Of a stretch of DNA of 64,000 bases, positions 1 to 64,000 are shown one piece after another. The stretch is from Verrucomicrobiota bacterium. GTDB taxonomy: Bacteria; Verrucomicrobiota; Verrucomicrobiia; Opitutales; Seribacteraceae. Numbering within the stretch: the stretch's first letter is position 1; the number at the start of each line of letters is the position of its first letter. The notes beneath the pieces were generated by a model. The model saw only the letters and a list, made by a program, of their open reading frames with translations, did no database searches and was not told where the DNA came from. A program made the position numbers and the translations under genes. The stretch is taken from positions 64,001 through 128,000 of the forward strand of contig JAQBYT010000004.1 of NCBI GenBank assembly GCA_027622665.1. Reading direction: 5' to 3'.

Positions 1-513
1 TGGCAAAGCCATTTGGAAAACGGAAGAAAACGCAATCACGGCGAATGGATGCCGGCCAATGGGGCGGAGCCGGCTCACCTGAATACCGTGCCTTATACCT
101 TGCCCGCCAAGGACGACCGTAAGCAAAGAACCATCCACACCTTGAGCATGCCGGTTTCTCAAGGCGACCACCCCCCGGTTATCTTGCAACCTGAAACCAA
201 AATTCGCGTTCGAGGCAAGATCGCTTCGAGTCATCCCATTTGGTTTGGTATGACGCTAAGTCGTCAAAACGGCGATTTCGCCGGCCGCTTTCAGATCCGT
301 CGATCCGCCGAAGAATTCCAGAGTGGGGAACCGTTCGAGGTCGTCCTGAACCTAAGTGACTATGAACTGGATCCCTCCCTTGCCCAATGGGCGGACTCTT
401 TGCCTAAGACACCCTACGGATTGATCGTCAAGGGCGTTTGGTGCCACACGCTCTGGGATCCGGCAGGCTTGCAGGTTTCCGAAATGGCACTGATGACCCC
501 TACCGATAAATGA
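1..513 (+). CDS. 5'-partial hypothetical protein, possibly the C-terminal part of a PVC FecR-like protein
   Basis: Frame 1 is open from the window edge (WQSHLENG...) to TGA at 513, with an ATGA overlap into the next gene. The FecR guess is weak recollection only. Confidence 0.45.
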   Translation, partial: WQSHLENGRKRNHGEWMPANGAEPAHLNTVPYTLPAKDDRKQRTIHTLSMPVSQGDHPPVILQPETKIRVRGKIASSHPIWFGMTLSRQNGDFAGRFQIRRSAEEFQSGEPFEVVLNLSDYELDPSLAQWADSLPKTPYGLIVKGVWCHTLWDPAGLQVSEMALMTPTDK

Positions 514-1205
514 AGAGACATCCGGACACTTCCCCGAAAACAGGGAGCAAAAACGCGTTGTTATTTGCTGTCTTTCTGGGCTTCGTTGCGGTAGCGACGC
601 CTGATGGCTTTGGGCAAGCCAATTCCAAGCCAACCAGCATCGAGGAGAAGACGAAGATTCATCGCCTGGCGACAACCAAGCGGGCGGTATATGATGCCTT
701 CACATACCTGAACCGCATACCGGAAAAAGCGGAGGAAGGTGAGGAGATACTCGATTTCACTGCACGCGTATACAGTCGACTCGCTAATCAGGAAGGGCGT
801 ATCCTCATCAAGCTACCACCGGGCATGAACCGCGAAGCCTACCTCGGTTACAAGACCTTCCTTAGCACCGACGCCAAGGTGAGCAACGGCAATTGCGTCG
901 CCTGTCACGCACCTGAAAAATTCACCGACCTGAAGACACACGTGTTGAGTGGAGGCGCTAAAGCCCTGCCTACCCCTTCCCTGCGCAACATGAACAATCG
1001 CAATGTCCATATCCCCAAAGTGCTGCGTGCCAAACTCGCTGCGGCCAAGGAGCCCGGCGCATCGAAGGATTATCAGTTGATTAAGCTGAACAAGTCCGAC
1101 CTCACACATCTCGAGGCGTTCCTCAAGCAGCTTAATGACGTGGACGACATAAATTTTCGGGAACTTATTCTTAAAGCCAAGGTTTTGGATCCCTCAGGAA
1201 ATTAA
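510..1205 (+). CDS. Exported mono-haem c protein resembling one haem domain of cytochrome c peroxidase/MauG
   Basis: N-terminal hydrophobic signal; GNCVACH-x4-FTD-x3-H and PTPSLRN motifs typical of CCP/MauG domains. Confidence 0.7.
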   Translation: MKRHPDTSPKTGSKNALLFAVFLGFVAVATPDGFGQANSKPTSIEEKTKIHRLATTKRAVYDAFTYLNRIPEKAEEGEEILDFTARVYSRLANQEGRILIKLPPGMNREAYLGYKTFLSTDAKVSNGNCVACHAPEKFTDLKTHVLSGGAKALPTPSLRNMNNRNVHIPKVLRAKLAAAKEPGASKDYQLIKLNKSDLTHLEAFLKQLNDVDDINFRELILKAKVLDPSGN

Positions 1206-1206
1206 T

Positions 1207-3144
1207 ATGAAACAAAAAATAACGCTCACTATCTTAGCTTTCGCGTTGTCGGTTTCGCTGGCGGACGCTAACGAGATTCGCGGCAAGACCACAAAAGATG
1301 GCAAAGGCGTTGGCGGTGTGTTCGTTTCCGCTCACGATACGGAAAACCGCAAGGCCTCGGGCGTATTTACCGCCTCCGACGGTACCTATGTCATCGATGG
1401 TCTGCGCGAAAAGGATTATCGGGTACGCGCACGGCAAAAAGGCCTGAACGACGTTTGGCTCGACGAGATCACCGCCGGTTCCAAAGGCATCGAAATCAAG
1501 ATGACGAACGCCACCGGATGGAAACTTGAACGCCAGCGTACGGCCGATAGTGCCTTTGGTATGCTCAAATTTGATGATGTCCGCGACAAGCTGAACTTCA
1601 AAATGTTCTGTGCCTACTGTCACCAGATCGGCACGGTTGGCTTCCGTACCCCGGAAGAACCGGTGGACTGGGAAACCATGATCCGGCGAATGGATGGGTT
1701 CGGCGGCCTCTATTCGCATACCAAGCGCACAATCGTAAAGCGCATCATGGACTCTTACACAGGGGAGGCCGTCGACAATTGGCTGAAGTATGTGCCTCCA
1801 CCCCCTCCTGCTGGAGCAGCCACCAAGGCGAAGATCACCTGGTGGGAGATGGGCAAACGCTACGAGTCGCAGTACCATGACATCGATCTCACTCCGGATG
1901 GTCGATTGATCTATGCGGTAAATATAACAAAGAATTATATTGTGACCGTGGATACCAAAACCGACAAACAGGTTTACAAAAAATTCCCCCGTGGCTCTTA
2001 CGGAGCACATTCCATTGAGCCGGACAACGACGGCCACATGTGGGTTACAATGTGTGCCTCAGGCCAGATGGCAAAGTACGACATCCATAATAAAGAGATT
2101 GAGGTATACAGTAGTGCCGAGGCTCCTGCGAAACGGGGCGGATACCCGCACACCTTACGGATCAACCCGAAGGATCCCGAGGGACTCATCTGGTACACGG
2201 ATGCCGGACGCAACTCGGTATTTTCCTTGCACCCGAAAACCAAGCTCGTGAAGGAATACCATCTCTTAAGCGCAAACCAAGCCGTCGCCGCAGGGAAAGG
2301 AGAGAGTAAAGGTATCACGCCCTATGGCATCGATTTCTCTCCGGTCGACGGCATGATCTGGTACAGCAAACTCAACGGCAACCGCATCGGACGTATTGAC
2401 CCGAGCAAGCTCGACGGCGACGTCAAGGAATGGAATCCCCCTTTCCGTGGTCCAAGGCGACTGCACGTTGCCCCGGACGGAATAATTTGGGTCCCTGGTT
2501 TTGGCTCGGGTGTATTTGGGAAGTTCGATCCCGATACCGAGAAATGGCTTGTGTACGACCTGCCGAACAAGGACAACCAAATCCCCTACGCCCTCAACGT
2601 TGCCCCTAATGGGCATGTGTGGATCTGTGGGACCGGCAACGACACCATTCATCGATTCAATCCAAAGACTGAGATGCTCGTAACGTATCCTTTGCCCAAC
2701 AGGGTAAGCTACACGCGAGAGATCGAGTTCGACACTGATGGCAACGTATGGACTCCAACAAGCGGGCCCTCCCGTCATATGGAGACCGGCTATGGCGCCA
2801 TCATCAAGATTGAGCCCAACGACCTGAGTGACTCAGGTGGCATCAAGCTCAAGGGTTATATGCCTGACCGCAGCAAGCTCACCTACGAGCAACCCCGTAG
2901 GATTAACTACAATGGTTCCAACGCCAAGTTACTTACCCGGATTGCCAAAATTCAACTCCCACAAGCCTACCTCAACGGCAAACACCAGCCATACGTCGAT
3001 GCACGAATGAAGAATTTAACCAACCAACAAAAACACCGCATCCATATTCTATGGCAGGAACTGCGTAAGTCTGACCCGGACATGCCCAATGCCGGTCAAT
3101 CCTTTGTGCGGATCATGGAGTACGTGTTCAATAACGTTAAATAA
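1207..3144 (+). CDS. Exported protein: carboxypeptidase-regulatory-like domain + CxxCH cytochrome c + Vgb-like beta-propeller + unrecognised C-terminal domain
   Basis: Signal peptide; G-x-Y-x-I-x-GL-x4-Y-x-V-RA transthyretin-like motif; CAYCH; repeated 'DG-x-(I/V)W' propeller blades. Confidence 0.8.
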   Translation: MKQKITLTILAFALSVSLADANEIRGKTTKDGKGVGGVFVSAHDTENRKASGVFTASDGTYVIDGLREKDYRVRARQKGLNDVWLDEITAGSKGIEIKMTNATGWKLERQRTADSAFGMLKFDDVRDKLNFKMFCAYCHQIGTVGFRTPEEPVDWETMIRRMDGFGGLYSHTKRTIVKRIMDSYTGEAVDNWLKYVPPPPPAGAATKAKITWWEMGKRYESQYHDIDLTPDGRLIYAVNITKNYIVTVDTKTDKQVYKKFPRGSYGAHSIEPDNDGHMWVTMCASGQMAKYDIHNKEIEVYSSAEAPAKRGGYPHTLRINPKDPEGLIWYTDAGRNSVFSLHPKTKLVKEYHLLSANQAVAAGKGESKGITPYGIDFSPVDGMIWYSKLNGNRIGRIDPSKLDGDVKEWNPPFRGPRRLHVAPDGIIWVPGFGSGVFGKFDPDTEKWLVYDLPNKDNQIPYALNVAPNGHVWICGTGNDTIHRFNPKTEMLVTYPLPNRVSYTREIEFDTDGNVWTPTSGPSRHMETGYGAIIKIEPNDLSDSGGIKLKGYMPDRSKLTYEQPRRINYNGSNAKLLTRIAKIQLPQAYLNGKHQPYVDARMKNLTNQQKHRIHILWQELRKSDPDMPNAGQSFVRIMEYVFNNVK

Positions 3145-3146
3145 TC

Positions 3147-3851
3147 ATGAAGATCCTTGCTTTGTTACTCCTTTCGACCGCGTCTGCAATGGCCGCGGAG
3201 GTTTCCGGCGTCATCAAGCTTGACGGCCCACAACCCAAGCGTCCGCCGCTACAGCTTACCCCCGAAAGCCGCAAGCTCTACGAGGGGCTTCCCTACCCAC
3301 AAGACGAAGTGGAACTGGTTAATGCCAAGAGTGAAATCCAGAACGTCTTTGTCTATATCCGCAAAGGTCTGCCCGCTGGTAAGACCTACCCTGCGCCGAA
3401 AAAGGCGGCCTTGCTCGACCAGCAACGGTCCATGTTCCGTCCGCGCATTCAAGGCCTGTTCGTCGGTCAGGAATTCACAATGCGCAACAGTGATCCCATC
3501 ATCCATAACGTGCGCTCTCTTTCGCAGGAAAACCGGCCCTTCAACGTTGCTCAACCAGCCGGCACGCCCGACCGCTTAAAGCGGTTCAGCGACAAGGAAG
3601 GTCCCATCGAGTTGCGCTGTGACTACCACCGTTGGATGCGGGCGTTTGTTTTCGTAATGGAGCATCCCTTCTTCGGAGTCACCGATGCGCAAGGCCGATT
3701 TACCATCAAGAATCTCCCACCCGGCGAATACGTTTTGGCCACTTGGCATGAGTCATTTGGTGAAAACAAGCAAACCATCCAAGTTGCCGTTGACGGATTA
3801 AAGAAGGTAAACTTCACTTACAAACCGAAGAAAGGATTGAATTTCGAGTGA
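3147..3851 (+). CDS. Exported cupredoxin-like + carboxypeptidase-regulatory-like protein
   Basis: NSDPIIHNV and C-D-Y-H-x-W-M (type-1 copper-like ligand set), then HPFFGVTD-x2-GRFTIKNLPPGEY. Confidence 0.75.
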   Translation: MKILALLLLSTASAMAAEVSGVIKLDGPQPKRPPLQLTPESRKLYEGLPYPQDEVELVNAKSEIQNVFVYIRKGLPAGKTYPAPKKAALLDQQRSMFRPRIQGLFVGQEFTMRNSDPIIHNVRSLSQENRPFNVAQPAGTPDRLKRFSDKEGPIELRCDYHRWMRAFVFVMEHPFFGVTDAQGRFTIKNLPPGEYVLATWHESFGENKQTIQVAVDGLKKVNFTYKPKKGLNFE

Positions 3852-5860
3852 GAAGCCTCTGCCTAATACTGCTTGCGTTGCTGAACGTTTCCTTGGTCGC
3901 CGCACCGAGGGAAATAGGTAATCCGTCCTTTCTCAGCCCGCATGCCCGGCCTATCGTTGCGCACGGGGATTACGTTTTCGTGGCCAACACTCCCTCGGAC
4001 ACCGTCGACGTCATCGACGCGAAATCGCGCAAAATCATCCACCGCATCGACGTGGGCATCGATCCTGTCAGCCTGGCCGTTCGTCCCGATGGCCGTGAAC
4101 TGTGGGTGGCCAATCACGTTTCCGATTCGGTCAGCGTGATTGACCTCGATCAGTCGAAAAAAACCTTCATGCACGTCGTCGCCACCGTTCAAGATATCAA
4201 CCCAAAGACCAAGGCCACCCGCTTCGACGAACCCATTGGGATTGCCTTTGCCAACGACAGGAAGGCTTACGTCGCCCTGTCCTCAGAGAACAAAATCGCG
4301 GTGGTGGACGTCGCTAGCCGAAAAGTGACCAAGGGCTTGCCGGTCCGGGCTCAGGACCCCCGGGCCATCATGGTGCGCAACGGCAAACTGTACGTCCTTC
4401 CTTTCGAGTCCAACAACAAGACCCAGTTGTCCGGCGGATACAAGATCGATGGCAAGCTCGTTACCTTCAACGCCCATGAGCATTCCATTGCCAATAACAA
4501 CGTTTTGTCCTTGGGTCACGTGACCGATATCGTGAAGCACCCGCGCGTTCCCGACCGGGACTTGTTCGTATTCGACGTGAAGACCGACAACCTCATTCAG
4601 ACCGTCGATACCCTCGGCACCTTGCTTTACGGCATGACTGTGGATTCCAAGGGTACGGTCTTCGTTGCCCAGACCGATGCCAGGAACGACGTCAACGGTC
4701 GGGCAGGGACCAAAAAGCACGGTCTCAAGGAACTGGGCAACCGGGCTTTTCTCAACCAAGTCACCAAGGTTCGCTTTGAGGGAGGCAAGGCCCGCAAGCC
4801 CGAGTTTCTCGATCTGGAGCCTTTGCCCCCGCAAAACCCGGCGGATGGGATGGCCTTGGCCACACCTTTCGCCATAGAGGTGAGCGGGGACGATTCCACA
4901 CTCTTCGTTTCGGCGGCGGGTTCGGACAAGGTTTTCTCGATGGATGCGGTTAGCGGTAAAGTAATTGGACGGGTCAAGGTCGGGGCGGTTCCCCGTGGGA
5001 TCGCCCTTTCGCCCGCTCATGGTGGTAAGCCCAAGCGGGCCTGGGTCCTCAATGCGGTGGAGAACTCGGTTTCCGTTCTCGACGTCTCCAATCCCAGAAG
5101 CCTCCGAGTGGTCCGGACGATTCCCCTTGAAGATCACTCCCATCCCGAGTTCAAGGCCGGGCGGATTGCTTTCAATCGGGCCGATGCTTCATCGACCAAG
5201 ACTTTTTCCTGCGCCAGTTGTCACCCGGACGGGCATACCGATCAATTGCTCTGGGTCTTGAAGACTCCGATTGTTTCGGGGGGCAACCAGATCATGCCCC
5301 GTTCCACCATGCCGGTGCGCGGCCTGCGCGACACTGCTCCTTTTCACTGGGACGGCATCCCGGGCGATCCCTACGGAGGCACCAACAGCGCCAGCGTACG
5401 CAAGGCGGTCAAGCCAAACAGCGATCCGAACGACCCGACCAGCGCTCCTCGCCACTTGGTGGACGCGGGTTTGGCCTCGACCATGAAGCTGGTGGGGGAC
5501 GACTCGACAAACGACGAGGGGAAAGCGGGCTTGATGACCTCCGCGGAACGGGACTCCCTGTCCAAGTTCCTGCTCGGAGTGACTTACCCACCTGCTCAAC
5601 GCCGAGCCTATGAGAATGAGCTGAGTCAAGAAGCGGAAGCAAATCGTCCTACCTCACCATCAGGTCGACTATGTCCGTCAGGTTTCGTGGCACAAATCCC
5701 CATACGGCGAGTTGCTCAAGAAGATCGACGCCATGCCGGCGCCGAAAGGCATCCCGGTCAACAAGACGCTCGACAAGCACTTCAAGAAGCGAATGGCGAG
5801 CTTCACCGAAAAGCAGCGAGGCCGGTTCAATACCTTGCGCCAAGGAATGGATCGCGTTGA
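3848..5860 (+). CDS. YVTN/YncE-type beta-propeller + cytochrome c (CASCH) protein; appears truncated near 5638 with an out-of-frame tail
   Basis: VAN-x2-SD-(T/S)V-x-VID blades, SCASCHPDGH and PFHWDG. After ...ELSQEAE the translation stops looking protein-like while another frame becomes coding. Confidence 0.75.
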   Translation: MRSLCLILLALLNVSLVAAPREIGNPSFLSPHARPIVAHGDYVFVANTPSDTVDVIDAKSRKIIHRIDVGIDPVSLAVRPDGRELWVANHVSDSVSVIDLDQSKKTFMHVVATVQDINPKTKATRFDEPIGIAFANDRKAYVALSSENKIAVVDVASRKVTKGLPVRAQDPRAIMVRNGKLYVLPFESNNKTQLSGGYKIDGKLVTFNAHEHSIANNNVLSLGHVTDIVKHPRVPDRDLFVFDVKTDNLIQTVDTLGTLLYGMTVDSKGTVFVAQTDARNDVNGRAGTKKHGLKELGNRAFLNQVTKVRFEGGKARKPEFLDLEPLPPQNPADGMALATPFAIEVSGDDSTLFVSAAGSDKVFSMDAVSGKVIGRVKVGAVPRGIALSPAHGGKPKRAWVLNAVENSVSVLDVSNPRSLRVVRTIPLEDHSHPEFKAGRIAFNRADASSTKTFSCASCHPDGHTDQLLWVLKTPIVSGGNQIMPRSTMPVRGLRDTAPFHWDGIPGDPYGGTNSASVRKAVKPNSDPNDPTSAPRHLVDAGLASTMKLVGDDSTNDEGKAGLMTSAERDSLSKFLLGVTYPPAQRRAYENELSQEAEANRPTSPSGRLCPSGFVAQIPIRRVAQEDRRHAGAERHPGQQDARQALQEANGELHRKAARPVQYLAPRNGSR

Positions 5861-5930
5861 TCCCAACATGGAAAATCGCGGGCTTTCGTACCTCAAGATT
5901 CTCGAATACATCCATCATAATGAGAAGTAG
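5625..5930 (+). pseudogene. Orphan 3' end of a second gene carrying the shared ~70-aa domain
   Basis: The frame of ORF 5712-5930 is open back to TGA at 5622-5624 and reads ..KQIVLPHHQVDYVRQVSWHKSPYGELLKKID...DPNMENRGLSYLKILEYI, which aligns with the tail of 1207-3144. Confidence 0.6.
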
Positions 5931-5959
5931 ATGGAGTGAATGCTGACTGAATAAATAAC

Positions 5960-8900
5960 GTGAAACCCATCCCCGCATTTTTATGCTCCCTGTTGCTACT
6001 TTGCCAAGGCTTTGCCAAGGACAAACAGCCCAATGTCGTCACTCTACTCGTCGACGACCTCGGCTACCGCGACCTCGGCTGTTACGGTGGTCCCGTCAAG
6101 ACCCCGGTCCTCGACAAGTTGGCTGCAGGGGGTGTGCGCTTCACCGATTTTCACTCGGGAGCGCCTTCCTGTTCCCCCTCGCGCGCCACCTTTCTCACGG
6201 GCCGCAACCATCGTCGCACCGGAGTCTACTCCGTCATCACCGAACGCCTTCACAAGATGCATCTCTCGAAGAGCGAAACGACCATCGCGGAGGTGCTCAA
6301 GGAAAACGGCTACGGCACCGCCCACTTCGGCAAGTGGCACCTAGGCATGCCCGTCCAAAATCGCAAGAATCCCACCCCCGGCGATCATGGCTTCGACTAC
6401 TGGTTCGGCCTCGTCAATGGCCCGGGCCCTAGCCACAAGAACCCGACCCAGTTTCTGCGCAATGGTAAACGCGTGGGACAGATGAAAGGCTACTCCTGCC
6501 AAATCGTCGTCGATGAGGCCCTTACCTGGCTCGATGAAAAGCGCGACGACGACGAGCCCTTCTTTCTCAATCTCTGGTTCAACGAACCCCACGCCCCGAT
6601 CGCGGCGCCCGACGAGATCGTCTCCCAGTATGGCGCGCTCAACGATCAAGCCGCGATCTACAGCGGCACCATCGACAACACGGATCGGGCGATTGGGCGA
6701 CTCGTCGCCAAGCTCGAGCAACTCGGCGAGCTCGACAACACCATTATTCACTACTCCTCCGACAACGGCAGTTACCGTCAGGAGCGCAGCGGAGAACTGC
6801 GTGGCCAGAAAGGGTCGCTCTTCGAAGGCGGGCACCGCGTTCCCGGGATCATTTGCTGGAAAGGCGGAATCCCCGGCGGTCGCGTCGAGGACGAGCCTGC
6901 AGGAGCGGTCGACCTACTCCCGACCCTCTGCGGATTGATCGGTATCGAAAAACCCGCGAAGGTCCATCTCGACGGCTCCGACCTCGCTCCTCTGCTCACC
7001 AAGTCAGGCAACTTCGAGAGGCATCAGCCCCTCTTCTGGATGAGTGAGGGACCCATGGTCATGAGAGTGGGGGATCACACTCTTTTTGCATCCGTCACTG
7101 CGAAATCGTCGATCGACTTTAAAGTCGCCGATCGACTCACGGAGCAAATCAAGGAAGTCCTCGGCGATGATCTCGAGAAAGTGCTGGACGGAATGGATGT
7201 TAAGGATCTTCGCTCCCGCCTATTTAATCACGGGAGATTAGCCAATCCCGAGGCCGACCGACTGCGGAACCAACTTCGGGACTTGTACTACTTCAACGAA
7301 GCGTGGATCCCCGAACTCAAAAAGAGCGGGATCGGCCGTGTTCAACTGTATGACCTATCGAAGGATCTCGGTCAGCAAAACGACATTGCGAAAGAGCGCC
7401 CCGAACTCGTCGCCCGACTGAAAAAGCAGGCCGCTGCCATTCACAGAAGTGTCATGGCCGAAGCTCCGGAATGGCTCACCCCTGAAGAACAGGCCGCCGC
7501 GAAGAAGCCTCAAGCAGATTCACCTGATCGGCCCGCCACCGGAGCACCCGAGACCGATACCGCGAAGCTCCTCGCCCGCATCGACAAGAATGACATTCCC
7601 AAGGTCTACCACGGAAGCCGCCACCAGGCCTACGTCGACAAGGTCATGGCCGGAATCAAACCCGAACAGCGTGCCCGGGTCGGCCAACTCTGGAAAGAAA
7701 AGCGCCGCCTCGATTCTGACATGTCCAACCCGGGAGCCTCTTTCGTCAGGATTCTCACCTACGTCGCCGGAGAGGCAGGAAAAAGCAAATCGCCCAATGT
7801 TGTTTTCTTGCTTGCCGATGACCTGGGCTGGAAGGATATCGGCTGCTATGGCGGCCCGGTGAAGACGCCCGCACTCGATACACTCGCCGCCAAGGGGATG
7901 CGCTTTACTGATTTCCATTCGGGTGCGGCGGTCTGTTCGACTTCTCGAGCCACAATCCTGACCGGACGGCATCACATTCGTGCGGGCCTGTACAGCTGGA
8001 TCATGAATCACATCCAGCATTCGCATCTACTCGAACGCGAGATCACGCTCGCCGAAATGCTCAAAGCCCACGGCTACACCACTGCACACATGGGCAAATG
8101 GCACCTTGGTACGTCCTCAGGTAAATTGAAAAAACCGACCCTCAACGATCACGGGTTTGATTACTGGTTCGCAACTGCCAATAACGCAAACCCAAGCCAC
8201 CTCAATCCAGTCAACTTTGTTCGCAATGGCAAACGCCTTGGCCAGCTCAAAGGCTACTCCTGTCAACTCGTGGTCGATGAAGCCATTCATTGGCTGGAAA
8301 AGGAACGCGACCCAAAAAAGCCATTCTTCCTGAACCTGTGGTTCCACGAACCGCATGCGCCAATTGCCGCACCGGACGAACTCGTGAAGCCCTATGGCCC
8401 ACTCAAGAATCCCAGCGCTATCTATTCGGGCACCATCGATAAGACCGACCGCGCCATCGCGCGACTCCTCAAGAAGCTGCACGCCATCGACAAGCCTGAG
8501 AACACCATCATCATTTATTCCTCAGACAACGGCAGTTACCGCCACGATCGCGTGGGTCATTTGCGCGGCATCAAGGGCAGTAACTATGAGGGAGGCATCC
8601 GTGTGCCGGGCATTTTTTATTGGCCCGGTCACATCCCTTCCGGACGAACCGAGGATGAACCTTCGGGTCTGGTGGATTTACTCCCCACAATCTGTGGATT
8701 GGTGGGCATCAATAAACCTGAGGGTGTACACTTGGATGGAGCCGATCTCTCACCACTGTTGACTGGAAAAGGCAAGTTCAAGCGGAAGCAACACATGGCC
8801 TGGATTAGCCCACTCTCCGGACCCGCGCTGGCCATTCGTGATGGTGATTGGAGCTTATGCGCTCACGTAGCCTATGAGTTTCCCAAGGACAAAAAAAAGA

Positions 8901-9259
8901 TGGCTCAGCTTTATAAGGAAATTGAGGCCACCCTACGCCGCAATGGCACTTATGAAGACGAATTACGGGGAGAAACACTGGCCAGTCAAATTCATGAGGG
9001 TTTTAAGGATAAGGAAGCAGAAAAACTACGCGGGCAGTATATTCAACTCAACATGTTCAATGAAAACTGGATTCCTGCCATAAAAAACGGCCACTACCAC
9101 CGGTTCGAATTATACAACCTTGCCAAGGACCCTTCGCAGAAGAAAAACATAGCTAAAGCCCATCCGGAAGTTTTTAACCGTTTAAAACATGAGCTACTCA
9201 AGATCAACGCCAGCGTCATGGCCGATGGCCCGGACTGGCACCTAAAAGAAAACCCATGA
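5960..9259 (+). CDS. Exported double (tandem) formylglycine-type sulfatase
   Basis: Two complete S1 sulfatase domains: PNVV..DDLG, CSPSR / CSTSR, GKWHLG, SSDNG, (Q/E)LY(D/N)L. Confidence 0.93.
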   Translation: MKPIPAFLCSLLLLCQGFAKDKQPNVVTLLVDDLGYRDLGCYGGPVKTPVLDKLAAGGVRFTDFHSGAPSCSPSRATFLTGRNHRRTGVYSVITERLHKMHLSKSETTIAEVLKENGYGTAHFGKWHLGMPVQNRKNPTPGDHGFDYWFGLVNGPGPSHKNPTQFLRNGKRVGQMKGYSCQIVVDEALTWLDEKRDDDEPFFLNLWFNEPHAPIAAPDEIVSQYGALNDQAAIYSGTIDNTDRAIGRLVAKLEQLGELDNTIIHYSSDNGSYRQERSGELRGQKGSLFEGGHRVPGIICWKGGIPGGRVEDEPAGAVDLLPTLCGLIGIEKPAKVHLDGSDLAPLLTKSGNFERHQPLFWMSEGPMVMRVGDHTLFASVTAKSSIDFKVADRLTEQIKEVLGDDLEKVLDGMDVKDLRSRLFNHGRLANPEADRLRNQLRDLYYFNEAWIPELKKSGIGRVQLYDLSKDLGQQNDIAKERPELVARLKKQAAAIHRSVMAEAPEWLTPEEQAAAKKPQADSPDRPATGAPETDTAKLLARIDKNDIPKVYHGSRHQAYVDKVMAGIKPEQRARVGQLWKEKRRLDSDMSNPGASFVRILTYVAGEAGKSKSPNVVFLLADDLGWKDIGCYGGPVKTPALDTLAAKGMRFTDFHSGAAVCSTSRATILTGRHHIRAGLYSWIMNHIQHSHLLEREITLAEMLKAHGYTTAHMGKWHLGTSSGKLKKPTLNDHGFDYWFATANNANPSHLNPVNFVRNGKRLGQLKGYSCQLVVDEAIHWLEKERDPKKPFFLNLWFHEPHAPIAAPDELVKPYGPLKNPSAIYSGTIDKTDRAIARLLKKLHAIDKPENTIIIYSSDNGSYRHDRVGHLRGIKGSNYEGGIRVPGIFYWPGHIPSGRTEDEPSGLVDLLPTICGLVGINKPEGVHLDGADLSPLLTGKGKFKRKQHMAWISPLSGPALAIRDGDWSLCAHVAYEFPKDKKKMAQLYKEIEATLRRNGTYEDELRGETLASQIHEGFKDKEAEKLRGQYIQLNMFNENWIPAIKNGHYHRFELYNLAKDPSQKKNIAKAHPEVFNRLKHELLKINASVMADGPDWHLKENP

Positions 9260-11688
9260 ACCGGTTCATCACCATCACCCTGCTGCTTATCGGCCTGCCC
9301 GCCCATGGACAAGCCTTTAAGGAGGCCGTGAAACCATTGGTGGAAGCGTCCTGCATTGATTGCCATGACGCGGATACGGAGACCCCTTTGAATTTCGAAA
9401 AGATCGGGCACGACCTGTCCGATGCCGCCACCTTTCGGCAATGGGTGAAGGTCTTTGACCGGGTGGACAAGGGGGAGATGCCACCCAAGAAGAAAAAGCG
9501 GCCGGATCCGGCGCTGAAGAACAAGGCGTTGGCGGCCCTGGAAGCAGACCTGAGAGCGGCCAACCTCAAACAACAGGACGCCGAGGGGCGAGTGGCTGCC
9601 CGGCGACTCACCCGACTGGAGTTTGAATACACCCTGCAGGATATACTTGGGATAGGTGGAAACCTAAAGCGGCATTTACCACCTGAGAATGCCTCGGCCA
9701 AGTTTGCCAACGTTGCTGAAAAACAGGGGATTTCGCCTGTGCATATCCGCAGCTACCTCAAGGCCGTAGACGTCGCGCTGGACGAGGCCATCATGCTCGG
9801 TCCCAAACCCCGCGCCGGAGGGCGCGATATCGATTACCGCAACAACAGGTATAGCAGCATGTGGTTCGACCGTCCGATGCGCAACGGTGGGCAAACCGTC
9901 ATGCGCACGGATGATGCCTATGTGATGTTCAGCTACCGCAGAGAACCGTTCGTCGCCCGATCCGACCACATGGGGTATCACTTTCCTTACCCCGGGCTCT
10001 ATCGCATTACTGCCGAAGGCGCCGGATACCAGGCCAAGACTCTCATCGGTTTCGGTCTATACAAGGCCAGTGACAAGCACGGCAACACCGAGTTGATTGG
10101 CAACTTCGAGATCAAGCCCGGCGAATCGCGCAAGATTGAGGTCACCCAATATTTCGAACCGGGTGAATTCTTTTTTCCCGCAGGTCTGAGCCTCAATGCG
10201 GCGCCTGACGGGAAAATGATCTACATGATGCGCGTCAAAGGCGCGCGCGGTTACAAGGGCGAAGGGCTCGCCATCAAATGGCTGAAGATCGAGGGGCCGT
10301 TGGAGGAAACGTGGCCTCCAACGCGCACACGCGATCTGCTAACCGGTGTGCCGATCGTGTGGGTGCCGAAACATCGCATCTACTGGACGCACCCAACCAA
10401 GGAACCTAATGAACATCTGCGCGACATCGTCAAGCAGCTCGCGCCCAAGGCCTTTCGCAGACCGGTGACGGACGCGGAAATCGAATCCTTTGTCTCTCTT
10501 GCAAAACCGCATCACCCCAAGGACCAACCGATGCATAAAATGGTTCGTGCCCCCCTGCGGGCCATGTTCAGTTCGCCACAGTTTCTCTTTCATGGCGGCC
10601 AACCCGGTCCGTTAGATGATCACGCGCTGGCCACCAGACTCTCTTATTTCCTCTGGAAATCGGTCCCTGACGAGCAACTGTCCGCACTGGGCCATGATAA
10701 CAAGCTAAAGGACCCGAAGGTTCTCGCGAATCAAGTCAATCGAATGCTCAAGGACCCAAGGTCGAACCGATTCGTCGATGATTTCCTGGACGGTTGGTTA
10801 CACATAAGCGATATCGACGCCACCACTCCCGACGAAAAGCTCTATCCCGAATACGGAGACACTTTGCGTCAGGCGATGTTGGCCGAGTCCCGTCTCTTTT
10901 TTCGCGAACTGATCGACCGCAACCTTGCAACCCGCAACTTCATCGACTCGGACTTCACCTTCGTCAACCGCAGGCTGGCCCATCACTATGGCTTGCCCGA
11001 AGTTCCCGGAGAACGGATGCGTCGCGTGAAGCTTCCCGCCGACAGCGCGCGTGGCGGACTCATGACGCAGGCCAGCATCCTTAAGGTCACAGCCAACGGG
11101 ACCCTCACCTCGCCCGTGAAACGCGGGCACTGGGTACTAAACTCGCTCTTAGGTACGCCACCCCAACCGCCGCCTCCAACCATCAGCGCTCTGGAACCGG
11201 ACATCCGCGGAGCGGTAACCATCCGGCAGACGCTCGCCAAGCATCGTGACGTAGCCAGTTGCGCCAGTTGTCATCAGCACATCGATCCGCCCGGATTTGC
11301 ACTGGAGAGCTTCGATCCCATCGGTGGTTTTCGCCATCGCTACCGCACAACCGGCAAGGGTGATTGGACCAAAGAGCGGTACCTTACGGCATACCACTTG
11401 GGGCACCCTCTCTACCGTTGGGGCCTCGACGTGGACGCCAGCGGTTCGACGGCCAGTGGAGAAAAATTTAGAGGTATCCGCCGCTTCCGAGATTTGTTAC
11501 TGAAGGAGGAGGTGCAGGTGGCCCGCAATTTTGTATCGCAACTGATCACCTACGCAACCGGAGCCGAGGTGCAGTTTGCCGACCGCGCGGAGGTGGAACG
11601 AATGCTCGCATCGGCAAAGGCGGATGGCTACCTTGTACGCGACCTGCTTCACGCCGTAGTGCAAAGCCGATTATTTTTAAACAAATGA
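9256..11688 (+). CDS. DUF1592/DUF1588-family (PSD2-5, PSCyt3) di-haem c protein
   Basis: [51 protein letters not shown]. Confidence 0.9.
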   Translation: MNRFITITLLLIGLPAHGQAFKEAVKPLVEASCIDCHDADTETPLNFEKIGHDLSDAATFRQWVKVFDRVDKGEMPPKKKKRPDPALKNKALAALEADLRAANLKQQDAEGRVAARRLTRLEFEYTLQDILGIGGNLKRHLPPENASAKFANVAEKQGISPVHIRSYLKAVDVALDEAIMLGPKPRAGGRDIDYRNNRYSSMWFDRPMRNGGQTVMRTDDAYVMFSYRREPFVARSDHMGYHFPYPGLYRITAEGAGYQAKTLIGFGLYKASDKHGNTELIGNFEIKPGESRKIEVTQYFEPGEFFFPAGLSLNAAPDGKMIYMMRVKGARGYKGEGLAIKWLKIEGPLEETWPPTRTRDLLTGVPIVWVPKHRIYWTHPTKEPNEHLRDIVKQLAPKAFRRPVTDAEIESFVSLAKPHHPKDQPMHKMVRAPLRAMFSSPQFLFHGGQPGPLDDHALATRLSYFLWKSVPDEQLSALGHDNKLKDPKVLANQVNRMLKDPRSNRFVDDFLDGWLHISDIDATTPDEKLYPEYGDTLRQAMLAESRLFFRELIDRNLATRNFIDSDFTFVNRRLAHHYGLPEVPGERMRRVKLPADSARGGLMTQASILKVTANGTLTSPVKRGHWVLNSLLGTPPQPPPPTISALEPDIRGAVTIRQTLAKHRDVASCASCHQHIDPPGFALESFDPIGGFRHRYRTTGKGDWTKERYLTAYHLGHPLYRWGLDVDASGSTASGEKFRGIRRFRDLLLKEEVQVARNFVSQLITYATGAEVQFADRAEVERMLASAKADGYLVRDLLHAVVQSRLFLNK

Positions 11689-12929
11689 AACTAAACCGAA
11701 GAACCTTTTTACGAAGCACCGGCGTGGCGATGGCGTTGCCGTGGCTGGAATCGATCCAACCGGCTTGGGGCAAGGAGCTGGCTCCGCCGAAACGGATGGT
11801 CTTCATTTGCAACACGCTTGGCCTGCACGCGCCAGCGTTGTTCCCCAAAAAGACCGGGGCCGACTACGAATTGACCGATTACCTGAGCATCATCAAGGCA
11901 CACCGGAAAGACTTTACCTTATTCTCCGGGCTTTCCCACCCGCAACAAGGTGGCGAACACCTGTGCGAGATGACTTGGCTGAGCGCAGCCCCAAACCCCG
12001 GCATGGACGGCTTCCAAAACTCGATCTCGGTCGACCAATACGCGGCCGGCAAACTCGGCTACGTCACGCGCTTTCCGTCCGTGTCACTAAGCAGCGACTC
12101 CTCAACCAGTCAGTCCTATACCGGTAGCGGGGTAATGATACCCGCCGAGCAACGCCCATCACACATGTTTGCGAAAATGTTCCTGCGCGGCAAACCGGAG
12201 GAGATCGCTCGTCAAAAACAAAAGCTGGCCGAGGGCCGCAGCGTGCTGGACGAGTTGCTCAGCCAAACCAGGATACTGCTCAAGAACGCGCCGGGAGCCG
12301 ACCGCGAGCGGTTGCAGGAATATTTCGAATCCGTCCGCACCGCGGAAAAGAACCTCGCCGAGGAACAGGTCTGGTTCGATCGTCCCAAGCCGGAAGTGCA
12401 GGCCAAGGCTCCGCCGGACATCCACGACAAGACCGACCTCGTCGGCCGCATCCGGCTGCTGTTCAATCTCGTTCCTCTGATCATACAGACTGATTCCTCG
12501 CGCGTGATCAGTGTCGTCATCCAAAATAACCACGGCGTGCCGCAGGTCGAAGGCGTCGATTCCGAGCACCACAACCTCTCGCATCACGGGCGCGATCCCA
12601 AGCGAATTCAGCAATTGCTCAAGATCGAACGCGCCATTATGGGTTGTTTCGACGAATTCCTCACTGCCATGAAAACCAAGCGCGAGGGGGGAGGCACATT
12701 GCTCGACAACACCACCACGCTTTTCGGCAGCAACTTGGGCAACGCCAGCGCCCACGATCCACGCAACAACCCCATACTGCTCGCCGGGGGCGGGCTCAAA
12801 CACGGCCGTTATCTTGCCCACGATGCCAAGAACAACACGCCGCTCTGCAACCTCTTCGTGCATATGCTCAACCAGATGAACCTCAATACCGATCAGTTTG
12901 CCAGCAGTACCGGCGAACTAACTCTTTAA
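11685..12929 (+). CDS. DUF1552 (HXXSHH) protein, Tat-like signal
   Basis: NRRTFLR, ISVDQ, HHNLSHHG, LLAGG; ATGA-coupled to the DUF1592 gene. Confidence 0.9.
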   Translation: MKLNRRTFLRSTGVAMALPWLESIQPAWGKELAPPKRMVFICNTLGLHAPALFPKKTGADYELTDYLSIIKAHRKDFTLFSGLSHPQQGGEHLCEMTWLSAAPNPGMDGFQNSISVDQYAAGKLGYVTRFPSVSLSSDSSTSQSYTGSGVMIPAEQRPSHMFAKMFLRGKPEEIARQKQKLAEGRSVLDELLSQTRILLKNAPGADRERLQEYFESVRTAEKNLAEEQVWFDRPKPEVQAKAPPDIHDKTDLVGRIRLLFNLVPLIIQTDSSRVISVVIQNNHGVPQVEGVDSEHHNLSHHGRDPKRIQQLLKIERAIMGCFDEFLTAMKTKREGGGTLLDNTTTLFGSNLGNASAHDPRNNPILLAGGGLKHGRYLAHDAKNNTPLCNLFVHMLNQMNLNTDQFASSTGELTL

Positions 12930-12930
12930 C

Positions 12931-14322
12931 ATGAAAAGCTTCTCCACACTTTGCGTCGCCCTGTTGGGCATGAACTTATCTGCAAACGCCGACGACTTCA
13001 CCAAGGCGAAAGCCTCCAACTGGCATCATTGGCGTGGGCCGGATGCAAACGGAGTCGCCACTACGGCGAAACCACCCACCCACTGGAGTGAGAAAAAGAA
13101 CATCCGTTGGAAAGCGCCGGTCGAGGGCTTTGGAACATCCACTCCCATTGTGTGGGGTAACAAAGTCTTTCTTCTTACTGCCATCAATACCGGCAGGGTG
13201 GATCCTTCCCTCCCGCGTCCGGAGGATCAACCCAAGCGCGTCTTCGACATCACGCACCCGAACACGACCTACGAGTTCATCGTACTTTGCTTGGACCGCA
13301 AGACGGGGAAAACACTTTGGCGGAGGGTGGTCACCAAAATGATTCCTCACGAGGGTACCCACCGGGACAACAACTTTGCCTCGGCATCGCCCTCCACCGA
13401 TGGCGAGCGCCTATATTGCTGGTTCGGTTCGGCGGGCTTGTTTTGCTACGACTTGGAGGGTAAGAAACTTTGGGAGCGCAACCTGGGCAAGGTCAAGATC
13501 GGGGCGAGCCTGGGGGAGGGGTGCTCACCAGTTTTGCACAAGGGCAAACTGGTTGTGGTTCGAGACAATCGGGGACAGTCGACCATACATGTTTTGAATT
13601 CCAAAAATGGAGAAACCATTTGGATGAAAAACCGGAACACCCGCAACGGATGGTCCACGCCTGCAGTCGTTGAGCATGAAGGCAAAACTCAGGTGATCAC
13701 TACCGCCTCCAGGCAAAAGGAGGGGGATCGTTCGAATCCCGGCAAGGTGATCAGTTATGATCTTGAGAATGGGAACGTAATCTGGGAATGCTCCGGTCTG
13801 ACTGACAATGCGATCCCATGCCCAATCGTTGAAGACGGGGTTGCTTACTGTATGACGGGATACCAAGGTTTTTCCGTACTCGCCGTGCCCATTTCGGGGA
13901 AGGGAGACCAGTCGGAGAATATCCTATGGAGAGGGAATTTGGGAACCCCCTACGTTCCGTCCGCCGTACTTTATGACGGGCTTCTTTATTTTACCCAGTC
14001 CAACCAGGCCATCCTTTCCTGTGTCGATGCAAAAACCGGTAAGGTTCTCATGGAGCGAACCCGGATCAAAGGTTTGTCCAACGTCTATGCCTCGCTCACC
14101 GGGGCGGGTAATCACGTCTACGTGTTCGGGCGCTACGGAAAGACAGCCGTGATCAAGAGAACGGGCAAGTTCGACTTGGTGTCTACGAACGTCTTGGCCG
14201 ACCGCTTCGACGCATCGCCCGCGGTAGTAGGCGGTCAACTTTTCTTGCGTGGACATAAATTTCTCTACTGCATCGAGTCAGATTCTAATCCCACTAATCA
14301 AAACAAGGAGACAATCAGATGA
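12931..14322 (+). CDS. PQQ-like/BamB-like beta-propeller protein
   Basis: NWHHWRGP motif and repeated 'G..LW' tryptophan-docking blades. Confidence 0.85.
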   Translation: MKSFSTLCVALLGMNLSANADDFTKAKASNWHHWRGPDANGVATTAKPPTHWSEKKNIRWKAPVEGFGTSTPIVWGNKVFLLTAINTGRVDPSLPRPEDQPKRVFDITHPNTTYEFIVLCLDRKTGKTLWRRVVTKMIPHEGTHRDNNFASASPSTDGERLYCWFGSAGLFCYDLEGKKLWERNLGKVKIGASLGEGCSPVLHKGKLVVVRDNRGQSTIHVLNSKNGETIWMKNRNTRNGWSTPAVVEHEGKTQVITTASRQKEGDRSNPGKVISYDLENGNVIWECSGLTDNAIPCPIVEDGVAYCMTGYQGFSVLAVPISGKGDQSENILWRGNLGTPYVPSAVLYDGLLYFTQSNQAILSCVDAKTGKVLMERTRIKGLSNVYASLTGAGNHVYVFGRYGKTAVIKRTGKFDLVSTNVLADRFDASPAVVGGQLFLRGHKFLYCIESDSNPTNQNKETIR

Positions 14323-16586
14323 GCCATCACTCACTTTCGATGTGTGCAAACACGGTTTCGTTTCTTTGTGCGCTATTCGTAACTTCGGCACCTTTAAATG
14401 CCAACTACGAGGTTCGCGCCGTATTAAGAAGCTACAAACTGATCTATGATCTCGATCTGGCTAAACTCGGTCGATCGGTCAGGTATGATGTCGACGAAAG
14501 CACCAACTTCTCTGGTGGATTCGATCGGATCGCCTACTGGTTGGAACTGCAGAAGCCGGGCGAGGAAATCAAGTTTGTTTGTGTCTCTATGGATGCCTTC
14601 ACTGACGAAGCGACTAAGATTGGCGTGCCGACGACCGGAAGTCATGCGACTTTTCAGACGAAGGTGGCCCAATTAAATGTCCTCTCTAATGTTGAAGGCA
14701 TCAAACAAGGTCAGGGCCTTTCAGGCGGTAATATCGAATTCTGGCCCAACAAGTATGCTCAGCTCAACTCCGCAAAGATACCGGGTGCCAGCAGTACTTA
14801 CTTCGACTTCGGCGATCTAAAGGGGCCGCTGGAGAGCGGGTACGGTTGCATGCAGGTCCACAATTACGCCGCTGGCCATACGATTTTCGCCATTAACAAC
14901 TGGAATGCCGGCCCTAAGGCCGATATCGGTATCGGAAACAGCCCCGGCCAGCATCGCGACTGGACCTTCGCGGGCAACGGCGAACAGTACCAGAGCAAGC
15001 GGCTCCGAATTCTGGTACGCCCCACAGGAAAACCCGGAAAGCACAAGGAGCCCGGTTGGGAAAGGTCCTATGCGGCGGGCAAGACGGACGTGAACGGGCA
15101 GTTTCTCGGCGGCTCGGAGATCTTTCACATTGAAAGCCACAAAGGCAAACTCTATGCCGCCACCAGCTACTGGATGGACGAGCACAACACGTACTACAGC
15201 CAGGGAAAGCGGAACCAATGGGCCCAAGTCTTGGTGAAGGACAGCAAGAACAGCCCGTGGCGGGAAGACTACGATACGAGTGATGATGGTGGCGTCCTTC
15301 GACCCGAAATCCTCCAGTCGGTCACCTTCACCAGACCTAACCCAGACGTCAACCTGCTGTTCCTGGCGACCTATCGGAAGGACCGTACCAAGTACTACGT
15401 CGATATCATGGTGCGCAATGACGCGACCGGCAAGTGGATCAAGACAACGCCCCACTCAGGTCCCAAGTTACCGGATGATCACGACTTTTCAGTGCGTGCG
15501 ATGCGTGTTTATACCGATCGTATCACCCGCGAAGAGCGGATTTTCGTTACCGTCGGGATACAGGGAGTATTATCCGGCGTCTACGATCCCAGAGTACCGG
15601 GATGGATTCGCTGGGATCCGCTTCATCCGGTCAAGTTCTCCGAGCGTCCCCTGTCGATCTGCGAGGCGAACAATGAGCTGGTGATCGGCGCGGGCGACGC
15701 CGTTTGGCGACGAAAGGACGGTCGATCGCCAAGCTACTCGATCGTGCATGACTTGCGCGATCTGGTCGATAGACCGGTAAACCCGGCCATCGGCGGGATT
15801 CGCGGCATGACCACCATCGACAACCCCAATGGTCGGGGGGATTCCTTGCTCTTTCTATGGTCGAACGCGGACGCCAAAGGAGCCTGCGGCAGCATGTATC
15901 GCCTCGACCCCGATGGGCGCGGTGGCTACACCCGCCACGAGGATGTCCGGCTCGCCCCGGTCATTCAAAAGGAATTGGGTGTCTATCCGAGTTTCATTCT
16001 CGGGTCATACAGCTATGTGCAGCCCGTACGTAATCCCGTCACTCGCAAGATCAATCACCTGGTTGGCCTCTATGTGCAATTGCAGCACGGCAAACACTCC
16101 TATCCGACTTGGGACAAGACCAAGAAGATCTACATGGGCGGGCTTTTCGCGATTCGCGATGACAAGGGGCGGTACACGATCAACGAAGTGAATGGCCGTC
16201 ACAACGGAAGCGACACGCCCCTGACCACAGTCCGGGCCATCGAACCGTCCCCGTTCCGAAACGACATGGACGTCTACTTCGGTGGGCATGATTGTGCAAA
16301 CATCATGTCGACGAATTTCGCCTGGATGTACAAGGCTCCGCTGCGGACGGTACTCAGACTGCCGCCGAAAATAAGCGCGAGGGATCAGGCGAGGGAATGG
16401 AAGGATGTCTCGGGGCGGGTGATTCAAGCGGTTCTCAAAGACGCGACCCAAGAAAAAGTCATATTGTCAAAGGAGGGAAGGGAATACGTTCTTCCGCTTG
16501 TCCGCCTAAGTGAAGGAGACCGCGAATACGTTAAAAAATATGTTCAAGAGAGACAATCGGGCGCAATTTCACCGGCCAAGAAGTAG
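14319..16586 (+). CDS. Exported multidomain protein: beta-sandwich-like N-domain + probable beta-propeller + SHD1-like C-domain
   Basis: FDRIAY.LEL..MDAFT..NIEFWPN..DWTF domain that I recall from PVC acetylesterases; C-terminal REWKDVSGRVIQA...LSEGDREYV (SHD1-like). Confidence 0.65.
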   Translation: MSHHSLSMCANTVSFLCALFVTSAPLNANYEVRAVLRSYKLIYDLDLAKLGRSVRYDVDESTNFSGGFDRIAYWLELQKPGEEIKFVCVSMDAFTDEATKIGVPTTGSHATFQTKVAQLNVLSNVEGIKQGQGLSGGNIEFWPNKYAQLNSAKIPGASSTYFDFGDLKGPLESGYGCMQVHNYAAGHTIFAINNWNAGPKADIGIGNSPGQHRDWTFAGNGEQYQSKRLRILVRPTGKPGKHKEPGWERSYAAGKTDVNGQFLGGSEIFHIESHKGKLYAATSYWMDEHNTYYSQGKRNQWAQVLVKDSKNSPWREDYDTSDDGGVLRPEILQSVTFTRPNPDVNLLFLATYRKDRTKYYVDIMVRNDATGKWIKTTPHSGPKLPDDHDFSVRAMRVYTDRITREERIFVTVGIQGVLSGVYDPRVPGWIRWDPLHPVKFSERPLSICEANNELVIGAGDAVWRRKDGRSPSYSIVHDLRDLVDRPVNPAIGGIRGMTTIDNPNGRGDSLLFLWSNADAKGACGSMYRLDPDGRGGYTRHEDVRLAPVIQKELGVYPSFILGSYSYVQPVRNPVTRKINHLVGLYVQLQHGKHSYPTWDKTKKIYMGGLFAIRDDKGRYTINEVNGRHNGSDTPLTTVRAIEPSPFRNDMDVYFGGHDCANIMSTNFAWMYKAPLRTVLRLPPKISARDQAREWKDVSGRVIQAVLKDATQEKVILSKEGREYVLPLVRLSEGDREYVKKYVQERQSGAISPAKK

Positions 16587-16702
16587 TGTTACCCGTGGCC
16601 AAGTTGCCAGTTCAGCCATCGGCCGACCAGGACATGGAGCTCGCCACCCTTGCAGGGAGATACGACTTAACAAAGAACAGCACCCCTGACCAGAAACTTT
16701 CT

Positions 16703-16731
16703 TGGACACAGATTCCTCCATTGTGTATAAA
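16703..16731 (+). promoter_or_regulatory. Candidate sigma70 promoter
   Basis: TGGACA-N17-TATAAA ending about 20 nt upstream of the ATG at 16751. Confidence 0.45.
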
Positions 16732-16750
16732 GAATTGCTAGAAATAAATT

Positions 16751-17008
16751 ATGAACATGACCAAAGATAATCTCCGTACCTTTCTAGGGTGGTGCACGGT
16801 CATTAACCTAGGACTCCTTTTATATTGGATTCTCGCTCTTGTCTTTGCCCGCGACTGGGTGTTTTGGGTTCACACTTCGGCGGTTGAGATATCCAAAGAG
16901 AGCTTTGCCGAAATCAATTACGCCATGATGGGTTACTACAAACTGGCGGTGATTCTTTTCAACGTGACTCCGTACTTGGTACTCAGGTTCGCAAAGTTCT
17001 CCCGATAA
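16751..17008 (+). CDS. Small two-TM membrane protein (DUF6868-like)
   Basis: FLGWCTVINLGLL..W and YKL....FN..PY..L pattern. Confidence 0.75.
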   Translation: MNMTKDNLRTFLGWCTVINLGLLLYWILALVFARDWVFWVHTSAVEISKESFAEINYAMMGYYKLAVILFNVTPYLVLRFAKFSR

Positions 17009-17047
17009 ACCGGAGCGGCGGGGTTTGCGGTTGAGCTGCTTTTCTTT

Positions 17048-17067
17048 AGCGGAAGCCGCTTTCTTTA
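17048..17067 (+). terminator. Weak candidate intrinsic terminator
   Basis: AGCGG-aag-CCGCT hairpin followed by TTCTTT, downstream of 17008. Confidence 0.25.
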
Positions 17068-17096
17068 GTGCATGGGAACCTGCCCTTTGCTAGTGG

Positions 17097-17198
17097 ATGA
17101 GTATGTCCAAGACTTACCTTCTATCTTTTCTTTTCTTCTCTTTGGGTGGCTATGTCCTGTCCGGCGCGAACCAACCCAACGTCATCCTCATGATGGCG
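17097..17198 (+). pseudogene. 5' stub of a sulfatase gene
   Basis: Hand translation MSMSKTYLLSFLFFSLGGYVLSGANQPNVILMMA gives a signal peptide plus sulfatase start. It breaks just before the expected DD and reaches TGA at 17229. Confidence 0.7.
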
Positions 17199-17391
17199 CG
17201 TGACCTTCTCGACAAATGCAGTCCAGAATGACTTCCGATCCAGTGACCAGGGCTACGGCGCGGCCATAACTTTGGTCCACAGCACGTGAGGTAATCGTCA
17301 CCACCCGCCCGACCAAGTGCACATTATGAGTGGCGTCGGCAGCCTTAAATAAGCGGCTCAGCGGTCGCATCAAGAAGCCGGTTCCGCTCAC
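17199..17391 (-). pseudogene. Truncated NfeD/YqiJ-like OB-fold protein fragment
   Basis: GTGA-coupled to the upstream gene; RPLSRLF...LVGRVVTITS..VD..YGRA resembles the YqiJ/NfeD C-domain; cut at about 17199. Confidence 0.45.
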
Positions 17392-19133
17392 CGCCCCAAA
17401 ACTCTGCGAATATCGCGAGCCAAGGTTTCGGCCATCTGTGGATCGCCAACGGTTGGGGTCAGCGTGTGCTTGGTATCGTCGGTTAATATTGCCTGCACAT
17501 AGCGCTTCGACACGCCGTTGGCTTGATAGGACTCTTTGGTTTCAATGCTGCGGATGGTGTCGGCGGGAATGGTCGTCATCTTCCGTGGAACGAAGAGGCC
17601 TTTGCGCAGAACGATGCCATGGGCATCAATTTCGACGTGGTAGGCACGCAGGAAGGCCAGGAATCCTCCACAGAAAATGGCGAATCCAATTAGCGCGAAA
17701 AGGCCGCCAATTCCCAGGGGCATCCATTCAATATCGTTTTTTTGCACGCCGATGAGCCAGCCGATGGACCCGCCAAAGCCGCCAAAGATCAGGCCCATAA
17801 CCATCATGCCAATGGTGCTGCCGCGTAGGCGCAGTGGGGGGCTGACCAGACGCAAGTGGCCAGGCCCCGCAAAGCGTCGCATGCCAGCCTTGCGATAGAC
17901 TGCATCAATATTGCTGTCATCTAATTGGTTGACGGTGGTAGCGGTGATCTCAGCACTGGTGAGGGACCCCGCGCCAGCGACGATCGGTAGCGGAAATTTG
18001 GCAAAGAAATCAATGCCGGTGGTCGGCATGCTCAATTCCAAACGCCAGCTGACCCTGCGATCATCGTTGGTGGGTTCAATATTGTTGGGTAAAGGCAATT
18101 CTAAAGTGGTTGACCAGCCGCCAGCATCGTGGTGCAGGTCATTGGCATCAATCATCCAGGCGTGGCGCCACAAAACACTTTCCGAAGTTCGGCGATGTTT
18201 GCCGCTTCCGGTGGTGACCAGGCGACCGCAGGTCAGGGTACAGGTCATGGGTCCCAGGGCTTCGAGCATGCGCGTGCCGCTGGCGCGCAGAGTGACGACC
18301 TGGCCCAAGGCCAGCGGCAAGGCCTGGGGCTCCAAGATCGGCCGCCCGTGTTTGAGCCAGCGCAAGAGGTGGTAGACGGCGAGAATGATCAAAACCACGC
18401 CGATGATCGGAAAAATCGCACAGATGGCGATGGCTACATACTCTTTTTCCTCCAGCATTTCCGGGATGCCAAAGAACAGCACGGGGCTAGAAATCGCATT
18501 CCAAATTACCGCAATGAACAGCAGGCCCCAGGCTCCACCACCGCCTTCGGCACGAATGCGATTATTTTGCCACAGTTTATTGACCTTCCAAACGGCGTCA
18601 TCGCCTTCGGCAAGGCGTAGGGCTTCGCGGGCCTTTTCTTGACGCCGCACAAAAAAGGAGCCAAAGCAGACCGCGACACCAACGCCACCAAAGACCACGG
18701 CGAAGATGGCCTTAAAGCCGATCAGGCCCCAGCGTATGTGTCGATCAAGGACGGCCTCGCGTGGATCATCCGGATTGACGTAGCACACGGCACTGCCCTT
18801 GCTGCGCGCATCCTGCAAGGAGCGGTATAAATCTTTCCAATAAGGGCCGATATTGTCTGAGCCCGTGGTAATGGCGACGCGATCACCGTGGTGGGTCTGG
18901 CCATCGACGACATAGGTATAGGTCGCAACGATTTTTTGTGTGGAGCCATCCTCGGTATCATGTTCTTCGAGATTGAGGCTGGTGATGGTGGCCCCAGCTT
19001 CGCGCCAAGAAGCCATGCGCATCGCGTCGTAGATATTCCAGCCCATCATGGCTAGGGCGCAAACGCCAATGAGCAGGAAGGGCAGTCCAAAGAGGAAGGC
19101 GCAACCAAAGCCAGATTTCTTGTCAGCCATCAT
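17388..19133 (-). CDS. Multi-pass membrane protein with a DUF3592 domain
   Basis: SW.E..ATI...YTY.VDG..H.G.RV...YVNP.DP.EAVLDR; FAVIWNAIS; about 6 TM helices; PH-like C-terminus. Confidence 0.8.
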   Translation of the reverse strand: MMADKKSGFGCAFLFGLPFLLIGVCALAMMGWNIYDAMRMASWREAGATITSLNLEEHDTEDGSTQKIVATYTYVVDGQTHHGDRVAITTGSDNIGPYWKDLYRSLQDARSKGSAVCYVNPDDPREAVLDRHIRWGLIGFKAIFAVVFGGVGVAVCFGSFFVRRQEKAREALRLAEGDDAVWKVNKLWQNNRIRAEGGGGAWGLLFIAVIWNAISSPVLFFGIPEMLEEKEYVAIAICAIFPIIGVVLIILAVYHLLRWLKHGRPILEPQALPLALGQVVTLRASGTRMLEALGPMTCTLTCGRLVTTGSGKHRRTSESVLWRHAWMIDANDLHHDAGGWSTTLELPLPNNIEPTNDDRRVSWRLELSMPTTGIDFFAKFPLPIVAGAGSLTSAEITATTVNQLDDSNIDAVYRKAGMRRFAGPGHLRLVSPPLRLRGSTIGMMVMGLIFGGFGGSIGWLIGVQKNDIEWMPLGIGGLFALIGFAIFCGGFLAFLRAYHVEIDAHGIVLRKGLFVPRKMTTIPADTIRSIETKESYQANGVSKRYVQAILTDDTKHTLTPTVGDPQMAETLARDIRRVLGR

Positions 19134-19196
19134 TCCAGTCTGGCGTGATCGTTACGGCATCCAAGGGGGCACTTCTAGCGGCGTATCAGCGCTGAG

Positions 19197-20189
19197 TCAG
19201 CGAAATCGCCGGCTTTTGTTCCACCCTGCAGGTTCCTCCCATGTCTTGGCCACTTCCTCCCACGAGCGGCTACCATCCTTTAGGTCAGCATAACCCATGT
19301 TGGCATACTCCATGACCCACGAGGATCGGCAGTGGGCTGGGTCGTCATTATCGCTTTGAAAGATATCACCCTGTGAGGTGACAAACATGTCGTGGGGGTT
19401 CCGCATGTTTTCGCCGGTCGGTCGCAATCCTGTTCCGTCCGGGTTGATGCGCATCGTCATTCCCCCGACATAGACCTCGCCATCGGAACTGGGCTTCCCG
19501 ATCGCGTCCGGATATCCGTAGTAGCAGCCGGAGAGATAATGCCTTCCATCCTTGGTTCGGATATCGGCCCCGCAATTGCCAAAGGAAAAATGCCATTGTC
19601 CGCTGGGAGCGCCAACCACCGCATGAACGGTATGATCGTGATTCTTGTTCTGGAAACCCGTCAGGAAAACCTCCCGCTTGTCCACCTCGGGTTCGAAGAC
19701 CGCGTTTCGATTGACATCCGTGTAAACGATTATGGAAGGAGTGGTGGAGAGAACGATCCGGTTGTCAAACACTGCAATGCCTAGCGGGGCATGCCGTATC
19801 TCCTTTTCCGTGACAAATACTTTGGAAGTGTCTGCCTTTCCGTCACCATCCTTGTCCTCTAGCACCATGACGGAACGACCCGTATCAACGCGAGGTCTTT
19901 GGTTGTAGTCAATTCCCTCGGTCAACCACAGGCGTCCCTTCGCATCAAAATCCATTGCGACAGGGGAGTAGACAAGCGGAGAGCGAGCCCATAGTTCCAC
20001 CTTGAGGTTTTCATTGCTCAGCTCGAAAGCATCCACGGGAACTCCTTGAATTTCCCTTTTCTCCCTAGCGAAGGAATCTCGGTCGGGAGCTCCGACCAAA
20101 TTCAGCGTACCAGCTACGAGAAGGAGAGGCAGGGGTATTTGTAGGTTTAGAAAAGATCTCATATCTTTGCCAGTAACATTATATTTCAA
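19197..20189 (-). pseudogene. 3'-truncated PVC-type membrane-bound dehydrogenase/haem-binding beta-propeller protein
   Basis: LWA.SP...SPVAMDFD.KGRLW, LEDKDGDGKAD, MRNP, QSDNDD. It stops at 330 aa mid-propeller with no HEAT or CxxCH part. Confidence 0.7.
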
Positions 20190-20389
20190 TTAGGCGAGGA
20201 AAGTAATCTCAGAAATATGAGTTTCATTTCGGGCGCACATCTGACGGAAGACAGCCATAATATCGACCTCAATTTTTCAATCCGGTTCCCAATGCAGCTA
20301 TTTTATCTGAAGTCGACCGATCCAAAATTGTCGCGTTGAGGGGAATTAGTGTGTAACTCATTCGAGTTTAAGGCTGTTTATAAAATGGC

Positions 20390-22099
20390 ATGCTCAGATT
20401 AATCCCCATCAGATTTACCTGCTCACTTTTAGGCGTTGCATCAGTTATCGCCTTTATGAGCCTGCTCGGATGCAAGCCGCACAAGTATCGACGGGCATCG
20501 GATAAAGAGGTGTACGAAATCCTTCAGAAACGAAGTGAACATACGTTGGGTTCGCGGATGGAGCATTCGATCGATACCGTATATTCATCCCGCTCCCCAT
20601 CGGATATTAACGGTTCCGAGATCATCCTTGACCGTAATAAGAGCGGAAGCGATCGAGTGTTGACCCTTAGCGAAACACTGGATTTGGCGGTGAAGGCTAA
20701 TCGTGTCTATCAATATAATCGTGAAAAACTATACTTGCAGGCGCTCTCTCTAACGGGCGTCCGCCATCAATTTGCCTTTAGATTCAGCAATGCTGAAATC
20801 GACTTGGGGCTAGATCGTAGTTCATCGGGAGAGAAATCGACGACTTCCGGAGCCAATTTCACATTGAATAAATTAATGAAGACCGGCGGCACGATTACCG
20901 CCTCTCTCGCGAATGACTTGGTTTTGTACTTCGATGGTGAACCTAAGGTGCCATCGGTCACTTTAAGTCTCGCCCAACCTCTTTTGCGTGGAGCTGGATC
21001 GGATATTGCCGCGGAAGTGCTTACGCAGGCGGAGCGTGAAGTGGTGTACGAGATTCGTGATTTCAGCCATTTCCAGAAGGAGTTCGTCCTCGAAGTGGTG
21101 AATGATTATCTCGACCTTTTGCAGCTAGGGGAAAGCATGCAGTTGTCCTACGGCAACTATACGAACCGCATTGTTTTTCGTAAGGAAATCGACGCTCGAG
21201 TGGAAGCGGGGCTGAGTGCTGAATTTGAGTCCAAGCAAGCAAAACAGAGTGAATACAGTTCCAAGCTTTCCTATATCGGGACGACGAATGCTTACCAAAA
21301 CGCTCTTGATGAATTAAAGAGGAAAGTATCTCTGCCTCTAGGCACGAAGGTCACATTGGATTTCAAGGTGTTGAAGGACCTTAACGATATGGGTCTTCCG
21401 AAAGTACCATTCAGTGAATCGGTCGGGTATCGTCTAGCCATTGCCAATCGATTAGACCTTATGAACGTGATTGATCGCTTTGAGGATTCCAAGCGAAAGG
21501 TGAAGGTTGCTAGTCAAGATTTGCTGCCCAGCCTCTCAATTGTCGCCGACGCTGCAATGAAGGACCGGTTTTACTCGTCCTTTCAGTCTGAGGAATATAC
21601 GGCGAAGGCAGGCTTGAAACTAAACTTGCCACTGGATCAACTTGCCGAGCGAAATGCGTATCGCTCAAGTCTGATTGCCTTTGAGCGGCAATTGAGGACT
21701 CTGGCCACTGAGCTAGACAAGTTGCTTGATGGAGTGCGTTCGGACATTAGAAACTTGGGGCGTCAGCGTCAAAACTACTTTACCCAACAGGAGGCTAGAA
21801 AGAATGCGGAGGAAAATCTCGAGGCGACGCGTCAACGCTTGCGCCTGGGTTTCCCCGGAGTTCGCACGCGAGACATCATCACTGCTCAGGACGCTCTTCT
21901 ACATGCGCAACTTTCAGTATCTCGAGCGAACTTGGACTACCATAAAACTCACTTGAAACTGTTGAAGGATGGTGGTATTTTAGATACTACTCAAGATGAG
22001 TTCTGGTTAAAGGAATTCAATTTGCCCGGTGGAGAACCGGCGGTGCCTGATCAGCCATTGGATGCCGTAGTCCCCCCTGAGCAAATACTTGGAAAATAA
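20390..22099 (+). CDS. TolC-family outer-membrane efflux lipoprotein
   Basis: LLGC lipobox, QPLLRGAG, OEP-type coiled-coil halves; heads an adaptor/ABC operon. Confidence 0.88.
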   Translation: MLRLIPIRFTCSLLGVASVIAFMSLLGCKPHKYRRASDKEVYEILQKRSEHTLGSRMEHSIDTVYSSRSPSDINGSEIILDRNKSGSDRVLTLSETLDLAVKANRVYQYNREKLYLQALSLTGVRHQFAFRFSNAEIDLGLDRSSSGEKSTTSGANFTLNKLMKTGGTITASLANDLVLYFDGEPKVPSVTLSLAQPLLRGAGSDIAAEVLTQAEREVVYEIRDFSHFQKEFVLEVVNDYLDLLQLGESMQLSYGNYTNRIVFRKEIDARVEAGLSAEFESKQAKQSEYSSKLSYIGTTNAYQNALDELKRKVSLPLGTKVTLDFKVLKDLNDMGLPKVPFSESVGYRLAIANRLDLMNVIDRFEDSKRKVKVASQDLLPSLSIVADAAMKDRFYSSFQSEEYTAKAGLKLNLPLDQLAERNAYRSSLIAFERQLRTLATELDKLLDGVRSDIRNLGRQRQNYFTQQEARKNAEENLEATRQRLRLGFPGVRTRDIITAQDALLHAQLSVSRANLDYHKTHLKLLKDGGILDTTQDEFWLKEFNLPGGEPAVPDQPLDAVVPPEQILGK

Positions 22100-22101
22100 T
22101 T

Positions 22102-23925
22102 ATGATTGAAAAACGCAAAGTCGCTTCAAGCCGAAGAACAGATGGTTTTATCTCTCGCAAATTCTTGATGCCGTTGATTGCCTTGGCCATCGTTTCCGTC
22201 GGTGCTCTTTGGATTGGTAGCCTTCTCAATGACGAAGAGGAAAAGGTTCGTCAGGAAAAATATTACACGGCCAAGAAGGCTGATTTTCTCGTTACCGTGA
22301 AGTTGACCGGCACGCTTGTTGCCACCGACGTCGTGACCCTTAAGTCCGAGCTGGAGGGTGAAACCACCATCCAGTCGATCGTCGATGAAGGCACCGAGGT
22401 GAAGGGGAATACAATATACGAGATCAAGAATGGAGATACAATTAAGTCCATTGCCGATACGCAGAAAAAGAATTCTCTTTCCATCCAACTCCTCAATAAA
22501 GAGTTAGACCTCGATTGGGGCCATTTGCCTGTGGGGCAAGAAATCGAGATCCCGGGCGATCTCTTGGTGGAGCTGGACCCCCTTCGTTTGCGTGAACGAA
22601 TCAACACCCAAGACATTGCCGTCCAAAGGGCGGAAAATACCCTCAATAGGGCCAAGGGCAATCTAGCCACTTTGAGGCTCTCCACTGCCTTGGCCATGAA
22701 GGTGGCGGAGAACTCTCTCCAAAATGCCGATATGGATCAAGAGAAGACTCAAAACAGTACCGTAAAAAACTATGTTCAGAATCTCGAGGGAATGATAGCC
22801 AACTTTGAAAAGGACGTGACTTTGGCCGAAAAAAATCTCAAAGCCTACACCAAGCTCAAGGAACTCGGATTCGTGTCCGAAGTGGAGGTGTTGAGGGAGG
22901 AGTCATCCAAGGCCAAGACCCTCCACAACATAAAGATGGCCAAGGTCGACTTGGATGCCTACAGGAAATATGATCGGGTATCCTTGCTTAGTTTGAAGCA
23001 ATTGGCAGTGGATGAAGCCAGTGTGAACATTGAGAAGACTAAGGTGAAGAACAAGGCGGATATCAGCGACGCCAACTCCACCGTCTATACCGCCGATAAA
23101 ACACTCGACCTGGAAAAAGAGAAACTCGAGGATCTGCGTGAACAAATGGCTAATACCAAGATCTATGCTCCCCAGTCAGGCACAGTGGTTTATTGGTCCG
23201 AACACAGGTACGGTAGAGGAGAGCCCATAATAAATGGCGCCCAAGTGCATCGTGGAAGAAACCTCATCAAACTCCCCAAGAGCAAGTCCTTGAAGGTCGA
23301 GATCAGTGTTCCCCAGGCCAAGCGCGCCCAGCTGAAGAAAGACATGAGAGCTTGGGTGCAGGTGGAGGATATTACTTTGCCCGGAACCCTTTCCCTGCTG
23401 GGCACAAACGTGGACAACAATCAGCGGGGACATTCCGACAAGTCCTACTTCAAGGGGGAGATTTCTCTCGATGAGTCGAATGGCTTACCGTCCGACGTGG
23501 CTGAGGGAATGAAGGTTACGGTAGAGATTCAAGTAATCAATTTGGTGGGTGAAAACCAACGTGTGCGCGTCCCGAACCAATGTGTGACCACTCGCATGAT
23601 AACCGAAGATCAGTCGCAGAGAGGTTGCTGGGTCCTCGATCCCAAGACCGAGAAGCACGAGTGGCGACCGGTCACCATCGAGTACAGCGATGAGACTTTC
23701 ATCGCGATAAAAGAGGAGTCCGATCCTGATCTCGGTCTACGCGAAGGCGAAATCGTACACCTTTCCCCGCTTTCCGAGGCCAAGAACCTGAACCTCGAGG
23801 AGGGAGTGGTGAACAAGGGATCGCTGGATTTGAAGAGAAACATCCCTGCGCCTGAAAAAGAGAAGTCGGCTTCTTCCGGCAAGCGGAATGGTAAGGAGAC
23901 AGATTCAGTTGCGGGGGGAGTCTGA
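22102..23925 (+). CDS. Efflux periplasmic adaptor (MacA/HlyD-like) with an inserted LysM domain
   Basis: N-terminal TM, split lipoyl motif VDEGTEVKG...DLLVELD, long helical hairpin, IYAPQSGTVVY, GLREGE. Confidence 0.88.
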   Translation: MIEKRKVASSRRTDGFISRKFLMPLIALAIVSVGALWIGSLLNDEEEKVRQEKYYTAKKADFLVTVKLTGTLVATDVVTLKSELEGETTIQSIVDEGTEVKGNTIYEIKNGDTIKSIADTQKKNSLSIQLLNKELDLDWGHLPVGQEIEIPGDLLVELDPLRLRERINTQDIAVQRAENTLNRAKGNLATLRLSTALAMKVAENSLQNADMDQEKTQNSTVKNYVQNLEGMIANFEKDVTLAEKNLKAYTKLKELGFVSEVEVLREESSKAKTLHNIKMAKVDLDAYRKYDRVSLLSLKQLAVDEASVNIEKTKVKNKADISDANSTVYTADKTLDLEKEKLEDLREQMANTKIYAPQSGTVVYWSEHRYGRGEPIINGAQVHRGRNLIKLPKSKSLKVEISVPQAKRAQLKKDMRAWVQVEDITLPGTLSLLGTNVDNNQRGHSDKSYFKGEISLDESNGLPSDVAEGMKVTVEIQVINLVGENQRVRVPNQCVTTRMITEDQSQRGCWVLDPKTEKHEWRPVTIEYSDETFIAIKEESDPDLGLREGEIVHLSPLSEAKNLNLEEGVVNKGSLDLKRNIPAPEKEKSASSGKRNGKETDSVAGGV

Positions 23926-23989
23926 GTCAGGCTCGGCACAGGGTCCGAACTTTGTATCTTTTTGTTAGATCCCGTTGATTGAGACTGTA

Positions 23990-24709
23990 ATGGCTTCGCC
24001 CGACATCATCGAGCTTCGCGCTCTCGGCAAGGTATACGATCTGGGAGCCGTTCGAGTTCCTGCCTTGCGCGGTCTTGATTTCGTGATCGAGGAAGGTAGT
24101 TACACGGCTATCATGGGGCCTTCCGGTTCCGGTAAGTCCACCCTCCTCAATATTCTTGGCTGTCTCGACCGACCGACCTCGGGAGCTTATCTTCTTGGTG
24201 GGGATGACGTGGCGGGAATGTCCGACAAGGAACTTTCCCGTATCCGCGGAACCCGCATCGGATTCATTTTTCAGTCCTACAATCTCATCGAGCAGCTCGA
24301 TGTGGTGGAGAATGTTCACCTACCTCTCTTTTACCAAGGCAAGGACATCAAGGATTGCTACGACCATTGTGCTAAATTGGCTAAGAAAGTTGGCTTGGGT
24401 GACCGATTGGACCATCGCCCGATGCAGCTTTCGGGAGGCCAGCAACAACGAGTGGCGGTGGCTCGCGCCTTGGTCAACGAACCCCTTATGTTGTTGGCCG
24501 ACGAACCCACGGGAAACCTCGATTCCTCTACCGAGAAGGAAATACTGGATGTCTTGGACGAACTTCACCACGAGGGGCGCACATTGGTCGTTGTTACACA
24601 TGACGACGCTGTCGCCGGGCGAGCGCAGCGAGTGATTCGGTTGAAGGATGGCTTGATCGATCAGGATCTTCGCCAAGTGCCAACCGTCGATCGAACTCCA
24701 AGCGAGTAA
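23990..24709 (+). CDS. MacB/LolD-type ABC ATP-binding protein
   Basis: [33 protein letters not shown] at 23990 preferred over TTG at 23975. Confidence 0.95.
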
Positions 24710-24712
24710 GCT

Positions 24713-26014
24713 ATGCGCGGGTCTTCTTTCCTTCGTGTCGGCCAAGCGGGCTTTAAGAGTCTGAGACTGCACAAGTTGCGAAGTATGCTCACCATGCTTG
24801 GCATGATTATCGGGGTTTGGGCCGTTATCACTTTGGTCGCGATTGGCGAGGGGGCTAGCTATGACGCACAGGAAGCCATCAAGGCTTTAGGGGCCAACAA
24901 TATCATTATTCGCAGCATGAAGCCGATGGAGGATAAAGTTCAAATTCAAGGCAAAATGCAATGGGTGTCGCATTACGGACTGACCAACGCAGATGCCGTC
25001 CGCATCCTCAAGACGGTGCCCGGAGTAAAGAGAGTGTTGCCCATCCTGATCCACCGCAAGAACGTGTTGCATGGTAAACGTAACGTGGATTGCCGCTTGG
25101 TGGGAACCTATCCTCATTATCCCTCCTTTACCCAATCTCGGATCGTCGCCGGGCAATTTTTGAATGAGATTGAAGAGGCTCGCCGAGAAAACTCATGCGT
25201 TCTCTCTCACGACTTGGCCAAGAAGTTGTTTGCCGGCGAAAATCCCCTGATGGAAACCGTAACGGTTCGCGGTTTTGAATCTTGGCAAGTCTTCAGAGTG
25301 AAAGGAATTTTGGAGGAACGAACCGACCTCGAGCAATTACCCAAAAATTCAAATGTCATGGGCAAGACGCTTTCCTCAAACGTTTACATTCCGCTTTCTA
25401 CTTTCAAGGCGCTCTATGGAGTGAAGAACATCGACCTCAGCGTGGGTAGCATTTCCTCGGAGGTAGTCCACCTGACTGAAATTCGTGTGGAGTTTGGACG
25501 CGTGGAGGAAGTGATTCCGGCTATGGACTTGATCAAGGATGCCCTCGATAATGGTCGCAACGGAAAAGTGGATTACGAAATTCAGGTACCGATTAACGAA
25601 CTGAACACCCTTCGAGCCCAAAAAGCCCGCGATACTCGCCTGCTGATGTATATTGCATGCATATCGCTTCTGGTCGGGGGTATCGGAATCATGAATATCA
25701 TGCTCGCCACAGTGATCGAACGGACGCGAGAGATTGGCGTGCGACGTGCCCTCGGCGCCACTCGGGGAGACATTACCCTCCAGTTTCTTGTGGAAACTCT
25801 TATGCTTTGCTTGATCGGCGGAGGGATCGGGGTAGTCGGAGCGTGGTTGTTCGCCACTTTTCGTCACAACATTTTGCACACCACCACTATCGTGACCGAA
25901 TGGTCGGTTCTTCTGGCTTTCGGCCTATCCGTTTCCGTTGGTTTGGTATTCGGCATTTATCCGGCTCGGCGAGCAGCCCAGCTTGATCCCATCGAAGCCC
26001 TGAGGCACGCATAG
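24713..26014 (+). CDS. MacB/FtsX-type ABC permease
   Basis: [52 protein letters not shown]. Confidence 0.95.
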   Translation: MRGSSFLRVGQAGFKSLRLHKLRSMLTMLGMIIGVWAVITLVAIGEGASYDAQEAIKALGANNIIIRSMKPMEDKVQIQGKMQWVSHYGLTNADAVRILKTVPGVKRVLPILIHRKNVLHGKRNVDCRLVGTYPHYPSFTQSRIVAGQFLNEIEEARRENSCVLSHDLAKKLFAGENPLMETVTVRGFESWQVFRVKGILEERTDLEQLPKNSNVMGKTLSSNVYIPLSTFKALYGVKNIDLSVGSISSEVVHLTEIRVEFGRVEEVIPAMDLIKDALDNGRNGKVDYEIQVPINELNTLRAQKARDTRLLMYIACISLLVGGIGIMNIMLATVIERTREIGVRRALGATRGDITLQFLVETLMLCLIGGGIGVVGAWLFATFRHNILHTTTIVTEWSVLLAFGLSVSVGLVFGIYPARRAAQLDPIEALRHA

Positions 26015-26018
26015 ATTA

Positions 26019-27330
26019 ATGCGAGGATTTTTCTTTATTCGCATCATTCAGCTCGGACTCAAAGCCTGCGTCTGCACAAACTCCGTAGCATGCTCACCAT
26101 GCTTGGAATGATTATCGGCGTCTGGGCGGTAATTACGCTCGTGGCGATTGGTGAAGGGGCTAGTTATGATGCCTAGGAAGCGATAAAGAGCCTGGGGGCA
26201 GAAAATGTCATCAGCCGTAGCATTAAACCGCCTTCGATGCGGACCCAAATGCACGGCAATTGGGAGAGCTTTTTCCGGCGATGGATGGCGGTTTACGGGT
26301 TGAAGCGTCAGGATGCCGTTCAAATCGAGAAAACGGTACCGGGAGTTAAGCGCGTACTCCCCATGCTAACCAAACGGATGAACGCAGTGCATGGTACGCG
26401 GGAAGTTGACTGCAAGCTTATCGGTACCTTTCCATACTATCCTGAATTTACTCAGGCCGAGATGGTTGTCGGGCAGTTTCTCAACGAGGAGGAAGAAAAC
26501 AGCAAGGTTTCCTCCTGCGTCATTTCCTTGTCGTTGGCCGAGCGATTGTTTGCCGGGCACAATCCCTTGTTGGAAACGATTGTGGTTCGCGGTTACGAGT
26601 CCTCTCAAGTTTTTCAGGTAAAGGGTGTGCTCCAAGAACGAGTGGACGCCGAAACATTGCCTCAACTTGCCGATTCACTTGGGCGAACCATTACTGCCAA
26701 CGTATATGTTCCGCTTTCCACCTTTAATGCCCTGTATGGCGTAAAAACGTTGATCAAAGCGTAGGCAACTTAAAGTTGGAAGCTGTGGAACTAACTGGAA
26801 ATTCGGGTGGAATTCGAAAGCGTCGAACAGGTGTTGTCCTCTCTCCCGTTGATCCACGAGGCGCTCCGTGCCGGTAGAGACGAACGCGACTTTGAAATCG
26901 TGGTGCCCATTCGCGAGCTGAATGCTTTGCAAAAACAAAAGGCCCGCGACACTCGTATGCTTCTTTACATTGCGTGCATCTCATTACTTGTCGGCGGAAC
27001 AGGGATTATGAACATTATGCTGGCCACTGTGACTGAGCGAACTCGCGAGATCGGTGTTCGTCGTGCTCTTGGCGCCACCCGTAGAGACATTACCTACAAT
27101 TTCTCGTGGAAACGCTCATGCTCGGCCTGTTCGGTGGTTGTGTCGGGGTGATCGGGGGCTGGTTGTTTGCCACCTTTCGGCGCAATATCCTAGAGACTAC
27201 CACAATCGTGACCGAATGGTCGGTCATTCTGGCTTTCGGATTATCCGTTACCGTTGGGTTGATCTTTGGCTTGTATCCTGCTCGCCGGGCCGCCTGTCTC
27301 GACCCCATTGAGGCTCTCCGTCACTCCTGA
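26019..27330 (+). pseudogene. Decayed tandem paralogue of the MacB-type permease
   Basis: Collinear with 24713-26014; 1-nt deletions near 26063, 26745 and 27095, and a TAG at 26174 where the paralogue has CAG. Confidence 0.9.
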
Positions 27331-27369
27331 TTACATCCTTCTTCCCGGATGGAAGATAACAGAGAGTAA

Positions 27370-28356
27370 TTAGGATTGTTTGTCCGAAAGGCGTACGGCA
27401 AGTTTGACTGCCTCGAACAAACTGTTCGGGTTGGCAATGCCTTTTCCTGCGATATCCAAGGCAGTGCCGTGGTCGACGGAGGTGCGGATGATAGGGAGTC
27501 CGAGCGTGATGTTGACGGCATTGTCAAAAGCCAAAGCTTTCAATGGGATGTGACCTTGATCATGGTACATGCAGACCACGCAGTCGAATTCCTTGCGTCG
27601 TTGAGGAAGGAATGCAGTATCCGGTGGAAGGGGACCGGTAATGTCGATACCACTTGCGCGTGCTATATCCAATGCGGGGCTTATAATTACTTCTTCCTCG
27701 CGGTTGCCGAAAAGACCGTTCTCGCCGGCGTGTGGGTTGAGACCGCAACAAAGGAGTCGGGGTTTCTTGCCGCGAATACGTTGCATGGCCTCCTCGCAAA
27801 GTTCAATGACCTCGAGGATACGCTTTTCCGTAAGCAGTGCGGGAACTTCTGCGTAACCAACGTGCGTGGTCACGAAAACGCAACGAATCTCTTCGGAGTA
27901 CTGTAGCATGCAGGTTCGTTCGCTATCGGTGCGGTCGGCAAAGATTTCCGTGTGACCCGGGTAGGAGACACCAGCCATCTTGAGGGCTTCCTTGTTTAGG
28001 GGGCCGGTCGTGACCGCATTCACCTCACCGGCAAGCGCGCTGTCGATTGCCTCGGTAACGTATCGGTAACCTGCCCGACCCGTAGCGGCGTTAATGATTC
28101 CCGTCTCATATTCATCAGCTGAGATGACCCCAAGGTCCAGCACGCAGGGACCCTCGGCATCGTCGAGACTCTTGACTATACGGGCCGGTGGTTGAAGTCC
28201 GCATTCGTTTGCGGCCTTCTCCAGAACACAGGCATCTCCAAATACAATGGGTTCAAAAATGCCTCTGGTTGCAGGGTTGTTGAGGAGCTGGAGGCAAACC
28301 TCCGGACCGATCCCTGCTGGATCACCGGTAGTCACCGCTATGCGGGGTAGGGGCAT
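27370..28356 (-). CDS. pdxA: 4-hydroxythreonine-4-phosphate dehydrogenase family (PdxA/PdxA2)
   Basis: GDPAGIGPE, GHTE, LNPHAGE, MYHDQG, RTSVDHGTA; ATG at 28356. Confidence 0.92.
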   Translation of the reverse strand: MPLPRIAVTTGDPAGIGPEVCLQLLNNPATRGIFEPIVFGDACVLEKAANECGLQPPARIVKSLDDAEGPCVLDLGVISADEYETGIINAATGRAGYRYVTEAIDSALAGEVNAVTTGPLNKEALKMAGVSYPGHTEIFADRTDSERTCMLQYSEEIRCVFVTTHVGYAEVPALLTEKRILEVIELCEEAMQRIRGKKPRLLCCGLNPHAGENGLFGNREEEVIISPALDIARASGIDITGPLPPDTAFLPQRRKEFDCVVCMYHDQGHIPLKALAFDNAVNITLGLPIIRTSVDHGTALDIAGKGIANPNSLFEAVKLAVRLSDKQS

Positions 28357-28360
28357 TTGT

Positions 28361-29473
28361 TTAAAGCAGAGTTTTGATGGCACCGAGAAACCGATCCACG
28401 TTTTCTTCCGATGAACTGTGCCCCATTAGACCGACTCTCCAGACTTTGCCTTGAAGTGGGCCGAGCCCAGGTCCGATTTCGATTCCATGATCGTTCAGTA
28501 GCGCGGTCCTCACGCCAGCTTCGTCCGTGCCATTGGGTACGCCCACTGCGTTCAGTTGCCAGAGTCGGTGGTCTTCCTGTGCGGTTAGGTACAAGCCCAT
28601 GTCGTTAAGACCTGCCTTCAAGCGGTTGTGGTTACTTTCGTGTCGTGCCCAGCGATTTTCAAGCCCTTCCTCCAATGTCAGACGAAGGGACTCGTGCAGT
28701 GCGTAGTTCATGGAAATCGGTGCGGTATGATGGTATACGCGGGCCCCGTCACCCCAGTAGTTTGCGAGCAGGTTGACGTCGAGGTACCAACTCCGGACTC
28801 CATTATTTCGGGCCTTTACGGCATCCATGGCCCGTTTACTCAACGAAACGGGCGCTAGACCCGGCGGGCAACTCAGGCACTTCTGTGTTCCACTGTATAC
28901 CGCGTCCACTTCCCAGTCGTCGATGCGGACGGGACACCCGCCTAGGGAGGTTACGGCATCCAATATAAAAAGGGCTCCGGCGTCATGGGTCAGTTTGGCA
29001 ATTTCCTCGACGGGAGTGAGGGCACCGGTAGATGTCTCGGCGTGCACGATGGCAACGAGTTTAGGATTACTAACCTTGTCCAGCGCCTCGGCGACCTGTG
29101 CAGGTTCGATGATTCGGCCCCAATCCGCCGAAATCTTGGTCACATTGGCCCCGCAACGTTCGGCTACATCGGCCATTCGTCCTCCGAATACTCCATTGAC
29201 GCCAATGATAACCTCGTCACCCGGTTCGATCAGGTTGACAAAGCAAAACTCCATTCCCGCACTACCCGTCCCGCTGATCGGAAACGTCATTTCGTTTTCA
29301 GTCAGGAAGACCTTTCGAAGCATCCCCTTGATTTCTTCCATCATTTGGACGAAGGAGGGGTCGAGGTGACCGACAAGAGTTTGACTCATCGCACTCAATA
29401 CAGAGGGCGGTGCATCGCTTGGTCCTGGTCCCATGAGCAGGCGTGCGGGTGGCGTAAAAGGTGGTAAAGACAT
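28361..29473 (-). CDS. Class V PLP aminotransferase (alanine-glyoxylate/serine-pyruvate family)
   Basis: LLMGPGPS, VHAETSTG, SGTQKCLS, YHHT, RVGLMG. Confidence 0.93.
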   Translation of the reverse strand: MSLPPFTPPARLLMGPGPSDAPPSVLSAMSQTLVGHLDPSFVQMMEEIKGMLRKVFLTENEMTFPISGTGSAGMEFCFVNLIEPGDEVIIGVNGVFGGRMADVAERCGANVTKISADWGRIIEPAQVAEALDKVSNPKLVAIVHAETSTGALTPVEEIAKLTHDAGALFILDAVTSLGGCPVRIDDWEVDAVYSGTQKCLSCPPGLAPVSLSKRAMDAVKARNNGVRSWYLDVNLLANYWGDGARVYHHTAPISMNYALHESLRLTLEEGLENRWARHESNHNRLKAGLNDMGLYLTAQEDHRLWQLNAVGVPNGTDEAGVRTALLNDHGIEIGPGLGPLQGKVWRVGLMGHSSSEENVDRFLGAIKTLL

Positions 29474-29502
29474 GATTACTTTAAAAAGGGCAAAGATGCG
29501 TC

Positions 29503-30930
29503 TTAGGCGAGAATATCGTGAATTACATGGCCGAAATCCTGTTCCAGACGCTTGTGCCGTGGAATTTCCATGCGGTGCGATTCAAGACCAAGTTGGTGTA
29601 GGATCGTGGCATGAATATCAGTCACGTAGTGGGGATTTTCAACGGTGTGAAAGCCTATTTCGTCCGTGGCGCCATGGGCGCTCCCCCCCTTTATGCCGCC
29701 GCCGGCCATCCAAACGCTGAATCCGTAGGGATGGTGGTCACGCCCGTTGGAACCTTGGGAGCCGGGAGTCCGCCCGAACTCCGTAGCAAAGACAACCAGA
29801 GTCTCGTCGAGCAGTCCCCTTTGCTTCAGATCCTTCAGTAGACCTGCGATGGGTCGGTCGACCTGCATGGCTAGTTTCGAGTGATTGGCCTTGAGACCAC
29901 CGTGGGCATCCCAAGCGCCTGCCGCGCCATCGCCGTGCATGATCTGGATAAAGCGCACACCTCGCTCTGCGAAGCGTCGTGCAGCTAGTAACTGCTGCCC
30001 GAAGGGCCGGGTTTCCTTTTGGTCGAAACCGTAGAGGTTCTTCGTGACCTCGGTTTCCGATTCGAAGTTAACTACGTCGGGAACCGAGGTCTGCATCCGG
30101 AAGGCGAGTTCGTACGACTTGATTCTAGCCTCGAGAGCCGCGTCGCCGGGATACTTGCCTGCGGTGATTCGATTTAATCGGTTCACCAGACCGAAGCCGA
30201 GTCGTTGCTCTTCCATGGGGAATTCGCCCTCAGGTTTGGCGAAGTCGAGGGGATTCTTCGGGTCGATCTTTAATTTCACCTCGTCATAGGCAGGGCCTAG
30301 GTAATGGCCGTCACTTCGGTCAAAGTAGCGTGGTCCCATGCCTATGAATTGCGGAAGGTTCTCATTGAGCGTACCGAGACCGTAATTGATCCATGCGCCG
30401 ATTGTGGGTACGCGCGGGTCCAACATATGTCTGCCGGAATGAAACTGCACTTGGGCTCCGTGATTGTCATCTGTGGTCCACATTGAGCGAATAACCGAGA
30501 TGTCATCAATGCATGAACCGACGTGCGGGAACCAGTCGCTTACCTCAATCCCGCTTTGGCCATATTTCTTGAATCCGATCTGAAGCGGAAAAAGCTTATT
30601 CCGTTGCTGACCGTTGGCATCGTTCACAACAACAACGCGGACCTTCTTGAGCTTTTCGGGATTTTGGACATGACTGAAGGGGGTCTCTGCAATTGATTTC
30701 CCCGCGTATTTATTGAGTGCGGGTTTGTGGTCGAAGCTCTCCATGTGACTGACGCCACCTCGCATAAAAAGCCAGATTACGCTTTTGGCTTTTGGAGCAA
30801 AATGCGGGTTGCCGTCGATAGCTCCCATGCCTTGTGCGCCGAATCCGTCCGAACGGAGGATGGACCCAAGGGCGAGGGAACCAAAGCCTAGGCCGGCTTT
30901 TTCAAGAAAGTGACGGCGTTGAAGGAGCAT
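29503..30930 (-). CDS. DUF1501 protein, Tat-like signal
   Basis: RRHFL, FM.GG.SH..SFD.KP, WDAH, EFGRTP, GRDH. Confidence 0.92.
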
Positions 30931-30934
30931 GAAG

Positions 30935-33900
30935 TCAGCGAATGGAGATGAAGTCGTTGTGGTTCAGTAGCGCGTGTACCAACCGAGCGTGGATTCTTGT
31001 AGCCGATGGTGCTCCCTTTCCCTTGGAAAGCAACTGGGATATTTCCTCAATAAACATTGTGCATGCCTTTCTTTCCAGTTCGTCAGGATCGCGGCCAAGC
31101 AAGGTTTGAAAGGCTTTTTCGACAAAGGCATCTTGGTCGTTTTTAGGACTTGCTTGGGATAACTGCGCAGCAATTGCAGAGGCTATCTCAATGGCCAGTT
31201 TGCTGTTGGACATGGCTAGCGCCTGTTGAGGCACTACACTCTCGCTTCGACGATAGCACTGCAGGTGATCGGCATCGTTGAACATCTTGAGAAACTTGTC
31301 CTGTTGGTCTCGCGAATGTTGGAAGTAGAGGCTCCGGCGGTTGCCGGAACCCGGGGGGATGGAGGGGCCTCCCATTGCGGTGTCGAGCTTTCCTGCTAGT
31401 TGGAGCAAGCTGTCTCGCACGAGCTGTGCCTCCATCCGTCGCGTGTTCATTCGCCAGTAGAAATTGTTCGAGAGATCTTTGGCGAGGGTAGCGGGAGGAG
31501 TTCCCTTGGTTGATGTGTCGAGACGATAAGCCTTTGAGCTGACCATAAGCCGGTGCAGGTGTCGAAAGCTCCAGTTCGCGTCCATGAATTCAGCCGCAAG
31601 GTGATCAAGCAGAACCGCCTGCAGTGGTTTCTTTGCCCGCAAGCCGAAATCAAAGACGGATTCAACTAAAGGTTGACCGAAATGTCTCATCCATACCTGA
31701 TTTACTGCAACCCGTGCGGTGAGAGGGTTCTCGCGAGAAGTTATCCACTTGGCCAACGCGAGTCTACGACCGGTGCTGGTTTTTGGGTAGACCACTGGGT
31801 AATCAGCTTCCTTGTGGGCGGGAGATTCCAGTGCCTTTTTCGAGGATCGGGTGGAGGAGTACTGCGCCTTACCCTCTTGGGCAGCCTTGATTTTTTCCTC
31901 AGCAGCCTTCATCTTTTTCTTGGCGGCGTTCACTTTTCCCTCATCTCCCGGAGTGGCGAGAAGGTCATGATTGGCCTTGGCAATTGCAAGTTCGGCTTCT
32001 TTTCGTGCCGCATTGTTGATCAGTACCTGCAAGGACTGGTCTTTTGATGTCCCGCGAAACTTGGCGCAGTCTGCCTTGAAAGTGGCTTCGATGGATTCTA
32101 TTTCCGTCTGTACGATCAGGAGTTTCGCCTCGGATAGTTCCACGGAATGCTTTGGCTTCTGGTCAGTTTTTGGACTGTCTTTGGGCGAGATCAGTTTTAG
32201 TTCGTCGGATAGTGAACGGATGGTGATTGAGTCAAAGGTCACCGTGGCGTCGAATCCTGAGAGACTGATGCTCCCGTTCGGTCGCCGGTCGGGTAGTTTG
32301 TAAGCGACGACGAACTCGTCGTCCAACCACACGTTGATCAAGCGGTGGCGAACTGCAAATCGCAGTTGGTATGTTCCGCCGATCTTAATCGGTTGCGATA
32401 CCTTTCCTGCGGGTGGATAGGTTTGTTGTCCGTTTCGGGTGTAGGCTACATGCAACTTCGGGCCGGGCGCATGAGCGCTGGTGTAGACGAAGTTCTCGTA
32501 TTTCCCGTCCTCCGATTGATCGAAACGGAAAGTGACCGACTTGTAGGTTGTTCCGCCCGTATGAGTGTATCTACAAGTCAGTTCAAAGTTCTCCGGATGC
32601 GGTTTTATAAGCCGGAGCATGGCGGCGTCACGGGTCGGTTTGGTTAGGTGAAGAGCACCGTCCTTGTATTCCCAATCTTTCCCGATAAGTTCCCAGACCT
32701 TTGGATTCGGTTTATCAAAGTCGTCCTTCACCTCGAATGACGGAGGTTTGTCGGTCTTCAGGAGATCATCCTCGATTGGTTTAGGTTCCGCCGGGGTTTT
32801 CACTTTTTGTTTGGCTTTCTCTCCGGCCCTCTTTCTAGCCTCGTCCAAAGTGAGTTTGGCGGAGTCCAACTTTTCCCGGGCAATGCTTATCCTGTTTTTG
32901 TGTACGTAGTCTCGCGTTGAGGGTGCAAAGGCGAAAGCCGAAAGTTTCACAGGTCGAATACCAGGTGCGAAGGATGCAAGAATCGCGGGGACGCCGGGCT
33001 CGATAGTTGTATTCTTGTCGGGGTTCTTAGGGTCTCCTCGAATGTCGAGAAAGGTCTTTATCTCCAGATGATCATCGAAGACGCGCGGGAGACCGTCCTT
33101 CTCGAAATCGGTTTCCCCTGGCACGGGATCCAGTCGGACCTGATGTGGTTCGAAGATAGCTCGGAATGCGTAGTAATCGACCTGCGTGACCGGATCGTAT
33201 TTATGGTCATGACATTTGGCGCAGTTCAAGGTGAGACCAAGAAATGCTTTCCCTGTGTGTTCGATGGTGGCATCAAGCCAAGTGGTCCGGTTGAAAAGGT
33301 AATAATTACGGGCCAGAAATCCTGTGGCTCGCAAGACTTTTGGGTCTTCCGGGAAAAGTTCGTCGGCGGCGAGCATCTCCTCGATCATTCGATCGTAACC
33401 CTTGTCTTCGTTGAGCGACTCGATGATCCAGTCGCGCCAATGCCAAATGTGCTTCTGGCTATTGCGTAGCTGGGCTCCAAGCCCATACCAGTCGGAGTAG
33501 CGCCACACGTCCATCCAATGGCGAGCCCATCGTTCTCCGTGGCGGGGGCTTTCCAGTAACTCGTTCACGATCTCTTCCCACGGTCTCTTGTCGCTCAATT
33601 GTTGTAGCGATGGAGGTAGACCGATTAGGTCTAGGTACAACCTGCGTAGCAAGATTGAGCGTGGGGCTTCGCGTTGTGTTTTGAGGGAAAGACGATCGCG
33701 TTGTTGTTGAAGCAGAAAGTCGATGGGATTACCGGCATTTGGAGAAATCACCGATTTCTTCGGAATCTGGAACGCCCAGTGTTCCTCTGGTGCGAGAGGG
33801 ATGACTTCCTTTGGCGACTTAGCTCCTTGATCAATCCATTGCCGCAACAAGGTGATTTCATCAGCTTTCAATGCAGCGCCCTCCTTCATGGGCGGCATAC

Positions 33901-34174
33901 GGTCATCACCCTCATCCAGAATCCTCTCGATCAGCAAACTTTCGGCCGCCTTACCGGGAACGATTACTTTTCCCTTGAGCATCAAGGCCCGAGTCTCGAG
34001 CCTAAGCTTTGCCTTCTGTTTGAGCACTCCATGGCAAGCATAGCACTTGGTCGACAAGATCGGCTTGATCTGGGTCAGGTAGTCAACTTCCTCAACTGGC
34101 TGGCGAGCTTCAACCACTCCCGCAGTGATGCCCAATATGAGGCCAATTCTAATCCAACTGGCAAAAAGGCTCAT
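30935..34174 (-). CDS. Planctomycete cytochrome c + DUF1549 + DUF1553 (PSD1) protein with a lectin/LamG-like insert
   Basis: [56 protein letters not shown]. Confidence 0.92.
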
Positions 34175-34428
34175 CTTTTGGCATGCCTCCGGTCAGACAG
34201 AACCCCAAATTGATTCACCTGAAACTCCTTGCCTAAGCGGTAAAGAGCATCGCCATGTTCATTAATCCGAACCAAGGGGAATTGCCTAAATCTGTTCACT
34301 GGGATTAAATAGTTTTGCATCAACGTGTCTTCAGTAAATTTCATGCTCTTAGGAAACTACGGCATCGACAATCCATTAGAGTGTTCCATCATTAAATTCT
34401 TTTTTCATATCAACCTAACGAAATCTCA

Positions 34429-35460
34429 ATGAAACCGATCCTATATCTTCTAATTGCCAGCTTCTCCTTAAGTGGCTTCTCTTTTCAATTGATGTCCCAA
34501 TCTCTCACTTACGAAGGAAGCTCCGGTGTCGGCAAAGGCAAGCATATCGTTTTCATTGCCAGTGATCACGAATATCGCGGGGAAGAGACCTGTCCCGCCA
34601 TCGCTCGTATTCTTGCCAAGCGTCACGGGTTCAAGTGCACCGTGCTTTTTGGATTGGACAATGATGGATACATCAAGCCGGGCTCCTCGAGCATTCCCGG
34701 AATGGAAGCTCTCGGCAAGGCGGACATGATGTTCCTATTCCTGCGTTTTCTTGCTCCCGATGATGCCACGATGAAACATTTTACCGATTACCTGGACCGT
34801 GGTGGACCAGTCCTCGGGTTGCGGACTACCACCCACGGTTTCAACGGCCTCAAGGGCAAGAACAGCAAGTACAACTACAATTCCCGTGACAAAAGTTACG
34901 ACTGGGGCTTTGGCCGCCAAGTGATCGGTGAAACTTGGCGACCGAGGGAAGGGGCCGGCCATTATGGCAGCAACCACAAGTTCAGTACCCGTATGTTCGT
35001 CGTGCCGGAGCAAAAGGATCATCCTGTCGTGCTCGGGGTGACAGATATGCACGCCATGGCCGGGGCATACAGCGCCGTGCCCATCGAGGGATCCGTTATC
35101 CTCGGTAAAAATCAAGTACTCGATTCCATGAAACCCGATGGCAAACCTTTGGCTAACAAGCCGCCCAGTCCTTGCATCTGGGTGCGCGAATACGAATCAA
35201 AGTCTGGTAAAAAGGGGCGTGTCTTCGCCTCCACTCAAGGTGCCTCCGAGGACATTGTCAGCGAAGGCGTCCGACGATGCATCATCAACGGTGTCTTTTG
35301 GTGCATGGGCCTGGAGAAAAACATCAAGGCGGACATGAACGTGGATTTCGTGGGTCCTTACAAACCCACGACCTTTAGTTTTGGCGGAGGTCGCAAGAAA
35401 GTTAAACCGTCCGATCTCGCCGGTTTCGAAAGCCAACTCCTGCCCGAGACCAAGCGCTAA
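34429..35460 (+). CDS. Exported ThuA-like (class I GATase fold) protein
   Basis: HIVFIASDHEYR.EE, LGLRTTTH.F, GRVFAST.G. Confidence 0.8.
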   Translation: MKPILYLLIASFSLSGFSFQLMSQSLTYEGSSGVGKGKHIVFIASDHEYRGEETCPAIARILAKRHGFKCTVLFGLDNDGYIKPGSSSIPGMEALGKADMMFLFLRFLAPDDATMKHFTDYLDRGGPVLGLRTTTHGFNGLKGKNSKYNYNSRDKSYDWGFGRQVIGETWRPREGAGHYGSNHKFSTRMFVVPEQKDHPVVLGVTDMHAMAGAYSAVPIEGSVILGKNQVLDSMKPDGKPLANKPPSPCIWVREYESKSGKKGRVFASTQGASEDIVSEGVRRCIINGVFWCMGLEKNIKADMNVDFVGPYKPTTFSFGGGRKKVKPSDLAGFESQLLPETKR

Positions 35461-35489
35461 GCTGCCATTTCAGGATCGATCTTTCCCGC

Positions 35490-38075
35490 TTACTTGCCAA
35501 GGGAACGAGCAAAAAGAATGATCGAGGCAATTTGCTCTTCATTGAGGACGCCGTCGTAGATCGGCATGCCGGCTTCCCCGTTGACTGCCCCTTCGGCAAC
35601 CTTGGCCGTAGGGTTCAGGATGGATTCGCGCAAATAGACTTCGTCGGCGATTATTATTTGGCCGGTCGTCAGCTTACGTTTGGATCCAAATAGCCCAAGC
35701 CAACTGGGTCCTGTTTTACCTTCCCTGGAGCCATCAATGGAATGGCAGGCCACGCAACCGAGTTGAGCGTAAAGAGCCTTGCCTTTTTCTAGGCTTGGCT
35801 TGGCGGGACGTTTCGCGACGGGAGCCAAGCCATCGACTTGAAGGTTTACCTTGTCATCGACAAAACCTCGCTCATTCAAGACCATTTTGCGGAGGAGATG
35901 GGCGGTGAGAAAGGTCTTGTTTTGGATTTGGGCACCGCCCATGGCGGACATCTTGTATCCGACCTCGATTTGCATGACCTCTCGCATATCGGGGATACCT
36001 AGGAACACGGCTTGTTTGTTTGCGGATAGTTTCACCGAGGCCACGACCAACGTCTCGGTGCCTTTCGTCTCGTCCAACTTGTAGTGGGGTGAACCGTAAT
36101 TGGGCGTACGCTTGTAGTTCCATCGCCGCACCTCGTAGGATGCCGGTTTGGATGCGCTTTTAAGGTCAAGCGGGGCAGCGAAACGCAGGAGAATCCCTCG
36201 TTTTGCGACTTGGGCATGTGTCGGGACGGTCCAAGTGCGTTTCGGGTTGGGACGGACGCGACCGAGAAAGGTCTTACCCTTGGCTTTGGTTCCCCAGATA
36301 TTGAATCCGGTTAGGTAAAGCAAACCGTCCGCAGGATTGATTGCCGCTTTGAGCAATGGTTCGTCCAAGGGTATCGGCAAGGGGGTGACTCCGCCTTGGG
36401 CGACGAACTCGTTGACCTCGGCATGGATTTGAAAGAGGCGCGGCGGGTTGAACGAAAGGAGGACCGGTTGGTCTGCAAGCGGTCCCATCTTGCTCTTGCG
36501 CATCCAGATGATGGCTGCAGCGGAACCGCATTCCTGATGCGGAATCCAAGTGAGGGGCGGCGTAATGAGCTTGTCCTTGTCAGCGGGTTCGTTCGGATGA
36601 CCGTAAAACGCACCTTTTTTCACGAAGTCCACCGGGGTCGAAGGTACGTAATGACCCTGTTGGTCGCTGGCGGCGATTTGTCCCGTCACCGGGTCATAAC
36701 CCAAGTAGGGCTGGCGAAAGCCATGGGCCAAACGGGTGACATTGTTGCCGTCGGGGGATATGCGGAGGATGGTGCTGGAGGACCGCCCGATTGTGCTGCC
36801 CGTCTGGCCGGGTTTGCAGACGAGGAAACTGCCGTCCTTTTCCACTTCCAGTGCCGAGGCGAATTCTCGGGTCTCGGCAGTCTGGTCGATTTGAGAACAA
36901 AACAGTTCATGATAGTCTGCTTCGCCATTGCCGTCGCGGTCATGGAGACGCCAGAGTCCATTGCGATCGAATACGAAGATGTCCTCTTTTCGCAGACGAA
37001 GCCCCAGAGGTTCGTGCAAGCCCGATGCGAACCGTGACCAATGCACCTCTTTGGATCCGGGGCGCAGGCCCTCGCCGATCCAGACGTCGCCATCGAAGGT
37101 GACCAAGGCGATGCGTCCGTCCTTGAAGAAGTCTATTCCCGCGGCTCGCACGGCACGCTGATAAGGATTTACAAGGGGTAGGGGAATGGGTTCGAAATTG
37201 AGTGCGTCGTTTTTCTTTGTCTCGTTAAGGGATAGGCTCACTTTTTTTTCCCAGCGTTTACCCGCGGGTTGGTCTGGTCTCGGTGAATTTACGTCGAGGG
37301 GGAAAACAATGGATATTTTCTCCTTCTTGCGGGAGGTGGGAATCCTGCAGACGACATGTCCCTTCATGTTCTCGATACTTCCTTTTCCTCTAATGGTAAA
37401 CTTCGAGCCAGTGGCACCCTCCGTTGCTAAGATTAGGTAGAGAGGCTTCTTGTGAGCGTCCACTTGCAACTCTCGGGTCAAGCCGGCTTTGTTCAAGCGG
37501 AAGCTTTCGCTCACCTTGGTGGTTTCCACTTCATATTCGATCTCGATTTCGGATTGCAGATTGATGCCTCGAAAGCGTGCTAACTTCGGATCAATCCCGC
37601 CTCGTCCGACTTCCGTTTCGGTGGGTGGGACAGGTCGCGGATCCTTGAAGTCGGGCAAACCAACACCCACTCCCGGATAGATGCCGTTTTGGAACAATAT
37701 GTCGCCATGCGGCTTCGGAAGCGCTCCTTGACCGCCTCCCACTTTCTTGAGTTGGTAGGGGTAGCTGTTGACGGACATGCTCGCGTTTATGAAAGGCGCT
37801 TCCCGGGCCTTCCACATAACGGCGACCCGTAGCAAGTCGATGTCATAGGCAAGGAAATGATCCTCTCCCAAGGGAAATACCAAGGCGCGCGGAGTGAGGT
37901 TGTTCTCGCTCGCTTTTGTCCGTCCGTCCACCGTAGCCGAGAAAAAAGGAAAGTCTTTTTCAATCCATTGGTTCCACGGGGCATCGGATTTTGCCTTTTG
38001 GGCATTTGCCGCATGAGAAGAGGATGCGGAGGCCATCGCCGCCAAAATCAACAAATGTCTAAAGGGAGGAGTCAT
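35490..38075 (-). CDS. Exported DUF6797-like + beta-propeller + C-terminal cytochrome c protein
   Basis: FASGLHEPLGL and DQQG..VP propeller motifs; GCVACHSIDG..GPSW..YLRESIL.P; start at 38075 (ATG) or 38093. Confidence 0.78.
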   Translation of the reverse strand: MTPPFRHLLILAAMASASSSHAANAQKAKSDAPWNQWIEKDFPFFSATVDGRTKASENNLTPRALVFPLGEDHFLAYDIDLLRVAVMWKAREAPFINASMSVNSYPYQLKKVGGGQGALPKPHGDILFQNGIYPGVGVGLPDFKDPRPVPPTETEVGRGGIDPKLARFRGINLQSEIEIEYEVETTKVSESFRLNKAGLTRELQVDAHKKPLYLILATEGATGSKFTIRGKGSIENMKGHVVCRIPTSRKKEKISIVFPLDVNSPRPDQPAGKRWEKKVSLSLNETKKNDALNFEPIPLPLVNPYQRAVRAAGIDFFKDGRIALVTFDGDVWIGEGLRPGSKEVHWSRFASGLHEPLGLRLRKEDIFVFDRNGLWRLHDRDGNGEADYHELFCSQIDQTAETREFASALEVEKDGSFLVCKPGQTGSTIGRSSSTILRISPDGNNVTRLAHGFRQPYLGYDPVTGQIAASDQQGHYVPSTPVDFVKKGAFYGHPNEPADKDKLITPPLTWIPHQECGSAAAIIWMRKSKMGPLADQPVLLSFNPPRLFQIHAEVNEFVAQGGVTPLPIPLDEPLLKAAINPADGLLYLTGFNIWGTKAKGKTFLGRVRPNPKRTWTVPTHAQVAKRGILLRFAAPLDLKSASKPASYEVRRWNYKRTPNYGSPHYKLDETKGTETLVVASVKLSANKQAVFLGIPDMREVMQIEVGYKMSAMGGAQIQNKTFLTAHLLRKMVLNERGFVDDKVNLQVDGLAPVAKRPAKPSLEKGKALYAQLGCVACHSIDGSREGKTGPSWLGLFGSKRKLTTGQIIIADEVYLRESILNPTAKVAEGAVNGEAGMPIYDGVLNEEQIASIILFARSLGK

Positions 38076-38127
38076 AGGGATGGCTTTTAGCAAGAATGAG
38101 GCCTTACGTCGAAATTGTTTATGTGCT

Positions 38128-38286
38128 TCAGGAGTCCCTTTCCTTATCCCGCTTTTTCTTATCCATGGAGCGAAACAGTTTCCGAATGTCCTTGGCGCCT
38201 CCGATGGCTACGAAGATGGCCATCACGGCGTATATTCCGATACCTCCTACCAGCAGTATCGACCAGATTGTTATCCAGTCACTCAT
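38128..38286 (-). CDS. 52-aa single-TM small protein, probable symporter accessory protein (absent from the ORF track)
   Basis: Hand translation MSDWITIWSILLVGGIGIYAVMAIFVAIGGAKDIRKLFRSMDKKKRDKERDS*; overlaps the symporter's 3' end by 8 nt. Confidence 0.75.
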   Translation of the reverse strand: MSDWITIWSILLVGGIGIYAVMAIFVAIGGAKDIRKLFRSMDKKKRDKERDS

Positions 38287-39817
38287 CAGTTTCTCCTTGA
38301 TTAGTTGTTTCCTTGTCAGGGAAAAGAAGTGACCCGAGAACCATCAGCGCGAGGGCTGCGCCCGTTGTGCAAAGCCCTACGTGGGCAGCCTCTATTTTCT
38401 CGAGTCCGACCGCTTTCTGTACCGGGGTCAGCCCGAACACCGCCAATCCACCGGCGGTTAGCGCGAGATAGGCGCCTACCCGACTGGCGCGTTTCCAGTA
38501 GATGCCCAAGACCAATAGGGCGAGAGCACCGGTGAAATATATGGCGCCGGAAATCATCATGTAGTCCAACAGGTCTTGGCCGAGCGGGTACCATAGGCTC
38601 CAGATCAGTAGGAATACACCGATCAAGACAATCAGTAAACGAGCCAACAAAAGGCGGGATCGGGTGGACATGTCGCCCCCCCGTAATGGGACCACCACGT
38701 CCTCCACGATGACCGAGGCCCAGCAGAGTAGATAGCTGTCATGAGTTGACATAAAGGCGGCCAGCATGCCGGCCCCGACGATTCCGATGATTCCCGCGGG
38801 CAGGATTTGTCCAAGGAAGTGAGGGAAGGCAGACATGGTGAGCTCCGAGTTTTTGATAATGGAGCCATCGGGTGTGAGCAACTCGGATCGTGCTTCGGGT
38901 ATGCCCATAAAATAGGCCAAGGCGCAGATGCCTAGGAATTGCGGCAAGAGGAAGCGTATGAGGAACCCCACGGAGGACCATTTGTAGAGGCTTTTGACAA
39001 CCTCCTCGTTCTCCGCCGAACTGGCTCGCATCACAGCGGTCTGCCAAATGGTCGAACTCACTAACCCGGCGGTAAGAAGCATCCACGCCATATATGAAAT
39101 GCCGAACCCATCTTCGTGAGCCGGATTGAAGCCGGATTCCCCATGGATTTCCTCGACTACTCCAACTAGGTTGTCCCAACCCAACTCACTTACAGCTAGG
39201 CCGCAGGCCAGCAGCAACCCGAAGGAAAGAACGACGAACTGGATGTAGTCGGTGATGATCACGCTCACCATGCCTCCCATGGTCGTGTAGATCAGCACCA
39301 AGATGATCAGCGTCGTCATCACGAGGTTGACCTGCATGGGATCGTTGAGCCCGGTGAGGGCAGTCACGAAAATGGCGCCCGCCTTTAGGAACATCCCCAT
39401 GTTGAGTATTCCCGCCACGGCCAGCAGGATGCCACCGTAGACCCTCACCCCTTGGCCGAAACGTAGGCCGTAGTATTGCGGAATCGTCATCACTCCCAAT
39501 CGTCGAAGTGGCACCACGATGAACCCGGTGAACCCGACCAGCAATGGTACTACCCCGGCGACCACCGCGATATGAAAAGCGGAAAAACCACCCGTAAAAC
39601 CCTTTTGGGCGGCGAACATGACCGTGACCAGTCCCAGTTCAGAGCCCGTCATGGAGGCCACCGCCAGCCAGGTGCGCACCGCCCGCCCGGCTACCACGTA
39701 GTCCGCCATGTCGGAGATGAATCGGTTGACGTAGAGTCCTACTGCCACCGTGCCGAGCAGGTAGCATCCTACGATGACCCAGTCCACACCGCTGAAGTTG
39801 GTTTCCAGGCCCGTCAT
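38279..39817 (-). CDS. Sodium:solute symporter (SSS) family transporter
   Basis: About 13 TM helices; DYVVAGR, YTTMGGMVSVIITD, AAFMST.DS. Confidence 0.92.
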   Translation of the reverse strand: MTGLETNFSGVDWVIVGCYLLGTVAVGLYVNRFISDMADYVVAGRAVRTWLAVASMTGSELGLVTVMFAAQKGFTGGFSAFHIAVVAGVVPLLVGFTGFIVVPLRRLGVMTIPQYYGLRFGQGVRVYGGILLAVAGILNMGMFLKAGAIFVTALTGLNDPMQVNLVMTTLIILVLIYTTMGGMVSVIITDYIQFVVLSFGLLLACGLAVSELGWDNLVGVVEEIHGESGFNPAHEDGFGISYMAWMLLTAGLVSSTIWQTAVMRASSAENEEVVKSLYKWSSVGFLIRFLLPQFLGICALAYFMGIPEARSELLTPDGSIIKNSELTMSAFPHFLGQILPAGIIGIVGAGMLAAFMSTHDSYLLCWASVIVEDVVVPLRGGDMSTRSRLLLARLLIVLIGVFLLIWSLWYPLGQDLLDYMMISGAIYFTGALALLVLGIYWKRASRVGAYLALTAGGLAVFGLTPVQKAVGLEKIEAAHVGLCTTGAALALMVLGSLLFPDKETTNQGETDE

Positions 39818-39863
39818 GATCGAAGAGTAAGTGTTCGCGAACTACCTGTTTGGATTTCCGTCC

Positions 39864-42455
39864 TCAAGGCTTCTTCTTCGTCACCCAGACAGGGGAGGAC
39901 CACGCCATGTTGCCGTCCTTTTGGACAACTCTCACATAATAGCGGTTCTCTCCTTCCAACATGTCCTCGTCCGTCAGGGATTGTTCGAAAGTCGAACCTT
40001 TGAAGGAACGAAACTCCTTCCAGTCCTTTTCATTCCGCACTATTGTGATCCGCTTGAAGATGGCCGTTCCGTCCACCTTGAACCATAACTTGGCGTTCTC
40101 CTTGGTTTCAAAAATCGAGCCGAGCGGTTTTCCGTTGCAGGTGAAATTGAGGTATATCTTGTCGGTCGCGGCAATGGTCCGGCGGTTGTCGAAGGCTTCT
40201 ATGATGCCTTCGCGAGTGAAATCCTTGCAATAGACACCTCCGTAACTGGCATGCTGTGAGATATGGTCGGAACTGGCGAACACACCGAGGTTATGCCCAT
40301 GTTTCAGCGCATTTTGATAGGTTCCCGCCTTATATTTCCCGAAATTCGTGATGGGCCCCGGTGGAGTAGCCTTGGCATCCCCGTTAATGGTGTATGCTTC
40401 GCCGGGTCGTAGTCCGACGGTGGGTTGAGGAGCGCCTTCGCCCTCATAGGACACGCGAGCTCCTTGGTAGATTTCCACGACGTTTTCGTGCTCATGGTCG
40501 ATATGCTCGTATTTTCCCCAGTCCGTACCCATGCCGGTTGCCCCGGTGTGGCTGATCACTGCAACTGGTTTGCCGTAACTCTTGAGGATGTCCCACAGTT
40601 CGTAGGGAAGAATTTCCCCAGTCTTCCCACTAACTGGAAAGACCTTGCTCCAAGTCGATTTCAAGTAGGTTGGTCGCTGGATGTAGACGATCGGTCCGCC
40701 ACGCTGGGCAAAAACGACGTTCCGGTGTCCCCAAGGCCAACGTTGCTCACGCTCGTAGACATAGAGCGTATTGAAGCGTTCCGGGCTGTGGAGGGCGTCA
40801 TGCATGCGTTGGTTGTGCCACCATTCGTAGGAATGATACATTTTGCCGGCGTCGGTGTGGTCTGAGGTGCCGAGGAAGTCGAGCTTGGCCAAGTCGTAGG
40901 CGTAGCGGAAATGGTCTAGGATGCATCCGTCAAATCCAGTCCTGCAATTCGAAACGTCGGTGTGGCGATGCACGTCTCCCCAGAACAGCCCATAGGTTTG
41001 CCCATCCACTTTCCATTGGTGGCGATCGAAGGCCGGACGTTCGGGGGTTTTGTGGGAGTGCGGGTCTTCCGGTTTCTGCTCCACCTTGGCAACGGGGGGG
41101 GAGGCCTCGGGAAGTTGGGAAGGAGAGGGAAGGGCGGCCAGCATGATCTTGGCCGTCTGGTGAGCCTTGTGCTTTCTCTCGTCGGATGGCCAGCACACCC
41201 GAAGATCACCCTTGGCTCCTTTGGCAGACGGAAGGAAGACCAGTTTCCGGTCTTGTCCATAGCTGCTTGATGGAATTCTACGGCGAGAACTCCAGGTGCC
41301 CGACTTGACCCGATAGGAGGTTGCCGCAATCCGCCAAAGGGCCGCGTTGAAATAACGGTAGGCGACCCATGGGTTGCCTTCCCTGCCGACTCCCACCACG
41401 GGTACGTTCACGGGATTGCCTGCTGTACCTGCAGGTCCGAGCGGAATTTCTTCAAACTTCGAGGAAGCAATGTCGAACCTGCCGAAGAGAACCGACTTCT
41501 CGGCATTGATTCCCGTCTTGTTTCCGTGACCGCGGTAATCGAGGCCGTGCTTGACCTTTCCCCGCTCGGCCGAGATCCAAAAGCCCTTGCCATCGGCCGT
41601 TGCTGCAATGGATGTCCGGGCCTCGTACTTCTTGCTGTGTCCGATCGGGAACTCCTTTACGTTCCCCTGTGCATCGACCTTTGCGAGGTAGAGGTTGAAT
41701 TCGTTTCCTCTTGAACTGTCGTAGGCTATCCAAGCGTTTCCATCCCGGTCAAAAGCAATGCTGGGGGACCAATCCCCTCCGACTAGGTCGGTTACGACGA
41801 ATTCCTTCGACCATTGACCGGTTGAGGGGTCGTGGTATCGTGCAAAAACATCGCCCTCGCCCGCCCGAAAGGATTGCCAACTGACCCAGACTCTTCCCTT
41901 GGCATCGGTTCCCGCCACCACGAATGCCTCGGCTGCGTCCGAGTCCGCCAAGGTGACGGGTTTGCCCAATCCGTGCTTCTCGTTCCAGGAACAAGCCTTC
42001 AAATTCACAGTTTGGTCATCCGACGTCTCGCTCCACACAACCCAGGTCGTCCCTTTGCCGTCCACCGCAATGGCGGGGGCATGCAGGACGGCCGACGCGA
42101 CCACCGTGGCCAAGGTCTCGAATCCATCGTTCTTCGTCCGGGCGAGCCGCAGGGCGTCGCTTTTGCCATTCCACTCCAGGTAGGCAACGAGGGCGCGGCC
42201 TTGTTTGTCGATCGCGGCTGCCGGCAGGTCGACTTGAATGCCTTCCTTGGCGATCTTTCGCAATTCGCCCGCTAGTTCGATGGCAGGTTGACGGAATGGC
42301 ACCGTCTTCTTCCTGAAATCCCTGACCTTTGGCTTCGGTTTGTTTGGCTGTTTTGGCTTCTGGACAGAGGGTTTGTCGCTTGCCTGAGCGTTTAGTGGAT
42401 CAGCAGATCCACAGAGAAGAGATATGGTCAAGCAGGTGAGGGTAACTATTTTCAT
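39864..42455 (-). CDS. Exported beta-propeller + PHP-like (DUF3604/CehA-McbA-like) metallohydrolase
   Basis: WGDVHRHT, SDH, GHRN, ISH, SSDH and YYVRVVQ.DG.MAWSSPVW. Confidence 0.8.
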   Translation of the reverse strand: MKIVTLTCLTISLLCGSADPLNAQASDKPSVQKPKQPNKPKPKVRDFRKKTVPFRQPAIELAGELRKIAKEGIQVDLPAAAIDKQGRALVAYLEWNGKSDALRLARTKNDGFETLATVVASAVLHAPAIAVDGKGTTWVVWSETSDDQTVNLKACSWNEKHGLGKPVTLADSDAAEAFVVAGTDAKGRVWVSWQSFRAGEGDVFARYHDPSTGQWSKEFVVTDLVGGDWSPSIAFDRDGNAWIAYDSSRGNEFNLYLAKVDAQGNVKEFPIGHSKKYEARTSIAATADGKGFWISAERGKVKHGLDYRGHGNKTGINAEKSVLFGRFDIASSKFEEIPLGPAGTAGNPVNVPVVGVGREGNPWVAYRYFNAALWRIAATSYRVKSGTWSSRRRIPSSSYGQDRKLVFLPSAKGAKGDLRVCWPSDERKHKAHQTAKIMLAALPSPSQLPEASPPVAKVEQKPEDPHSHKTPERPAFDRHQWKVDGQTYGLFWGDVHRHTDVSNCRTGFDGCILDHFRYAYDLAKLDFLGTSDHTDAGKMYHSYEWWHNQRMHDALHSPERFNTLYVYEREQRWPWGHRNVVFAQRGGPIVYIQRPTYLKSTWSKVFPVSGKTGEILPYELWDILKSYGKPVAVISHTGATGMGTDWGKYEHIDHEHENVVEIYQGARVSYEGEGAPQPTVGLRPGEAYTINGDAKATPPGPITNFGKYKAGTYQNALKHGHNLGVFASSDHISQHASYGGVYCKDFTREGIIEAFDNRRTIAATDKIYLNFTCNGKPLGSIFETKENAKLWFKVDGTAIFKRITIVRNEKDWKEFRSFKGSTFEQSLTDEDMLEGENRYYVRVVQKDGNMAWSSPVWVTKKKP

Positions 42456-42555
42456 GGGTGGATCCGATCGGTTAGGGTAATCTGGTTGGAATGTTTGCTT
42501 GCCTAAACAGTACGATCAAGCCTTGTAGCCTGGTTGGTGTTCAATTTGCGAGTAT

Positions 42556-44541
42556 TCACTTTTTACCCGAAAAAAGTTTCTCTCTGCAAAGCCGTTCCAA
42601 GTCAGGGAGGTCATAGGTCTGCAAGGCTCCATTTACGACATCTTCGAAGCAACGCTTGGGCTGACTTTCCTCAAGCATAGACATCCAGGAGCTACGATGG
42701 TCAAAAACTTGTAATTGAGCAAAAAGTTCGGGTTCCAAAGCCACCGCATGGAGTGCGGGAACCGTAGCGCCGCCGATCGCCAATACTTTCATCTTGGCTC
42801 CTTTTGGGATAATGCCCGAGCTATCCAGACTGATTGCAAGTTTGAGTAGGTCTTCTGCTCTCAACGCCACCAATGAACGACCGAGGAGGTAAGACATGTA
42901 AAACGTCTGCCAGTTTCCGAATTGTTCGGAGAATTTACTTCCCCGAGTTTCCCCGGTGCAAGTTATCTCAACGGAAACCACCGAGTGGCCGGCCTTGCTC
43001 AACTCAAGGGCCTTTTCATGACCTTTCTTCACGCCCTCGCCATGCAATAAAAGAACTGGATGCTTTAGTGGATTCGCGGGAAGGTAAGCCACCGAGGTCA
43101 GAGGGTATGAACCCTTTGATCGAAAGAACCCTCGGATCATCTTCAAGCCGTTTTCTTGAACTGTCTCAACGACGTGATGTTCAAGCCTCGGCAAATTAGT
43201 CGAAGGTCGAATCGTTGAAACCTTTCTTATCATCTTGCGGGCAGCTTCCGGTGAAAGTCCGGCGAATTTTTTTCTCTCCGTCAAAAAGTTTTTGGCTAGA
43301 GAACGGTTAAGTTCGAACACTGTTCTTTCGTCGGCAAGGTGAAGGACTTCACCTTGCGGGGTGCACCACAAGTCTTCGACTGAACGTGGTTTCATGGGTT
43401 TCTCTTTCACGGCTCTGTCGTCACCCAAAAACCATCGTCGCGCCAAACGAGTCAGTGTTTCGCGTTGTAGCTTCGTGATGCCGTGTTTGCCTTTGTCTTC
43501 GACCAAGTCGATGGCCAAAGGGTCGCCCAGCAGACTGTAGTATTTCTTGGACTGCCTGAAGTTGTCCCAAGTACCTTTAGTATCGAAATAGTCGCCAGAG
43601 GAACAGCAAATCAGCGTGGGGCGCGGAGCCCTCATGAGGACATAGTCGGTGTGATCCATACCATAGGCAATTTGCCCGAAGATATTCTGTTCCGAATCCT
43701 GTGGCCCTATCGATCCTATGAGTTGTCGAAAAGTGGTGAGGAAGCATGCTGGGGCGGCAAAGCCCACTCGTTCGTCCAATGCCATGATGTAACTAGTCAA
43801 TGTGCCCCCACCGGAGCAACCGGTGCAACCGATCTTGGTCCCGTCTATGTCCTTGCGAGTCGTTAAGTAGTCGATGCCCCGCATGCCGTCCCAAATCCTA
43901 TATCGCGCAGTGTTTACTCCCAGTAGAACAGAGCCGGCCCCGATCAGGAAGTGTTCGGCGACCGACGACAGCTTGCGACCCTCTGCGGGAAGTATTTGGC
44001 TGCGTTCACCTTGCCCGATCGGATCGTAACAAAAGGCCGCAATGCCGTTACGGGCCAGAGTGATTCCTATGAATTGATTGTAGTCCGCACCCTTTCCGCT
44101 CTTGCTGTGACCACAGGCGATCAAGACCGCGGGATAAGGGGGCTTGGTCTTTGGAAGGTATAGGGTAGCTGTAACATGATGCTGAGGCTGACTCTCGTAA
44201 ATAACCTTTTCAACCCGATGGTCACCACCCTCGATTTTTCCAACGACTTTTGCATTCAGTGGCGTTCGTTCCGGAAAGCCCCCGATACGCGAAACGAAGA
44301 ATTTTTTCAAATTCTCCTGATATTCCTTGAATTGAGCAGGCGTTGAAATTTCACTGAGACGTTCCTCGCGGCGATCAAGGGCATTGTAAGCCTGTTTGGC
44401 CAAGTGTTGGTAAACGACTCGGTTGGCTGGGGCATCAAGCAGGTCCTTGTTGAGGATGGGGAAGAGGTCCTCCTTGGCCCAACCTTGGACAGATAAGACA
44501 AAGGCGAAAGCAAGACTGAACAGGGGCTTTTTGTAGTTCAT
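42556..44541 (-). CDS. Exported acetyl xylan esterase-like alpha/beta hydrolase with a degenerate second domain
   Basis: CGHS..GK, DPIGQGER, GCSGGG nucleophile elbow, D.EQN. Confidence 0.85.
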   Translation of the reverse strand: MNYKKPLFSLAFAFVLSVQGWAKEDLFPILNKDLLDAPANRVVYQHLAKQAYNALDRREERLSEISTPAQFKEYQENLKKFFVSRIGGFPERTPLNAKVVGKIEGGDHRVEKVIYESQPQHHVTATLYLPKTKPPYPAVLIACGHSKSGKGADYNQFIGITLARNGIAAFCYDPIGQGERSQILPAEGRKLSSVAEHFLIGAGSVLLGVNTARYRIWDGMRGIDYLTTRKDIDGTKIGCTGCSGGGTLTSYIMALDERVGFAAPACFLTTFRQLIGSIGPQDSEQNIFGQIAYGMDHTDYVLMRAPRPTLICCSSGDYFDTKGTWDNFRQSKKYYSLLGDPLAIDLVEDKGKHGITKLQRETLTRLARRWFLGDDRAVKEKPMKPRSVEDLWCTPQGEVLHLADERTVFELNRSLAKNFLTERKKFAGLSPEAARKMIRKVSTIRPSTNLPRLEHHVVETVQENGLKMIRGFFRSKGSYPLTSVAYLPANPLKHPVLLLHGEGVKKGHEKALELSKAGHSVVSVEITCTGETRGSKFSEQFGNWQTFYMSYLLGRSLVALRAEDLLKLAISLDSSGIIPKGAKMKVLAIGGATVPALHAVALEPELFAQLQVFDHRSSWMSMLEESQPKRCFEDVVNGALQTYDLPDLERLCREKLFSGKK

Positions 44542-44557
44542 GCTTCAATCTTTTTGC

Positions 44558-45751
44558 TTACTTGCTCTTTAATTGCGAGATGAGAAAGGCGCTCGGGTTC
44601 TCGTGTTTTACCTTGGGTAGGCCGGGGTAGACGAGTTCGCAATCAACTCCTTGTGCCTTGCAATCCTCCTGCAGCTTCACCCCGAAGTTCGAGGTGTGAG
44701 TTGGGTCCTTCTGAGCTTTCCCCAATGCGGGCGGAGCGTTATAAGTCAGAAATACGGTAGGATCGTCGGGTTTTGGCCTATACTTGGGCCAGCCGCGAAA
44801 CAAGGTGAGTTCGCGCGGGGAAAGGTAAACCTGCTCGCCGGCGATAAGATTTGCCTCCGCCTCGATGATGCGCGACTTGCCCTCGACCGCCGCCCCGATG
44901 GTCCACAGGTGCTCCAAGTCCTGATGCCCGAAGCGGTCCGTCGAAATCTTCCCGACGTCCACGGAGATGGGCTTGCCACCGCTGTTAATAGCACGGACGG
45001 AGGCCCGGTATCGGTAGCGCCCGGCCAGTTTCGTGCGGTCGGTATGGACGCTCACATGCTTGTAGAGTTGGGCTCGAAAAACGAAGGCGTCGCCCTCCAA
45101 CCGGGACCAGGGAACGATGTCTTTGTGGTATACTTTTGGCTTCTTCTCCAGCCATTTCTTGCCCGTGAAGCGTTGCTTCTTTGTCCGCACGTCGACGACG
45201 CCCGGCGGCAAGGCATGGGACAAGGCAAGGGCCGCCGCCTCCTGGTACCGCACTAGATGGACGGCGGAAGTGCCGAGTCCTTCACTGACCTTGTCGAAGC
45301 CTGCGACCAAGTTGTCTTCAGGCAAGAGAGAATTAAGAACCACAGCGACGTCAAGCAGGTCGTGCAACGTATTTTCGTATTCCGTTCGGTTGAGACGACG
45401 AATGGGCACGCGGCCCTCACGCTGATTTTTCTGGGAAGCTTCATGAAGGGCGGCCTCAAGGAAGGTGAGAAAGTTTCCTGGGGCAGCGGGTTCCGGCTGT
45501 TTTTTCTTCTTAGGTGGCATCTCCTGAAGACGCACCCGGTCGAAGACCCGAATCCTCCTCCGTCTCGCATCCTCTGCGTTCAAGTCCGCCTACAAGGCCT
45601 CGAGATTCAGCCCGCCCTTGGCCACATCCGCATCGTGGCAATCAAAACAATGCATTTCAACAAAGGCCATTGGAACGCTCTCCTTGGCGGAAACGTTCAC
45701 CGAGAACCCGGCCAACGGAACGGGTAAACAAATGAATGAACCGAATTTCAT
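44558..45751 (-). pseudogene. Chimera of a broken DUF1592-family 5' part and an alpha/beta-hydrolase C-terminus
   Basis: ATG at 45751 (ATGA-coupled), CFDCH, in-frame TAG at 45590-45592, EMPP, RRLNRTEY; then a switch near 44768 to DDPTVFLTY...DPTHTSNFG. Confidence 0.8.
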
Positions 45752-48072
45752 CGCCGCACGAATAAGTCCGATAGCACAAGGTGAAACATTAAAGTACGGA
45801 GCTTGTAGCTGTCCTTTTTGGCGGCAGCGGTGATGGCTTTGAGGTGGGTGCGGTCGTCCAGGGTCATCACGCGGCGTAGGGCGAAGGTGGCCAGTTGCTC
45901 GACGAAGGCTTCGGCGAACCGGTCGAGGTCCTGTACCAGCAGTTCCTTGAATTCATTCGGACCGGAATAAGCCCGACCATCGGGAAGTTTGCCGGATGCG
46001 TTTACGGGCGGGTTGGCTCCTTGCCCGCCCGGCATGTTTTCCTCCGTGCGCCATTGGCCGATGGCGTTGAAGTTGTCGAAGGCGAAGCCGAGCGGATCGA
46101 TCTTGGCGTGGCAGGATGCGCAGGTTGCGTGGGTGGCATGGGCCTCGAGCTGCTGCCGGATGGTGGCCTTGGGTTGGTCGGTGGGCGTGGGCTCAAGTGG
46201 TTCGACGTTGGGCGGCGGTGGCGGTGGCGTGCGTCCGAAAATGGCCTCGCTCACCCACACGCCGCGATGCACCGGTCTATGCCGTGTGCCGTCCGAGGTG
46301 AGCATGAGCACGGAGGCTTGGGTGAGCACTCCGCCACGATGATCTTGTGGCTGAAGCACCACTCGCTGGAAGCCGGCCTTTTGTAGCGCAGGCATTTGGT
46401 AATGCAGGGCGAGGCGGGAGTTCATAACGGTCCAGTCCGAGACGAGAAACTCGCGCAGAGACAGGTTGTTCTCGAACACCTCGTTGAAGAACTTGGTGGT
46501 CTCCAGGGCCATGCATTGCTCAAGCCACTTGTCGTAGTCCGGGTACAGGTCCATGTCCGGCGGGAACATGCCGACCTTGTGCAGTTGCAGCCACTGGCGC
46601 GGAAAGGCATCGGTGAAGCGGGCGGTCTTGGGATCGGTCAGCATGCGCGTCAACTGGGCGCCCAAGACTTCCGGACGGTGCAACTCCCCCTTGGAGGCCG
46701 CCTCGGTCAGTGCCTTGTCAGGCAGTGAACTCCACAGAAAATAGGAAAGGCGCGTGGCCAGTTCCCAGTCATTTACCTTATACCGGGGCTTGGCCGGGTC
46801 GCCTTCTACTATGTAATAAAAATTCTTCGAGGTCAGGATGCCCGTCAACGCCCCCAGGTAGGCGCTGCGGAAATTCTCGCCCGCATCCAGTTCTGCTTTG
46901 AGCAAATTCTGGTAGCGATCCAGTTCCACCGGGTTAATCGCCCGCCGCCAGGCACGGCTGGCAAAACGATCTAGGCAGGCCTTCGCCTCGGCGAGATCGC
47001 CTTCCTTGTGCGGATACAGCTCGGCCCGTTTTTGCTGCACGACGTCTGAAACAATCGGCCCCTCATATTCCACCTTGTCCACCAGGAGGAGAGGGAACAC
47101 AGGCCGTCCATCGTCGAGCAGCAGCTTGTAGCCGACGGGTTTCTGAGACCGCAAATTCGCCACTTTGCCTATCGCCTTGGGCGTGTGGCTGAGCGTGTGA
47201 CCGTCGTCCAGTTTTCCGGGGACCTCGTTGATGAGGCTGTAACCGCCCTTGTCCAAGGTCACTTGAAACTCAACCGTGATCGGCTTGCCTTCCGCGGCGG
47301 TTACGTCCCGTCCGGTCACGCCCTTTTTCAGGCTGTTGTTCCAAATCGAAAGGTGCGGCATGCGGCCCTTGAAGGAGGGTAGGGCGCTGAGGGTCACGCG
47401 CACCTTGTACAGTCCGGGTTCACGGGCGTTGAATCCTCCCTCGCGTCGGCCGGGAAACAGTAGCCAGCGCTGGCCATCAGGCGCGGTGCGTTCGCCTTGG
47501 TCCACCTTGGGCGTTTTCGTGGGGAAGGCCTCGGCCAGTACCTTTTCCGCGGCCTGAAGGTAGCGTGTCACATGCGAGGGCGACAGGGAGAGCATGGAGC
47601 CGATGCGGTCGAACCCGTGCCAGCGCGGATCCTCGTTCAAGGCCCCCGGCATGCGCGGGTCGAAATGTACACCGAGCAGGTCGTAAACGGAATGGGCGTA
47701 CTCGTCGCGGCTCAACCGGTAATGAGCCACTGGCCCGCGCTTGGCCATGCGTTCGGCTCTTCCTGATTCTATATTTCGGGAAATCCACTCGGCCACCTCG
47801 CCCAGTTCCACGGCGGTGGGTTGATGCTCATCTTCGGGCGGCATTTCGCCCGAGTTGATGCGAAAGAGCACCTCCACCCAAGTTTGCGCCGTGGCCTCCA
47901 CGCCAAATTCGAGCTTCAAGGTATCCAGCCGAAACTTCCCCTTCTGCTTCTCCGCATCGTGGCAGCGCAGGCAGTAGTTCTTGAAAAAAGGAAGAACCTC
48001 CTTCTCGAAGCCAGGGGCAGCCGAGTACACGGAAAAGCCTGCAAGGACCAAGATGGAAGGCAGGAATCTCAT
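45748..48072 (-). CDS. DUF1592/DUF1588-family di-haem c protein
   Basis: [37 protein letters not shown]. Confidence 0.92.
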   Translation of the reverse strand: MRFLPSILVLAGFSVYSAAPGFEKEVLPFFKNYCLRCHDAEKQKGKFRLDTLKLEFGVEATAQTWVEVLFRINSGEMPPEDEHQPTAVELGEVAEWISRNIESGRAERMAKRGPVAHYRLSRDEYAHSVYDLLGVHFDPRMPGALNEDPRWHGFDRIGSMLSLSPSHVTRYLQAAEKVLAEAFPTKTPKVDQGERTAPDGQRWLLFPGRREGGFNAREPGLYKVRVTLSALPSFKGRMPHLSIWNNSLKKGVTGRDVTAAEGKPITVEFQVTLDKGGYSLINEVPGKLDDGHTLSHTPKAIGKVANLRSQKPVGYKLLLDDGRPVFPLLLVDKVEYEGPIVSDVVQQKRAELYPHKEGDLAEAKACLDRFASRAWRRAINPVELDRYQNLLKAELDAGENFRSAYLGALTGILTSKNFYYIVEGDPAKPRYKVNDWELATRLSYFLWSSLPDKALTEAASKGELHRPEVLGAQLTRMLTDPKTARFTDAFPRQWLQLHKVGMFPPDMDLYPDYDKWLEQCMALETTKFFNEVFENNLSLREFLVSDWTVMNSRLALHYQMPALQKAGFQRVVLQPQDHRGGVLTQASVLMLTSDGTRHRPVHRGVWVSEAIFGRTPPPPPPNVEPLEPTPTDQPKATIRQQLEAHATHATCASCHAKIDPLGFAFDNFNAIGQWRTEENMPGGQGANPPVNASGKLPDGRAYSGPNEFKELLVQDLDRFAEAFVEQLATFALRRVMTLDDRTHLKAITAAAKKDSYKLRTLMFHLVLSDLFVRR

Positions 48073-48096
48073 TTGAACGATTCGCTTTTGGCCTGG

Positions 48097-49116
48097 CTAC
48101 TTGAAGACGATTTCAAGTTTTGGCCTTTCCTTTGCAAGCCGGTCAATGCTGTCCCGGTTTACATTCCTTAGGTTCCGGAGCGTTAGTTTGCGAAGGCTCT
48201 TGCTTTTCCCGAGGCTGGCGATCCCTGCCTCGGTGACCTTCGACGCCCCTCCGAGGAGAAACTCCTCCAGTTTCGGCATGGCGGCCACCAACATCAAATC
48301 CTGATCGCTGATGGAGGGGGCATGGCCGAGGTCCAGCTTGAGCAAGGTCTTGATCCTCGTCGCGTGGGCCAAGCCAACCGAGTCCGCTTGACGGTCAAGC
48401 AAGGACAGGTTCCTGAGCGGCAGCTTAGCCAGATAAGCTACAGATTTACCTGAACTTCCCTTGTCCGTACTGCCGATGCCAAGCGAATCAAGTTTCGTCA
48501 ATTTGGACAGATGCCGGGCTCCCTCATCCGTAAAATGGGAATGGGCAAACCAGAACCGGTCAGTGACGCCCACTTTGCAAATGGCTTCCAGTCCCTTGTC
48601 GTTCAAGGGGGTGAAGTGGAAGTTCACGCTCTTTAGGTTCTTTGCCTTGAGGTGCTTGAAACCTTCCCCGGCGCATTTGGATGAGGCAAGCCCGAGGGTA
48701 TGCAGGTTAGTCAAGGCTCCGAAATGCTTGAACCCCTCGTCCGTCACTGTCGTAAGCGTAAGGTTGAGGCTCTCCAGTTCGGTCAGATTGCCCAAGGATG
48801 CCATGCCCGCGTCCGTCACTTCGCAATTGGCCAAGCTCAGTGATTTCAAGGTTAAGACCTTGGTCAGCCACTTCTCGAGCCAGGCATCATTGACCATGTC
48901 GTTCTTTCCTCCCCGTCCCTTCAGCGGATTGTTGCCGTTGTAGAGGTCGATCAACAGCGGATTGCCGGCTTCAAACTCGATCTTGCCCCCGATCCTTTCA
49001 ATCTCGACCTTGAGAGGCTTCCATGTTTCTGCCGGATCCTGCAGTGCGTCGGCGGCAAAGGTAATTGTCCCTGCAAATATCCCAAGCAGGCTGATTCGGA
49101 TGAGGGAAAAGCTCAT
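48097..49116 (-). CDS. Exported leucine-rich repeat protein
   Basis: LxxLxLxx(C/T)xV(T/S)DxG repeats; true start probably the ATG at 49116 (ATGA overlap, signal peptide). Confidence 0.85.
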   Translation of the reverse strand: MSFSLIRISLLGIFAGTITFAADALQDPAETWKPLKVEIERIGGKIEFEAGNPLLIDLYNGNNPLKGRGGKNDMVNDAWLEKWLTKVLTLKSLSLANCEVTDAGMASLGNLTELESLNLTLTTVTDEGFKHFGALTNLHTLGLASSKCAGEGFKHLKAKNLKSVNFHFTPLNDKGLEAICKVGVTDRFWFAHSHFTDEGARHLSKLTKLDSLGIGSTDKGSSGKSVAYLAKLPLRNLSLLDRQADSVGLAHATRIKTLLKLDLGHAPSISDQDLMLVAAMPKLEEFLLGGASKVTEAGIASLGKSKSLRKLTLRNLRNVNRDSIDRLAKERPKLEIVFK

Positions 49117-50042
49117 GGTTTTTTGCGAAGAGAAATTGCCCCGGGGTGAGTCATTCGCACGCTGTACAAAGAAGTTCGCGCGGTGATGAATAGGGTCTTG
49201 AAATCCTTGCCGCCGAAGCAAACATTGGCCGGTCCTTCGGGAACCTCGATGGTTTCGAGTTTCTTGCCGTCGGCGTCGTAGACCTTAACCTGACCGTGGG
49301 TGAGATAGAGGTTGCCCTTTACGTCCACGGCCATGCCGTCGCTTCCCTCATCGATCTTGAATAGCTTCTTGCCCAGTTTCCTGTCTTTGGTCACCGCATA
49401 GCAAGTCACGCTAGGGGCGAGGCCGTGGAAGGCGGGGTCCGGGTGGCGCTTGTGCCCCCCCGTGTCGGCCACGTACAGCCTTGAGCCGTCCGGAGAAAAG
49501 ACAATGCCGTTGGGCATGGCCAAGTCCTTGATTAAGACCTCCACCTTGCCCGAATCCGGGTCGAGCTTGTATACCCAATGCCCCGGGATTTCATGCGGGC
49601 CGCTCAAACCCCAAGGGGGGTCCGTGAACCATAAGGTGCCATCCTTCCCCACGGCCACGTCGTTAGGGGAGTTGAAGCGCATGCCGTCGAACTTGTCGGC
49701 AAGGACTGTCGTGCTTCCGTCCTTTTCGATGCGTATGAGGTTCCGGGCCGCGTGCTGGCAGGATATGATGCGCCCCTGCAGGTCGAGGATGTTGCCGTTG
49801 GCCTGCTCGCTCTTTCGAAACTCCGATAAGCCTCCTTTTTTGCTCCACTGCATGAGCTTGCTGTTCGGGATGTCGGAAAAGACGACCTTGTTCTGTCCCG
49901 GCAACCACACGGGGCCTTCCGTGAACTTCATGTTCCCTGCCAGTTTCCTGACCTTGGCCCCGGGTTCGACCAGGGAGGCTCCTTGCAGGAAGATCACTTG
50001 AAATGAGAGAGCGATGCTCAAGGGAAGGAGGATTCGATTCAT
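49113..50042 (-). CDS. SMP-30/gluconolactonase family protein
   Basis: FTEGPVW, NSPND, FTDP, PNGI.FSPD, DGMAVD. Confidence 0.92.
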   Translation of the reverse strand: MNRILLPLSIALSFQVIFLQGASLVEPGAKVRKLAGNMKFTEGPVWLPGQNKVVFSDIPNSKLMQWSKKGGLSEFRKSEQANGNILDLQGRIISCQHAARNLIRIEKDGSTTVLADKFDGMRFNSPNDVAVGKDGTLWFTDPPWGLSGPHEIPGHWVYKLDPDSGKVEVLIKDLAMPNGIVFSPDGSRLYVADTGGHKRHPDPAFHGLAPSVTCYAVTKDRKLGKKLFKIDEGSDGMAVDVKGNLYLTHGQVKVYDADGKKLETIEVPEGPANVCFGGKDFKTLFITARTSLYSVRMTHPGAISLRKKP

Positions 50043-50062
50043 TTTTATTTTTAGGTTTGAGT

Positions 50063-51238
50063 TCAGTAAATGGGCATGACCATTTTTTGGCCGTGCTTTT
50101 GTTCCTCGATGGAATGGATGCGTTCCTCGGGCGGCATGGAGACGAATTTCCAGCTGTCGGCCTTCACCCGCACGCAGGCCCCTGGCGAATAACCCTTGAG
50201 CAGTTCCTTGAACCGCAGGGTGATTTGCACGCCGCTGCTGCCAGTGACCGGGTGTTTGACCTCATTCCATTTCTCCAGCTTGCAGAACTTGCGGTCGCCG
50301 CGGTGGTACCATGTGCGCAGCGTCTTTTCCGCGCAGGCCACGGCGATGCGGTCATTGCGTTCGCGGCTGAGGTCTTCGATGATTTCCCGGTTCACATCGA
50401 AGAGCGTGATGACCAGTCGCCCGCCGCCGAAGTCGAAAATCTCCATCTCGTCAATCCAGCCGGGCATCCAGCGCTGGCGTTGAAACCTTAGGTGCTTCTG
50501 CCGTTGGCGTCCCGTGGATGCCTTCCATGAGGCTTCATCCAGCCACAGCTCGGTTACCGTAAATTCTCGTTCGGTATTGTAATGGCCGCCCTGGGCCCAG
50601 CCGAGGTTGAACCGTACTGTGGTCCCTGGCTTGATGTCCTTGAGTTCCACCCATCGTCTGTCCCGCCAGACGCGCGTAGTGGCAAGCAAGTCAAAGGTGT
50701 ACGGTGCCTTGATGCCCTGTTCCACCAGTTTCCCGGCAGGCTCGAGGTGTATCTTCTCCTTTTCGATTTCTACGCCCTTTACCTTCCACATTTGGCCATG
50801 CCGGGCGTAATGACTGAAGTCGTCGGTCAGGACCAAGGCGTGGTTTTCCAGCACGATGAGCTTTTGGTAACCCAAGGAGTCGGGGATTGGCGGGATGGTG
50901 TCCTCTTCTCCCTTCGGCGGTAGAAAAAACCAACCGTGTAGGTGCGTGCCCAGTGGTACGTCGCGCAGGGCGGCCCTGGCGCCATTGCGCCAAACGACGG
51001 CATAAGGAAGCAATGCGAAGTAATGCACCGGCCCGGCCCAGTAGCGGTCGCCACCGTCAATCCGTATCCCTCCACGGCGGTTTACGGCGTCCATGTAAAC
51101 CAGCTCGCCGGAAACATATTGGGCCTTTCCCATCGGGGCGAATTCAGCCGGGTCAGGGACGAACTTTTCGTCGGCGGCTAAGGAGGGATTCATCCCCATG
51201 AACGCGAACGCTAATAGCATGTAGAGGGCCCTCATCAC
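50063..51238 (-). CDS. Uncharacterised secreted 'family X' protein, paralogue 1 (most divergent)
   Basis: Signal peptide; GELV..D..NRRG, LRD.PLGT, RWMP.W.D and GSSG shared with the other copies. Confidence 0.85.
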   Translation of the reverse strand: MMRALYMLLAFAFMGMNPSLAADEKFVPDPAEFAPMGKAQYVSGELVYMDAVNRRGGIRIDGGDRYWAGPVHYFALLPYAVVWRNGARAALRDVPLGTHLHGWFFLPPKGEEDTIPPIPDSLGYQKLIVLENHALVLTDDFSHYARHGQMWKVKGVEIEKEKIHLEPAGKLVEQGIKAPYTFDLLATTRVWRDRRWVELKDIKPGTTVRFNLGWAQGGHYNTEREFTVTELWLDEASWKASTGRQRQKHLRFQRQRWMPGWIDEMEIFDFGGGRLVITLFDVNREIIEDLSRERNDRIAVACAEKTLRTWYHRGDRKFCKLEKWNEVKHPVTGSSGVQITLRFKELLKGYSPGACVRVKADSWKFVSMPPEERIHSIEEQKHGQKMVMPIY

Positions 51239-51244
51239 AAAAAC

Positions 51245-52606
<1,362 letters not shown>

Positions 52607-52681
52607 CGTATCTAGGTTTTGAAAGCATCTAAATGGGAAGGCTTTCCTTGTTCAAGGACTATTAAGCGTTTTGGAACCCTT

Positions 52682-53190
52682 TTACCGAGCCACCAAGTCG
52701 GACATGCCGGGTTCCCACTTCAAGGTAGCGACTCGCTTGAGATCTCCTTTCGCTGAAATCCGGTAGGCGGTTAGGCTGGCCCCGGTGGTGGCTGAGACCG
52801 GGAGGAATTTTCCATCGGGGGACAAGGTCAGACCTAGAAACTTGGCTTGCCCGTTATCAAGGACTTGGTAGCTTGCGATCGATCGAAATCTTGTTTGTGT
52901 CCGCGAAAACCCCCGAAGAGATGGTTGCGGTCAGGAGTGACTACCAGATCGGGGGAGCTCAGCCCGATCTTGGACATTCCAGGAGGGAGAACATTGATGT
53001 CCTGTTCGATCTTCAGTTGCCCGTTGGCCTCGCGGCGGTAAGTGGAGAGCCAAATGCCTTGCTCGTTGCTGAAGTAGACCATGGGGAGGGTGGGGTGGTA
53101 GGTCATGTGGCGGGGTCCGGTGCCTTGCGGAGCCTTAGCGTCCTTGGGTTCAAGCGGGGTGATGGCTCCCGTGCTGGTGCCCAACTGGTG
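52682..53190 (-). pseudogene. 3' part of a lactonase-family (Pgl-like) beta-propeller pseudogene
   Basis: GTGPRHMTYHP..VYFSNEQ; frameshift near 52880; then ..GLT/LSPDGKFL..LKWEPGMSDLVAR* with TAA at 52682-52684. Confidence 0.75.
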
Positions 53191-53484
53191 CCCCTTTCAC
53201 CTCAAAAAAACAACAACATTCGATGTACTAAATGTAAATCCTCGCACAATTCCAAAAGTTCAATTATCGATGATAAAACATATAAAACACGAGAAATAAC
53301 TACTCCCGTTTCGTTACTTTGTTTTATTATCCTTCCGTTTTTCCCAAGATTTTAACTTTAAAATTAACTCAAGTTCCGTTAGAAAATAAGAATATTCATC
53401 CTAATGAAATATGTTTTAAATTTTAAATTTCGGTGATATATTAGTTAACTTTTAACAATGGTCGTGTATTAACAGGAGATTGAA

Positions 53485-54549
53485 ATGCCAAAAATAAAGA
53501 AAGTTGTAACGGTTCCGAGTGCGGCGTATGGAGTGGAGTCTAAGTTTTTAAAGTTTTATCAAGCAATGCCAGAGCGTGTGCCACAGGTGGGGGATATTGT
53601 CTATGGTCGGGTTGTGAGTGTTGGTCAGCATTCGAACTTAGAAAATAAATCGGCCAGAATACATATGATTCATAACGGTTCTTTGGGCGTTTTTGTATTT
53701 GGTCACAGATATGCACCTGATTATTATGAAGGTCACGTTCCTGAAGAGCCAGTTGAAAAAGTGGATTTGTTGGCTAGATCAGGTGTTGTTGGAAATGTCA
53801 TTGTAAAAAACTCTTTGGTTAAAGACCCTACAAAAATAGAAGTATTAGGCTATGTCTGTACGGTTGATGGAAACGTTGTAAATACATTAGATTACAACTT
53901 AATTAATCCTCGATTGGTTACGAAAAAGAAATCAAGAGCTAAACTAGTTTTAGTTTGTGGGACGTCGATGAATTCAGGTAAAAGTATGGCTGCGGCAACC
54001 TGTTGCTGGGCACTAAGTAATATGGGCTACACGGTTAATGCATCCAAAGTTACGGGTACAGCTAGTCTGAAAGATATTTTATCCATGAATGATGCAGGAG
54101 CTGATAAATATTTAGATTTCACTTATTTAGGTTATCCCTCAACTTATAAATTAAGTGAAGATAAAATGTTAGATGTTTTTAACAAGATTGATTTAAAGTA
54201 TGCGAACGATCCAAAAAAATTCTGGGTGGTTGAGTTAGCGGATGGTATTTTACAAAGAGAAACGGCTATGTTACTTGCTCATGAAGATGTGAGGTCAAGA
54301 ATACATAAACTTATTTTTTGTTCGTATGATGCATTTGGTGCTATTGGGGGGTTGCAAGTATTGAAGGAAAAATTCGAATTGACACCAGATGCAATTTCGG
54401 GTGTCTGCTCTAGTTCGCCTCTTCATATGAAAGAGTTGTCCGAATTTTCGAATATTCCAATTTTTAATAGTGCGGATGCAAATCTTGATTTCATGAAAGA
54501 GATATTGCTTTCAAAGAAAAAGAGGTCCAAATTAGCATTCCAAAGTTAA
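53485..54549 (+). CDS. DUF1611-like P-loop protein
   Basis: AGGAG SD at 53474; RYAPDYYEG, GTSMNSGKS, KVTGTA..KD, ELADGILQRET. Confidence 0.75.
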   Translation: MPKIKKVVTVPSAAYGVESKFLKFYQAMPERVPQVGDIVYGRVVSVGQHSNLENKSARIHMIHNGSLGVFVFGHRYAPDYYEGHVPEEPVEKVDLLARSGVVGNVIVKNSLVKDPTKIEVLGYVCTVDGNVVNTLDYNLINPRLVTKKKSRAKLVLVCGTSMNSGKSMAAATCCWALSNMGYTVNASKVTGTASLKDILSMNDAGADKYLDFTYLGYPSTYKLSEDKMLDVFNKIDLKYANDPKKFWVVELADGILQRETAMLLAHEDVRSRIHKLIFCSYDAFGAIGGLQVLKEKFELTPDAISGVCSSSPLHMKELSEFSNIPIFNSADANLDFMKEILLSKKKRSKLAFQS

Positions 54550-55391
54550 TTATACATGGTGGTGCAGGTCAGATGGAAGGGAGTTTGTTTTCTTTCAAGC
54601 AATATCATTTAGCACTTTCAAAAATCATCAAAAAAGCATATCCGATTCTTAGAGAAAAGGGTTCAAGAGAGGCGGTGATAAAAGCAATAAAGTTGTTGGA
54701 GGACAATCCGATTTTCAATGCAGGAAAAGGATCAAAATTGCAACGTGATGGGAGGGTTCGAATGTCCTCAGCCATTATGAGTTCAGATGATAGTCGTTTT
54801 TCGGGAGTCATTAATATTAGGAATGTAAAAAACCCAATTCAGATTGCAGATTTATTATCTAAAGAAAAACATACAGTTTTAGGAGGGCGTGAAGCTTGTG
54901 AATATGCACGGAAAAATAATGTGAAATACTTTGATCCAATTACAGAAGACCGTTTAAAAGAATTTAAAGAGAAGCGTTCGGGAGATACGGGAACTGTTGG
55001 GGCAGTTGCGTTAGATGACAAAGGCATCATTTGTGTAGGAACATCAACAGGTGGTGTTGGCTATGAGCTTCCAGGAAGAATTGGGGATAGTGCGACTGTT
55101 GCTGGAACCTATGTCTCGAATATGTGCGGTGTTTCTTGCACAGGAAGAGGTGAACATATTGTTAATTATGCCGTGGCTGCACGTGTTGTCAGTTATGTCG
55201 AATGTGGGAAGTCCTTAAAAGAGGCGGTAACAGAGATTATTGGTGATGGAAATGAAGATTCACGTTATTACGGGCTTATTAGTTTAGATTACCAAGGGAA
55301 TTTTGTTGTTGGAGAAACGGATATGGCGACAGTTTTGTATGCTTCATATGATGGGGAACTGTTTAATACATTTTTCAAAGATCAAAAATAA
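54531..55391 (+). CDS. iaaA: Isoaspartyl peptidase/L-asparaginase (Ntn hydrolase); start codon reads ATT
   Basis: PKLIIHGGAG lies upstream of the ATG at 54573; LED.P.FNAG.GS, G|TVGAVA autocleavage Thr, TSTGG, GRIGDS, TG.GE. Confidence 0.88.
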   Translation: MSIPKLIIHGGAGQMEGSLFSFKQYHLALSKIIKKAYPILREKGSREAVIKAIKLLEDNPIFNAGKGSKLQRDGRVRMSSAIMSSDDSRFSGVINIRNVKNPIQIADLLSKEKHTVLGGREACEYARKNNVKYFDPITEDRLKEFKEKRSGDTGTVGAVALDDKGIICVGTSTGGVGYELPGRIGDSATVAGTYVSNMCGVSCTGRGEHIVNYAVAARVVSYVECGKSLKEAVTEIIGDGNEDSRYYGLISLDYQGNFVVGETDMATVLYASYDGELFNTFFKDQK

Positions 55392-55570
55392 GCTAATATT
55401 GATTCCCGACAGGTGCCTATCCGAAGTGAAAAGGCGTGGACACTTTTAAAATATCAATTTACCGCCATTTTTGTTCAGGGCGGCCTGGATAACTATGGAT
55501 CATCATGGTACGAAGTAATAAACCTTTCTTATGGATGTGCTGCGTAAAAATATTTTTAAATAATTATTGA

Positions 55571-55823
55571 CGGAACTTTACCCGGTTCTCCCCCAGTCGC
55601 TGTGACGTAGAGTAGCGGTTTGGTGTGCGGTGATGACTCGCCCGGAAATGCCCAAGTCGATCTTTTTGGCGACCTTCAAGTCAAGGCCATCTTAGTTCGG
55701 GGCCGCCTTGACGATCCAGAGGGAGTTTGAATTGCTACAAGGCGAATAGACGTAAAAGGGTTTGCCGAAACAACAATGCGAGCATGCCAGTAAGAAACAG
55801 GTCAGAAAGAGGCATCGTGTCAT
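55571..55823 (-). pseudogene. 5' part of the same lactonase pseudogene
   Basis: Hand translation MTRCLFLTCFLLAC...LWIVKAAPN*(TAA 55692-55694)DGLDLKVAKKIDLG..ITAH / frameshift / KPLLYVTATGGEPGKVP; starts 8 nt after the upstream stop. Confidence 0.7.
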
Positions 55824-55830
55824 GGTCTTG

Positions 55831-57054
55831 TTATTGCTTGAAAATATCGGGACTGGGCCAGCGGGTCTCGAAGTCGCCGATCAATTCCTCCTTGGGAGGT
55901 TTGTTCTTGGGCCAGTTGTTCGGGCGGATGCGGACGATTCGACCCGGGCGAAATCCTTCCAGAATCAAGTTCATGGAAAACTTCACTTGGATTCCGCTAC
56001 TGCCGAATGGGGGCTCTCCTTCCGTCTTCTCCACGGCAACGATCTTGCCCTCCATTCCGTCGTGATCAGGCCAATAAGTACGCAGGGTGTTCTCGGCCGC
56101 TGCCATCTGTCCGCCGGAACCCGGCTTGAAGTCGGCGTAAAGCGATTCGTCCATTCCTCCGAACAACGTGACCGTGACGTTGGCGTCCCCAAAATTTCCG
56201 TACTCGATCGCGTCTACCCAGGCGGGCATCCAGCGCAAGCGGATGAAGCGGATGTGCCTTTGTCTCTGGCGTTCCTGGGCGACCTTGACTGCGGCCTCGT
56301 TCAACCAGAGATCGGCAGTATGAAACTCTTGGTAGAGGTATCGGGGATGCCAAGTGAGGGCGAGTTGCACATGAAGGTCTGCGATGGAATTCTTTTCCTT
56401 GGCTTGCCAGAGACCTTCGGCAATCAGGTCGTCGATGCCGAGCAGTTCGCGACCTCGCCAGATGCGGGTTGAGCCGTCGATGGTGACCCTGTGCTCCCCC
56501 CCAAGTCCTTCCTCCCCTTCCTTTCGATCCAGGCTGGCCATCAAGTGGCCCTCGTTCCCGTTGGACGAGGTCGAGTATTTTACGGATTCCTTAGTGAGGT
56601 CCACTCCCCTCAATTTCCAGGCCTTGCCTTGACGAAGGCAAAAGCTCAGATCGTCCTCCAGAAGAATCGCATGATTTTCAGCTGGGGTTGCGGGATCCGT
56701 GCCCTTGGAGTTGGGCACGGCCGAAAGCTTGGGGTCGCAGGGGAGGAAAAATTCCCCATAGAGGATGGTTCCCAAGGGAACGTCCCTAAGATCAGCTGGG
56801 GCTCCTCGATAATAAATCATTCCATAAGGCAACATGGCGAAGTGGTGAAGCCTGCGTTCCCGGAAATAGCCGTCCACGAACAAACGTAGGCTGCCCCGGC
56901 GGTTTACGTGGTCGACGAAAACGAGTTCTCCCCGATAGGCCTTGGCTTTTCCGATTGGGGGAAAATTTCCTTGTTCCGGTCGAAAAGCTTCTTCCTCCGC
57001 CCAAAGCTGAGCGGTCAAGGAGGCAATAAAAGAAAGTAAAAGGAAGCGAATCAC
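55831..57054 (-). CDS. Family X secreted protein, paralogue 2
   Basis: Same conserved blocks as the other copies; GTGA-coupled to the DUF1552 gene. Confidence 0.88.
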
Positions 57055-58406
57055 CCCAAGTCCATGGCCTGGTTGCTGCCGCCGAACTGGTCGCTTTGCA
57101 CGCCCATCTTCTGGGCCATGGACAACAATAGATTGCTCATGTGGGCATCGGCGTTGGCCGGGCGACCGCAGAGGCGGTAGTGAGCTCCCGCGTTGTCGAG
57201 GCTGTAGCCGTCAAAGTGGCCTTTGTTGAAATCGAGGTGCCGTCCATGCTTGATGCCAAGGCCGGTTCCTCCGGCGAGAACAAGAGGCAGGTTGGCGTTT
57301 CCGTGGCTGTGTCCATAGGACATGCCTCCTCCCATGAGGGCCATGGTGGAGTCGAGCAGGGGTTTGCCGTTCAAGTCCTTGGTCTCGGCCAGTCGGCCGA
57401 TGAAGTAGCCGAACTGTTCGAAGGAAAAGGCGTCGCTAAGCGTAAGGTTCTCCATGTGATTGGGGTCGCCGTTGTGGTGGCTGAGTTCGTGACGGGACTG
57501 GGAAATGCCAAGCTCGGGAATGGGAAGCCCTCGGCCCTCGTTGCCGCTGCTGAAGGTGGCGACGCGGGTGGCATCGGTTTGGAAGGCCAGTACCATCAGA
57601 TCGTAAATGGTCCTGAAGTATTCCCCCGCCTGAGTCTGAGGAATGTCTCTATTGGTCCGCTTGCGGTCGGTCTCGGCGATTTTCGGGCGTGGTACGTCGA
57701 GCCAGGCATCAGCCCTCTCGGTGCGAATTTCGGTCTCGCGGACGGAAGTGAGGTACTGGTTCATTCGCCCCTTGTCATCCGCTCCAATTTTTTTCTCCAG
57801 CTTACGCACTTCCTCGAGGTTCGCGTCGAGTACGCTGCCCTTGCGTCGAAGGGCCCGACGCTGGTCATCAGTACCATTCTTGGGTTCCTCGAAAAGGTGA
57901 GCGAAGATTTGCTTGCATCGGCTCATCGCTGGTAAACGGATGCCGTCGGCTGTCCAGGCAAGTGATTCCCCTGCGTTGGCTAGCTCGAGCGAATGAAAGC
58001 GCGTGTGTGGTGCCGTCAGTTCGGCCATTCGTTGGTCAATGGAAATTGTGTTACTGTCCGAGGGGCCAAGTTTGCCTCCGGTCAGCCAGATTTTCTGGCA
58101 GTTGTGGTGATGTCCCAATCCACCCGGGTGGTGGAGGCCGCTGATGGGGGTGACGACGCTTCGGTGCTTCTCGAGGGGTTTAAGGGAACGTGAAAACTCG
58201 TAGTCCGCTCCATCGGCAATAATCTGGTAGTCGAGGGTGTTGACCCCGTTGGGAAGGTAGATGAAGGCGCTTCGGCGAGGCATGATTGGCTCGGCCGCTC
58301 GGAGGGGAGTCATACAGTCGAGGAGGGGGAGGGCAATGAATGTACCGAGTCCTTTCAGGGCGTGCCGCCGGTTGATCAGCCAGGATTGTGTGTTTAGGTT
58401 ACTCAT
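57051..58406 (-). CDS. DUF1552 (HXXSHH) protein
   Basis: [17 protein letters not shown]; close paralogue of 51245-52606. Confidence 0.92.
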
Positions 58407-58412
58407 GATTGC

Positions 58413-60839
58413 TTAGCGTTTTTGGATGAATTCGGACAGGGCCACGGCCCGGACGATGTCCTTAAGTTTGTAGTTCGTTCGTTTCGCTTCTTCAACGATG
58501 GAATGAATGTCTTCTCGGTCATCGATGGTAAGGACCCGGCGAAGGGCATAGGTGCAAAGGTGCTCGACGAAGGCTTTGAGAAAGCGGTCACGGTCCTCGA
58601 TGAGCAGGTTCTTGAACTCGCTGGCATCGCTGAATGTTCTTCCGTCCGGCATCTTACCGCCTGGGTTGACCGGCGGGTTGGACCCCGTGCCCTTTTCTAC
58701 GCGCTCGTGGGTGCGCCATTGGCCGATGGCATCAAACTGGTCGAAGGCCAAGCCGAGGGGGTCGATGTTTTTGTGACAGGCAGCGCAGTTCGGGTTATGG
58801 GCGTGAGCTTCCAGCTTTTGTCTAATGGTCGCCTTGGGGCTGTCCGGCGGGTTCGGTTCGATCGGGTCGACGTTGGCGGGAGGTGGAGGCGGGGTTTTGC
58901 CGAAGATGGTCTCGCTGACCCAGACTCCACGGTGCACGGGGCGATGTCGCGTGCCATCGGAAGTAAGCCCAAGGATCGCCCCCGTGGTGAGAAGTCCGCC
59001 ACGGTTGTCTTCGGGGCGGAGGGCAACCCGCTGAAAGCCTCCCTTGTTCGGTTCGGGGAATCCATAGAAGTCGCACAGGCGAGGGTTGGCCATCGTCCAG
59101 TCGGATTGAAGAAAAGAGTCGATGGCTAGGTTTTGACGGAAGACTTCGTCAAAATATTGAACCACTTCCTCTCGCATGCTGGCCTCCAGCCAGACTTCGT
59201 AGTCCGGATAGAGTTTCAGATCGGGCGGAAACATCCCGAGCTTGTGGAGCTGAAGCCATTGGCGGGGAAAGTCCTCGATGAACCGCTCGATCTTGGAATC
59301 GGCGAGCATCCGGTCTACATGTGCCGCGAGGGCTTTTTTGTCACTAGTCAGTTTGCTCTCTTTTGCCGTATTAAAGAGCGATGGATCCGGCATGGAACTC
59401 CAGAGGAAATAGGAAAGGCGGGAGGCCAGTTCCCAGTCATTGAGTCTTTCGCGGGCTTTGACGTCCCCTTCCACGAGGTAGGTGAAGTTCCGTGAAGTCA
59501 ACATCCCGAGCAGGGCCACCTGATAAGCGTCGAAGACCTTTTCCCCAAGCTTTCGTTCTTCCTCATAGGAACGAAGATAGGGTTGCAGTTCGTTGATCTT
59601 CACTGGGCGGCGCCAAGCCCGTTCAGCGAAATTTTTCAACAGTTGAGCGACTTCCGTACTTGTTGCGTTGTTTTCAGGGAGCAATCCATTGCGGGTTGCC
59701 TTCTCGGACTCGCTTACGATTGGTCCTTCCCATTCGATCCAGTCCAGCAGGACGAAGGAGAAGATGCCGTCCCCCTCCTCGTCGAACATCTTGGGAGCGA
59801 TCGGGTTGAGCAGGGTGGTTTCGCTGCTGTGGGTGAATATGTAGCTGGTGCTGGAAAAGGCGTTTCGGTAATGAGCCCCCTTGCGCCGATCGATGATGTC
59901 GGATGCAATAAGGTTGAAGTCCAGGCTGGCGGGCATCTCCAAGAACACTTCGAATTTGAGGATTTCCGGCTTGTCTTCGGGGCCCATGACATCGAGTTCC
60001 AAAAGTCCCTCGTTGGCCGCCTCAAAAGTCCTCTTGCCAATTCTCAAGTGAGCGACTTGGCCACCTTTGGGACGAATGCCACTGACTTGCATTTTTGCCC
60101 GATAAAGCCCGCTGTGCTCGGGGCCGGTTCTTCCAAACCAATTATGCCTGAAGGCTTGTTGCAGTCGCCCTGGGAAAATCAAGGCACGCAAGGGCCTCTT
60201 GATACCGAATTGATCGAGGTACTTTTGTTGCTGCTTACCTCCATTATAGTGAATGTCCGCTGCCGTCATTCTGACTTTCTTGGCTTCGACCGGCTTGAGC
60301 GGAAAGGCCCGTGCTAGTACGGTTTCGGCGGCCTTGTAGTACCGTTCGACATGCGAGGGTGAAAGTGTAAGCAGGGAGCCGATGCGCTCGAAACCGTGCC
60401 AAAGCGGATCCGCGTTCAACTCACCTGGTTTCGTGGGATCGTAGCGGACGCCCAGGAGATCGTGGACCGTATTCCGGTATTCCTTGCGGCTGAGCCTATA
60501 GTGGGCGACCGGTGGTCGGGCGGCCATACGGGCGGCACGGCCTTCGCTAATTCTGGTGTCAAGCTGGCCAATGACCGATGCGATCTCGCTTTCGGTCGGT
60601 CGGGGTTCTTTTTTCGGGGGCATTTCCCCGGCATTGATCCGTTCCACGATCTCCGCCCAGAGATGTCCGTCCGCGCCCACCTTGAAATCCCGCGAAAGCT
60701 TGTCGATGCGCAAGTCACCTTTTTCCTTCTTTGGGCCGTGGCAACTGATGCAATGGTCGTTGAGGAAACCTTCAAATGATTTGTTGGCCGATAGCAAAGT
60801 AATCGGCAGTGAAATCATCAAAATTATGGCTCTAAGCAT
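58413..60839 (-). CDS. DUF1592/DUF1588-family di-haem c protein
   Basis: [26 protein letters not shown]; paralogue of 45748-48072; ATG at 60839 gives the better signal peptide. Confidence 0.92.
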
Positions 60840-60944
60840 ACTGAAATTTATATTTTCAAAAGGTTCTTGATTCAAATGTTATATGAATGTTCTTAGAGAA
60901 TTCTTTTTTGGGCTCATTGAATAGCTGTCACAATTGACGAGGAC

Positions 60945-62207
60945 TCAATACTTCGGAAAGATGGCAGGAGTAGGAAAGCGTTCTTCAGGCTTGTTTCCTC
61001 CGAGGTATTCCTCACGTGGTATTTGGACCTGTGGCCAGCTTCCTGGACAGATACGGACAACCCGTCCGGGACGGATGCCTTCGATGATCAGGTCGGTCTT
61101 GAATCGAATCCGGATACCGCTGCTGCCAAGCGGAGCATCGCCTTCGAGCCTTGTGACCTCAAGGATTGGGCCTCTGCAGGCCATATGGCCGGGGCCATAG
61201 GCCCCGTGGGTGTGTTTCAAGGTGTTCTCGACGGGATTCATCATTGCGGAAACGTCCTTCTTGAAGTCGGCGTAGAGGGAATCATCCATGCCGCCGAAGA
61301 GGGTGGCGGTAACGGTGGCAGTGCCAAATTTACCATACTCTATGGCATCAACAAAGGCAGGCATCCAGCGGCTCCGGATGAACGCCTTGTGCGTCTCGGT
61401 CTGGTTGCGGGCGGCCCGTTGAATCGAAACGTCGTCGAGCCAGACGTCGGAGACGTGAAAGCGGGTAAAGACACCGTCCGGCGTGGGCCTCCAGGTGATG
61501 CCGAGCAGGACCGCCTGGTCTTTGAGGGATTTCTTTCCGCTCTCAGGCCAAGTGCCTTCGTGGACGAGGTCAGCCACTTGAAGCTTCTCCAGGCCTCGCC
61601 ATATGCGGGTGGCGGCATCGAAGGTCATCGTTTCCTCTTCAGCCTTGGTTCCGCTGTTCTTGGATTCTCGTCGGGCTATGATTTTGCCGGCGCCGTCTTT
61701 GATATTCACCTCCTTCAGCTCCCATACTTTGCCCTCTCGCAGGCAGTGGCTTGCTTCGTCTTCAAGAAGAATCACGTGGTTTTCGGCCGGGGCGATGCCT
61801 TTGCCACTATAGCCGGCGGTCTTGTTGCGGTTGTTGATTGGCAACACGGGTACGGCGGAGAGCTTGGGATCAGGAGGGAGAAAAGCCCGTACGTGCAGCA
61901 CGGTGCCCAATGGAATGTCGCGGAGTTGGGCAGGAGCATTGTGGTAGCGAATGATCCCGTAGGGTAACATGGCGAAGGGGTGCGGCTTGTTTCGAAAGTA
62001 CATGCCTTCACCTTGTATGCGGATGCTGCCGCGACGGTTGGCATGGTCCACGAAAACAAGTTCTCCACGGTAGGAATGTGCCTTTTCAAGGGGAGGGAAT
62101 TTTCCCGTCTCCGGCCGGAACGGTTGTTCCTCGGGGCGTGCATTGGAGACGAGTATGAACAGGACTAGGTGTAGTGTAGAGACCCATCGGGCAAAGTTTA
62201 GTTTCAT
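60945..62207 (-). CDS. Family X secreted protein, paralogue 3
   Basis: Conserved blocks; ends RFPTPAIFPKY. Confidence 0.88.
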   Translation of the reverse strand: MKLNFARWVSTLHLVLFILVSNARPEEQPFRPETGKFPPLEKAHSYRGELVFVDHANRRGSIRIQGEGMYFRNKPHPFAMLPYGIIRYHNAPAQLRDIPLGTVLHVRAFLPPDPKLSAVPVLPINNRNKTAGYSGKGIAPAENHVILLEDEASHCLREGKVWELKEVNIKDGAGKIIARRESKNSGTKAEEETMTFDAATRIWRGLEKLQVADLVHEGTWPESGKKSLKDQAVLLGITWRPTPDGVFTRFHVSDVWLDDVSIQRAARNQTETHKAFIRSRWMPAFVDAIEYGKFGTATVTATLFGGMDDSLYADFKKDVSAMMNPVENTLKHTHGAYGPGHMACRGPILEVTRLEGDAPLGSSGIRIRFKTDLIIEGIRPGRVVRICPGSWPQVQIPREEYLGGNKPEERFPTPAIFPKY

Positions 62208-62226
62208 AAGGATGGATTCCGTCGGT

Positions 62227-63498
62227 CTAGTATTTCGGAAAGATGTCCGGGGTTGGGAAACGTTTTTCGATTCCGTCCCTGGTGTGGTGGATGTATTCTT
62301 CCCGGGGTACTTCCAGTAGCGGCCAACTTTCGGGACGGATTCTTATTACTTTTCCGGGTCTAAAGCCTTCCGTTACGAGGTTGGTCTCGAGACTTACCTC
62401 AATACCACTGCTTCCGGGGGATCCTCTTTTATCGGTTTTTGAAACCTCTATTAAAATCCCCCTGCTTGCCATCTGGGCAGTGCCTGCAGTCCCTCCCGCC
62501 CAATGTTTCAAGGTGTTTTCCGAGGAGGCAAGCATGGCCTTTCCCCCTTTTTTGAAATCGGTGTATAAGGAGTCATCCATGCCACCGAATAGGGTAACGG
62601 TAACTTTGGCCCGTCCAAACTTGCCGTATTCGACCTTGTCCACCCAGCCTGGCATCCAACGGCTCCTGATAAATGCCTTGTGGGTTTCGTTTTGGATTTG
62701 AGCGGCCCGTTCCATGGCAAGTTCATCCAGCCAGATGTCGCTGACGTGAAAGCGTTTGAAGACACCGCCCGGGGTGGGTTTCCAGGTAATGCCAAGAAAG
62801 ACCGTTTGGTCATTGAGATCTTTTTCCCCGTTTTTTGGCCAGGTTTTTTCGTTCATGAGATCGGTGATACATAGTCGTTCCCGTCCCCGCCAAAAACGGG
62901 TGGTTGCGTCGACGGAAAAGGTTTCCTCATGAATCTGCCCTATGCCTGCTTTGGGCTCCCTGCGTGCGACGATCATGCCGGCTTTTTCCTTCAGCTCCAC
63001 TTCCTGAAGTTTCCAGACCAATCCGAGGCGTTTGCAATGGCTTGGCTCGTCTTCAAGTATGTAAACGTAGTTCTCAGCCGGTGCCACGCCTGTTCCTGCA
63101 TTGCCGTATTTTTTTAGCCGGGTGTCGGTGGGTAAGACCGGTACGGCTGATATCTTGGGGTCGGGTGGAAGAAAGGCTTTTACGTGCATCACCGTACCCA
63201 AAGGGATATCCCGAAGATCGGCCGGAGCTCCCTGGTAACGGACCAAACCGTAGGGGAGTAGGGCAAAGGGGGACGGGTCGGTAAATCGAAACTTACCGTT
63301 CCCGTCGATGCGTATACTGCCGCGACGGTTGGCATGATCCACAAAAGTGAGCTCGCCTTGGTAGGAATGAGCCTTTTCCATAGGTGGAAACTTTCCAGCC
63401 TCGGGTCGGAAGGTATCTTGTTCGGCAGGCGCCTTGCAAACGATGGAGAAAATGCCGAGGTGTAGTGTGGCAATCCATCGGATGGGGAATCGTTTCAT
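62227..63498 (-). CDS. Family X secreted protein, paralogue 4
   Basis: Conserved blocks; ends RFPTPDIFPKY. Confidence 0.88.
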   Translation of the reverse strand: MKRFPIRWIATLHLGIFSIVCKAPAEQDTFRPEAGKFPPMEKAHSYQGELTFVDHANRRGSIRIDGNGKFRFTDPSPFALLPYGLVRYQGAPADLRDIPLGTVMHVKAFLPPDPKISAVPVLPTDTRLKKYGNAGTGVAPAENYVYILEDEPSHCKRLGLVWKLQEVELKEKAGMIVARREPKAGIGQIHEETFSVDATTRFWRGRERLCITDLMNEKTWPKNGEKDLNDQTVFLGITWKPTPGGVFKRFHVSDIWLDELAMERAAQIQNETHKAFIRSRWMPGWVDKVEYGKFGRAKVTVTLFGGMDDSLYTDFKKGGKAMLASSENTLKHWAGGTAGTAQMASRGILIEVSKTDKRGSPGSSGIEVSLETNLVTEGFRPGKVIRIRPESWPLLEVPREEYIHHTRDGIEKRFPTPDIFPKY

Positions 63499-63518
63499 AA
63501 GGGTGGAAGTCCCTCGAA

Positions 63519-64000
63519 TCAGTATTTTGGAAAGATATCCGGAGTCGGGAAGCGGTTCTCCGGGCTATTGTTGAAGAGGTATTCCTCCCTGGGGATTTGA
63601 GACTTCGGCCAACTGTCCGGACGGATGCGAACTACCCGTCCGGGACGAATGGCTTCGATAATCTGGTCGGTCTTGAAATCGACTTGAATGCCACTGCTGC
63701 CCAATGGAATGTTGCTTTCCTGTTTGGTGACTTGAACAATCTTTCCACCCGATGCCATGTGACCAGGGCCGTAGTGGCTAGCGGTGTGTTTCAATGTATT
63801 TTCCGCACCGTTTATCTGTCCGCCAATATCTTTTTTGAAATCGTCGTACAGTGCCTGATCCATCCCTCCAAAAAGGGTGAGAGTCGCTGTGGCCTGACCA
63901 AACTTTCCGTACTTTACCTCATTCACATAGGCGGGCATCCAGCGGGTACGGATGAAACTGTTGTTCTTCTGGGTCAGGAAATAGGCAGCGTGTTCAATGG
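63519..64000 (-). CDS. Family X protein, paralogue 5 (5'-partial)
   Basis: Frame runs off the window edge; FIRTRWMPAY..LFGGMD..RFPTPDIFPKY. Confidence 0.85.
   Translation of the reverse strand, partial: IEHAAYFLTQKNNSFIRTRWMPAYVNEVKYGKFGQATATLTLFGGMDQALYDDFKKDIGGQINGAENTLKHTASHYGPGHMASGGKIVQVTKQESNIPLGSSGIQVDFKTDQIIEAIRPGRVVRIRPDSWPKSQIPREEYLFNNSPENRFPTPDIFPKY

What the first reader, a model, noticed from the sequence alone, without database searches (positions are those of the whole stretch)
44558..64000. Candidate undescribed system: array of family X secreted paralogues embedded among DUF1592/DUF1552 modules, an LRR protein and lactonases
Seen: in transcription order on the - strand, X5-X4-X3-DUF1592-DUF1552-X2-lactonase(pseudo)-DUF1552-X1-gluconolactonase-LRR-DUF1592-DUF1592(pseudo), with mostly short gaps or ATGA/GTGA overlaps. 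Both DUF1552 genes are followed directly by an X gene. These DUF1592/1552 copies share subtype motifs ([25 protein letters not shown]) that the pair at 9-13 kb lacks, and that pair has no X neighbour. Known: DUF1592-type haem proteins and HXXSHH proteins are frequent gene pairs of unknown function. Inference: X is a dedicated third component of a periplasmic redox module. The two lactonase families hint at oxidation of a sugar-like substrate to a lactone.
Basis: partly seen in the sequence, partly recalled or inferred. Interest (0 to 1): 0.82.

Follow-up and report, generated by a model that had tools for sequence, protein, structure and literature searches.

The report
Three-barrel partner of a cytochrome pair
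In Verrucomicrobia and Planctomycetes, one branch of a common but unexplained gene pair (a likely two-haem cytochrome and a predicted phosphatase-fold metalloprotein) nearly always carries an unnamed third gene, predicted to encode a secreted three-barrel protein that likely serves as the pair's binding subunit, and this window holds a patchwork of such cassettes.

Summary
The gene order and family X are real. X has no Pfam or NCBIfam match, 469 clusters at 50% identity, and a confident model of three beta-barrels without catalytic or metal-binding signature. It is tied to one clade of DUF1552/DUF1592 pairs in both directions: 63 of 65 informative X loci follow a DUF1552; 17 of 17 informative clade DUF1552 genes in 251 planctomycete genomes are followed by X; 4 of 30 DUF1552 in this genome have X. 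DUF1552 folds like alkaline phosphatases/sulfatases but lacks their nucleophile motif. Lactonases are occasional neighbours (6 of 76 loci; gluconolactonase 0 of 76), so the lactone pathway is weak. Best reading: X is a non-catalytic binding or adaptor subunit of a periplasmic redox module; binding was not tested. The scan found this trio before in another genome (e1-5054777). New variant of a known, function-unknown pair.

The parts
63519..64000 (-). X5, 3' part (gene starts at about 64799, beyond the window, overlapping the stop of a third DUF1552)
62227..63498 (-). X4, family X, 423 aa, hydrophobic N-terminus (read by eye)
60945..62207 (-). X3, family X, 420 aa; model of three beta-barrels, pLDDT 91.7
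58413..60839 (-). DUF1592-type protein of the X-linked subtype (PSCyt1, DUF1587, 1595, 1592, 1588, 1585; two Cxx[10 protein letters not shown])
57051..58406 (-). DUF1552 (HXXSHH) of the X-linked clade; twin arginine; alkaline phosphatase/sulfatase fold
55831..57054 (-). X2, family X, overlaps the DUF1552 stop (GTGA)
55559..55823 (-). 5' remnant of a PF10282 lactonase, frameshifted
   Evidence: tblastn with the intact relative in L014
54573..55391 (+). Asparaginase_2 family gene, low-GC insert, not part of the cassette
53485..54549 (+). DUF1611-like P-loop protein, low-GC insert, not part of the cassette
52685..53175 (-). 3' remnant of the same lactonase, frameshifted
51245..52606 (-). DUF1552 of the X-linked clade (another subclade)
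50063..51238 (-). X1, family X, most divergent copy (30-36% to X2-X5)
49113..50042 (-). SMP-30/gluconolactonase family (PF08450) gene; local accessory, not found in other X loci
48097..49116 (-). LRR protein with hydrophobic N-terminus; 29% to the LRR subfamily that follows X in Verrucomicrobiaceae
45748..48072 (-). DUF1592-type protein of the X-linked subtype, likely partner of the 51245-52606 DUF1552 and X1
44558..45745 (-). broken 5' part of a DUF1592 gene of another subtype, in-frame stop; not part of the X cassette

Best explanation
Family X is the fixed third gene of one clade of DUF1592-DUF1552 pairs, and it likely encodes a secreted, non-catalytic three-barrel subunit that would dock on a periplasmic complex in which the predicted phosphatase-fold, histidine-rich DUF1552 protein would turn over the substrate and the two-haem DUF1592 protein would carry the electrons. 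X would supply substrate or partner recognition through its variable, aromatic-rich loops, so that extra copies (1-4 per locus, or two units fused in one chain) would widen the range. Shown: gene linkage in both directions, one DUF1552 clade, co-divergence of the three genes, predicted folds, no invariant His/Cys in X. Inferred: export, complex formation, redox chemistry, the binding role, and a carbohydrate-derived substrate. The window is a patchwork of three such cassettes of different subclades, not one pathway.
For: X to DUF1552: 60 of 76 loci within 250 nt, 3 within 1 kb, 11 at a contig end, 2 without. DUF1552 clade to X: 17 of 18 genes in 15 of 251 Planctomycetota genomes, the 18th 424 nt from a contig end; both in the same 2 of 201 Verrucomicrobiota genomes, one being this genome. 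DUF1592 subtype to X: 7 of 7 genes in three X-bearing genomes. Controls: 4 of 30 DUF1552 here, 6 of 96 PF07586 matches in five X-bearing genomes. One clade, SH-aLRT 100, 40 of its 41 rows with X (quick tree). X2, X1 and the C42 copy are closest to the X of the cassettes whose DUF1552 is closest, and so is the 45748-48072 DUF1592. Order varies (D-H-X, H-X-D, X next to D) but the genes stay together. X model pLDDT 91.7, pTM 0.90; barrel 3 matches SETX 1B (Z 9.5, 92 aligned, rmsd 3.0), a reductase FAD domain (Z 8.1) and LumP (Z 8.0); barrel 1 matches OB folds weakly (Z 5.0-5.2). In 49 units under 55% identity no His, Cys or Met is invariant (best H249, 40 of 49). DUF1552 matches the alkaline phosphatase superfamily (Z 16.3, 245 aligned, rmsd 3.9) and DUF1501 (prob 98.6); the X-linked clade adds HHNC, YGHS and a C-terminal insertion that most others lack.
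Against: No direct evidence for a complex or for any substrate. Co-divergence also follows from plain co-inheritance of an operon. Copy number of X (1-4) does not fit a fixed stoichiometry. Two remote X-like genes (L162, L163) had no DUF1592/DUF1552 in the stretches fetched, one X (L160) had a DUF1592 but no DUF1552, and one clade DUF1552 (L105) is followed by an unrelated gene, with X-like genes upstream and about 6 kb downstream. The OB matches are under the level that the tool calls meaningful, and barrel 2 was not matched at all. One family member is fused to a CocE/NonD hydrolase (P0271), so X can serve another enzyme. The 76 loci were the best 80 of 424 confirmed stretches, all 68% or more identical to X3, and kin are not independent.
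Confidence: 0.45

Rival explanations
1. X is a maturation or assembly factor: it would help fold, load metal into, or stabilise the DUF1552/DUF1592 pair in the periplasm, then leave or stay as a structural subunit.
For: Strict link to one clade that carries extra His/Cys residues; nearest named Atlas clusters carry DUF5666 and CusF_Ec (score 0.76); one remote Y-type member has a weak CusF hit (E 0.0008, below cut-off).
Against: No conserved His/Met cluster such as a metallochaperone needs (M56 26 of 49, H31 19 of 49); several divergent copies per single pair are more than a chaperone would need; Atlas scores under 0.9 are leads only.
Confidence: 0.2
2. X is co-regulated but works on its own, as a free periplasmic binding protein that feeds the pair or other enzymes, with no stable complex.
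For: Variable copy number and order; fusion to an unrelated hydrolase; a few remote members without the pair nearby.
Against: The link holds across two phyla and four subclades in both directions; no transporter recurs in the loci (clusters; Pfam of 24 neighbours).
Confidence: 0.15
3. The third barrel of X binds a flavin, as in riboflavin synthase, LumP or reductase FAD domains, and X relays electrons between the DUF1552 site and the haems.
For: Most rows of the fold search are flavin-binding barrels (Z 6-8.1); LR(T/S)(Y/W) and GSSG are conserved in this barrel; the partner is a haem protein.
Against: The best match is a helicase domain that binds no flavin; identity 4-16%; the Arg-x-Tyr stretch lies in the loop after strand 3, about 13 residues before strand 4, not on strand 4 as in the FNR motif (recalled), and X3-X5 have Lys there.
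Confidence: 0.1
4. One reading: the whole 19 kb is one pathway that oxidises a sugar-like substrate to a lactone, which the two lactonases open.
For: A specific PF10282 subfamily recurs beside X in separate lineages: 6 of 76 loci, G575, a lactonase-LRR fusion inside a cassette; another lactonase lies two genes after X on contig C42 of this genome.
Against: 70 of 76 loci lack it, four of the six are close kin of this genome; SGL 0 of 76; not labelled in the 20 further regions; no PF10282 gene near X in five other genomes; an 83% identical lactonase sits beside a DUF1553/DUF1501 pair without X; here it is broken and the cassettes are intact.
Confidence: 0.1

Closest known systems
PSCyt3/PSD (DUF1592-type) plus DUF1552 (HXXSHH) gene pair of Planctomycetota and Verrucomicrobiota (PMC5615132, passages)
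   Same: Same Pfam domains above cut-off, adjacent genes, two CxxCH motifs, twin arginine in DUF1552; function unknown there too.
   Different: One clade adds family X as a third gene and has its own motifs; the passages read describe two-gene arrangements only (supplements not seen).
DUF1501 plus PSCyt1/PSCyt2/PSD1 (DUF1549/DUF1553) module (PMC3542564, passages)
   Same: DUF1552 and DUF1501 are homologous; Tat-type protein beside a cytochrome-motif protein; clade-specific extra genes are described for that module, proposed for assembly or substrate recognition.
   Different: Different cytochrome partner; its extra genes (PPC and other domains) are not family X.
Alkaline phosphatase / sulfatase superfamily
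   Same: Fold of DUF1552 (Z up to 16.3).
   Different: No CxPxR motif; a histidine lies near the nucleophile position by sequence register (motif recalled); paired with a haem protein.
DUF5666 and other OB-fold repeat proteins; riboflavin-synthase/FNR-type barrels
   Same: Barrel 1 OB-like, barrel 3 of the reductase/riboflavin synthase type.
   Different: No hit reaches a family cut-off; no solved chain with this three-barrel combination was found (Foldseek best TM 0.20).

Membership tests
DUF1592-type PSCyt3 protein | PSCyt1-DUF1587-DUF1595-DUF1592-DUF1588-DUF1585 architecture with two CxxCH | tested here: met
   for 58413-60839 and 45748-48072
DUF1552 (PF07586) | Pfam match over cut-off, HxxSHH motif, twin arginine | tested here: met
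DUF1592/DUF1552 pair | adjacent co-oriented genes | tested here: met
   6 nt gap at 58406/58413; the second DUF1552 is separated from its likely DUF1592 by X1, SGL and LRR
Alkaline phosphatase superfamily (DUF1552) | core alpha/beta fold | tested here: met
Formylglycine sulfatases (DUF1552) | C/S-x-P-x-R motif at the nucleophile helix (recalled) | tested here: not met
   alignment shows HHHNCxxxWLTG, no P-x-R; no PF00884 hit
Alkaline phosphatase superfamily (DUF1552) | hydrolytic activity on phosphate or sulfate esters | not testable with these tools
   needs an assay
DUF5666 (X) | Pfam PF18914 match over cut-off | tested here: inconclusive
   3 of 89 members, best E 0.014; Atlas 0.76
OB fold (X barrels 1 and 2) | structural match of each domain | tested here: inconclusive
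   barrel 1 Z 5.0-5.2; barrel 2 not matched; domains were not folded alone
CusF-type metallochaperone (X) | conserved His/Met/Met metal site (recalled) | tested here: not met
   no such conserved set in 49 units
FNR/riboflavin-synthase flavin barrel (X barrel 3) | barrel fold | tested here: met
   Z 8.1 and 8.0, 79-93 aligned; same level as a helicase barrel
FNR/riboflavin-synthase flavin barrel (X barrel 3) | flavin-binding motif in register (recalled RxYS/T, GxxS) | tested here: inconclusive
   look-alike stretches exist but seem out of register; no residue-level structural alignment was given
Any family in Pfam, NCBIfam, PHROGs, PADLOC or PDB sequences (X) | significant profile match | tested here: not met

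The most novel reading that the evidence does not exclude
DUF1552-DUF1592 pairs are a large class of periplasmic redox enzymes built on the alkaline phosphatase fold with a histidine-rich metal site wired to two haems, and clade-specific third subunits choose the substrate; family X, an undescribed OB-OB-RIFT three-barrel protein, is such an exchangeable selector, stocked in several copies, with a lactonase and an LRR protein as optional downstream parts for oxidised sugars.
Probability: 0.2. Interest if true: 0.85.

Novelty: new variant of a known kind. Interest (0 to 1): 0.52.

Why it matters
DUF1592/DUF1552 pairs occur in 14-30 copies per genome in these bacteria and their function is unknown (PMC5615132, passages). 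One well-bounded clade with a fixed, soluble, well-folded third partner gives a small unit for pull-down, ligand screening and knock-out. It is present as a single locus in cultured strains such as Limnoglobus roseus and Novipirellula sp. SH528 and in 93 of 121 genomes of the family of Brevifollis. X itself is a large family with no annotation.

Tried and rejected
Complex prediction of DUF1552 with X2: never ran, the queue was full; binding is untested. Mirror-tree statistics over 26 cassettes: the script machine was lost; replaced by identity comparisons. Co-transcription: contigs of four RNA runs cover 23-27 of 30 bins and some bridge the DUF1592-DUF1552, DUF1552-X2 and DUF1552-X1 junctions, but contigs give no strand or level and may hold DNA, so this is not used. 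Promoter and terminator scan: 8 and 30 sites against 10.6 and 27.4 in shuffles, nothing usable. Misassembly of the low-GC insert: rejected, contigs of runs X10 and X13 span its edges. Three of four DNA runs do not cover 44500-49500: not interpreted. Recent local duplication of the array: rejected, the four cassettes of this genome fall in four subclades with planctomycete sisters. A 24-locus neighbour cluster was inflated by other-frame ORFs overlapping X. The 1601-aa DUF1592 ORF in L024 has no Pfam match in its first 800 residues and looks like read-through upstream of the real start. Defence or phage role: no PADLOC or PHROGs hit. PDB sequence searches: nothing under E 0.05. Papers: DUF1592 with DUF1552 0 papers; six wider searches listed no description of a third partner; the library lacks most subscription journals. 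In the tree, L159 is counted twice (frameshifted gene) and L060_12173 is a fragment wrongly labelled as X-linked.
Full report
Observation. The listed genes are all present on the minus strand with short gaps or four-base overlaps. X1-X5 are one family, 30-62% identical. They split the lactonase into two frameshifted pieces. Contigs from other DNA runs span the insert and the X2-DUF1552-DUF1592 stretch, so this is not an assembly error. The final DUF1592 remnant belongs to another subtype and has an in-frame stop. Beyond the window lies a third DUF1592-DUF1552 pair whose stop overlaps the X5 start. A fourth cassette lies on contig C42: a remote X-like gene (Y), DUF1592, DUF1552, X, a PF00144 hydrolase and a lactonase-esterase fusion; Y is homologous to X over its length (prob 97.7). 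The closest named genome is an Opitutales bin and the holders are marine and estuarine metagenomes.

Family X. It has no match in Pfam, NCBIfam, PHROGs, PADLOC or PDB sequences. It has 3546 homologues among 8000 candidates scored and 469 clusters at 50% identity. Some members are two units in one chain, one is permuted and one cluster of four is fused to a CocE/NonD hydrolase. N-termini look like Sec signal peptides without a lipobox (by eye; no predictor was run).

Linkage, forward. Copies per locus: one in 29, two in 35, three in 10, four in 2. These loci are all close to X3, so they are one subclade.

Linkage, reverse and controls. In 251 Planctomycetota genomes drawn by the tool, 18 clade DUF1552 genes (E at most 1e-80) lie in 15 genomes; 17 have X directly downstream and the last ends 424 nt from a contig end (the centre genome was chosen for having X; only 6-7 candidates per genome were scored). 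In 201 Verrucomicrobiota genomes both occur in the same two, one being this genome. All 7 subtype DUF1592 genes in three X-bearing genomes have X within a few kb. By contrast 4 of 30 DUF1552 in this genome and 6 of 96 PF07586 matches in five X-bearing genomes have X directly downstream. On a quick tree of 78 DUF1552 rows the X-linked ones form one clade (SH-aLRT 100; 40 of 41 rows with X). Exceptions: two remote X-like genes without the pair in the fetched stretch, one X beside DUF1592 only, and one clade DUF1552 followed by an unrelated gene. X is in 93 of 121 genomes of the family of Brevifollis and 9 of 41 relatives of this genome.

The array is a patchwork. The four DUF1552 of this genome fall in four subclades with planctomycete sisters. 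X2 is 65-68% identical to the X of the cassettes whose DUF1552 are closest to its own; the C42 X is 50-52% to those of its sisters; X1 and the 45748-48072 DUF1592 are closest to cassettes of the same subclade as the 51245-52606 DUF1552 (47%, 59-60%). So the region reads [D-H-X5-X4-X3] [D-H-X2] [broken lactonase, insert] [H-X1-SGL-LRR-D]. The order H-X-D occurs elsewhere too.

Folds. X3 without its signal gives pLDDT 91.7, pTM 0.90: two beta domains, a long helix, a third barrel and a low-confidence tail. Barrel 3 (253-368) matches SETX 1B (Z 9.5), a reductase FAD domain (8.1) and LumP (8.0); the name RIFT barrel is recalled. Barrel 1 matches OB folds at Z 5.0-5.2, which the tool rates as possibly a common arrangement; barrel 2 was not matched and is called OB-like only from its repeated sequence pattern and the DUF5666 hints. 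Among 49 units under 55% identity the best kept residues are G24, R34, F13, D30, R39, P58, L71 and L306; no His, Cys or Met is invariant; variation sits in four loops rich in Trp, Tyr and His. DUF1552 folds like the alkaline phosphatase/sulfatase superfamily and is homologous to DUF1501. It lacks the sulfatase motif; a conserved His lies near the nucleophile position by sequence register, and the X-linked clade adds HHNC, YGHS and a C-terminal insertion of about 28 residues. The DUF1592 proteins keep two CxxCH, a Met after the first and an invariant His before the second, and the subtype adds RHRPVHRG; haem ligation is inferred.

Accessory genes. The lactonase is labelled in 6 of 76 loci, SGL in none and a same-strand LRR in 12. 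A specific LRR subfamily is a real optional member in Verrucomicrobiaceae: all 19 full-length hits among 121 genomes directly follow an X match, though these are kin; the LRR in the window is only 29% identical to it. The lactonase subfamily was found in 1 of those 121 genomes, directly after X, and in 2 of 251 Planctomycetota, the one examined lying beside a DUF1553/DUF1501 pair without X. One genome fuses lactonase and LRR between DUF1592 and DUF1552. In five other X-bearing genomes no PF10282 gene is near X. So lactonases are enriched but not core.

Mechanism. I commit to X as a non-catalytic binding or adaptor subunit of a periplasmic DUF1552-DUF1592 redox complex (0.45). The gene-level claim alone I put at about 0.9. 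Rivals: maturation factor (0.2), free binding protein (0.15), flavin relay (0.1), single lactone pathway (0.1). The complex prediction could not be run.

Literature. PMC5615132 (passages) states that PSCyt3 genes usually lie next to a family of unknown genes, that nothing is known of their function, and suggests action on mono- or oligosaccharides; its supplements could not be seen and may bear on novelty. PMC3542564 (passages) describes the sister DUF1501 module with clade-specific extra genes. PMC2754498 (passages) lists one stress-regulated DUF1552 gene. PMC13490349 (one passage) gave nothing relevant. Other papers were seen as search listings only; none listed describes X. Earlier notes of this scan report the same trio in another genome (e1-5054777) and an ankyrin third partner for other clades; I took the phosphatase-fold lead from them and tested it here. 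Verdict: new variant of a known, function-unknown pair; interest 0.52.

Noticed in passing
window 53200-55560: Low-GC two-gene insert (DUF1611-like P-loop protein plus Asparaginase_2 peptidase) on the opposite strand, single copy in the genome, no mobile gene beside it; present in several other marine samples.
   Followed up: partly
window 44558-44750: The last ~65 codons of the DUF1592 remnant look like the end of an alpha/beta hydrolase (by eye), suggesting a deletion that fused two genes.
   Followed up: no
L042:11316-12587; A 423-aa secreted LRR subfamily with a non-LRR motif (HDHRKE) whose 19 full-length members in 121 genomes all follow X; fused to a lactonase in L054:1907-4237.
   Followed up: partly
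L160:6824-7900, L162:6933-8732, L163:731-1729, L001:10357-11430: Shorter, remote X-like proteins (Y type), some without the DUF pair nearby; may mark a wider superfamily.
   Followed up: partly
L104:10517-11941: X homologue with rearranged barrels (unit 1, unit 3, then unit 2), supporting three separable domains.
   Followed up: no
window 14319-16586 and 39864-42455: Large likely exported proteins with no Pfam match over cut-off (755 aa; 863 aa with a weak DUF3604 hit).
   Followed up: no
window 44500-51000: Three of four DNA runs that cover the rest of the array lack most of this part, so the X1 cassette end may vary between strains.
   Followed up: no
L025, L035, L070, L081 (e.g. L070:6146-6979): A ~277-aa gene with a GxxExxY-like motif (name recalled) sits between DUF1592 and DUF1552 in four loci.
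   Followed up: no
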